IMG/VR virus record: IMGVR_UViG_3300024433_002526
Direction: 5' to 3' (one strand)
From: a virus
DNA length: 22,737 bases
The notes under the pieces are model-generated. The model worked only from the letters and a program-made list of their open reading frames with translations, had not been told where the DNA came from and did no database searches. Position numbers and translations under genes: made by a program. Of the stretch, positions 1 to 22,737 are shown in pieces. How positions within the stretch are numbered: position 1 is the first letter of the stretch; each line of letters starts with the position of its first letter.

Positions 1-6266: not shown

Positions 6267-8115
6267 TCTCGTCCTTCGTCTCGTCGATGGTCATCGCCAG
6301 ATCGAGGTGGTCCTCGGTCTTGTACAGCTCTCCGCTGGTGTCCTTGCTCGGAATAGCCGAACCCTCTTCCTCGCCGCCTTCCCTCCCGAACCAGTCCTCA
6401 CGAAGGTCCTTCACGAAGAAGTGCTTCGCATCGGAAGGCTTGACCTTGCGTGACTCCATCATCTGGTTGACCCGGCCGAGCCGCGTGACCAACTCCATGA
6501 GCAATGGCCGTAGCTCGGGCCGGAGCTTCTCGAACTCTGCTCCTGGTGCTCCCGAGGGTCCTTCGGCCGGAGGCGGCGGCGGCGGAGGCAGTCCCGGACC
6601 GGCGGCATTGACATCGCCCGGCGGTGGCATCTCAGGAGGCGGCGCTGGCGGCGCACCAGGCTCGCCACCTTGTTGCTGTGGAGCACCCGGCAGGATCAAC
6701 GCGTCGATCAGCCTGTCGGACAGGTGCCCATACTGCTTGAGCACGTACCTGATCCAGATCTGCATGTCGAAGTTGACCTGTTGTCCGAGGTTGAGCAGGC
6801 GATCGATGATGTCAATGCGGATCTCGATCAGCTGCTGACGGTGCAGCTCTTCGAGGAACGAGACCGGTGCCATAGCCAGGGTGAACTGGTTGTCCGGATC
6901 TCGGGGGTCGATCCCCCTAAACGCCAGGTTCAGCTGGAGGACACGGTGAACACCAAGCAGGAAGTACCGCTGCAGCTTCTGCGGTATGCGGACGTATCGA
7001 CTGTCCTGCTGTGTGAGTCTCCGGCTGGGGTCATACGGTGTCGAGCCCTCGATGTTGTAGCCAAAGAAGCTGGGCGGGATGCGGACCGACGCGTGATACC
7101 GCGCCAGATAGTAGTGCAGGTTCGTAGCTTCATTCGCGTTGCTCGAACCCTTGAGTCGTTCGATCTTCGTCTCGCGTCCCTGCACCTGAGGGACCACGAG
7201 GTCCTCATTCGCCGTCCACGGGTTCCAGTCCTCACGGAGCTGGCCGCTGCTCGGGTCGTAGTACTTCGTCTTCTTGAGCTTCGTCGTGAAGCGCTCGACG
7301 TAGTCCGAGGTCTCCTCGTCAGTGAGGCCAGTGCAGTCGACGTAGTAGACGTCGCGGTCAGCATGGCGCTGAAGGATGTAGACGACGTCGGCGTCTTCGG
7401 CCATGCGCAACCTGCGGTACGGCCTGCGAGATGACACGAGCAACGTGGTGCCGTACATGGCCGAGAGCGATCCAAAGATCCTGAAGTGCACGATCTCCCA
7501 CGGCTGCTTGTTCGGCTCCGAGGAACCACCAGCAGTCTCGCCGAGGTAGAAGCCGAGCAGCGTTCCGGTGTCGTAGTCCTCAAACCTGCGGAACCGCTTC
7601 GGGTGGTGGAAGCGCAGCATGCTAATGCCGGTACCGGGCTCCCAGAAGAGTTCGACAGGGAAGTCGCCATATTTGCCGAGGCCTCTGCCGACCAGTGGCG
7701 CGTACTCTTCGAGCTGAGTGGTCTCGATGCACTCCTCGCAGATCTGGCGGATCTCTTCGTTGCAGTCCTCCACCCAGAGCATGCGGTTCGTTGCCGGGTC
7801 GATCTGGATTGCGTCCTCGGTATACGTGTCGAGCACGGCCGACGGGAGATCGTCCGAGTCCATGACATCGACCTCGTCGTAGATCTCCATCCTCGTCTTG
7901 CCCAGACGCATGCGCTCGCCGTAGAACGAGTACATGTTCTGGCCTTCTTCGCCAGACGCGAGCGACGGCGCGGCAGCCTTCCCCGAGGTGTCCCGTCGTC
8001 GCATGTAGGGTTTGGGCGCTCCATAGAGGACGCCTCGGATGAAGTTGTAGATACGGGTCCCAAAGCCTTGCCTGGGTCGCATCTCTTCGTTGACCACCTG
8101 CGGTGCCTGCGCCAT
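6256..8115 (-). CDS. Portal protein (with C-terminal proline-rich insertion)
   Basis: 619 aa, immediately downstream of the large terminase. ATG 8115 is preceded by GGGAGG with a 7-nt spacer. The N-terminal motif 'RMEIYDEVDVMDSDDLPSAVLDTYTEDAIQ' resembles the conserved portal motif (Y-x-E-x-x-x-M-D ... ALD-x-Y-A-x-D-A). Size and position are typical. Confidence 0.7.
   Translation of the reverse strand: MAQAPQVVNEEMRPRQGFGTRIYNFIRGVLYGAPKPYMRRRDTSGKAAAPSLASGEEGQNMYSFYGERMRLGKTRMEIYDEVDVMDSDDLPSAVLDTYTEDAIQIDPATNRMLWVEDCNEEIRQICEECIETTQLEEYAPLVGRGLGKYGDFPVELFWEPGTGISMLRFHHPKRFRRFEDYDTGTLLGFYLGETAGGSSEPNKQPWEIVHFRIFGSLSAMYGTTLLVSSRRPYRRLRMAEDADVVYILQRHADRDVYYVDCTGLTDEETSDYVERFTTKLKKTKYYDPSSGQLREDWNPWTANEDLVVPQVQGRETKIERLKGSSNANEATNLHYYLARYHASVRIPPSFFGYNIEGSTPYDPSRRLTQQDSRYVRIPQKLQRYFLLGVHRVLQLNLAFRGIDPRDPDNQFTLAMAPVSFLEELHRQQLIEIRIDIIDRLLNLGQQVNFDMQIWIRYVLKQYGHLSDRLIDALILPGAPQQQGGEPGAPPAPPPEMPPPGDVNAAGPGLPPPPPPPAEGPSGAPGAEFEKLRPELRPLLMELVTRLGRVNQMMESRKVKPSDAKHFFVKDLREDWFGREGGEEEGSAIPSKDTSGELYKTEDHLDLAMTIDETKDENES
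6529..6693 (-). repeat. Low-complexity Pro/Gly/Ala tract inside the portal gene
   Basis: Encodes 'LPGAPQQQGGEPGAPPAPPPEMPPPGDVNAAGPGLPPPPPPPAEGPSGAPGAEFE'. On the plus strand it appears as ggcggcggcggcggagg-type runs. Confidence 0.8.
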
Positions 8116-8118
8116 CTA

Positions 8119-11100
8119 TCAACCTCCCACCAAAATTGCCGGTGCCTGCGGTAGTCCCCCGACCGGTAGCCGTTGCTGCATCTCCAACTTGTTGGCCCTC
8201 TTCCTCGGTGGGATCAGACCGTAGACTGCCCCACACAGAGCGTCGCTCACGTCCTTGGACCCACTGAGCGGCTTGAAGACCTTCTTCGCCGTTATGTCGT
8301 GCGACAGGTGCCTCAGCTCAGTTTCGAGCGGTTCGTACGGGTACGTTCTGATTATCCCGGACTCGTAGACACCCTTCAAGTTTATATACGGATCATCCGA
8401 TTCGTCGACACTCACAAAATCAGCCTCGATGCCCATCTTGTGGAGCTTCTGTACGAAGTGCCTTGACTGGTACTTGTCCAGGGAGACCATCTGGAACGTG
8501 TAATGGTTCCGGTGGAGGTACTCAACGAATTCGATGATCTTGTCGAAGTCCACTTCGCCCCGGCCGTACGGAGGCGGATCGATCCGGAATGCGAAGTCCA
8601 GGTAGGTGAGCGGCATGCCTCCCTGTGGCGGTGTCCACATGTGCACGCACGCGATTCCCACTGAGCAGCCGGTCACCGCAAGGTCGATATGCATGACGCG
8701 CCCAGCCTCTGGGTGCAGCCTCGGCCGATAGTGGTTGAGGTGTGTCTCGAACATGATGTCCTCGCGCACAGCGTCCTGAATGCGGACAGGCGAGTTCGTC
8801 GAGATCACCATGAACTGGGTCTTGAACGGGTGAACCAAGTTCTCGTCGTAGTTGTTGTATATGACTTCCGGCCTGTGGAACAACCCGCTCGCCGCAACCG
8901 TCGCACGCCCAGCGATATTGCGGATGAAGTCTTCGATGTTGTTTTCGGCGTCGGGCTTGTGCTCCAACGGGGCCGTGATCACATTGGCCTCGTCTACCTG
9001 GTCAGCCTCGTCCTCGCCCTCCACGAGAATACGAGGCTCCGCAGTGTCGTCGCCACAGAAGACCCGGAACGTCCTTCCGCTCTTGTATGTGCCCTCGGGC
9101 TGAACGTCCCATATGGCACGAGAAATTACCGCGACACCGTCCTCGTGGCCGTGCTTCGTAATGTGCTCTTCGAGGAAGTCAGTCTGGGCGCGTCGCTGCG
9201 AGAGCAGGCACATGAAGTATGGCGCGGCCGAGCCAGGGCTGGCTACGAACTGGTTGCGGAGGCGTCCTCGGATCGCGCCGTACAGCTTCTGCGCCTGACC
9301 CAGCGATTCCTCTGCATGCGCCCTGCTTCGGCCCTTAGCCGAGCGCATGAAGTTGACCTCGTCGAGAATACCGCCGATGAATGTTTCACCCAGTGCGTGA
9401 AGCTCGGTGGCGCCCTCAACGATCGACACATGGTCCGGAAGGATCAGCTCCTTGCTGCGCTCGCCACTCAGCCGAGAGAACTTCTCCACGAAGTACGGGC
9501 ACTCGTCGATGATCGCCTGGATACGCGAGTGCATGTCGCCGGTCTTGTACTTGAAGATATTGAAGATGCCGTACCGGATGCTCGATCCACGCATCAGACC
9601 AAAGAATCCCTGTGGGTCCCTCAGCAACGAGAGTAGATAGATCCGGTACCCGGCCATGATCGTAGCCAGGGTGGTGTTATGTGTGACTACACAATGGTCT
9701 GTCAGATAGAGACCACCTGGCGCGGACGTTGAGATGCACTGGGTCTCTTCCGCACCGGAGTATTCAACTGATACAATGGCCCTACTTGGAGCGTATCGAG
9801 CCCTCGGCCTGTAGTGGTTCTTCTTTCTAGTGAGCTGGAATGGGCAGAGCCATGATGGGAGTGCCAGCCTCAGCCTATACCGATCTCGACCGGCCGTAGG
9901 ACCAACAAGATATCTGCAAACACCGCCAAGACTTTCGACCAGGAAACGCACATCGGCAGCAAGACGTGGCGACGCAGTCGAATACTCCAGCTTGTTGTTG
10001 CTGTGCTCAACAGAACCGTTTTCAGTATCCATGAGACCCTGCAACAAATACGCCCGTTGCTGTACGCTGCCATAGAGGTAGTCCTTCGGTACTCGCTTCT
10101 CGTGCGCTGGGTGGCACATGTCGAGTGCCTTGAGGGCTTGCATCAACGGATTAGACTTACCACCGCGCGTGCCAGAGGAGAGCGAGTAAGTGTACCGGCC
10201 TTTGTGGTTTGCCTGAACACCAGGAGGTAAGAGAGCCGCCACCCAATGCAGAAGTTCCCTATCAGAGGTCGTCAATATTGGCGTGTTCTGCGTGAGACCG
10301 CCATTACCGATCAACACACCCGCCAGGTATGGGTGAAGCAGGAGATGTCGTTCCGACCACTGTATCGGGTCAGCCACTGGAACGAACCACTTATTCGAGC
10401 CGTCCCTATAGTGTAGGTCCGACGAAAGCTCCCGAAGAGTCTTCGTTCTCAGGGGTCGCCTATAGTGCTTGTCAGACTTCGTGAAGACAGACCAGAGATG
10501 CTCCGCGCCGCACCGAACCACCTGTCCATCAGAGAACGTCACAGTGTAGACGTCACGAGCACCCTGTGGGTAGACACCGGTCACCGGGTAGAAGTAGCCA
10601 TCCCTGCCAGCTACCAGATCATTGGTAGTGATGTCTCCCATCTTCTTCAGGCCGTCGGAAGTGATCAGTTCTGAGGTCAGTGGTTGGTCTTTGCCCCACC
10701 TTGTGGAGCCCGTGAGGACGACCTCGAAGACTCGGTTCTTCGGGTTGAGCAGCCAGCACGCATCCCGGAAGTTGACTGGGTAGAGACCCTCACCGAAGCG
10801 GCCCGCGTAGTATGGGTCAGTGAGAAACTGGCGTGGTGTGACCGGGATGTCCTTGTAGTCCTGTGTGACAATCCCAGCCGCAGTCTCGCTCCAGCCATCA
10901 AGCATCAGCTCGTCAACGATACGAGGAATCGAGTCGCGGAGGTGCTGGAAGTCTTCTGCCCTGACAAGGTTCGCAACCTCGTCGAAGGATGAATAGACCT
11001 TCAGAATCTCTCTGCGGAGATCCGGGTCGAGACCGGCGACAAACTCGTCGTCACCGTTTATGTGAGCCGTCAGTGCCAGCTGGAGGAGATTTCTCTTCTT

Positions 11101-11136
11101 CCCCACTACCGGCCTGTCGACCTCGGGCCTTAACAT
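8119..11136 (-). CDS. terL: Terminase large subunit, intein-containing precursor (1005 aa)
   Basis: Walker A 'GSTRWGK' is interrupted after Lys149 and resumes 'TTLATIMAGY'. Walker B is 'GGILDEVNF'. The C-terminal RNase H-like nuclease region contains 'HIDLAVTG', 'VSLDKYQ' and 'DVSDALCGAVYG'. In the 86-nt overlap with the upstream gene, this frame carries the G/C third-position bias, which supports ATG 11136. Confidence 0.9.
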   Translation of the reverse strand: MLRPEVDRPVVGKKRNLLQLALTAHINGDDEFVAGLDPDLRREILKVYSSFDEVANLVRAEDFQHLRDSIPRIVDELMLDGWSETAAGIVTQDYKDIPVTPRQFLTDPYYAGRFGEGLYPVNFRDACWLLNPKNRVFEVVLTGSTRWGKDQPLTSELITSDGLKKMGDITTNDLVAGRDGYFYPVTGVYPQGARDVYTVTFSDGQVVRCGAEHLWSVFTKSDKHYRRPLRTKTLRELSSDLHYRDGSNKWFVPVADPIQWSERHLLLHPYLAGVLIGNGGLTQNTPILTTSDRELLHWVAALLPPGVQANHKGRYTYSLSSGTRGGKSNPLMQALKALDMCHPAHEKRVPKDYLYGSVQQRAYLLQGLMDTENGSVEHSNNKLEYSTASPRLAADVRFLVESLGGVCRYLVGPTAGRDRYRLRLALPSWLCPFQLTRKKNHYRPRARYAPSRAIVSVEYSGAEETQCISTSAPGGLYLTDHCVVTHNTTLATIMAGYRIYLLSLLRDPQGFFGLMRGSSIRYGIFNIFKYKTGDMHSRIQAIIDECPYFVEKFSRLSGERSKELILPDHVSIVEGATELHALGETFIGGILDEVNFMRSAKGRSRAHAEESLGQAQKLYGAIRGRLRNQFVASPGSAAPYFMCLLSQRRAQTDFLEEHITKHGHEDGVAVISRAIWDVQPEGTYKSGRTFRVFCGDDTAEPRILVEGEDEADQVDEANVITAPLEHKPDAENNIEDFIRNIAGRATVAASGLFHRPEVIYNNYDENLVHPFKTQFMVISTNSPVRIQDAVREDIMFETHLNHYRPRLHPEAGRVMHIDLAVTGCSVGIACVHMWTPPQGGMPLTYLDFAFRIDPPPYGRGEVDFDKIIEFVEYLHRNHYTFQMVSLDKYQSRHFVQKLHKMGIEADFVSVDESDDPYINLKGVYESGIIRTYPYEPLETELRHLSHDITAKKVFKPLSGSKDVSDALCGAVYGLIPPRKRANKLEMQQRLPVGGLPQAPAILVGG
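9676..10689 (-). mobile_element. Intein (~338 aa) with LAGLIDADG homing-endonuclease domain, class 3-like signature
   Basis: Removing residues D150..N487 restores the P-loop G-S-T-R-W-G-K-T. The C-terminal end is 'VVTHN|T' (block G). Two LAGLIDADG-like motifs are present, 'YLAGVLIGNGG' and 'YLLQGLMDTENGS'. There is no Cys/Ser/Thr at intein position 1, and there is Trp in 'AEHLW' (block B), Cys in 'ETQCIS' (block F) and Thr before HN. Codon usage inside is visibly A/T3-richer, with many AGG/AGA codons, than in the flanking extein. Confidence 0.85.
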
Positions 11137-11995
11137 TGATCTGCTCCACTGCTACTTCCCGCTCGACCTTCGACGGTATGTCCGGCCCGTTCTCAGGGCC
11201 GCCGGACAGGAATCCCTGCATGGCTTGGGTGAACTCACTGACCGAAGCGGTCAGGTGATGCCTCCGCTGTTCAACCTGCCTCCGCGCCTCGGTGTCGGTG
11301 CTGTCACCAGACTCGATGGTGCCAGCTGCTACGAAACCCATGCGCACGGTACCGCCGTCACCTTTGGGCGGCTTGGGCGTCGCCTTCTCCACAACCTCAG
11401 CAAGTAATCGTATCGCGTTGGTCGCGTCCTTGATGTGGGCATTGGCGTGCCCCATGAAGTCCCACAGATCGTCGTAGTTGAGTTCCGATGCGTCAGCCAG
11501 CTCGAACATCCTGCGTGACGCTACAGCGCTTGCCTCCATGATCGGACCGATCCTGTGCATCTGGTACGTCAGCAGCATATTCGCCGCCGCACGCAGCAAC
11601 GAAGGGTCCGCGCTGTCGATCTCTATCTGCTGGTTACCGTCGAACCAATCAGGCCAGCGTCCGTTCGTCATGCGGTACATGTACGCACGGTAGATCTGAT
11701 CCCCAGTGACCCGCTTATCGAACGGGATGAAGAACGACTGGCCGGGATACATCTTGTCGTACTCACGCAGCGTCGTCTCGTGATCCTCGCTCAGGTGCTT
11801 CTCGAATTCAGCTATGCCGTTGAGGTGTTTGTGGCACAGCCAGCAGGTACGCACACCGAGCTGCTTCAAGATCTTGGCATCGGGCTGCTTCCTCTTCTTC
11901 GCCTTCTGCTCAAACCAAAGCTCACGCCGCGTTGCCGCCTTCTTCTTGGCAGCCTTCTTCTTCTTCTTGGTTGCAGCCTTCTTCATCTTAGCCAT
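11051..11995 (-). CDS. Lys-rich C2H2 zinc-finger DNA-binding protein (possible small terminase subunit by position)
   Basis: N-terminus 'MAKMKKAATKKKKKAAKKKAAT..KAKKRKQ'. Then 'CWLCHKHLNGIAEFEKHLSEDH', which is C-X2-C-X12-H-X4-H. A helical body follows. It lies directly upstream of terL and overlaps it. No recognisable TerS motif, so the function is inferred from position only. Confidence 0.55.
   Translation of the reverse strand: MAKMKKAATKKKKKAAKKKAATRRELWFEQKAKKRKQPDAKILKQLGVRTCWLCHKHLNGIAEFEKHLSEDHETTLREYDKMYPGQSFFIPFDKRVTGDQIYRAYMYRMTNGRWPDWFDGNQQIEIDSADPSLLRAAANMLLTYQMHRIGPIMEASAVASRRMFELADASELNYDDLWDFMGHANAHIKDATNAIRLLAEVVEKATPKPPKGDGGTVRMGFVAAGTIESGDSTDTEARRQVEQRRHHLTASVSEFTQAMQGFLSGGPENGPDIPSKVEREVAVEQINVKARGRQAGSGEEEKSPPAGTDGSHKR
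11876..11995 (-). repeat. (AAG/GCN)n Lys/Ala-coding low-complexity tract
   Basis: The plus strand shows cttcttcttggcagccttcttcttcttcttggttgcagccttcttcat. A comparable tract lies at 18219..18320. Confidence 0.8.
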
Positions 11996-12389
11996 CAGAG
12001 CGTGGTCTCAGTTCCATAGCCAGGCTGTCCATGAGGCTCTTCATGTTGATGTAGGTCTGTCGGACTTCGGTCTTGCGCATCCCCAGCCTGGTCGCAACCT
12101 GCTCTACCACCCGCTCGATCTTCTCTTTGTCACCCTCGCAGCTGCCCATTGCCGTGTATACCGACACCTGCTTCAGCTTCGTTACGAGATCACGAACAGA
12201 CGGCACCGCGACTGTGCGACCGGAAAAGATCTCGACAAATTTCAGCGCGTCGTCTCCGAAGATGTCGAAGATCTCCGGCAGCGCGTCGAACGGGCACTCC
12301 AACAACACCGCCGCGTGCAGGGCAGTGACGAACCGCTCCCTGTTGCGGTGGAAGATCTCAAACACCTCGTTTGGTATGTGCATGCCCAT
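11988..12389 (-). CDS. Mor-family-like transcriptional activator (HTH), 133 aa
   Basis: I place the start at internal ATG 12389..12387, which overlaps the upstream stop as TAATG. The tracked upstream extension to 12536 is an out-of-frame shadow. 'LKFVEIFSGRTVAVPS...KQVSVYTAMGS...VATRLGMRKTEVRQTYINMK' resembles the Mor pattern (FGG-x-x-hY-h-P ... C-terminal HTH). Confidence 0.4.
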   Translation of the reverse strand: MGMHIPNEVFEIFHRNRERFVTALHAAVLLECPFDALPEIFDIFGDDALKFVEIFSGRTVAVPSVRDLVTKLKQVSVYTAMGSCEGDKEKIERVVEQVATRLGMRKTEVRQTYINMKSLMDSLAMELRPRSDG

Positions 12390-13039
12390 TATGCCACCAA
12401 TGCTTCTGGTCCGTAGGTCACGTCGTAGTAGACCCAACGGTAGAGTATAGTCAGGTAGGTGTACATGAAGCCCGGGTCCCAGTAACCCGTCTCGATGATC
12501 ATCTCTTCTATCGTCCTGGAGTCTGCGTTCCGGCATTCAAGCTCCACGTAGTTACGGCACAGGTCGAAGTCCACGACGTCGAAGCGTGCACGTCCTGCCA
12601 TCTTCTCCGCGATCACATCCTTGTGCCAACCCGCCAGATGCGCGGCCCACAACTTGCCGTGCAGATTCGGCTCCTGCTCGGGCTCGGTGCTCTCGGCGTA
12701 CTTGTCCCGCGAGCGCTCTTCGGCCTGTGTCTTCCGATGGTTGCCGATCAGGAATTGTTGTGTCACAACCCGCACCGACCCCACAAAGAGACTTGGACTG
12801 TCACAAGGGATCTTCCGCTGGGACAGCCTCGACCACAGTTCCAACTGCAGCTCGGCCAGGTGGTCATCGAGATCGAACTCGGAACAGTTGTAGTCCTTAC
12901 CCTTGATGACCGCAGTGACGTAGTGCTTGATCACCGACCAGATCGCAACCCACCGATCCTCGGGCATGCTCGTCTCGTTGCCAGCGGCATACTCACAGTA
13001 CGCGTGGAACGCCGTCATCTTGTAGTCGCTACGCCCCAT
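12389..13039 (-). CDS. Putative sigma-factor-like regulator (216 aa)
   Basis: ATG 13039 is preceded by GGTGG with a 6-nt spacer. There is weak resemblance to sigma region 2 ('DDHLAELQLELWSRL') and to a region 4-type HTH ('HLAGWHKDVIAEKMAGRARFDVV'). The assignment is tentative. Confidence 0.3.
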   Translation of the reverse strand: MGRSDYKMTAFHAYCEYAAGNETSMPEDRWVAIWSVIKHYVTAVIKGKDYNCSEFDLDDHLAELQLELWSRLSQRKIPCDSPSLFVGSVRVVTQQFLIGNHRKTQAEERSRDKYAESTEPEQEPNLHGKLWAAHLAGWHKDVIAEKMAGRARFDVVDFDLCRNYVELECRNADSRTIEEMIIETGYWDPGFMYTYLTILYRWVYYDVTYGPEALVA

Positions 13040-14687
13040 TGAAAACCACCATTGGCTTCGTTGGTTCCGGCTCGTTGTATGCGCCTATCCACGAGCCCTG
13101 GCTCTCGGTGTAATTGACAACGATCTTCCGCCGTACCGGCACCGGGTACTCTCCTTGCGGGCTCATTACGAAGACAGCCGAGCCCTGAGCAGTCGGCAAC
13201 AGATAGTTCTTGTAGAGACGACGCTTTGCCCATGGATCGAGCACGTCGACAACGTCGTCGCAGACTAGGATCGGCACCGGGTTCGGCCAGGTCCCCATAA
13301 GCACCTCACGCAGAGCGGCCTGGATACTCAGGTCGATCTTCCTTCGCTGACCGACCGAGGACTTCTTGTACTGCCCGGCCCGGCTCTGCACAAGCAGGTT
13401 GATCTCGGCCTTGGTCGTGCCCTTCTTCAGCTCGCGATCGGTGCATAGCTGCGCCAGGAACTCGGATTCCCACACATCGTTGCACATCTCGACGAGCTTC
13501 GTGTTCACTGCATCCAGCACCGACCCCATCTTCCGTATTGGGATCTCGGCGAAGGCAGCGTCTAGCAGATCCAACTCAGCAACCTCGCCTGTCGTCTGCG
13601 CCACTGCTGCCTCAACCTGGGCGAGCTGTAGCTCGATCGAGGTAACTTGCTCTGTAGCCGCGTCTACTTGGGCCAGCTCACCAGTAAGCTGCTGCAGCTG
13701 CATGCGGTAGTGCTGGATCTCGGCAAGCAGCTTGTCAGACACAGCTTTCAGATCGGCCAGGGTGCTCGACGCTATGACCCGAGCACACTCAGTGTTCTCG
13801 GCCGTGAGCTTCTTGATCGCGTTCGCCGCTGTCTTCTGGGCAGACTCGATCGCCTGCTTCGAGTAGGGCCTCTTGCAGGTCGGACACGCAGTCATGCTCT
13901 GGAGCGAGGACCTCTGCTGTGCAATCTGGCGCTCAGTATTGTTCTTGTTAGCCATGGCCTGGCCTATGCGAGTCGACTCACCCTGAACCTTTGAGTTGGC
14001 CGCGCCGAGTTGCTGGCTCCTCGCCTGCTCCTGCTGCTGGGCCGTGGTCATCTCCGCCACGATCGTGGCCCTCGGCCTACGCACTTGGGCCTGTGTTGCC
14101 TTGAGCTGCGTCAACTGATTGCGCAGGGTGTTGGCGGACCCTTGTAGCTGCTGCAGCTCGCCAGTGCGCTTCCTGCGCTCCTGGGCAAGCGTAGAGCGAG
14201 CCTGCTTCCAACGTTCGAGCCCGAGCAACTCAGAGAGCTGCTGGGCTCGGTTGCCTGGTGTCCAGGAGGACAGGCGCTCGGCCACCCCCTGGCCAAGGAT
14301 CAACGTCGAGCAGAAGATCTCCTTCGGTGGGAAGACCTGCGCGAGGTACGCTTTGGAATCCGCCAGCGTGCGCGGGCCGCCATCGATCGTGATCTCGTTG
14401 CTGGTACCATCCGCCTTCTGCGACCTCGCGATCGTGACGAATGGAAGCTCCAACTCAACGCGGCACGACTCTGCCCCGTTGTAGCAAACCTCTCGGATGC
14501 CCTCGGTGGTCTCTCCATAGATCACCCATGCTAGAGCGTCAGGCAAGAAGGTGCTCTTGCCTGCACCGTTCGACCGGTCGCCCTCTCCCTCGTAGATGCC
14601 CTCAACTGCAACGAGACCTGCAGTCTCGATCTTGTAAGAGAGTTTTTGGTACGAACGGAAGTTCTCAGCTGTCAGCCTCAGTATCAT
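13029..14687 (-). CDS. Rad50/SbcC-like (T4 gp46-like) ATPase
   Basis: N-terminus 'MILRLTAENFRSYQK' and Walker A 'SNGAGKSTF'. A long Q/A/L-rich coiled coil carries a central 'CPTC' zinc-hook motif. There is a signature-like 'SVGQRRKIDLS' and Walker B 'ILVCDDVVDVLD'. Confidence 0.85.
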   Translation of the reverse strand: MILRLTAENFRSYQKLSYKIETAGLVAVEGIYEGEGDRSNGAGKSTFLPDALAWVIYGETTEGIREVCYNGAESCRVELELPFVTIARSQKADGTSNEITIDGGPRTLADSKAYLAQVFPPKEIFCSTLILGQGVAERLSSWTPGNRAQQLSELLGLERWKQARSTLAQERRKRTGELQQLQGSANTLRNQLTQLKATQAQVRRPRATIVAEMTTAQQQEQARSQQLGAANSKVQGESTRIGQAMANKNNTERQIAQQRSSLQSMTACPTCKRPYSKQAIESAQKTAANAIKKLTAENTECARVIASSTLADLKAVSDKLLAEIQHYRMQLQQLTGELAQVDAATEQVTSIELQLAQVEAAVAQTTGEVAELDLLDAAFAEIPIRKMGSVLDAVNTKLVEMCNDVWESEFLAQLCTDRELKKGTTKAEINLLVQSRAGQYKKSSVGQRRKIDLSIQAALREVLMGTWPNPVPILVCDDVVDVLDPWAKRRLYKNYLLPTAQGSAVFVMSPQGEYPVPVRRKIVVNYTESQGSWIGAYNEPEPTKPMVVFNGA

Positions 14688-14693
14688 CGGGCA

Positions 14694-15149
14694 CTACCCG
14701 CCTGCTCTTGGAGCTTCGTTCTTGGGGCGCCAGAAGGTCACGTTCCCCGGTAAGTGCTTCACGACTTGAAGAACATGTGCGTCAGCGATCCGGTGACGCC
14801 CAGGGAACTCGACGTTGAACGCTGTCCTCGGGTCGTCTTCCGCCATCACTTGCAGCGACTCGACTGCCGCCTGGAGTACGGACATCGTGTGCGATTGCAT
14901 CATCCCAAACCAGCACATCAGTGAGGCACCGCCGCGTGCGAACTGCTCCCGGAGATGTTCCGGGTCGAAAAGGAGCAGGTTGTACGGCTCCTTCTCCTGG
15001 CGGAGTTTCTCAGCCACGCGGCGAGCGATCGGCTGCAAGACGAGGTACCTGATCACGCTGCCAACAGGGTCGACGATGAACGCCGTGCCCGGCCGGTTCC
15101 ACTGAGAAGTCATGTCACCGTACTTGAACGTTGGGTTCCTCATGTTCAT
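14694..15149 (-). CDS. Hypothetical protein (151 aa) between the Mre11-like and Rad50-like genes
   Basis: ATG 15149. Composition is normal. The gene fits tightly between its neighbours (a 23-nt gap upstream, 6 nt downstream). No motif recognised. Confidence 0.65.
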   Translation of the reverse strand: MNMRNPTFKYGDMTSQWNRPGTAFIVDPVGSVIRYLVLQPIARRVAEKLRQEKEPYNLLLFDPEHLREQFARGGASLMCWFGMMQSHTMSVLQAAVESLQVMAEDDPRTAFNVEFPGRHRIADAHVLQVVKHLPGNVTFWRPKNEAPRAGG

Positions 15150-15172
15150 AACAGATTACCCTATGCCTGCTC

Positions 15173-16216
15173 TCAAGCCAAGAACTTCCTCGCCAGCTCA
15201 AGCAGCTTCGGCGAACACTGCCCGCGCTCCGACAGGAGTCGCTCGACGTCTGCCACTGGGTCACCACCCAGATCGAACACAGCCTTCTTCGCTACAACAA
15301 CCGACTCCTTCTTCGGCCGCACCCGCACAGTCTTGATACCAGCTTGCTGGTACGGTGCCGGGTCCACATCCTCAGTCAGGTTCACGTGGAGCTGCTCACC
15401 AATGAACGGGCAGCGTGCAATCTCAATGTCGAGCTGGTCCTTGGTCCCGCTGAAGAACGTGTGTGAGTGCGGGTTCTGCAAATACGTCACACTGCCGGTC
15501 GGCGCCGGATCTGTCTGCCACAAACACGCGCCATGAAACCGACCGAGGTCCTTGAAGTTGTGCGCCATGACACACCCAGGCACATGGATTGGTGTCATCA
15601 CGGGACCAATGTCGTACTCGGCGTTGTTCGCTATATGGTAGTGCCCGGCGAAGACGATGTTGAAGAGCATCGTCACGTCAACGAGGTCGAGACCTTTGTC
15701 CTTTGACCCACCGAGCATCATCCCCTCGATCGGAACGTGCGTGTACAGCGCCGTCGGCTTGTCGTCTGTCTGGACCCAATCCTGGAACTTGTGCTGGCCC
15801 CAGTTCATTGGGTTGTCCATCCATGGCTCGAACGGTAGCAGAGCTATACGGAAGGACCCGTAATCGACCGCCATCGGTTTCTTCACAAAGTAGAATGCCG
15901 AGCTTGGCGGAGGGTCGAAGATGTCGAGCGCAGAATAGAGATCCGAGTACACATCATGGTTGCCGATCAGCATGTAGACGTGGACGCCGTGCTTCACCGC
16001 GAGGCTCTTCAGGGTGTCGATGGCCCACTTCGCCCGGAGGTTTGCCAAGAGGTCCTGGCCCTGAACGCTCTCAATGGTGTCACCGAGCCACACAAGCACA
16101 TTGACATTCCGCGCCAGCACCGTGTCGTGGACCCATCGAACCGTCGCCTCGAAGGCGTCGCCACCGAGAGTCTTCTTGGTCTGTGTGTGCAGGCAGCCTG
16201 CTGTCATCACGTTCAT
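15173..16216 (-). CDS. Mre11/SbcD-like (T4 gp47-like) metallophosphoesterase nuclease
   Basis: I place the start at ATG 16216, which forms an ATGA overlap with the FEN stop. Calcineurin-like motifs are 'WLGDTIES', 'LIGNHDVY', 'YTHVPIEG' and 'FAGHYH'. Motif I reads 'GCLH' rather than the usual D-x-H. Confidence 0.85.
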   Translation of the reverse strand: MNVMTAGCLHTQTKKTLGGDAFEATVRWVHDTVLARNVNVLVWLGDTIESVQGQDLLANLRAKWAIDTLKSLAVKHGVHVYMLIGNHDVYSDLYSALDIFDPPPSSAFYFVKKPMAVDYGSFRIALLPFEPWMDNPMNWGQHKFQDWVQTDDKPTALYTHVPIEGMMLGGSKDKGLDLVDVTMLFNIVFAGHYHIANNAEYDIGPVMTPIHVPGCVMAHNFKDLGRFHGACLWQTDPAPTGSVTYLQNPHSHTFFSGTKDQLDIEIARCPFIGEQLHVNLTEDVDPAPYQQAGIKTVRVRPKKESVVVAKKAVFDLGGDPVADVERLLSERGQCSPKLLELARKFLA

Positions 16217-17181
16217 CGCAACACCTCGAATGCTTGAACCCATGATCCATACGTGCGGAGGAGAGGATTCATCTCGTACAGCGTCATGAATTGCATCACG
16301 GCCTGCCAGTTGAACACAGGCTGCTGATGCCAGTGCATCCAGACCCAGTTCCGTTCCTCTTCGCCCATCGCGAGGCCAGACCAGAACCAGACAAGCTGGA
16401 TGTTGCGCTCGATCTGCTGTTGTACTTCGGCTTCGAGCAGCGACTGGTACTTCTTCGCCTTGGGGAAGTGCTGCTTCACAGCCTCTACCATCTGCGCCAA
16501 GCTCGGACCCTTCGACTTGTCCATGAGATTGCGCACTCCGCCGGGGCCGAGTCCCTTACAGGGCGACGGGATGTTGTCGGACGAGTCGCCAAGGATGCCC
16601 TTCGCTACGATCACCTCCCAGGGTCCCCAATCACTCCAGTCCCGCCAGTTGTCAGCACCGACGACCAGCTCCTTATTCGTAGAGTAGACCATGCTGTGCT
16701 CACCAAGGATCTGCGCAAAGTCCTTGTCCTCAGACACGACGTACGAGTCGCAGTTATACTGGGCCAACGTGTTTGACAGGTACCAGATCGTGTCGTCTGC
16801 CTCGTGCGGCCCATTGACCACAACCACACCGAAGCTCGGAAGATACTGAAGGAGGATGTCACGCTGGTAGATGTACATCTGCCTGTAGTTCTCAGACTCC
16901 ACGCGGTCCTCTTCGCTCTTGTACTCCTTGCGCTTGTACTCAGGGTAGAGGGCCACTCGGTTGGGATGCTTGTCGAAGTCATGAACCCATAACACGCGTG
17001 ACGGGTTCAGTGTCCTGACGATCGCTGTCAGAGACTGGAGCGATTTCATAGCAGCGCCGATCGGAGCACCGTGCGGACCCGACTCAGCGCCGGGCAGGTG
17101 CATCGATCGATGGAGTATGTACGACCCGTCAATTATGGCTACCCCACCGGGTCGAAGCCGTTGTAAGCCAGCCTTCGGCAT
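16213..17181 (-). CDS. 5'-3' exonuclease / flap endonuclease (FEN, PIN-like plus H3TH)
   Basis: Motifs 'VAIIDGSYILHRS', 'HEADDTIWYLS', 'VVSEDKDFAQIL' and 'GILGDSSDNIPSPCKGLGPGG'. I place the start at ATG 17181; the track's 17196 is a TTG. The gene overlaps the end of the RecA-like gene. Confidence 0.85.
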   Translation of the reverse strand: MPKAGLQRLRPGGVAIIDGSYILHRSMHLPGAESGPHGAPIGAAMKSLQSLTAIVRTLNPSRVLWVHDFDKHPNRVALYPEYKRKEYKSEEDRVESENYRQMYIYQRDILLQYLPSFGVVVVNGPHEADDTIWYLSNTLAQYNCDSYVVSEDKDFAQILGEHSMVYSTNKELVVGADNWRDWSDWGPWEVIVAKGILGDSSDNIPSPCKGLGPGGVRNLMDKSKGPSLAQMVEAVKQHFPKAKKYQSLLEAEVQQQIERNIQLVWFWSGLAMGEEERNWVWMHWHQQPVFNWQAVMQFMTLYEMNPLLRTYGSWVQAFEVLR

Positions 17182-18320
17182 TGGTCCACCATCCAAGCTC
17201 TAACATCGGTTCGCTCGATCAAGAACTGACGGTACGTATTCCAGTAGCACGCCGCAGGCGTTGGCATACGGAACGTGATCACCTTGCCCAGGTTCTGTGC
17301 GTCCTCTTTCCCTGGTGCAGTGACACTGATGTGGCTTGCTCGCTGTGACAAGTACTCAAACATGGCGAAGTCATCGTCGAATCCGCCTTGGAATGTCACA
17401 GGTATCCGCGTCCTTCGGTGCGGCGGGAACGTCTTGTTTTTGCGGGCCACGGCATACGGCATCACACCGTAGCTCGCCTTCGACTCACCATAGACCTGGC
17501 CTCCCGCCTGGACAGCCTGGGCCTCCAAGAACTTCTTTGCGCTGCGGAATTCCATGCGGATCGAAGCATGGAATCTGATGCCCTGCCCAAACGGTGTCGC
17601 GGGCTCGGTGTCCCACTGGTTGAACGTCGCGGACACATGGTTCACGAACACCATGAGAGCGTTGTGCTTCGCGACGAGCCCGGTGATCTCTCGCAGTCCT
17701 TCGCGCACAACACGACCCCCAGAACCCGGTCGGTCGTCCTTGGAGTGTGATGCTCCGATAGTATCCCATGTGATCAGCATGGGCTTGTTGTGCTTCTTCC
17801 CACCCAAGAGGCTCTTGATCCACGCATAGCCGTCCTCGATGAACTCGAACTCAAGGTACTTCACCGCGTGAGTGTCGACACCGATGCGGGCCATGCGTGC
17901 AGGGTCGAGCGTGTACTCAGTAATCCCCATACAGACTTCGCCGCCAACACGCTGAACCTGAGCAGCCAGGTTTTCACAGAACGTGCTCTTTCCTGTGCTG
18001 TACGCTCCGACGACCTCAATGATACGACCGACTGGAACTCCCCAGTTCGTCGCGAGCGTACCGTCAGACGGGCTCGGTATGACCTCCCCGTCCTCGGTGA
18101 CAGTGGTGGGGCCACCCATGATCGCATCGAGCGGAGTACACCCACAGCTGATACGCTCGCGAACAACCGAGTAGAGCTTGGCGGTCCCGAGCACTCCGAC
18201 CGGGACCGCCTGCTCTGCCTTCTTGCCCTTCTGCTTCTTTGCGGCCTGCTTCTTGGTGCTCTTCTTCTTGGCCTTCTTCTTCTTGGGCGTCGTCTTCTTG
18301 GTCTGCCTTTTCGCTACCAT
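17139..18320 (-). CDS. RecA/UvsX-like recombinase with Lys-rich N-terminal tail
   Basis: The RecA core is colinear: 'VGRIIEVVGAYSTGKSTF' (Walker A), 'MLITWDTIGA' (Walker B), 'LMVFVNHV', 'PFGQGIRFHASIRMEFR' and 'VARKNKTFPP'. ATG 18320 has GAGGAG 10 nt upstream. ATG 18344 is an alternative start. The tail is 'VAKRQTKKTTPKKKKAKKKSTKKQAAKKQKGKK'. Confidence 0.85.
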   Translation of the reverse strand: MVAKRQTKKTTPKKKKAKKKSTKKQAAKKQKGKKAEQAVPVGVLGTAKLYSVVRERISCGCTPLDAIMGGPTTVTEDGEVIPSPSDGTLATNWGVPVGRIIEVVGAYSTGKSTFCENLAAQVQRVGGEVCMGITEYTLDPARMARIGVDTHAVKYLEFEFIEDGYAWIKSLLGGKKHNKPMLITWDTIGASHSKDDRPGSGGRVVREGLREITGLVAKHNALMVFVNHVSATFNQWDTEPATPFGQGIRFHASIRMEFRSAKKFLEAQAVQAGGQVYGESKASYGVMPYAVARKNKTFPPHRRTRIPVTFQGGFDDDFAMFEYLSQRASHISVTAPGKEDAQNLGKVITFRMPTPAACYWNTYRQFLIERTDVRAWMVDQCRRLAYNGFDPVG

Positions 18321-18385
18321 GAGTTCCGCACTCCTCGTCCGCATCGGACTTCAAGAAGGCACGTTCGACAGAGCACCGAGCCGTT

Positions 18386-18425
18386 GGAGGAGCCGAAGCA
18401 GTTACGCTTACCGTTCGGCCCCTCC
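18386..18425 (-). terminator. Intergenic stem-loop (12-bp stem, 16-nt loop); possible terminator or RNA-processing/regulatory hairpin
   Basis: On the minus-strand RNA, GGAGGGGCCGAA (18425..18414) pairs with UUCGGCUCCUCC (18397..18386) with one G.U. On the plus strand that position is an A-C mismatch, so the structure favours the transcribed strand. No U-tract follows. Confidence 0.3.
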
Positions 18426-18432
18426 TGCTCGT

Positions 18433-20265
18433 CTACTGGGAAAAAGGGGGCTGCTGCCAGTTCGGAGCCGCCATCCCGGCCGGTGCCGGGGCAGGCGCGG
18501 GAGCCGGTACAGCTGCTGGCACCGCCGCAGGAGTCGCGGGCGTTGCAACGGCCTTACACTTCGCGGACTTGTTGAGGTGCGTCGTCAAGCCGCGTTGGCC
18601 GCTGTACTCGTTACCGCAGGCAGGGCATAGGACCTTGTCGGCCTTGGCCTTCCCTTTCGACTTGCCCTTCTTCGCCGGTTCTCCAGCACCATCAGTAGGG
18701 GACGTTGCCACCTGCTGCGGGGCCGGAGCCGGGGGGAAAGGGCTTTGGGGTCCTCCCTGTCCCGGCATCGCCGGAGGCTGAGGGAGAGCGCCAGCCTGAG
18801 GAGCCGGTGCAGGCATGGGCATTGGTGCCGGTGCCCCTGCGGGCATAGGACCAGGAGCCATCATCGGAGCCCCTGGGGGAACAACACCCGGACCCATTGC
18901 TGGCGCCCCTACAGGAGCGCCCGGCACCGCTGGCGGCGCCCACATGTTCTGCTGTGGCTGTGCCAGCATCGGAGCTGGCGTCGGTGCCGGTGCCACGGCA
19001 GCCGGTGCCCCGCCGACCGGGGGCATCATACCCATCGGTCCAACTCCGGCCGGAGCTGCCACCGAGGAACCCACTGGAGCTGGCTGAGGAGCTGACTGCG
19101 GGACCCCGGTGGCAGGCTGTCCGGCCATCGCAGGCATCGGCATTGAGCTTGGGCCACCGACACCCGGTGCGGTGTTCTGGAACTGGTTCGGCGGTCCCAT
19201 CACACCCACTGCAGGAGCTGGAGGCTGAGGTGCGAACTGCTGACCTGCCTGAGGTCCGAACTGCTGTCCCGGCATCCCCATCTGGCCCATCGCGGGTGCG
19301 GCTGCACCATGCGTCTGGCCTACGATGTCGGGAACGGTGAGCTGCAGATTGAGGCCGAGCTGCTCCGGATGGTAGCCTGTCATCTGCAAGCACTGCTGCG
19401 CCAGAGTCTCTGCGATCTTCATCTGGTTCTGGAGCTTCTCGACCGTCGGGATACCGAAGTTCGCGAACGAGTCGAGGTCATGCATGCCGCTGAGAATCTG
19501 CTGCATCGTGTTCGGATCACCGGCGAGCGGACCCTGCATCGTCTGTTGCCATGTGTAACTGTTCTTGCCCTGGAACGACACGGGCTTCTTGACCAGCATG
19601 ATCCAACCTGTCTGAAGGTTGAGGATCGATCCCACGTACGGCATGGACATCAGCTGCACGAGACCCGAGAACACCGAGACGGGCAGGCGCAGGACGTAAG
19701 GCTTGAGCCGCCTGTACAACATGGTGCGGCCCATGTCCTGCGTGTCGTAGATCACCGAGTTGACGTACTGGTAGGAGCGGGGCGTCATGTTGTCGAGGCT
19801 GCCGCCCATGTACTGACTGTACACATCGATCACCTGGCAGATCGGGCACGTGAAACCGTAGTTCGGGTACGACTTCTCCCAGCACGACGAGTGCTGGTTG
19901 CCGAGCAGCTGGTGGTGCGAGCAATGGAACTTCGACCACGCTCCACGCTGTGCAGCCGCGTCGCTCCACGGCGGGAGCACGCGGAACCAGTTGTCACCGG
20001 TCTTGAAGGAGTAGAAGTCTGTGTCCTTCTTCCGCGCCGCGTTCATCGTGCTGATTTCTTCGGCCTGTTTGCGGATGCTCTCCATGTCGACGTCACGAGC
20101 CATGATAGAGTTGACGTCGACACCCGGAGCACCACCCTGGCCGCCCGGCGGCATCGCCGGAGGCTGTGCAGGTGCGAATTGAGCCGCCTGCGGGACGACG
20201 GGTGCCATTCCCGGCTGCCCGGGCATTTGCATTCCCCCGCCAGGCATCATCTGTCCTGGTTGCAT
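18433..20265 (-). CDS. gp32-like ssDNA-binding protein with long P/A/G/M/Q disordered regions and a C-terminal C2HC zinc finger
   Basis: ATG 20265 is preceded by AGGGAGG with a 7-nt spacer. The core (res ~80-300) is colinear with T4 gp32 as I recall it: 'DNWFRVLPPW' vs 'QAVIRFLPS'; His/Cys cluster 'H..C...CPICQ' vs 'H...C...CPVCQ'; 'SYQYVNSVIYD' vs 'SYWANILVVKD'. Low-complexity regions cover res 1-48 and ~318-530. A Lys-rich patch and 'CPACGNEYSGQRGLTTHLNKSAKC' follow. Confidence 0.6.
   Translation of the reverse strand: MQPGQMMPGGGMQMPGQPGMAPVVPQAAQFAPAQPPAMPPGGQGGAPGVDVNSIMARDVDMESIRKQAEEISTMNAARKKDTDFYSFKTGDNWFRVLPPWSDAAAQRGAWSKFHCSHHQLLGNQHSSCWEKSYPNYGFTCPICQVIDVYSQYMGGSLDNMTPRSYQYVNSVIYDTQDMGRTMLYRRLKPYVLRLPVSVFSGLVQLMSMPYVGSILNLQTGWIMLVKKPVSFQGKNSYTWQQTMQGPLAGDPNTMQQILSGMHDLDSFANFGIPTVEKLQNQMKIAETLAQQCLQMTGYHPEQLGLNLQLTVPDIVGQTHGAAAPAMGQMGMPGQQFGPQAGQQFAPQPPAPAVGVMGPPNQFQNTAPGVGGPSSMPMPAMAGQPATGVPQSAPQPAPVGSSVAAPAGVGPMGMMPPVGGAPAAVAPAPTPAPMLAQPQQNMWAPPAVPGAPVGAPAMGPGVVPPGAPMMAPGPMPAGAPAPMPMPAPAPQAGALPQPPAMPGQGGPQSPFPPAPAPQQVATSPTDGAGEPAKKGKSKGKAKADKVLCPACGNEYSGQRGLTTHLNKSAKCKAVATPATPAAVPAAVPAPAPAPAPAGMAAPNWQQPPFSQ
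18676..19314 (-). repeat. Low-complexity coding region (Pro/Ala/Gly/Met/Gln-rich, ~210 aa)
   Basis: Examples are 'PAMGQMGMPGQQFGPQAGQQFAPQPPAPAVGVMGPP...APMPMPAPAPQAGALPQPPAMPGQGG'. It generates several spurious overlapping ORFs in other frames and on the other strand (18692..19393, 18745..19095, 18815..19087, 18897..19340). Confidence 0.85.
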
Positions 20266-20278
20266 CGCTATTACCTCC

Positions 20279-20986
20279 CTAGCCAGTCACCTGGGGTGAT
20301 CGCGGGTCAGACGACTCCCTGATCAGTCCCAATTCGCGCTGGGTCCACACGCTCGCCTGGACGAGCATCTCTGTTTGCATACTGTCGAGCAGGTTCTGCA
20401 GCTGGTAGCCCAGGTACTCCCAGTCATCCTGCAGCTCCTGCAACATCGAGTGCGTCGGGTCATTCCTGATCTGCGCGTCGACCGCGTCGTTCGTCACCTT
20501 GATGCTCTTGTCCTGCATGGACATCTCACCAAGTCTCTGACGGGTCGGCATGTCGAGGTCGCGCTGGCGCATCTTGCGCACACGCTCGACCAGGCGCTGC
20601 ATCTCGGTGGACCACGTACGGTAGAACCGAATGCTCTCCGCGATCCGCACGTACTCCATGACGATCGAACGGATCTCGGTGTTCTGGAACCACGAGATGA
20701 TGTTCACGATCTGCGTGTACATCGGGTTCAGGTACTGCATCGTCTCCAGCAACCGCTGATCGTTCGAGGCCTGTGTCGCCTGGTAGATCTTCTGGATCTT
20801 CGTGTAGAGGTACTGCTGCACGAAGTCGAAGGAAGGCTTGTTCACTGCCTGTCCCTCCACTGGTGGCAGATGCACATACACCTGATCCGGTGTTGGCTGC
20901 GTTCCCCCTTGCGTTGCTGGTGCAGCCTGACCCTGCAACGCACTCTTCTTGACGGCCTTCTTCTTTGCCACTGCTCCTCCTTTCAT
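20279..20986 (-). CDS. Hypothetical helical protein (235 aa) with Lys-rich N-terminus; a recombination mediator or replication accessory role is possible from context only
   Basis: ATG 20986 overlaps the polymerase stop (TGATG). N-terminus 'MKGGAVAKKKAVKK'. The rest is predicted helical, with at most a faint UvsY-like flavour. It lies between the polymerase and SSB genes. Confidence 0.65.
   Translation of the reverse strand: MKGGAVAKKKAVKKSALQGQAAPATQGGTQPTPDQVYVHLPPVEGQAVNKPSFDFVQQYLYTKIQKIYQATQASNDQRLLETMQYLNPMYTQIVNIISWFQNTEIRSIVMEYVRIAESIRFYRTWSTEMQRLVERVRKMRQRDLDMPTRQRLGEMSMQDKSIKVTNDAVDAQIRNDPTHSMLQELQDDWEYLGYQLQNLLDSMQTEMLVQASVWTQRELGLIRESSDPRSPQVTG

Positions 20987-22737: not shown

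Follow-up and report, generated by a model that had tools for sequence, protein, structure and literature searches.

A likely class 3 intein in the P-loop of a phage large terminase gene, with signs of recent gene conversion and two altered endonuclease motifs

We examined a stretch of viral DNA of 22,737 nucleotides (IMG/VR record IMGVR_UViG_3300024433_002526; hereafter 'the window') in which the gene for the large terminase subunit (terL) is interrupted by an insert at positions 9676..10689. This insert is very likely a class 3 intein that carries a LAGLIDADG homing-endonuclease domain and that has recently been exchanged by gene conversion. The predicted intein comprises 338 amino acids (D150..N487 of the precursor), with the endonuclease nested in a splicing domain of the HINT type. 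All features described below are located on the minus (-) strand.

The terL precursor ORF (8119..11136) encodes 1005 amino acids when read from its ATG, although some gene callers choose a GTG located 10 codons downstream, which yields 995 amino acids. The predicted spliced product has 667 residues, and thus we propose that the annotation of the 1005-residue ORF should read 667-residue TerL plus intein. Given that curated models respond weakly to this protein (Pfam assigns no terminase family to the spliced extein, and the PHROGs search of terL gives only a weak match to phrog_2, E = 0.005), its identity as TerL rests on tblastn matches to annotated terminases of Rhodobacter, Vibrio, Stenotrophomonas and Rhizobium phages. 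The inteinless TerL of Vibrio phage VA-RY-4, which also has 667 residues, aligns end to end with the spliced product over 579 columns (31% identity, E = 2e-73), and this alignment is ungapped across the junction. In addition to this homology to known TerL proteins, the product combines an N-terminal P-loop ATPase with a C-terminal nuclease, wherein the C-extein (8119..9675) contributes the remainder of the ATPase domain and the TerL nuclease domain. The context is that of a packaging module, with a T4-like portal gene immediately downstream of terL. A megablast search of GenBank phages with the whole window returned no match.

The Walker A motif of terL begins as G143-S-T-R-W-G-K149 at the end of the N-extein (10690..10710), and is followed by the 338-residue insert and then by T488-T-L-A-T. 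Removal of D150..N487 in silico produces GSTRWGKTT. This boundary does not depend solely on the reading of motifs, because the intein-less allele reads RWGK|TTLAT (the bar marks the junction), with K149 abutting T488, and lacks exactly 1014 nucleotides. The first-pass annotation of this DNA had described the split Walker A motif, the length of the insert and the restoration of GSTRWGKT by excision, and its description is exact by both the ORF translation and the intein-less allele. The site had also been said to be a known target of inteins, and indeed Kelley et al. 2016 (PMC5050341), writing on mycobacteriophage TerL1-a, describe this K|T position of the P-loop as 'classic'.

The conserved blocks of the insert are those expected for a class 3 intein. 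Block A (DQPLTSELITSDG, 10651..10689) begins with Asp, and thus the intein has no N-terminal nucleophile. Asp is rare at this position (2 of 23 aligned inteins), where homologous inteins mostly have A and otherwise G, D or R, but never C, S or T. Block B (GQVVRCGAEHLWSV, 10486..10527) includes His64 (10498..10500) and Trp66 (10492..10494), the latter being the Trp of the WCT triplet. Both residues are invariant in a 31-sequence alignment, and their counterparts in the MP-Be DnaB intein are His65 and Trp67 (PMC2807308). Block F (ETQCISTSAPGGLYLT, 9700..9747) carries Cys318 (9736..9738) within ETQCIS. This Cys, at block F:4, is the second residue of the triplet, is invariant in the same alignment, aligns with the block F Cys of the solved intein 6bs8, and is predicted to serve as the first nucleophile, a role taken from PMC2807308. 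An aromatic residue, Tyr328, is present at F:15. Block G and the +1 residue (HCVVTHN|T, 9673..9696) supply the triplet's Thr336 along with His337 and Asn338, which are followed by Thr488, the Thr of the Walker A motif. Among the 31 sequences, no variation is seen at T336 or H337, and N338 is retained in at least 90%. The +1 residue is T or S in homologues. The WCT triplet is complete, with Trp at block B:12, Cys at block F:4 and Thr at block G:5 all aligned with 6bs8, and every sequence-level feature by which Tori et al. 2010 (PMC2807308) define class 3 is present. The hallmarks listed in the first-pass annotation (Asp1, AEHLW, ETQCIS, VVTHN|T and two LAGLIDADG motifs) were all recovered, and the class 3 assignment that it drew from them gains from homology to solved class 3 inteins.

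A search with the intein sequence identified 34 homologues, down to E = 1e-65, and the hallmark residues are invariant or nearly so in 22 homologous inteins. Members of this family occupy the GK|T/S P-loop sites of PhoH, SNF2, DnaB, AAA_30 and TerL-type proteins, and TerL genes with 30-97% extein identity carry homologous inteins in the same site, including that of the cultured Rhodobacter phage RcTiptonus. When compared with the PDB by phmmer, the intein matched gp41-1 and the class 3 DnaB inteins (6bs8, 6rix, 6riy), and a family profile retrieved 6rix and 6bs8 at ~1e-22 and PI-SceI at 1e-18. An AF2 model of the intein (pLDDT 94.8) resembles, by Foldseek, PI-SceI (TMq 0.77-0.80) and the class 3 DnaB inteins (TMt 0.73-0.80, with 0.80 for 6bs8). 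At the level of the whole-intein fold, PI-SceI and TliVMA were matched with E ~1e-18, and Foldseek also identified the gp41-1 and Prp8 inteins. No splicing-domain model of Pfam or NCBIfam exceeded its threshold (Hom_end_hint, E = 0.25), and membership in the HINT group therefore rests on PDB homology and fold, to which the C-terminal His-Asn can be added. The endonuclease is recognized by Pfam LAGLIDADG_3 (26.4-30.6 bits, relative to a gathering threshold of 22.5). In the model, its two LAGLIDADG helices lie in an alpha-beta-beta-alpha-beta-beta-alpha pseudo-dimer fold that resembles I-DmoI and the endonuclease domain of PI-SceI. Searches for these two domains had been proposed in the first-pass annotation.

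Two other interpretations of the insert can be weighed against these findings. We give hardly any credence to the idea that the insert belongs to class 1 (conventional) or class 2 (KlbA-like) and has its true boundaries at other positions, which would expose a Cys, Ser or Thr as residue 1, for example with a start at Thr154 or Ser155. Residues of this type do occur a few positions into the insert (DQPLTSE...), but the intein-less allele lacks exactly D150..N487, which excludes a conventional nucleophile at a different boundary, and any such boundary would leave extra residues within Walker A. Moreover, a non-nucleophilic residue stands right after GK in 22 of 22 homologues, and class 2 as defined in PMC2807308 is incompatible with both the WCT triplet and a +1 residue that is Thr rather than Cys. 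The second interpretation, that the 338 residues constitute a permanent, non-excised domain of the terminase such as a domesticated DNA-binding module, is also very improbable. It would accommodate the degenerate catalytic residues of the endonuclease and a dN/dS below 1, which indicates that the insert is still constrained. However, the insert splits GK|T of Walker A, phage genomes that are 98-99% identical do without it, all the splicing residues (H64, W66, C318, T336, H337, N338 and the +1 T) are conserved, and the same family resides at GK|T/S of unrelated ATPases. Thus, we continue to regard the insert as a class 3 intein.

An empty site in related phages, which the first-pass annotation had recommended seeking, was found in two metagenome contigs (L003 and L004) that are 98.1-99.2% identical to the window over ~20 kb. 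The intein-less protein that they encode (P0035) differs from the spliced extein at a single one of its 657 residues (Leu for Met494). The window and the empty alleles thereby differ by an exact presence/absence polymorphism of 1014 nucleotides at 9676..10689. Their exteins differ at only seven nucleotides, six of which fall within the 16 nucleotides upstream and the 19 nucleotides downstream of the junction. There is only one difference in the remaining ~1970 nucleotides of extein, as opposed to six in 35 at the junction, and across 20 kb only two other clusters are dominated by substitutions. The upstream markers (10690..10705) are five synonymous differences, such that intein-plus alleles read TCC ACA AGG TGG GGC AAA where empty alleles read TCA ACT CGT TGG GGC AAG. 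The downstream marker (9657..9675) is the ATG codon of Met494 in intein-plus alleles versus CTG (Leu) in empty alleles, located 19 nucleotides past the junction. The empty site of the L003 type reads TCAACTCGTTGGGGCAAG|ACCACC...ATCCTG, whereas the intein-type flanks joined without the intein would read TCCACAAGGTGGGGCAAA|ACCACC...ATCATG.

The state of the flanks is fully linked to the intein in a set of 12 loci that represents two extein backgrounds and a single empty haplotype, as all 10 intein-plus loci have one state and both empty loci have the other. The intein-plus state is common to two extein backgrounds that are 2.2% apart (window and L013 versus L005). Its AGG...AAA form recurs in the distant intein-plus locus L007, and CGN...AAG is found in five of the five empty alleles examined. 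On the basis of these sequences, the clustered flank differences are a gene-conversion signature, which would have been left by either a gain or a precise loss of the intein. Thus, as is characteristic of mobile inteins, close relatives differ by presence or absence at the same site and have flank markers that appear to be co-transferred. We looked for intein-plus and empty alleles within one sample and found none, as the sample accessions differ.

Exchange is also evident within the intein. Its nucleotides agree with L005 at all variable sites from nt 453 to 1045, except for one private change, and with L013 at all variable sites from nt 1115 to 1461. A recombination breakpoint is accordingly placed in the interval 10022..10092, with a 5' part that is L005-like and a 3' part that is L013-like, and the window intein is a recombinant of these two circulating haplotypes. 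The intein haplotypes are 6% apart even while they reside in exteins that are 99.9% identical. Given that a 98-99% identical genome has the site empty, that flank markers travel with the intein, and that intein segments are shuffled between backgrounds, comparison of the alleles points firmly to very recent exchange by gene conversion among near-identical phages.

Both LAGLIDADG motifs of the window allele depart from the family pattern. Motif 1 (PYLAGVLIGNGG, 10297..10332) has Asn129 (10303..10305) in place of the family's catalytic Asp, as the first-pass annotation had noted, whereas an acidic residue (Asp or Glu) is kept in 19 of 23 aligned inteins. Its suggestion that the endonuclease is partly degenerate can be extended to motif 2 (LLQGLMDTENG, 10015..10047), which it had overlooked. 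In this motif, a 3-nucleotide insertion (AAA, 10020..10022) converts D-G into E-N-G (Glu223-Asn224-Gly225). The other 22 aligned inteins have D-G, and the one-residue insertion is restricted to the window lineage. An acidic residue directly followed by the Gly that ends the motif is therefore found in neither motif of the window allele. The sister alleles each have one lesion and one canonical motif, in that the L013 type retains GAC (Asp) at the motif 1 codon and L005 lacks the AAA insertion (MDTDGS), and the window allele unites both lesions. Three haplotypes thus co-circulate (D/E-N-G, N/D-G and, in the window, N/E-N-G), and no allele with both motifs canonical was found among the cluster members or in a pattern scan of IMG/VR. 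The E-N-G variant may not be disabling, because 9 of the 10 intein-plus loci, drawn from several samples, carry it. The dN/dS of the intein (0.23-0.34) indicates purifying selection. Judging from the motifs, the endonuclease of the window allele is probably inactive, but splicing must presumably still work, as TerL is essential.

Alternative accounts of the exchange and of the endonuclease deserve more consideration than those concerning the boundaries. It is possible, if unlikely, that L003 and L004 lost the intein precisely when an ancestor recombined with an intein-less relative, or that the clustered synonymous changes in their flanks represent an endonuclease-resistant target favoured by selection in intein-free phages, so that the flanks are not a co-conversion tract derived from a gain. 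In favour of this account, the sampling includes one empty haplotype only, and five of the six differences, all of them synonymous, cluster at -16 to -1, where a LAGLIDADG enzyme could plausibly recognize its target. The endonuclease lesions also suggest an old intein that is heading for loss. However, the intein-plus flank state is found in two backgrounds 2.2% apart, which is what joint transfer of flank and intein would produce, and the recurrence of AGG...AAA in L007 and of CGN...AAG in all five empty alleles examined points in the same direction. Furthermore, six mutations in 35 nucleotides versus one in ~1970 cannot be the product of ordinary mutation, and thus recombination centred on the site is needed under this account as well. 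We are similarly doubtful that the window endonuclease is still functional, either by nicking or by cutting both strands with the use of Glu223, with its changes tolerated or altering specificity. Glu is accepted as a catalytic residue in some LAGLIDADG enzymes, such as at E117 of I-DmoI, which is among the structural matches, and both the frequency of the E-N-G form and the dN/dS below 1 across the intein would agree with continued function. Weighing against this idea are the Asn at a position that is otherwise mostly acidic and an insertion in motif 2 that is confined to the window lineage, and Asp-to-Asn changes at the catalytic LAGLIDADG position are known to abolish cleavage in I-CreI and PI-SceI. 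We therefore favour an inactive endonuclease in an intein that was recently exchanged.

A more speculative reading, which we consider improbable, is that the intein keeps moving in the population although none of the alleles encodes an endonuclease that is canonical throughout. Two routes to this outcome are conceivable. The enzymes with single lesions might act as nickases, and nick-induced repair might lead to unusually short conversion tracts (those seen here extend 16-93 nucleotides upstream and 19-86 nucleotides downstream). Alternatively, recombination between half-crippled alleles might regenerate an active D/D-G enzyme, in which case the window would be a dead reciprocal product. If correct, this reading would offer a natural case in which intragenic recombination keeps an intein in the population, in place of the classical succession of invasion, decay and loss.

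Codon usage is less informative than the first-pass annotation had supposed. The intein has a GC3 of 0.598 versus 0.762 for the extein (Fisher p = 1e-7), and an unbiased two-breakpoint scan returns codons 149-486 as the segment of low GC3, almost exactly the extent of the intein. Thus, a drop in GC3 is real and coincides with the intein, but with a GC3 of 60% the insert is not A/T-rich. The AGA and AGG codons for Arg are not specific to it (12 of 26 in the intein, 16 of 49 in the extein, p = 0.32), and were set aside as a sign of foreign origin. In TerL genes at 30-60% identity, orthologous inteins also have a GC3 below that of their exteins, and therefore low GC3 is a property of the lineage that is silent on timing, and was rejected as proof of recent arrival. 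The proposal of recent horizontal acquisition retains its merit on the strength of the empty allele, the tract centred on the site and the intein haplotypes, whereas the codon-usage argument for it is weak.

With these caveats, we propose the following sequence of events. Given that GSTRWGK is separated from its T, the 1005-residue precursor presumably cannot bind ATP. Following the mechanism of the family, Cys318 (block F:4), aided by His64 and Trp66, would attack the Lys149-Asp150 bond to form a thioester branch, from which the N-extein would then move to the side chain of Thr488 (+1). Cyclization of Asn338, with help from His337, would free the intein, and an O-to-N shift would complete the 667-residue TerL with an intact GSTRWGKT. 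The exchange among phages was presumably by homing, with repair carried out by the phage's own machinery, as UvsX/RecA-like, SbcCD-like, exonuclease, SSB and PolA genes are all encoded in the window. The window copy is the recombinant that joins two independent endonuclease lesions, namely Asp to Asn and Asp-Gly to Glu-Asn-Gly.

By itself, the window element does not change the general picture, since hundreds of class 3 inteins in terminase P-loops are already on record from actinobacteriophages. It is valuable because it provides a clean natural example from outside that group, and because genomes within ~1-2% divergence capture the homing cycle at base resolution, which is rare. Among them are a site that lacks the intein, a conversion tract of short length, intein haplotypes that have recombined and the stepwise loss of catalytic residues in the endonuclease. 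A family of the form GK|AQPLD...VTHN|T/S is spread across the P-loops of PhoH, SNF2, DnaB and TerL proteins of uncultured phages, and is present but unannotated in cultured Rhodobacter phages, where the records simply call the gene 'terminase' and mention no intein.

The class 3 inteins in actinophage TerL proteins (PMC5050341; bioRxiv 10.1101/2025.01.02.630785) likewise have class 3 blocks and a nested LAGLIDADG endonuclease, and intein-containing and intein-less partner phages coexist, as among the relatives of the window. The window intein differs in having Asp1 and alterations in both endonuclease motifs. In contrast to the hosts of TerL1-a and other actinophage inteins, its host is an unrelated, uncultured phage lineage with a T4-like portal and ~58% GC, whose relatives are found on contigs of 145-155 kb and whose TerL is undetected by any Pfam terminase model. 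A homologous terminase intein (33% identity) occurs in the cultured Rhodobacter phages RcTiptonus, RcDurkin, RcKickapoo and RcMenchie (MW677527 and others), where it interrupts GK|T, as in the window, in a homologous TerL (30% identity). HLW, RCI and VTHN|T are all recognizable in this intein, which starts with Arg1, a non-nucleophilic residue, but its endonuclease motifs, LGDG and MDTDG, are canonical, unlike those of the window intein.

The DnaB intein of mycobacteriophage Bethlehem, which is the class 3 prototype (PMC2807308), likewise has no N-terminal nucleophile. Its H65/W67, C320 and T339-H-N341 correspond to H64/W66, C318 and T336-H-N338 of the window intein, and both have a +1 Thr, an aromatic residue at F:15, a length of ~340 residues that includes an endonuclease, and a helicase or ATPase host. 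However, the Bethlehem intein has Pro1 rather than Asp1, resides in a different host protein, and has been demonstrated to splice, whereas splicing of the window intein is predicted from sequence. The best solved relatives of the window splicing domain are M. smegmatis DnaBi1 (6bs8) and M. chimaera DnaB-1 (6rix, 6riy), with which the N-terminus, the block F Cys and THN can be aligned, although these are bacterial mini-inteins that have no endonuclease domain. Finally, PI-SceI, the yeast VMA1 intein (1vde, 1lwt), has the same architecture of HINT plus double-motif LAGLIDADG domains, but it is a class 1 intein with Cys1, canonical Asp218 and Asp326, and an extra DNA-recognition region.

The terL gene of the window lies on the minus strand (8119..11136) and encodes a 1005-aa precursor, although its start is ambiguous: an ATG at 11136 and a GTG 30 nt downstream are both candidates, and gene callers differ (1005 versus 995 aa). 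In the translated ORF, GSTRWGK (residues 143-149) is followed by an unrelated block of 338 aa (DQPLTSE...VVTHN; residues 150-487, window 9676..10689, minus strand) and then by TTLAT, and excision of this block restores the canonical Walker A sequence GSTRWGKT. Rechecking this translation upheld the coordinates and every motif quoted in the first-pass annotation, which had proposed a class 3 (WCT) intein carrying a LAGLIDADG endonuclease.

Class 3 inteins are recognised by the lack of a nucleophile at residue 1 together with a Trp at B:12, a Cys at F:4, a Thr at G:5 and Thr/Ser at +1, and most of them interrupt the ATPase P-loops of helicase-like proteins, terminase large subunits included (Tori et al. 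2010, PMC2807308). The intein family of the window shows all of these features. A database search yielded 34 homologues (E down to 1e-65). In the 21 matches with both junctions readable, hosted by PhoH-, SNF2-, DnaB- and AAA_30-type ATPases, the inserts are preceded by a P-loop-like ...GK, with a few hosts varying, and end in THN followed by T or S (THT in one). Position 1 is Ala in most of 23 inteins aligned with MAFFT and Gly, Asp or Arg in the others; no Cys, Ser or Thr occurs there. The invariant columns of a 31-sequence alignment include His64, Trp66, Cys318, Thr336 and His337, and Asn338 is conserved in at least 90%. Numbering is almost superimposable on that of the class 3 prototype (H65/W67/C320/F330/T339/N341 versus H64/W66/C318/Y328/T336/N338 here).

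Comparisons with known structures agree with the class 3 proposal. Pfam places LAGLIDADG_3 above its gathering score, but its match to the splicing domain is weak. In a phmmer search against the PDB, gp41-1 and three class 3 DnaB inteins (6bs8, 6rix and 6riy) align to residues 5-70 of the intein, and '...RCVE...THN' of 6bs8 additionally pairs with the C-terminal '...QCIS...THN'; the intein family profile matches 6rix and 6bs8 at ~1e-22 and PI-SceI at ~1e-18. With a confident AlphaFold2 model built on the family alignment (mean pLDDT 94.8, pTM 0.93), Foldseek matched PI-SceI (TMq 0.77-0.80, E ~1e-18) and TliVMA to the whole chain, 6bs8 ('class 3 DnaB intein from M. smegmatis') to the splicing domain (TMt 0.80) and I-DmoI to the inserted domain. 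We are highly confident that the insert is a class 3 intein with exactly these boundaries, and it is likely to be splicing-competent.

The host gene matches annotated terminases by tblastn and adjoins a T4-like portal gene (6256..8115, minus strand), whose product has a low-complexity stretch rich in proline close to the C-terminus (PGAPPAPPPEMPPPGDVNAAGPGLPPPPPPPAEGP). The spliced 667-aa product is 31% identical (E = 2e-73) to the 667-aa TerL of Vibrio phage VA-RY-4, and the alignment is ungapped at the junction (GSTRWGKTTLAT in the spliced product, GGIGTAKTTLAL in the Vibrio phage). A homologous intein occupies the same site, between GK and T, in the cultured Rhodobacter phages RcTiptonus, RcDurkin, RcKickapoo and RcMenchie, where RLAVD...AEHLW...RCI...VTHN stands between GGGK and TT. 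These four terminases are annotated as 'terminase' only, and their class-3-like P-loop intein is 335 aa long; in RcTiptonus (MW677527) the CDS spans 2929..6069. The metagenomic TerL homologues P0045, P0050, P0063 and P0074 also carry the intein (extein identity 33-60%), and intein divergence roughly tracks that of the exteins.

Other insertions were observed in this group. A related TerL, P0042 (67% identity), has an intact P-loop and a different insert in its C-terminal nuclease domain, corresponding to window 8257..8262 between Gly959 and Ser960 (KPLSG and SKDVSD). This insert begins with Cys (FKPFTG followed by CFSGDTKL) and has a precomputed Pfam Intein_splicing match, and thus there appears to be a second intein site in this TerL family. 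Intein_splicing matches also occur in P0068 and P0070. Upstream of terL in the contig carrying P0050 (L008, 1..1024), a 727-aa protein has a weak precomputed Intein_splicing match, a hint that related phages harbour inteins in other genes as well.

The intein has a GC3 of 0.598 and the exteins one of 0.762 (p = 1e-7). Codons 149-486 also emerged independently from a two-breakpoint likelihood scan, so the discontinuity coincides with the junctions. The first-pass annotation had noted a shift at both junctions, but the intein is not A/T-rich (GC3 still 60%), and the AGR arginine codons offered as its mark are also frequent in the extein (p = 0.32). Nor does codon usage signal recent arrival: orthologous inteins in L007, L008, L013, L005 and RcTiptonus likewise have GC3 below that of their own exteins, so composition marks the lineage of the element rather than its arrival date.

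Evidence on mobility comes from the empty site. Querying with the spliced extein recovered both intein-containing alleles, at 97-99% identity, and P0035, a 657-aa intein-less TerL that matches the extein at all but one residue. Its contigs, L003 (ENA) and L004 (Logan), share 98.1-99.2% identity with the window across ~20 kb, and the 1014-nt intein is the sole large difference. Only 7 nt differ between the terL exteins: five synonymous changes at -16 to -1 (TCC ACA AGG TGG GGC AAA with the intein, TCA ACT CGT TGG GGC AAG without), one at +19 (ATG versus CTG) and a single difference in the remaining ~1970 nt. The whole 20-kb alignment has only three clusters dominated by substitutions, this one included. 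A second substitution cluster, at window ~4650..4730 versus L003 (12 mismatched columns in ~80 nt), lies near the boundary of a PDDEXK/RusA-like gene (3948..4703) and may be another recombination patch.

One flank state is common to 10/10 intein-containing loci and the other to 2/2 empty loci, and two extein backgrounds that are 2.2% apart (window/L013 and L005) both carry the intein-type flank. Informative sites bound the conversion tract at 16-93 nt upstream and 19-86 nt downstream. Inteins are also more diverse than their hosts: the L013-type and window inteins differ at 35 sites, all within nt 453-1045, and the exteins at 2. Taken together, the empty allele, flank markers and intein diversity make recent gene conversion at the insertion point very probable, and conversion centred there is the footprint expected of homing. 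The same pattern could reflect loss in the L003 allele. However, AGG...AAA recurs in the distant intein-plus relative L007, and CGN...AAG is present in 5/5 empty alleles examined, which makes joint transfer of flank and intein the likelier reading; we therefore lean towards gain by homing.

The endonuclease had been called partly degenerate, which is correct but understated. The family consensus is LLGDG at motif 1 and LMDTDG at motif 2. L013-type inteins (at least 8 contigs) retain Asp in motif 1 but read E-N-G in motif 2 through an AAA insertion, the L005 type (1 contig) has Asn in motif 1 and D-G in motif 2, and the window type (three assemblies: the window, P0077; P0080; P0081) combines Asn with E-N-G. 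Because the window intein equals L005 across nt 448-971, sides with L005 and not L013 at sites to nt 1045, and shows no difference from L013 over nt 1115-1461, it is the recombinant that unites the two lesions. Neither the cluster members nor an IMG/VR pattern scan yielded an allele in which both motifs are canonical. Inactivity of the window endonuclease is marginally favoured. The intein dN/dS of 0.23-0.34 shows that the element as a whole is still under constraint, as expected given that failed splicing would destroy an essential protein.

The window also encodes a complete set of recombination and replication proteins: SbcC-like and SbcD-like subunits of an SbcCD-like nuclease, a 5'-3' exonuclease, a UvsX/RecA-like recombinase and a family A DNA polymerase, PolA (13029..18344 and 20986..22698, minus strand), together with an SSB-like protein; in T4-like phages, homing relies on this recombination toolkit. 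A 610-aa protein (18433..20265, minus strand) with a weak SSB PHROG match bears long Pro-, Ala-, Gly- and Met-rich tails and a zinc-finger-like CPACG...HLNKSAKC at its C-terminus, and nearly all of the indel clusters that distinguish the window from L003 are located in its gene (roughly window 18,500-19,250). The annotated start of terL shares 86 nt with a 314-aa ORF (11051..11995, minus strand), whose product is poly-Lys at the N-terminus, contains a C2H2-like CWLCHKH...HLSEDH motif and has no match in Pfam or PHROG; its position suggests a small-terminase candidate. Relatives occur on contigs of 145-155 kb and no GenBank phage matched the window by megablast; the lineage appears to be one of large, uncultured phages.

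TerL is the commonest intein host in mycobacteriophages, where class 3 members are among the TerL inteins and the 'classic' P-loop site lies between the invariant Lys and Thr; representatives splice experimentally, and two cleave the intein-less terL of a partner phage (Kelley et al. 2016, PMC5050341). In a 2025 survey, actinophages accounted for 287 class 3 inteins, the majority of them in TerL and Cas4 (bioRxiv 10.1101/2025.01.02.630785). Given these reports, the kind of element is already known, and the host here is an uncultured non-actinophage lineage. The cultured Rhodobacter capsulatus phages would be convenient experimental models for this family, and what the present locus adds to the known systems is an unusually sharp natural record of a conversion tract, of recombination between haplotypes and of an endonuclease decaying step by step.

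Follow-up and report, generated by a model that had tools for sequence, protein, structure and literature searches.

Putative single zinc fingers of classical type on a terminase-adjacent protein and a gp32-like SSB of a metagenomic phage group

Two Cys/His motifs in this phage DNA, one in a protein encoded next to a presumed large terminase and one in a protein that binds single-stranded DNA (an SSB), raise the question of whether they are genuine zinc fingers with the spacing known from eukaryotes and whether they are copies of a single module. Classical C2H2 fingers are regarded as essentially eukaryotic, being scarce in archaea and their viruses and almost absent from bacteria (PMC3541406). 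In the literature that we searched, a C2H2 finger is reported neither on the small terminase (TerS) of a phage nor on a phage SSB. The window, which is the whole stretch of 22,737 nucleotides that was analysed, is best explained as belonging to a phage lineage that is rare, uncultured and high in GC and that has a portal of the T4 type. This phage group is known from only about a dozen lineages, all of them metagenomic, and the portal shares only 22-25% identity with any isolated phage. Scans of IMG/VR and the JGI metagenomes returned near-identical copies and one short contig and nothing more, while a scan of the GTDB genomes gave no match. When 50,697 isolated phages were searched by tblastn with the finger-1 protein, with the SSB core and with each of the finger segments, matches were either absent or at the level of noise.

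Location, chance level and conservation of the motifs

The ORF translations confirm that both motifs lie in genuine minus-strand genes, at the positions given in the original prediction. The first reads ...RTC-WL-C-HKHLNGIAEFEK-H-LSED-H... and the second ...C-PA-C-GNEYSGQRGLTT-H-LNKSAK-C....

11051..11995, minus strand: gene of the 314-aa terminase-adjacent ('TerS-position') protein (from the ORF)
11780..11845, minus strand: finger 1, C51-X2-C54-X12-H67-X4-H72, a C2H2 motif (from motif, alignment and profile)
18433..20265, minus strand: gene of the 610-aa gp32-like single-stranded-DNA-binding protein (from phrog_1192)
18556..18627, minus strand: finger 2, C547-X2-C550-X12-H563-X6-C570, a C2HC motif (from motif, alignment, profile and model)

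The hydrophobic residues claimed for finger positions 4 and 10 are present, as L and F in finger 1 and as Y and L in finger 2. Both fingers had been described as C2H2. This is correct for finger 1, which in the window follows the whole ligand pattern C-X2-4-C-X12-H-X3-5-H, but finger 2 follows it only as far as the histidine and ends in X6-Cys, making it a C2HC finger. Finger 2 had also been placed at the C-terminus of the SSB, where it actually lies about 40 residues before the end, behind a linker of about 210 residues.

The two fingers were the sole matches to the strict pattern C-X2-C-X12-H-X3-6-[HC] in all six frames of the window. When 20 minus-strand ORFs, taken as the proteins of the window, were subjected to 5000 composition-preserving shuffles, a mean of 0.0038 strict motifs per set was obtained against the two observed, and no shuffle yielded two. 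The 314-aa protein contains only two cysteines and both are found within the CxxC.

Homologues were collected from 11 lineages for the terminase-adjacent protein, down to 21% identity, by searching 1.84 billion representatives with a profile and by drawing on related contigs, and from nine lineages for the gp32-like SSB. Loss of the Cys/His positions in homologues had been named as evidence that would count against the fingers; all four ligands were found to be kept in every homologue of both families. The ligands of finger 1 are invariant in the 11 lineages, down to 21% protein and 43-45% nucleotide identity, and they form four of only 12 invariant columns in the family alignment, which comprises ten lineages (L015 was added later). 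Its loop is X12 in nine lineages and X13 in two, H-X4-H is found in all 11, and at position 10 each of the family members shown has F, L or M. In finger 2 the ligands are invariant in an alignment of seven sequences together with K544, V545, P548, G551, Y554, L560, K566 and S567, and are also retained in L017 and L018, giving nine lineages in total. Its loop is X9 in one lineage (P0009), position 4 is occupied by C and F in L017 and L018 respectively, and position 10 is F in L018. A codon comparison of the window with L001 gave 10 synonymous-only and four amino-acid-changing differences in finger 1, and 10 and six in finger 2. Purifying selection has maintained the fingers even where protein identity falls to 21%.

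Relationship to the classical finger superfamily

The PDB profile matches of both fingers were to classical fingers exclusively. The profile of finger 1 retrieved only solved classical C2H2 fingers, among them CTCF (E 1.5e-6) and, as single-stretch matches, ZNF524 (2e-4) and PATZ1 (4.9e-4). The profile of finger 2 matched Aart, a designed six-finger protein, at 1.4e-15 and the consensus finger protein 1MEY at 9.2e-8, where both values are summed over repeated fingers contributing 9-17 bits each. AlphaFold2 predicted a beta-beta-alpha fold for finger 2 with a pLDDT of about 85 (within a 102-residue segment, two strands at 36-38 and 45-47 and a helix at 48-58). In a Foldseek search nearly all the top matches of this model were C2H2 fingers at 0.5-2 Å rmsd, with every E-value at least 0.6, which is non-significant, as is to be expected of a domain of about 25 residues. 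A model of the full 314-aa protein from four sequences was of low confidence (pLDDT 41) and contains a helix at residues 61-70, in the place expected for finger 1.

Curated Pfam models gave weaker results. No C2H2 model reached its gathering score with the window's own sequences (15-17 bits against 25-27), where zf-C2H2_4 gave 15.0-16.7 bits (cut-off 27) and zf-C2H2 12.7 bits (cut-off 25.2), and the best match of any homologue to these models had an E-value of 4.7e-5. Scans of the whole proteins against Pfam and PHROG found no C2H2 family, and the sub-threshold C2H2 matches came from excised fingers only. No C2H2 model exceeded 13 bits for the excised finger 1 of the window. C2H2 models made up most of the sub-threshold matches. 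Those among the finger 1 members were to DUF629 (5/10), zf-C2H2_2 (4/10), zf-C2H2 (3/10) and models of unknown function, and among the SSB fingers zf-C2H2_4 and zf-BED were each matched by 7/7. A Pfam match to the 'Phage FDXHR zinc binding domain' (E 0.006) was also seen, and a literature follow-up on it gave nothing.

Fingers of the Ros/MucR type have the spacing C-X2-C-X9-H-X3-4-H within a larger globular domain of about 58 residues. This assignment was rejected, as the loop is X12 or X13 in the phage proteins, with X9 only in the P0009 SSB, and all matches to the ROS_MUCR model (PF05443) stayed below threshold (E 0.01-0.16, with 12.5 bits where the cut-off is 25.4).

We therefore consider that both motifs are best explained as genuine single fingers which putatively coordinate zinc and belong to the classical superfamily of beta-beta-alpha fold (C2H2/C2HC). 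The claim that they are of classical type with eukaryotic spacing is borne out by the PDB profile matches, the conservation of the ligands and, for finger 2, the predicted fold. It is extremely unlikely that they are chance Cys/His patterns that bind no metal: the curated Pfam thresholds were unreached and metal binding is putative, but such a reading is opposed by the outcome of the shuffles, by ligands that stay invariant over 9 and 11 lineages at 21-50% identity, by significant profile matches to solved fingers and by the confidently predicted fold of finger 2.

Both phage fingers have their C-X2-C-X12-H spacing and their pair of hydrophobic core residues in common with eukaryotic C2H2 fingers such as those of TFIIIA, Zif268 and CTCF (PF00096, PF13894). 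Finger 2 bears the classical KCPxCGKxYS...L..H signature, and the H-X4-H of finger 1 is also found in some CTCF fingers. Unlike the fingers of eukaryotic arrays, those of the phage occur singly, on an SSB and a terminase-adjacent protein, and their Pfam scores are below the cut-offs. They also depart from classical C2H2 fingers in that finger 2 ends in X6-Cys and has Gly at base-reading positions, while the predicted helix of finger 1 is acidic.

The two carrier proteins and the shared-module question

Further features were located in and around the finger-1 gene.

11864..11995, minus strand: Lys-rich N-terminal tail of the finger-1 protein, residues 1-44, MAKMKKAATKKKKKAAKKK...QKAKKRKQPDAKILK (read from the sequence)
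11744..11779, minus strand: extension after finger 1, E-T-T-L-x-E-Y-x-K-hydrophobic-Y-P, residues 73-84 (from the alignment)
8119..11136, minus strand: presumed large terminase gene with a LAGLIDADG intein (from position, PHROG and Pfam)

The 314-aa protein consists of the Lys-rich tail, the single C2H2 finger, a GxWPDWFDG region, long predicted helices and a C-terminal PPSQ motif, and both the GxWPDWFDG region and the PPSQ motif are conserved in the family. A Lys/Arg-rich tail was observed in 9/10 of the aligned members. The length of the tail varies by one Lys among near-identical genomes. In the extension, E78 and P84 are invariant and Y79 and K81 nearly so. The finger-1 family profile is also matched (E 8e-4) by P0023, a bona fide multi-C2H2 protein (zf-C2H2_4 37.6 bits, cut-off 27), whose repeats contain the same finger-plus-'EYxK' unit. 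Two other profile matches (P0019 and P0022) were rejected as bacterial surface-repeat proteins with a chance 'NGxW.DG' match.

'TerS' is a label given to this protein from its gene position alone. The presumed large terminase gene lies directly downstream of the finger-1 gene, which it overlaps by about 56-86 nt according to the start codon chosen, and the portal gene follows; this order was observed in the window, L001, L002, L017 and L018. In L008 and L016 the finger-1 gene lies directly upstream of a gene that is cut by the contig end. The large-terminase-position protein matched phrog_19299, phrog_15 and phrog_36964, which are annotated as 'terminase large subunit', yet all its PHROG matches fall on residues 135-408, the putative intein, alongside DnaC-like, primase and helicase families. 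Since the matches are confined to the putative intein, the terminase label comes mainly from the position before the portal gene. PF14528 (LAGLIDADG_3) was matched on residues 360-405, and the L001 homologue of this protein, with 656 aa, is without the insert.

The finger-1 protein is most likely the small terminase. Alternatively, it could serve the late or packaging module as a regulator that binds DNA or as a protein that condenses it, and the Lys tail and the finger would then form its DNA-binding head. We regard this as unlikely, although several observations would suit it. The protein matched no family in whole-protein Pfam and PHROG scans, it has no sequence or profile link to known small terminase families in Pfam, PHROG or hhalign comparisons (for gp16 of a T4-like cyanophage the hhalign probability was 0.1%), and at 250-320 aa the family is above most small terminases in size. 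Furthermore, two genes intervene between the finger-1 gene and the large-terminase-position gene in L010, and the genes upstream of the finger-1 gene may encode transcription factors, judging from a weak Sigma70_ECF match (E 0.001). The two upstream ORFs of the window correspond to one ORF of matching size in L017, and a BLASTP comparison of the upstream 216-aa ORF with gp55 found nothing. A regulator is opposed by the adjacency kept in the five lineages with the complete gene order and by that to the truncated gene in L008 and L016, and the block examined showed no further gene recognisable as a candidate small terminase. In the low-confidence model (pLDDT about 40), predicted long helices at residues 131-168, 174-205 and 233-263, downstream of finger 1, would fit the oligomerisation region of a small terminase.

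The second carrier is the 610-aa protein, whose residues 60-280 match phrog_1192, 'single strand DNA binding protein' (E 5.3e-9). Its gene is flanked by that of a UvsX-like recombinase and by a 235-aa ORF adjoining the family A polymerase gene. The following features were identified within it.

19837..19926, minus strand: zinc site of the SSB core, H114/H117, C128, C140 and C143 (from the alignment)
18676..19305, minus strand: low-complexity linker of about 210 residues from the SSB core to finger 2 (from composition)
18634..18672, minus strand: Lys-rich tract before finger 2, residues 532-544, KKGKSKGKAKADK (read from the sequence)
18436..18477, minus strand: conserved C-terminal tip of the SSB, GMAAPNWQQPPFSQ (from the alignment)

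H114/H117, C128, C140 and C143 were all found to be invariant in the alignment of seven sequences. The zinc ligands of T4 gp32 are His64, Cys77, Cys87 and Cys90 (PMC3012046), and by pattern and position the site in the phage SSB core would be their counterpart. The SSB core has diverged too far for a PDB or BLAST match: neither the core nor the whole SSB alignment reached T4 gp32 in the PDB searches, and the search of isolated phages gave no direct match. The linker is composed of P (28%), A (20%), G (15%), Q (10%) and M (9%) and is rich in indels and scarcely alignable among the homologues, while finger 2 stays in place. In the tip, G597, M598, P601, W603, Q604 and P607 are invariant in seven sequences, and a Cys-rich tail replaces the tip in the L017 SSB.

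According to the original prediction, one cassette consisting of a basic tail and a single finger had been shuffled between packaging and replication proteins, tethering both to DNA or to a common partner. Several features would agree with such a cassette. Both fingers have C-X2-C-X12-H and the two hydrophobic positions, Lys-rich stretches precede both fingers in the window, and a profile-profile comparison of the two was above noise (probability 74%, E 2.7e-5). We found the resemblance to be generic. A BLASTP comparison of the two modules found nothing and the profile-profile comparison gave 19% identity over 27 columns, which is a superfamily-level similarity only. Their DNA alignment, with 62/162 identical columns, revealed no detectable relationship. 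The last ligand and its spacing are unlike (H-X4-H against H-X6-C). The predicted helix of finger 1 is acidic whereas finger 2 is basic, and these opposite charges speak against a common partner. Each finger was observed on its own protein in 6/6 of the lineages showing both genes, and no third carrier was seen in the loci examined. A word-indexed search with a 45-residue finger-2 profile returned nothing meaningful and missed even the SSBs from which the profile was made, and is therefore uninformative on other carriers.

The association with Lys tracts holds in the window for both fingers, but the SSB finger is without a tract in 5/9 lineages (present in the window, P0005, L001 and P0008; absent from P0006, P0007, P0009, L017 and L018). 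Lys-rich tails were also found on the finger-less UvsX-like recombinase (17139..18344) and on the product of 20279..20986. With generic similarity, opposite charges, fixed carriers and an inconstant Lys tract, a shuffled module is very unlikely. The two fingers are best explained as separate old acquisitions, each long fixed on its own protein and vertically inherited, and not as copies of a mobile module.

Possible roles of the fingers

Taken as a whole, we lean slightly towards the explanation that these are two vertically kept, genuine fingers with roles in docking and in the positioning of tails. The SSB and T4 gp32 are alike in having an OB-type core, a His/Cys3 zinc site and a C-terminal region apart from the core. 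The tail of T4 gp32 is acidic and without a finger, whereas in the phage SSB a long linker rich in Pro and Ala leads to the basic C2HC finger and to a conserved tip that is not acidic. An acidic partner-binding tail is near-universal in gp32-type SSBs. The final 90 residues of the phage SSB contain 11 K+R against four D+E and hold the C2HC finger in place of such a tail. As far as our literature searches show, an architecture of core zinc site, disordered linker, basic C2HC finger and non-acidic tip, as read from the sequence, is undescribed for gp32-type or bacterial SSBs. Finger 2 and the conserved GMAAPNW...PF tip would have taken over the role of the acidic gp32 tail. As a tethered docking element, finger 2 would hold the SSB to nucleic acid, as duplex or junction DNA beside the strand coated by the SSB, or to partners in replication and recombination.

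In finger 1 the net charge of the predicted helix ranges from -3 to +1 across the 11 lineages, that is from acidic to neutral, and DNA affinity is therefore ascribed to the Lys tail, which would confer it non-specifically. The finger and the E-Y-x-K-x-Y-P extension might form a small zinc-stabilised domain that positions the tail or contacts a protein partner, and this domain would replace the helix-turn-helix domain that small terminases typically have.

A single classical finger seldom binds DNA by itself. Both fingers might be protein-protein or purely structural zinc staples that make no contact with nucleic acid, with finger 2 acting as a knob on the tail of the SSB at which partners dock, finger 1 contacting the large terminase or neighbouring subunits, and the Lys tracts being unrelated general features. 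The acidic to neutral helix of finger 1 is in line with such staples. Finger 2 has a conserved Gly at helix positions -1 and 3, which are canonical base-reading positions, and this argues against base-specific reading. UBZ4 fingers (Rad18, WRNIP1) and those of ZNF512 (C2HC), Rei1/REH1/ZNF622 and JAZ resemble the phage fingers in their C2HC ligands or H-X4/5-H spacing, and they serve protein or RNA contacts. Weak matches to such non-DNA fingers were observed, all below significance: REH1/ZNF622 at E 0.03, zf-C2H2_jaz, zf-C2H2_2, ZNF512_C2HC for 4/7 SSB fingers, and the UBZ fingers of WRNIP1 and TAX1BP1 in the Foldseek list. In addition, SSB C-terminal tails act in T4 as hubs for partners (PMC3012046), and dimerisation by single C2H2 fingers is documented (PMC12774644). 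We nevertheless hold the staple reading to be doubtful, as finger 2 has a net charge of +2 to +5 in every lineage and a conserved Arg in its predicted helix, which suits nucleic acid, and as both carrier proteins work on DNA while a partner is hypothetical.

A basic stretch followed by one finger is also the arrangement of the GAGA factor and of Ros/MucR, where it makes up a minimal unit for DNA binding, and is found in the finger-1 protein and in the window's SSB. The GAGA factor reads bases with a basic helix. In comparison, the tail of finger 1 is conserved in 9/10 members but its helix carries the net charge of -3 to +1 given above, and finger 2 is basic but its Lys tract is missing in 5/9 lineages and Gly occupies positions -1 and 3.

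A bolder version, which we consider improbable, is that a gp32-type SSB has had its acidic tail replaced by a tethered basic C2HC finger, acting as a duplex or junction clamp or as a replisome recruiter, and that the small terminase is a ring of single C2H2 fingers and Lys tails replacing helix-turn-helix domains. If true, two textbook phage functions would be solved here in ways that have not been described before, and classical 'eukaryotic' fingers would long have been working parts in viruses of bacteria, a point that has a bearing on the origin of the fold.

The finding itself amounts to a known fold set in a new domain architecture, with two such fingers fixed in core replication and packaging proteins of a whole, if rare, phage clade. 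If the finger does replace the acidic tail, the SSB would serve as a natural experiment in the organisation of replisomes by SSB tails, and the terminase-adjacent family, which has no Pfam or PHROG model, could provide small terminases with a new head for recognising DNA. It extends a well-known fold and all the functional statements are inferred, and its importance is therefore moderate. A viral likeness is AFV1p06, a single C2H2 protein of an archaeal virus with the classical fold that was reported to bind DNA (PMC3541406). Whereas AFV1p06 stands alone as a small protein in a crenarchaeal virus, the phage fingers are domains of large replication and packaging proteins in a tailed phage with a T4-type portal, and the two are likened here by their fold and by their single finger.

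The two motifs and their gene context

Two zinc finger motifs were found exactly where they had been predicted. Both had been described as C2H2 fingers, which holds for finger 1, on a terminase-adjacent protein, but not for finger 2, near the C-terminus of a gp32-like SSB, which is of the C2HC type.

11780..11845, minus: finger 1, C51-WL-C54-HKHLNGIAEFEK-H67-LSED-H72, in ORF 11051..11995
18556..18627, minus: finger 2, C547-PA-C550-GNEYSGQRGLTT-H563-LNKSAK-C570, in ORF 18433..20265

The strict pattern was observed nowhere else in the six frames of the window. When the window's proteins, represented by 20 minus-strand ORFs, were shuffled 5000 times, 0.0038 occurrences were expected and no shuffle gave two. 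The 314-aa protein contains two cysteines in all, both within the CxxC. All recognised genes of the window (59% G+C) are read from the minus strand, where they make up a block for phage replication and packaging:

20986..22698, minus: family A DNA polymerase, running off the right window end
20279..20986, minus: 235-aa ORF
18433..20265, minus: gp32-like SSB (phrog_1192, E 5.3e-9)
17139..18344, minus: UvsX/RecA-like recombinase
minus: 5'-3' exonuclease
minus: SbcD-like and SbcC-like pair
11988..12389 and 12389..13039, minus: two small ORFs (133 and 216 aa) between the SbcC-like and finger-1 genes
11051..11995, minus: 314-aa finger-1 protein
8119..11136, minus: presumed large terminase, split by a LAGLIDADG intein
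minus: T4-type portal (PF07230, E 6e-37)

No relatives were found among 50,697 isolated phage genomes and the lineages compared here are all metagenomic. The portal shares only 22-25% identity with that of any isolated phage. The window belongs to a deep, uncultured phage lineage.

Finger class and conservation

No Pfam model matched at its curated cut-off, the window's own sequences scoring 15-17 bits against 25-27. The sub-threshold matches are dominated by models of the C2H2 clan. For finger 2, zf-C2H2_4 and zf-BED matched all seven SSB fingers and zf-C2H2 five of them, while the list for finger 1 comprises DUF629 (5/10), zf-C2H2_2 (4/10), ZNF451, zf-C2H2 and zf-C2H2_jaz as well as models of unknown function. 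When compared with solved structures, the finger 1 profile matched only classical C2H2 fingers, with CTCF at 1.5e-6 and single-stretch matches to ZNF524 (2e-4) and PATZ1 (4.9e-4). The finger 2 profile matched the designed proteins Aart (1.4e-15) and 1MEY (9.2e-8), where the scores are sums over repeated fingers of 9-17 bits each, and its phage consensus kCPgCGkeYSGqrgLkvH aligns with KCPECGKSFS....L..H. A bona fide multi-finger protein (P0023; zf-C2H2_4, 37.6 bits) also matched the finger-1 family profile at E 8e-4.

An AlphaFold2 model of the last 102 SSB residues shows a strand-strand-helix arrangement over finger 2 (pLDDT ~85). C2H2 fingers make up nearly all of its top Foldseek matches (0.5-2 A rmsd); no match reaches statistical significance, which is to be expected for a domain of only ~25 residues. 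For the finger-1 protein, modelling at full length gave a poor result (pLDDT 41), and the fold of finger 1 therefore rests on sequence. The profile matches and the predicted fold of finger 2 bear out the description of these motifs as eukaryote-spaced classical fingers, and both are likely to be real zinc fingers. Membership of the Ros/MucR group is not supported, the loop being X12/13 and PF05443 matching below threshold only.

Homologues of the finger-1 protein were obtained from a word-indexed search (3), an exhaustive profile search of 1.84 billion representatives (6) and related contigs (2). Twelve columns, including the four ligands, are invariant in an alignment of ten sequences reaching down to 21% identity. 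Nine lineages have an X12 loop and two an X13 loop, all share H-X4-H, and a conserved extension, T-L-x-E-Y-x-K-x-Y-P, follows the finger. In finger 2, the four ligands and the signature KV-x-CP-x-CG-x-x-Y...L-x-x-H-x-x-KS-x-x-C were kept in seven aligned SSB sequences and two more from contigs, and the 210-residue Pro/Ala/Gly/Gln/Met linker around it carries many indels among homologues. One lineage has an X9 loop in finger 2, so loop length is not a deep divide. Against L001, a related contig at 71-74% identity, each finger has 10 synonymous-only and 4-6 amino-acid-changing codon differences, which shows purifying selection on a real coding feature. This answers the refuting condition set in the original prediction, that the Cys/His positions might not be conserved among homologues.

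Few folds in biology are better known than the classical C2H2 fold. Classical fingers are described as almost confined to eukaryotes, with few examples in archaea and their viruses and practically none in bacteria (PMC3541406). Our literature searches gave no report of a phage small terminase or SSB that carries one; the novelty is one of domain architecture, of a known fold, and is of moderate interest.

Relationship between the two fingers

The original prediction also saw in the fingers a shared, shuffled module of basic tail plus single finger, tethering phage proteins to DNA or to a common partner. This was not upheld, as the fingers have no close relationship and each is fixed on its own protein. 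BLASTP between the two modules gave no match, and their DNA alignment (62 of 162 columns identical) revealed no detectable relationship. Profile-profile comparison gave a probability of 74% (E 2.7e-5, 19% identity over 27 columns), a similarity no closer than the pattern common to the superfamily. The two fingers end in different ligands (H-X4-H in finger 1, H-X6-C in finger 2). Their canonical reading helices, the seven residues before the first His, also differ in net charge: -3 to +1 among finger-1 family members against +1 to +3 among the SSBs, whose finger as a whole has +2 to +5. In all six lineages with both genes on one contig (the window, L001, L002, L008, L017 and L018), the terminase-adjacent protein carries finger 1 and the SSB carries finger 2; the motif was found on no other real gene in these lineages. 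We consider it very likely that the two fingers are independent.

The Lys tract before the SSB finger is absent from three SSB homologues (P0006, P0007 and P0009) and from L017 and L018. Lys-rich N-terminal tails are also present on two finger-less proteins, the UvsX-like recombinase (17139..18344, minus) and the 235-aa SSB neighbour (20279..20986, minus). Such tails therefore seem to be common to the DNA-handling proteins of this phage in general, rather than one half of a cassette. The recombinase tail is KRQTKKTTPKKKKAKKKSTKKQAAKKQKGKK, found in L001 too, and that of the 235-aa protein is MKGGAVAKKKAVKK.

Carrier proteins, possible roles and neighbouring genes

In the window, L001, L002, L017 and L018, the finger-1 gene lies directly upstream of the large-terminase-position gene, and the portal gene comes next. 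Two genes are inserted before the large-terminase-position gene in L010, and in L008 and L016 the contig ends within the downstream gene. The label TerS is positional: neither Pfam nor PHROG has a model for the finger-1 family, and no link to small terminases was found by Pfam, PHROG or profile-profile comparison. The chances that this protein is a small terminase appear evenly balanced. The large-terminase label is also mainly positional because the PHROG terminase matches fall on the intein region. The longest ORF of the presumed large terminase gives 1005 aa, and the protein is called at 995 aa in relatives. PF14528 matches its residues 360-405, and all PHROG matches, to DnaC-like, primase and terminase families, lie on residues 135-408. 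L002 and L018 (1009 aa) also have the insert, which L001 (656 aa) and L017 (670 aa) lack.

Since the helix of finger 1 is acidic, the Lys tail probably gives the protein its DNA affinity. Finger 1 and its E-Y-x-K-x-Y-P extension would then form a zinc-stabilised head which positions the Lys tail or contacts protein, a reading that we hold tentatively. Small terminases usually carry a helix-turn-helix domain, and in an oligomeric small terminase this head might stand in for it.

The SSB was assigned from its PHROG match and an invariant H...C...C-x-x-C core site, which mirrors the zinc site of T4 gp32 (His64/Cys77/Cys87/Cys90; PMC3012046). The core is too diverged to give a direct match in the PDB or isolated phages. 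gp32 has an acidic A-domain at its C-terminus that brings in gp59, gp61 and RNase H (PMC3012046), whereas the tail of the window SSB is net basic (11 K+R against 4 D+E) and ends in a conserved GMAAPNW...PF tip. In L017, a Cys-rich tail (MSCLGNYAPGNMLCANCTASAEC) was observed in place of the GMAAPNW tip. The linker (18676..19305, minus) is ~210 residues long with a high content of Pro, Ala, Gly, Gln and Met, and the N-terminus (20120..20265, minus; ~50 residues) is of low complexity. Both vary by indels among relatives, and their length far exceeds that of the linkers in T4 gp32 or E. coli SSB. Finger 2 may be pictured as a small, basic zinc domain tethered by a long and flexible linker. Gly is conserved at its helix positions -1 and 3, which speaks against sequence-specific reading. 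On the most economical interpretation, finger 2 takes over the job of the missing acidic tail and would dock ssDNA-bound SSB to nearby DNA, duplex or junction, or to partners in the replisome and in recombination; we regard this role as possible, though short of probable.

The 133- and 216-aa ORFs (11988..12389 and 12389..13039) are conserved and without family. L017 has one 346-aa ORF at their position, a possible fusion by size only, and the L018 counterpart of the larger ORF has a weak Sigma70_ECF match (E 0.001, 19.4 bits against a cut-off of 21.1); the two may represent a split late sigma-like factor. An 825-codon open frame (1..2476, minus) runs off the left window end, and in the relatives L002 and L005 the gene found here codes for a protein of 895 aa that contains a major-vault-protein shoulder domain (PF11978), an unusual feature in phage. 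In relatives, the family A polymerase has ~930 aa with an N-terminal uracil-DNA-glycosylase-family domain (PF03167 with PF00476 in L001, L002, L008 and L018), and the 159-aa gene right after the portal gene (5787..6266, minus) shows weak HU/IHF-type matches (PF00216 and PF18291, both weak). L018, which has both fingers, is a 151,933-bp contig (JBFOMY010000180.1) of a deposited metagenome-assembled genome (NCBI GCA_040961665.1); it may represent a nearly complete genome from this group of phages and offers a possible route to host assignment.

Follow-up and report, generated by a model that had tools for sequence, protein, structure and literature searches.

Lysine-rich tails and linkers on predicted DNA-handling proteins of an uncultivated T4-like phage

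Lysine-rich low-complexity tails have been described on mycobacterial Hlp/MDP1, Streptomyces HupS, Deinococcus HU and Dps1, and M. smegmatis Ku (PMC3553676, PMC6300522, PMC6821194), and in the two Deinococcus proteins they form N-terminal extensions (PMC6300522). Regions of this type are enriched in DNA-binding proteins and function in non-specific DNA binding (PMC6821194). Ref of phage P1, a RecA-dependent HNH nuclease, has a basic unstructured N-terminus of 76 aa on which its DNA binding depends (PMC4330346). The N-terminal region of E. coli RecA helps filament formation and captures donor dsDNA through Lys23 and Arg33 (PMC2672939); the RecA C-tail is treated in PMC13076628. Lys-rich appendages of this class are familiar from bacteria and phages, and the finding reported here is real but fairly ordinary.

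This study used a 22,737-nt sequence of an uncultivated T4-like phage (IMGVR_UViG_3300024433_002526), the whole of which is referred to as the window. A preliminary description had located Lys tracts in several of its proteins, and translation of each interval confirmed these locations. The highest K count per 15 aa of each protein was compared with 2000 within-protein shuffles. The results revealed that Lys clustering exceeded the shuffles in 5 of the 22 window proteins, namely a RecA-fold recombinase (9/15 K), a 314-aa protein encoded next to TerL (10/15), an SSB (7/15), and a 235-aa protein (6/15), all with p = 0/2000, and a PDDEXK nuclease (7/15, p = 0.0035). An HU-like protein was marginal (6/15, p = 0.05), and the remaining 16 proteins showed no Lys clustering in this test. 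Eighteen further proteins were also scored; 16 of them, from the same or a near-identical phage (L015 and L017), showed no Lys clustering, and of the other two, from L019, a 455-aa protein reached 6/15 K, which was not significant (p = 0.14).

These counts narrow the claim that many DNA-transaction proteins of this phage carry basic tails. Several carriers do exist, but the claim was overstated: among the window proteins scored, PolA, FEN, the Mre11-like and Rad50-like proteins, and TerL have no Lys tract, and neither do the portal and MVP proteins. Because five DNA enzymes of the same module are without tracts, the trait is not general. The word "tails" is likewise only partly apt, as the tracts are terminal in the recombinase, the 314-aa protein, and the 235-aa protein, whereas those of the SSB and the nuclease are internal linkers.

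We also employed an annotation-free count based on six-frame translation, in which a tract was defined as at least 7 K in 15. The window contained 1.76 tracts per 10 kb and its relatives 0.9–2.4, compared with 0.20, 0, and 0.28 in three cultured phages of 58–62% GC; the window density is thus about 6–9 times that of these GC-matched phages. AT-rich viral contigs gave 2.5–4.0 tracts per 10 kb by the same count, for which composition alone is sufficient. AAG accounted for 90% of the Lys codons inside the tracts and 91% outside, and with equal fractions the idea of a codon bias was rejected. A role of the CTT runs at the DNA level was also rejected, because the relatives have other nucleotide sequences with the same Lys composition.

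The recombinase was analyzed through the following features.

17139–18320, minus strand: gene of the RecA/UvsX-like recombinase, which starts at the ATG at 18320 and has 393 aa
18210–18320, minus strand: Lys-rich tail at the recombinase N-terminus, with 17 K in 37 aa and a net charge of +17

The recombinase matched RecA in Pfam (PF00154, 3e-19) and the UvsX-like PHROG 97 (1e-32), and it contains the Walker A motif GAYSTGKS. In a Foldseek search with its model, the top matches were all bacterial RecA structures (E 3e-19, TM ~0.7 on target length). Its start codon is the ATG at 18320, codon 9 (M9) of the long ORF, and not 18344: homologous sequences open with MAKKK or with MVAK, and the length assigned by gene callers is 393 aa. 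Positions 18219–18320 of the minus strand translate to MVAKRQTKKTTPKKKKAKKKSTKKQAAKKQKGKK, the recombinase N-terminus. An N-terminal tail was found in 18/18 full-length homologues, at identities down to 38%. These tails are 23–42 aa long (87 aa in the most divergent homologue), have a net charge of +10 to +21 with acidic residues almost absent, and consist of 24–65% K, compared with 3–6.5% in the cores. No positional sequence conservation was found within the tails of the 18 homologues.

An AlphaFold model based on a 20-sequence alignment had a confident core and a pLDDT below 50 for residues 1–58 of the 401-aa recombinase ORF, and no helix was predicted before residue 70 of the ORF in this monomer model. 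The recombinase tail is predicted to be intrinsically disordered, a prediction that covers the recombinase only among the tract carriers. When the protein is aligned with bacterial RecA, the K tail falls where the canonical N-terminal helix lies, a weak placement for a low-complexity sequence. At the other end, the recombinase terminates in ...RRLAYNGFDPVG, with no D/E cluster, and the acidic C-tail of the RecA type is absent; no acidic tail was found in any window protein.

The statement that canonical RecA, UvsX, and HU proteins do not carry such tails is true but incomplete. N-terminal K tails were also found in independent RecA lineages, the L023 recombinase (24% identity) and P0046 (26% identity). 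Among the 150 best representative homologues of the RecA family, 20 had a Lys cluster, defined as at least 6 K in 15 within the first 60 residues, and acidic C-tails were present in 25 of the 150 nearest representatives. Lys-tailed HU variants, too, are well known (PMC3553676). N-terminal poly-Lys tails are a recurrent feature of the RecA-family recombinases found in uncultivated phages, occurring in these 20 representatives and in at least three lineages with only 24–26% identity between them. Our literature search found no paper describing N-terminal poly-Lys tails on uncultivated-phage RecA-family recombinases. In a tblastn search for cultured relatives, the recombinase had no match above 30% identity among 50,697 phage records. 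In IMG/VR, the portal query returned near-identical contigs only and the recombinase query distant contigs only, and GTDB genomes scanned with the portal and then with the recombinase alignment gave no match.

The second long tail belongs to the protein encoded immediately before TerL.

11051–11995, minus strand: gene of the 314-aa protein in the small-terminase position, from the ORF list, overlapping the TerL start
11873–11995, minus strand: basic tail at the N-terminus of the 314-aa protein, aa 1–41, MAKMKKAATKKKKKAAKKKAATRRELWFEQKAKKRKQPDAK
11780–11845, minus strand: zinc-finger motif C-x2-C-x12-H-x4-H of the 314-aa protein, from a pattern match

The four motif residues C51, C54, H67, and H72 do not vary among six orthologues, and the gene holds the same place before TerL in L004, L005, L008, and L017. 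The tail is kept in orthologues down to 30% identity, and within the family its charge and composition are conserved but its sequence is not. The protein had no Pfam or PHROG match, a PDB profile search gave nothing beyond a chance zinc-finger match (E 0.88), and a word-indexed homologue search returned three proteins. The AlphaFold model, built from 4 sequences, had a pLDDT of 40.8 and was unusable.

The SSB and the 235-aa protein carry shorter tracts.

18643–18672, minus strand: basic linker KKGKSKGKAK of the gp32-like SSB, directly preceding the C-terminal zinc finger
18556–18627, minus strand: zinc-finger motif C-x2-C-x12-H-x6-C at the C-terminal end of the SSB, from a pattern match
20942–20986, minus strand: N-terminal Lys cluster of the 235-aa protein, aa 1–15, MKGGAVAKKKAVKKS

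The SSB matched PHROG 1192 (SSB, 5e-9) and had no PDB sequence match; about 300 of its 610 aa are an uncharged low-complexity sequence rich in P/A/G/Q/M. Its basic linker is weaker in L008 and L005 and absent from L004, and the CPGCG of its zinc finger is also found in L005 and L008. The counterparts of the 235-aa protein open with MAKKKAAKAS in L005 and MGKKKSAKKS in L008, whereas that of L004 has no Lys cluster. The 235-aa protein had no family match in Pfam or PHROG and no PDB match. Because neither the 235-aa nor the 314-aa protein has an assigned function, describing them as DNA-transaction proteins rests on gene position, to which the zinc-finger motif is added for the 314-aa protein only.

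The remaining basic segments are found in the nuclease, the HU-like protein, and two small proteins.

4116–4157, minus strand: internal basic tract of the PDDEXK nuclease, KGAAKKKAGKGKPK
5790–5981, minus strand: C-terminal extension of the HU-like protein, with AKKKGKH at 5895–5915 and PKKKGE at 5817–5834
2634–2678, minus strand: R/K-rich N-terminus of a CopG/RHH-like 99-aa protein, 7 K+R in 15
3565–3609, minus strand: R/K-rich N-terminus of a 122-aa protein, 7 K+R in 15

The nuclease matched PDDEXK_15 in Pfam (1e-10). Its tract is kept in homologues at 54% identity or above, with the segment KGKGKPKxEKYTF conserved at the level of sequence, but it is absent from P0059-61, and the family members P0062-64 have an N-terminal K/R tail in place of the internal tract. 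The position of the tract is interchangeable in the nuclease family, lying in an internal loop in the close clade and at the N-terminus in P0062-64. The HU-like protein matched Bac_DNA_binding and HU-HIG in Pfam over aa 1–94, and both of its basic patches are kept in the L012 orthologue as MAKRKQGEH and EQKKKKKSGESTSKKRR. Its gene adjoins the portal gene. The RHH protein matched a CopG-like repressor in PHROG (1.6e-4), and an exact look-up of its sequence gave no record; its likely L012 counterpart opens with MTRKKAKKKRRPK, and the L012 counterpart of the 122-aa protein opens with MARKNHARARRK. Both N-termini are R/K-rich as had been described, at 7 of 15 residues, but they are mixed R/K segments and not Lys runs.

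The tracts are probably intrinsically disordered, low-complexity additions rich in Lys that bind nucleic acids electrostatically and non-specifically, either as tails or as linkers, and the DNA-handling proteins of this phage lineage probably gained them independently of one another. Of the three functions offered in the preliminary description, generic H1-like DNA-binding tails fit the nucleic-acid-binding cores of the carriers, the conservation of charge but not of sequence, the interchangeable position, the predicted disorder, and the precedents in the literature. The cores in question are the RecA fold, the gp32-like SSB, HU, and the PDDEXK nuclease, and in the 314-aa protein a C2H2 motif is combined with TerL adjacency. 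A polycationic segment would let the protein make its first contact with the DNA backbone quickly and regardless of sequence; through this contact the folded domain would become locally enriched on DNA, or the protein would gain a grip on a second DNA segment. It is a reasonable guess that the recombinase tail aids ssDNA nucleation or capture of the donor duplex. The tail and C2H2 finger of the 314-aa protein may together form the DNA-recognition end of a small-terminase-like protein, and the basic patches of HU and the nuclease may extend the DNA-binding surface. Polycationic tails are not, however, selective for DNA and bind RNA, polyphosphate, and acidic proteins just as readily. The DNA affinity of M. 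smegmatis Ku rose upon removal of its tail (PMC3553676), and a "sticky handle" may therefore be too simple a description.

Non-specific binding tails of this type probably arose and changed in length through in-frame (AAG)n slippage plus short tandem duplication, as the repeat units and variable K runs described below indicate, with selection maintaining their charge and length rather than their sequence. The same slippage could instead have produced functionless expansions that are merely tolerated at termini and in loops. Such a neutral origin would agree with the tandem-repeat structure found by TRF, which reported a 15-nt unit in 5.5 copies at 18219–18301 of the recombinase tail (roughly K-T-A-K-K) and a 24-nt unit in 2.3 copies in the tail of the 314-aa protein. 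It would also agree with the K run of the 314-aa protein, which varies between 5, 6, and 7 residues among strains sharing at least 99% identity, with the unconserved tail sequences, and with the loss of the weaker tracts (235-aa protein and SSB) in L004. However, the retention of a tail of +10 to +21 in every one of the 18 recombinase homologues down to 38% identity, the persistence of the 314-aa tail down to 30% identity, the sequence conservation of the nuclease segment, and the 6- to 9-fold scarcity of tracts in GC-matched phages argue against it, and we consider it unlikely that the tracts are neutral by-products.

A shared address tag, in which a degenerate and position-independent poly-Lys signal gathers proteins at one place such as an SSB condensate, an RNA/polyphosphate scaffold, or an MVP-like shell, is equally unlikely. 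Within a single module for replication, recombination, and packaging, several proteins do carry similar K/A/T/S/Q-rich segments, and signals of the NLS type are likewise degenerate and position-independent. The long low-complexity region of the SSB would suit a condensate, and the H1-like protein AlgP goes to polyphosphate granules (PMC9239181). Nevertheless, the low-complexity region of the SSB is uncharged, the SSB itself carries a basic tract, and the window proteins offer no acidic tail as a counter-charge. L012 and L005 have tailed proteins, yet no MVP-like gene was found at the syntenic place or elsewhere in the 33 kb examined, and the examined parts of L004, L005, L008, and L012 gave no MVP match. 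The proposed link between the MVP-like gene and the tails is unsupported, as the tail-bearing L012 lacks this gene in its syntenic region. The distant phage L023 has a K-tailed recombinase and nuclease amid a different gene context, K-tailed RecA homologues are widely scattered, and no receptor candidate was found. Eukaryotic vault cargo is not known to be targeted by Lys runs. An address tag tied to the SSB or the MVP-like gene, as the preliminary description had offered, thus received no positive support from the neutral SSB regions or from L012.

Still less probable is a shared partitioning code. Under such a code, basic segments would have replaced the acidic SSB and recombinase tails in a clade of T4-like phages of ~140–155 kb, and the poly-Lys segments of the recombinase, the TerS-position protein, the nuclease, HU, and the SSB would direct these proteins onto one polyanionic body, either a DNA/RNA/polyphosphate condensate or a protein-bounded compartment. 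If true, such a code would give bacterial viruses a counterpart of NLS-like targeting.

We regard it as no less improbable that the tails are incidental to gene expression, with early Lys codons (AAG/AAA) keeping the 5' end of a GC-rich mRNA unstructured and raising translation initiation. Most family members start with MAKKK, and the start of the 314-aa gene is the least structured of 21 genes (MFE -4.1 kcal/mol over -20..+40), but the recombinase start is average (-15.1) and that of the 235-aa gene is unremarkable (-9.0). Tails of 23–42 codons far exceed the initiation region, and the tracts of the nuclease, the SSB, and HU are internal or C-terminal. The translation-initiation idea was rejected, since start-region folding energies failed to separate tail-bearing genes from the others. 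Some viruses co-package basic proteins with DNA, and the HU-like gene lies beside the portal gene, but a signal that directs DNA-bound proteins into the capsid for injection into the next host, the last of the three functions offered, received no support and is extremely improbable, because the carriers act in replication, recombination, and packaging, none of them is recognizable as a virion component, and two of the tracts are internal.

If the tracts are simple DNA anchors, the result chiefly aids annotation, in that the start of the recombinase is fixed and the tails are recognized as translated and under selection. Low-complexity masking hides such tails from homology searches. The recombinase tails occupy the site of the RecA filament-forming helix, according to a weak alignment, and accompany the loss of the acidic C-tail; this arrangement could change nucleation on DNA.

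Compared with the H1-like tails of bacteria, the phage tracts are similar in that short terminal Lys-rich low-complexity segments are attached to unrelated DNA-binding cores, their sequence evolves fast while their charge is conserved, and they are predicted to be unstructured; the HU-like protein, too, has a basic C-terminal extension. In contrast to those tails, which belong to host nucleoid proteins, the phage carriers are a recombinase, a nuclease, an SSB, and a TerS-position protein, and their DNA binding is predicted. They also differ from PAKKA-type tails, as no PAKKA or AKP repeat is present, Pro is nearly absent, and K is accompanied by T, S, Q, and A. With a single Pro in the 37-aa recombinase tail, this composition, and a unit of approximately K-T-A-K-K, the tail does not belong to the PAKKA subtype.

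The resemblance to P1 Ref lies in a phage recombination-pathway protein with a disordered polycationic N-terminus, for which DNA anchoring is putative here. Ref, however, is an HNH nuclease with 25 basic residues among 76 in a patterned arrangement, whereas the present tails are denser, with up to 65% K, and are carried by a RecA-fold recombinase and a PDDEXK nuclease. According to the same weak alignment, the recombinase tail takes the position that the N-terminal domain has in bacterial RecA (residues ~1–33 in E. coli), where it serves monomer-monomer contact as well as capture of donor dsDNA; the tail is basic like this domain and may plausibly play a role in DNA capture. Canonical RecA has at this position a defined amphipathic helix with few basic residues, unlike the 37-aa poly-Lys segment, which is modeled as disordered with no helix predicted.

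T4 gp32, UvsX, and bacterial SSB have acidic C-terminal tails. The phage module resembles them in combining an SSB and a recombinase with a disordered terminal segment, whose modulation of DNA binding is putative here, but the polarity is reversed: the phage SSB and recombinase are without an acidic tail and carry basic tracts instead.

Every gene of the window (58-62% GC) lies on the minus strand, in a T4-like block for replication, recombination, and packaging. No near relative of this phage was found among cultured phages. The features are as follows.

20989-22737, minus, PolA, partial
20279-20986, minus, 235-aa protein
18433-20265, minus, gp32-like SSB, 610 aa (PHROG 1192, 5e-9)
17139-18320, minus, RecA/UvsX-like recombinase (Pfam RecA 3e-19; PHROG 97 1e-32)
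16213-17196, minus, 5'-3' exonuclease (FEN; Pfam 5_3_exonuc_N 3.1e-18)
15173-16243, minus, Mre11-like protein (Pfam Metallophos 4.9e-10)
13029-14687, minus, Rad50-like protein (Pfam AAA_23 3.6e-6)
between the Rad50-like and 314-aa proteins, minus, small unknown proteins
11051-11995, minus, 314-aa protein, overlapping the TerL start
8119-11136, minus, TerL with intein
6256-8115, minus, T4-type portal (Pfam Portal_T4 6e-37)
5787-6266, minus, HU-like protein
5359-5775, minus, holin-like protein (Pfam Holin_LLH 0.0018, under cut-off)
3948-4703, minus, PDDEXK nuclease
3551-4084, minus, short NrdD-C-terminus-like protein (Pfam NRDD 7.5e-6, under cut-off)
between the NrdD-C-terminus-like and CopG-like proteins, minus, two small proteins
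2379-2678, minus, CopG-like (RHH) protein
2-2404, minus, MVP-like protein (Pfam MVP_shoulder 9.5e-18)

No family or PDB match was found for the 235-aa protein. The SSB has an unusual architecture: low-complexity sequence rich in P/A/G/Q/M makes up ~55 aa at the N-terminus and ~230 aa in the centre, and after it come a basic linker, a C-x2-C-x12-H-x6-C zinc-finger motif (18556-18627, minus), and an Ala/Pro-rich C-terminal end without an acidic tip. The presence of the TerL intein (9676-10677, minus) varies among near-identical strains: in L019, the flanks are 99.2% identical and exactly 1002 nt of intein are missing, leaving a TerL of 657 aa vs 995 aa. L004, L017, and L018 carry the intein, and L005 and L008 lack it; its Pfam LAGLIDADG_3 matches are weak or faint. 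The MVP-like gene of this T4-like phage encodes 895 aa (whole gene at 10778-13465 of L017, the same or a near-identical phage), with Vault_3 under the cut-off; phage MVPs have one report, from gut phages (bioRxiv 10.1101/2023.11.10.566534). Gene callers assign the NrdD-like ORF 136 aa (approximately 3551-3961), and its match, slightly below the gathering score, covers only the last ~30 positions of Pfam NRDD, the glycyl-radical C-terminus RIVGYYSQMHNWNGSKKAELHDR. The product may be a glycyl-radical "spare part" encoded as a separate protein; L023, a much more distant 139-kb phage, encodes a full NrdD and activase.

The translation of 18219-18320 yielded the Lys-rich recombinase N-terminus MVAKRQTKKTTPKKKKAKKKSTKKQAAKKQKGKK, and the remaining tracts of the preliminary description were all recovered at or close to where it had placed them. 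The R/K-rich N-termini of the RHH and 122-aa proteins were likewise present (7/15), as mixed Arg/Lys segments and not Lys runs. Clustering was scored as the highest K count per 15-residue window and tested against 2000 shuffled versions of each protein. The scores of the recombinase (9/15), the 314-aa protein (10/15), the SSB (7/15), and the 235-aa protein (6/15) were reached in 0/2000 shuffles; the nuclease was significant (7/15, p = 0.0035) and the HU-like protein marginal (6/15, p = 0.05). No K excess was detected in 16 other window proteins, among them the PolA, FEN, Mre11-like, Rad50-like, TerL, portal, and MVP-like proteins. A further 18 proteins were scored, of which 16 lie in the flanks of the same or a near-identical phage (L015, L017) and two come from L019; none carried a significant tract, the highest score being that of a 455-aa L019 protein (6/15, p = 0.14). 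By an annotation-free six-frame count, tracts of ≥ 7 K in 15 occur at 1.76 per 10 kb in the window, at 0.9-2.4 in relatives, and at 0.20, 0, and 0.28 in three cultured phages (58-62% GC, 115 kb); AT-rich viral contigs reached 2.5-4.0 owing to composition alone. The AAG share of Lys codons was the same inside (90%) and outside (91%) the tracts. The shuffle test and the six-frame density thus confirm the tracts, with the correction that approximately half of the DNA enzymes of the module, described as widely tailed, are tract-free.

A search of 5.8 billion proteins returned 19 homologues of the recombinase, with identities of 38-99%. Of these, 18 are full-length, and each opens with a Lys-rich stretch, 23-42 residues long except in the most distant member (87 residues); the net charge of this stretch is +10 to +21 and its K content 24-65%, vs 3-6.5% in the core. 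Past the MAKK start, these tails share no alignable common sequence. Because full-length homologues begin in this manner, we moved the start codon from 18344 to 18320, in agreement with the 393 aa given by gene callers on identical contigs. An AlphaFold model from the family alignment was confident for the RecA core, whose best Foldseek matches were all bacterial RecA (E 3e-19), and residues 1-58 of the 401-aa ORF had pLDDT < 50 and no helix. Aligned with canonical RecA, the tail lies over the N-terminal-helix columns with the next strand aligned, a placement that is weak because the segment is of low complexity. The acidic C-terminal tail found in 25 of the best 150 representative RecA homologues is absent from the window recombinase and SSB. 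The recombinase also carries a clade-specific insertion of ~23 residues, PTTVTEDGEVIPSPSDGTLATNW (residues ~71-93 of 393 aa; window ~17970-18050), between the LDAIMGG motif and the Walker A region, which canonical RecA lacks, as do P0018 and P0019, the family's two most distant members.

Among syntenic relatives (L004, on a 151,933-nt NCBI contig; L005 and L012, on a 154,741-nt ENA contig; and L008), the tail of the 314-aa protein was kept in all, down to 30% identity. It adjoins a C-x2-C-x12-H-x4-H motif (11780-11845, minus) that is invariant in six orthologues. The motif has classical C2H2 spacing, and a zinc finger is uncommon on a protein in the small-terminase position; neither sequence nor structure gave a TerS family assignment. 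Both basic patches of the HU extension were retained in a relative. L004 has lost the weaker tracts of the 235-aa protein and SSB, which persist in L005 and L008. The nuclease tract was kept in all homologues at ≥ 54% identity and was absent in homologues P0059-61; P0062-64 carry an N-terminal K/R tail instead. The recombinase (24% identical to that of the window) and nuclease of L023 are likewise K-tailed. L023 also has Pfam matches to Acb2_Tad1_hairpin (anti-defence sponge) and Gad2 at 8141-8524 and 17363-18106.

TRF resolved 18219-18301 into 5.5 copies of a 15-nt unit and 11939-11989 into 2.3 copies of a 24-nt unit. At the latter site (minus), the poly-Lys of the 314-aa protein is K5 in the window and L017, K6 in L018, and K7 in L019, strains at least 99% identical; these repeats and this variation reveal that the tails gain and lose length through in-frame slippage. 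The recombinase tail of homologue P0001 differs from that of the window by one Lys.

The Lys tracts are real and under selection, and as a compositional feature they belong to a kind already known. The best-supported of the three readings in the preliminary description is that they are non-specific electrostatic DNA-binding tails, independently gained and retained for charge: positive charge is kept without sequence, disorder is predicted, and position is interchangeable, and we infer DNA as the ligand. The recombinase tail might aid nucleation or duplex capture, as an analogy with the N-terminal domain of E. coli RecA suggests (PMC2672939). We also considered a 5'-coding expression device; however, start-region folding energies do not set tail-bearing genes apart, and three tracts are not N-terminal. 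A common address tag gained no positive support, as the SSB low-complexity regions are uncharged, the window holds no acidic partner, and the syntenic place in a tail-bearing relative lacks an MVP-like gene, with no match in the 33 kb searched; none was found in the examined parts of L004, L005, L008, and L012. A virion-packaging signal found no support, and neutral slippage products are contradicted by conservation of the tail in 18/18 recombinase homologues.

When 1.84 billion representatives were searched exhaustively with HMMER, 4103 RecA-family matches were obtained, only three with E ≤ 1e-30; the window recombinase clade is small. Of the best 150 RecA representatives, 20 reach 6 or more K in 15 within the first 60 residues, several being strongly poly-Lys-tailed; homologue P0046 (26% identity) has a 50-residue tail. 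The point of note is that a poly-Lys N-terminus recurs on phage RecA-family recombinases, apparently in the position of the canonical helix, and accompanies loss of the acidic C-tail. Lys-rich low-complexity regions are enriched in DNA-binding proteins and have a role in non-specific DNA binding (PMC6821194), and Lys-rich N-terminal extensions occur on Deinococcus Dps1 and HU (PMC6300522). In Gordonia phage Chidiebere, gp69 and gp85 have H1-like tails, and the gp32-like SSB ends in a basic C-tail. DNA binding by phage P1 Ref requires its basic, unstructured N-terminus (PMC4330346).

Follow-up and report, generated by a model that had tools for sequence, protein, structure and literature searches.

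T4 gp32, T7 gp2.5 and bacterial SSBs (proteins that bind single-stranded DNA, ssDNA) exemplify the textbook rule that an SSB carries an acidic tail. The tail of T4 gp32 is roughly 50 residues long, and the linker of Escherichia coli SSB is a few tens of residues long. PMC5892887 treats the acidic C-domain of gp32 as a regulatory and interaction domain. In bacterial SSBs, as presented in PMC7584906, the disordered linker varies, whereas the peptide at the C terminus is conserved and contacts many partners; PMC10164576 proposes PxxP-based partner binding for the E. coli SSB linker.

Here, we describe an SSB gene in a 22,737-nucleotide stretch of viral DNA (the window). The encoded protein shares with T4 and RB69 gp32 (PF08804) an OB-fold core and a His/Cys3 zinc subdomain but has no acidic C-terminal domain. 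Instead, its core is followed by a 293-aa tail that is 5% charged and whose uncharged tether is roughly sixfold the length of the T4 tail. A 48-aa uncharged N-terminal tract, a second predicted zinc site (a C2HC finger) and an aromatic tip are further additions relative to gp32. The gene product is probably the SSB that serves replication and recombination in an uncultivated tailed phage, with a tail that would dock partners as a hub on a tether. The features of the gene are as follows.

18433..20265, minus strand: complete SSB gene with an ATG start, 610 codons plus stop (18433-18435), from the open reading frame list
20274..20279, minus strand: Shine-Dalgarno sequence GGGAGG, 8 nt 5' of the ATG at 20265, read from the sequence
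20122..20265, minus strand: N-terminal uncharged extension, residues 1-48 (P/G/Q/M/A), from composition and pLDDT of 23-32
19315..20121, minus strand: gp32-type core, residues 49-317, comprising a helix at the N terminus (residues ~61-82), an OB fold that includes a zinc subdomain, and a helical portion at the C terminus
19837..19917, minus strand: predicted core zinc ligands H117, C128, C140 and C143 (H-X10-C-X11-C-X2-C), from conservation and profile alignment
18754..19314, minus strand: long uncharged linker, predicted to be disordered, residues 318-504 (P/A/G/Q/M/V), from composition and pLDDT of 22-33 with no secondary structure
18676..18753, minus strand: conserved island, residues 505-530, SPFPPAPAPQQVATSPTDGAGEP, a candidate short linear motif, from invariant residues in six relatives
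18637..18675, minus strand: Lys-rich patch, residues 531-543, AKKGKSKGKAKAD, not conserved
18550..18636, minus strand: predicted single classical-type zinc finger, C2HC variant, residues 544-572, KVLCPACGNEYSGQRGLTTHLNKSAKCKA, from invariant residues, the AF2 model, profile and Pfam
18484..18549, minus strand: Ala/Pro spacer, residues 573-594, from composition, with a 6-aa indel relative to P0002
18436..18483, minus strand: conserved non-acidic aromatic C-terminal tip, residues 595-610, PAGMAAPNWQQPPFSQ, from invariant residues

The SSB is an exact match to P0001 in the public protein collection. Its Shine-Dalgarno sequence overlaps the stop codon of the 235-aa gene upstream and, because it lies 8 nt before the ATG, the N-terminal low-complexity stretch should be translated. 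The gene order is DnaB ... UDG-PolA, an unknown of ~225 aa, SSB, RecA/UvsX-like, FEN, SbcD and SbcC, and seven related loci share the replication/recombination module (PolA, RecA, FEN and SbcCD) with the window. The gene has in common with that of gp32 a genomic role beside recombinase and replication genes. In T4, the gene order 59-32 suggested by analogy that the conserved 235-aa protein upstream might be a gp59-like helicase loader; this assignment was rejected, since the protein resembles neither the gp59 loader nor any solved structure in the PDB and PHROGs searches. No readers of Pro-rich motifs (SH3, WW or GYF type) were found among the window proteins.

The gp32-like stretch of the protein covers residues ~56-317, and the core as a whole (residues 49-317) has an ordinary amino-acid composition. 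When compared with the PDB, a 55-sequence family profile matched T4 and RB69 gp32 (8gme, 2atq, 2a1k and 1gpc) at 4.8e-18 to 2e-17. The four putative zinc ligands are at least 90% conserved across the 55 family members, and their columns pair with the His, Cys and CPVC of gp32 in the profile alignment to 8gme. A fold search was performed with a core-only AF2 model (pLDDT 84.7 and pTM 0.77) because the six-sequence full-length model (pLDDT 37) was too poor for this purpose. In the Foldseek comparison with the PDB, the top six matches were all gp32 (probability 1.00, E 1.3e-8 to 1.8e-6 and TM 0.53-0.66), and the next match appeared at E 0.087. Matches at E<=1e-3 also include 43 viral SSB-type models. 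Moreover, the phrog_1192 SSB matches the protein at 5e-9, and PF08804 is matched by 27 of the 55 relatives (best 4e-16). The window protein alone gave no gp32 match in Pfam even at E<=10, so the link to gp32 needs profile or fold comparison. A phmmer search of the single sequence against the PDB likewise returned only a non-significant finger match, and identity to T4 and RB69 gp32 is about 14-16% in structural alignments. Profile comparison (E~5e-18) and the predicted model (fold E~1e-8, TM up to 0.66) show an OB fold of the gp32 type together with its zinc subdomain, as the preliminary description had anticipated in calling the central region colinear with the OB and zinc regions of T4 gp32. 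The zinc subdomain is predicted to bind zinc through the His-Cys-CxxC set of gp32, and the core is predicted to bind ssDNA. The N-terminal helix of the core precedes the OB fold and contains the invariant D60, M61 and I64 and an 'ARKK' stretch at 78-81; it follows the 48-aa extension and is not aligned to gp32 residues 1-21 in the profile alignment.

The core is bordered on both sides by low-complexity tracts, and the 48-aa start and the ~210-aa P/A/G/M/Q/V tract of the preliminary description are both real features of the protein. Residues 1-48 consist of P 25%, G 23%, Q 17%, M 15% and A 15%, and residues 318-524 (207 aa) of P 28%, A 20%, G 14%, Q 10%, M 9% and V 7%; K, R, D and E are absent from both. 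AF2 gives the two tracts pLDDT values of 22-33 without secondary structure, which supports disordered behavior on both sides of the core at the level of the model. The long tract is mildly hydrophobic (mean Kyte-Doolittle -0.06) and contains 19 Met and sparse aromatic residues (F336, F344, F362, W442 and F510), and 10 PxxP motifs occur in the SSB. The only comparable P/A/G/Q/M tract among the other window proteins is a 55-aa stretch in the portal. The 15 other window proteins average 2.8% Met, whereas Met makes up 9.2% of the long tract (binomial P=8e-6) and 14.6% of the N-terminal tract (P=4e-4), and the tail Met content (6.8%) is the highest of the 55 family members (median 1.7%). However, linker Met is 7-10% for the window protein and those closest to it but 1-5% in other subclade members, indicating that the architecture does not conserve Met enrichment. 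Thus, the Met-rich composition noted earlier as unusual does exceed that of the window proteins but is largely limited to the closest relatives.

The protein is part of a broader, uncultivated family of gp32-like SSBs, for which an exhaustive representative search collected 72 representatives, with core homology down to E 1e-76. In 35 of 55 wider-family representatives, a C-terminal Cys-rich C..CxxCx5C motif takes the place of an acidic tail; this terminal Cys4 motif has no significant match in the PDB and Pfam. Absence of the acidic tail is general to the wider family, and the acidic C-terminal domain characterizes T4-type gp32 rather than the fold family. The C..CxxCx5C (phrog_1192-type) proteins have a homologous core, a linker that varies and is frequently rich in Pro/Ala/Gln, and a metal-type module at the C terminus that is not acidic. 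The 12-member subclade of the window protein differs from them in that its tails exceed the family median of 120 aa two- to threefold and are almost uncharged; the window protein (5% charge in the tail versus a median of 19%) is nearly the lowest of the 55 members. In this subclade, the terminal Cys4 motif is gone and is replaced by a 'PxW..GPFP' tip, and P0007, P0009, P0010, P0011 and P0015 are intermediates with both a C2H2-type finger and the terminal Cys motif. Uncharged N-terminal extensions of 19-110 aa are present in 12 of 12 subclade members, whereas almost every other member of the family has 0-14 aa, and N- and C-terminal tracts co-occur only in the subclade. The linkers of the subclade relatives vary from 127 to 267 aa and are mutually unalignable, yet they always contain 25-34% P and 12-33% A and are nearly uncharged. 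A homologue search with the core alone found nothing, and the core profile retrieved four proteins only. In tblastn searches of 50,697 phage records, neither the full protein nor the intermediate P0015 had a match, the core gave only a weak match to the SSB of Myxococcus phage Mx1 (E=0.3), and no cultured relative was found. The 185,579 reference genomes contained no relatives, and IMG/VR contained relatives at two loci only.

The otherwise unalignable tail contains three conserved elements. In six relatives with cores ~47-54% identical, the island at residues 505-530 retains P509, F510, P511, A513, P514, P516, Q517, P523, G526 and G528, and the tip retains P595, G597, M598, P601, W603, Q604 and P607. 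The 'PxW..GPFP'-type ending is found in P0001-P0006 and P0012, and a variant, 'PPSF..GPFP', in P0008. The island and the tip are each limited to the SSB on every contig. 'PFPPAPAPQ' (residues 509-517) and 'GMAAPNW..PPF' (residues 597-608) are the two best-conserved elements of the tail and were missing from the preliminary description. Because these residues are invariant in an otherwise unalignable tail and the elements are unique to the SSB of each contig, the island ('PFPxAPxPQ'), the finger and the tip have the appearance of modules that dock partners and are carried on a long tether.

Between the island and the tip lies the finger, whose predicted ligands are C547-X2-C550-X12-H563-X6-C570, with Y554 and L560 in place. 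K544, V545, C547, P548, C550, G551, Y554, L560, H563, K566, S567 and C570 are invariant in the six relatives. The AF2 model contains strands at 544-546 and 553-555 and a helix at 556-566, with pLDDT of 71-81 inside an otherwise low-confidence full-length model. The finger profile matches classical C2H2 fingers, among them 3iuf_A, a single finger, at 3e-6, and Pfam zf-C2H2 is found in the fingers of 11 of 12 relatives; the finger of the window protein itself matches zf-C2H2_4 only, at E=0.029. These profile, Pfam and model results bear out the C-X2-C-X12-H-X6-C finger read earlier from the sequence, and they point to a classical C2H2-type finger with a predicted beta-beta-alpha fold in which the last His is exchanged for Cys. 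The C-X2-C-X3-aromatic-X5-Leu-X2-His spacing is that of classical fingers, but the last ligand is a Cys at X6 rather than a His at X3-5, and the finger is present as a single copy at the end of the disordered tail of an SSB. A canonical H-X4-H ending is found in P0011, P0013 and P0015. Helix positions -1 and 3 are Gly, which differs from base-reading fingers and is atypical for base-specific DNA reading.

Residues 525-543 read DGAGEPAKKGKSKGKAKAD and include the Lys-rich patch, for which a role in recruitment had been suggested. Of the six closest relatives, only the window protein, P0002 and P0005 carry the patch, and the corresponding stretch is neutral or acidic in P0003, P0004 and P0006; therefore, it is not a defining recruitment element, and we rejected it as a conserved module. 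Residues 573-610 form an Ala/Pro tail that ends in 'PNWQQPPFSQ' and is free of charged residues. The described 'NWQQPPFSQ' terminus and the lack of acidic residues (no D or E) thus hold, but the window protein is not alone in having such a tail where an acidic tip might be expected.

We propose that the core coats ssDNA as gp32 does and that a modular hub takes over the function of the acidic tail with which T4 gp32 binds partners; this hub would sit on a disordered, uncharged tether of ~190 aa rich in Pro/Ala/Gly. It would consist of the three conserved islands, namely 'PFPxAPxPQ', the one classical C2HC finger and the aromatic 'PxW..GPFP' tip, which would dock replisome or recombination partners; alternatively, the finger may provide a second, non-specific nucleic-acid contact. 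On cooperatively coated ssDNA, the tether and the N-terminal tract would make up a dense brush, and docking modules would thereby be locally concentrated. The tether and the 48-aa N-terminal tract would be selected for length, composition and chargelessness rather than for sequence, given that the P/A-rich linkers are unalignable and that indels are in-frame and lie outside the core and finger. Relative to P0002, a 94%-identical protein, the window protein has six indels, of which four are in the long tract, one is in the Lys patch and one is in the Ala/Pro tail.

The proposed layout resembles that of E. coli-type SSBs, in which a variable P/G/Q-rich disordered linker leads to a conserved short peptide with a Pro-Phe-like hydrophobic end, and by analogy the tip may work like a hub tip. 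However, E. coli SSB is an unrelated OB-fold type and a homotetramer without the gp32 fold, its linker is far shorter than the ~190 aa found here, and it has no zinc finger. Its tip is acidic, whereas the tip of the window protein lacks acidic residues, contains W603 and P607-F608 and lies outside the acidic-tip motif class of bacterial SSBs.

A different reading of the tails, which we hold to be unlikely, is that the uncharged tracts drive liquid-liquid phase separation, such that the SSB, alone or on ssDNA, nucleates a membraneless and possibly Met-redox-sensitive factory. The tracts are long (48 and 207 aa), uncharged and mildly hydrophobic with sparse aromatics and 19 Met, and the SSB combines the highest tail Met with nearly the lowest charge in the family. 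The 2P+G value of the long tract is 0.70, and elastin-like coacervating polymers have a 2P+G range that includes ~0.70. Condensate formation is thus plausible in terms of composition. Met-rich low-complexity domains have been reported to tune phase separation and to regulate it in response to oxidation (PMC8394241, PMC9312190 and PMC7682574); they share with the window protein Met enrichment, lack of charge and Q/G/P content, but the described examples are eukaryotic, and far more Pro and Ala is present here. Moreover, the Met enrichment is not kept in the subclade. According to PMC7584906, E. coli SSB phase-separates via its linker, but its condensation needs tetramer multivalency and tip-OB contacts, and ssDNA inhibits it; gp32-type proteins are monomers and would lack tetramer multivalency. 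Uncharged Pro/Ala-rich chains are also typical of inert extended linkers, and weak PDB matches of the family profile to E2 acyltransferase linkers fit an inert linker. We consider it quite improbable that, through the charge-free tails of ~290 residues, ssDNA coated by the SSB becomes a brush or condensate that self-associates, an SSB-built, Met-oxidation-tunable compartment for phage replication and recombination to which the finger and tip, and not electrostatics, recruit clients.

The tracts could also be passive spacers that drifted toward GCN, CCN and GGN codons in a ~59% G+C genome, with spacing as their only function and a dispensable N-terminal tract. This explanation draws on the rise in G+C to 0.65-0.68 over the tract (~0.58-0.60 nearby), on the free variation of sequence and length and on local duplications, such as GQQF(G/A)PQ twice in the window protein and PMPQA three times in P0003. 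The dN/dS values relative to P0002 (0.47 in the linker and 0.27 in the core) are compatible with it, although they rest on 27 substitutions and are not informative. However, drift does not explain why every subclade member excludes charge almost totally over 207 and 48 residues, why N- and C-terminal tracts occur together only in this SSB subclade or why tail length is in two- to threefold excess, and enrichment of Met (ATG) runs against the G+C trend. Passive spacing is a rather doubtful account of the tracts. An assembly artefact, whether from collapsed or expanded repeats, a chimeric assembly or a sequencing error that fused two genes, had nothing in its favor, is extremely improbable and was rejected, because the tract DNA is non-repetitive (two Tandem Repeats Finder arrays only, of 34 and 23 nt; a longest direct repeat of 36 nt at 75% identity; all four codons each for Pro, Ala and Gly in use), the tracts are modelled as disordered, 16 contigs from several samples, four different ENA assemblies among them, carry exact coding sequences for P0002, which also occurs in IMG/VR, its indels are all in-frame, 12 divergent representatives have the same architecture, and the conserved finger and tip follow downstream in the same frame.

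Returning to the hub-on-tether reading, SSB tails organize replication and recombination, and this gp32-type lineage drops the electrostatics in favor of a long uncharged tether, a classical eukaryote-style finger and an aromatic tip. If the tail modules are partner-docking sites, phage replisomes would here have a recruitment code of another kind; should the tails self-associate, the protein would offer a tractable single-protein model of condensate or brush formation on ssDNA. Furthermore, gp32 is widely used in isothermal amplification, and divergent gp32-type cores with different tails are candidate reagents.

The SSB gene of the window (GGGAGG Shine-Dalgarno sequence 8 nt upstream of its ATG) encodes a protein whose translated sequence and composition reproduce the layout given in the preliminary description:

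18433..20265, minus strand: SSB ORF, 610 codons, from the ORF list of the window
Residues 1-48: N-terminal low-complexity tract, P/G/Q/M/A only
Residues 49-317: core of ordinary composition
Residues 318-524: long low-complexity tract (P 28, A 20, G 14, Q 10, M 9 and V 7%)
Residues 531-543: Lys-rich stretch
C547-X2-C550-X12-H563-X6-C570: finger
Last 38 residues: Ala/Pro tail ending in 'PNWQQPPFSQ'

K, R, D and E are absent from both low-complexity tracts and from the last 38 residues. Met accounts for 9.2% of the long tract and 14.6% of the N-terminal tract versus 2.8% of the 15 other window proteins (P=8e-6 and P=4e-4, respectively), none of which has a comparable P/A/G/Q/M tract save for a 55-aa stretch in the portal. 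The AF2 full-length model assigns both tracts pLDDT values of 22-33 and no secondary structure, consistent with their earlier description as disordered.

The window protein is almost certainly an SSB with the gp32 fold, as profile comparison and structure prediction both indicate. As a single sequence, it falls below the Pfam gp32 match and matches phrog_1192, a PHROG SSB family, at 5e-9 over residues 60-280. An exhaustive phmmer search with the core against 1.84 billion representatives (E<=1e-3) yielded 72 relatives, and a profile of 55 of them matches the T4 and RB69 gp32 structures 8gme, 2atq, 2a1k and 1gpc at 4.8e-18 to 1.6e-17, which bears out the proposed gp32 likeness; taken singly, 27 of the 55 have a Pfam PF08804 match. 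H117, C128, C140 and C143 are near-invariant in the family and are aligned with the His, Cys and CPVC of gp32 in the profile alignment. The AF2 model of residues 56-317, built from ten sequences (pLDDT 84.7, pTM 0.77), gave significant Foldseek matches in the PDB to gp32 chains only (E 1.3e-8 to 1.8e-6, TM up to 0.66), with the first non-gp32 match at E 0.087. Among predicted viral structures, Foldseek found 43 phage SSB-type proteins at E<=1e-3, all shorter (193-489 aa) than the window SSB.

An assembly artefact, which the preliminary description had named as a threat to its reading of the low-complexity region, is rejected. The DNA under the tract is non-repetitive, with only two tandem arrays (34 and 23 nt) and a longest direct repeat of 36 nt at 75% identity, and every synonymous Pro, Ala and Gly codon is used. 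The closest relative, P0002 (619 aa, 94% identical), is encoded exactly on 16 contigs, four separate ENA assemblies among them, and IMG/VR also holds a 94%-identical copy. Six indels separate the window allele from P0002. All are in-frame, and they fall in the long tract (four), the Lys patch (one) and the Ala/Pro tail (one), with none in the core or finger. In every relative (six closest aligned), the conserved finger and tip are read in-frame downstream of the tract.

The linkers of the six closest relatives are unalignable and variable in length, yet three islands, confined to the SSB within each contig, are invariant among them:

Residues 509-528: island 1, 'PFPxAPxPQ...P..G.G'
K544, V545, C547, P548, C550, G551, Y554, L560, H563, K566, S567, C570: island 2, the finger
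P595, G597, M598, P601, W603, Q604, P607, then F or L: island 3, the tip

The Lys patch, earlier suggested to be a basic recruitment element, is not conserved and is neutral or acidic in P0003, P0004 and P0006. Across the 12 representatives of the subclade with long uncharged tracts, lengths are 19-110 aa for the N-terminal extension and 127-267 aa for the linker; Pro is always high (14-35% and 25-34%, respectively) and charge is almost nil in both. Met makes up 1-10% of the linker and peaks in the window protein and those closest to it; the reported Met richness holds there and is not a conserved feature.

The finger pointed out in the preliminary description is, by profile and predicted fold, a C2HC variant of the classical type. 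A profile of the fingers of the 12 relatives matches classical C2H2 fingers (1mey, a consensus finger, 9e-9; 3iuf_A, a single finger, 3e-6; Aart, multi-finger, 2e-18 summed), and 11 of the 12 match Pfam zf-C2H2. It is also the sole confident C-terminal element of the otherwise poor full-length AF2 model (pLDDT 71-81, beta-beta-alpha). The more distant relatives P0011, P0013 and P0015 retain the canonical H-X4-H ending; in the window clade, the final His is exchanged for Cys at X6. A helix with Gly at positions -1 and 3 speaks against base-specific reading of DNA, and the finger may bind protein, or nucleic acid non-specifically.

The acidic tail is indeed absent, as first described, and its replacement by a metal-type module is a trait of the family rather than of the window SSB alone, because 35 of the 55 representatives end in 'P.C(F/Y)G ... 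C-X2-C-X5-C' and the intermediates P0007, P0009, P0010, P0011 and P0015 carry both a C2H2-type finger and this terminal Cys motif. In P0013, the finger is the protein end, and in P0001-P0006, P0008 and P0012, the window's clade, an aromatic tip takes the place of the Cys motif. By sequence comparison, the tip, long tails, near-zero charge and N-terminal extension are particular to this clade. The tail measures 293 aa in the window SSB versus a family median of 120 aa (clade tails are 2-3 times the median), and its charge is 5% versus 19%. In alignment A7 (relatives P0014-P0076), the Cys motif of the 35 representatives is spaced 'P.C(F/Y)G..(8-30 aa)..C-X2-C-X5-C'. It has no significant match in PDB or Pfam; the only PDB matches, all weak (E 0.8-1.1), fall on the [4Fe-4S] sites of WhiB, endonuclease III and MutY, where the cysteines have the same C-X2-C-X5-C spacing. 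An SSB ending in an Fe-S cluster or a zinc knuckle, if real, would be of interest in its own right. The tail of relative P0028 includes a WW domain (Pfam WW, E=2.5e-8). WW domains are readers of Pro-rich motifs; this is a hint that tails of the SSB family may make use of Pro-motif recognition.

The SSB gene is flanked by a 235-aa protein without assigned function and a RecA/UvsX-like recombinase, with genes for a family-A polymerase, FEN, SbcD, SbcC, large terminase and portal nearby. Related contigs with SSB cores of only 46-54% identity repeat the order DnaB ... UDG-PolA, ~225-aa protein, SSB, RecA, FEN, SbcD, small ORF, SbcC. By sequence, the lineage stands at a great distance from cultured phages: its SSB has no significant tblastn match among 50,697 phage records and no prophage copy in 185,579 reference genomes, and its portal shares 22-25% identity with T4-like portals. 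Lys-rich N-terminal tails occur on three replication-module proteins of the window, listed here with other genes:

3551-4084, minus strand: 177-aa ORF, sharing ~137 nt with the endonuclease gene; its match to the C-terminal (glycyl-radical) end of anaerobic ribonucleotide reductase falls just short of the threshold
3948-4703, minus strand: phage PDDEXK endonuclease with a Lys-rich segment
5787-6266, minus strand: HU-like DNA-binding protein
6256-8115, minus strand: T4-like portal; P/A/G/Q/M-rich segment (55 aa, residues 471-526) C-terminal to the Portal_T4 domain
8119-11136, minus strand: large terminase, 1005 aa, with a LAGLIDADG-type insertion, presumably an intein; related contig L001 has a homologue without it (657 aa), L002-L004 the long form (995 aa)
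11051-11995, minus strand: 314-aa protein without assigned function, Lys-rich start MAKMKKAATKKKKKAAKKK...
17139-18344, minus strand: RecA/UvsX-like protein, Lys-rich N-terminal tail of 50 aa, MRTRSAELMVAKRQTKKTTPKKKKAKKKSTKKQAAKKQKGKK...
20279-20986, minus strand: 235-aa protein, Lys-rich N-terminal tail with 'AKKKA.K' kept in relatives
20986-22698, minus strand: polymerase gene, which appears to run off the sequence end; full-length relatives (928-929 aa; L001 6494-9280) are fused to a uracil-DNA-glycosylase-like domain

The 235-aa protein lies in synteny between polymerase and SSB in every related contig. Pfam, PHROG and PDB give no match to it, gp59 likeness is not detectable, and it is a candidate partner or mediator of the SSB.

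The window protein joins a core of gp32 type, zinc subdomain included, to long tracts constrained in composition and free in sequence and to three conserved islands, among them a zinc finger of classical type; its gene lies in a replication/recombination context. We propose, as the probable explanation of the whole, an SSB core with docking islands on a tether, forming a brush on the coated strand. The core would coat ssDNA, and the islands would be docking modules that fill the place of the acidic C-domain of gp32 (PMC5892887) and of the C-terminal peptide of bacterial SSB (PMC7584906). The tether would fix reach and local concentration, and the tails on a cooperatively coated strand would become a dense brush. 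Condensate formation, in which the SSB tails drive phase separation, is physically plausible and unlikely here. In the tracts, the chains carry no charge, are mildly hydrophobic, contain few aromatics and many Met residues, and have 2P+G=0.70; precedents exist in E. coli SSB (PMC7584906) and Met-rich low-complexity domains (PMC8394241, PMC9312190, PMC7682574). However, the Met enrichment is not kept across the subclade, and the E. coli mechanism (PMC7584906) relies on a tetramer and on contacts between tip and OB fold, with ssDNA acting as an inhibitor. In literature searches on gp32 or SSB combined with zinc finger, disorder or metagenomic origin, no description of the architecture of the window SSB turned up. 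Its predicted function, that of a phage SSB, is ordinary; its tail design is unusual and undocumented.
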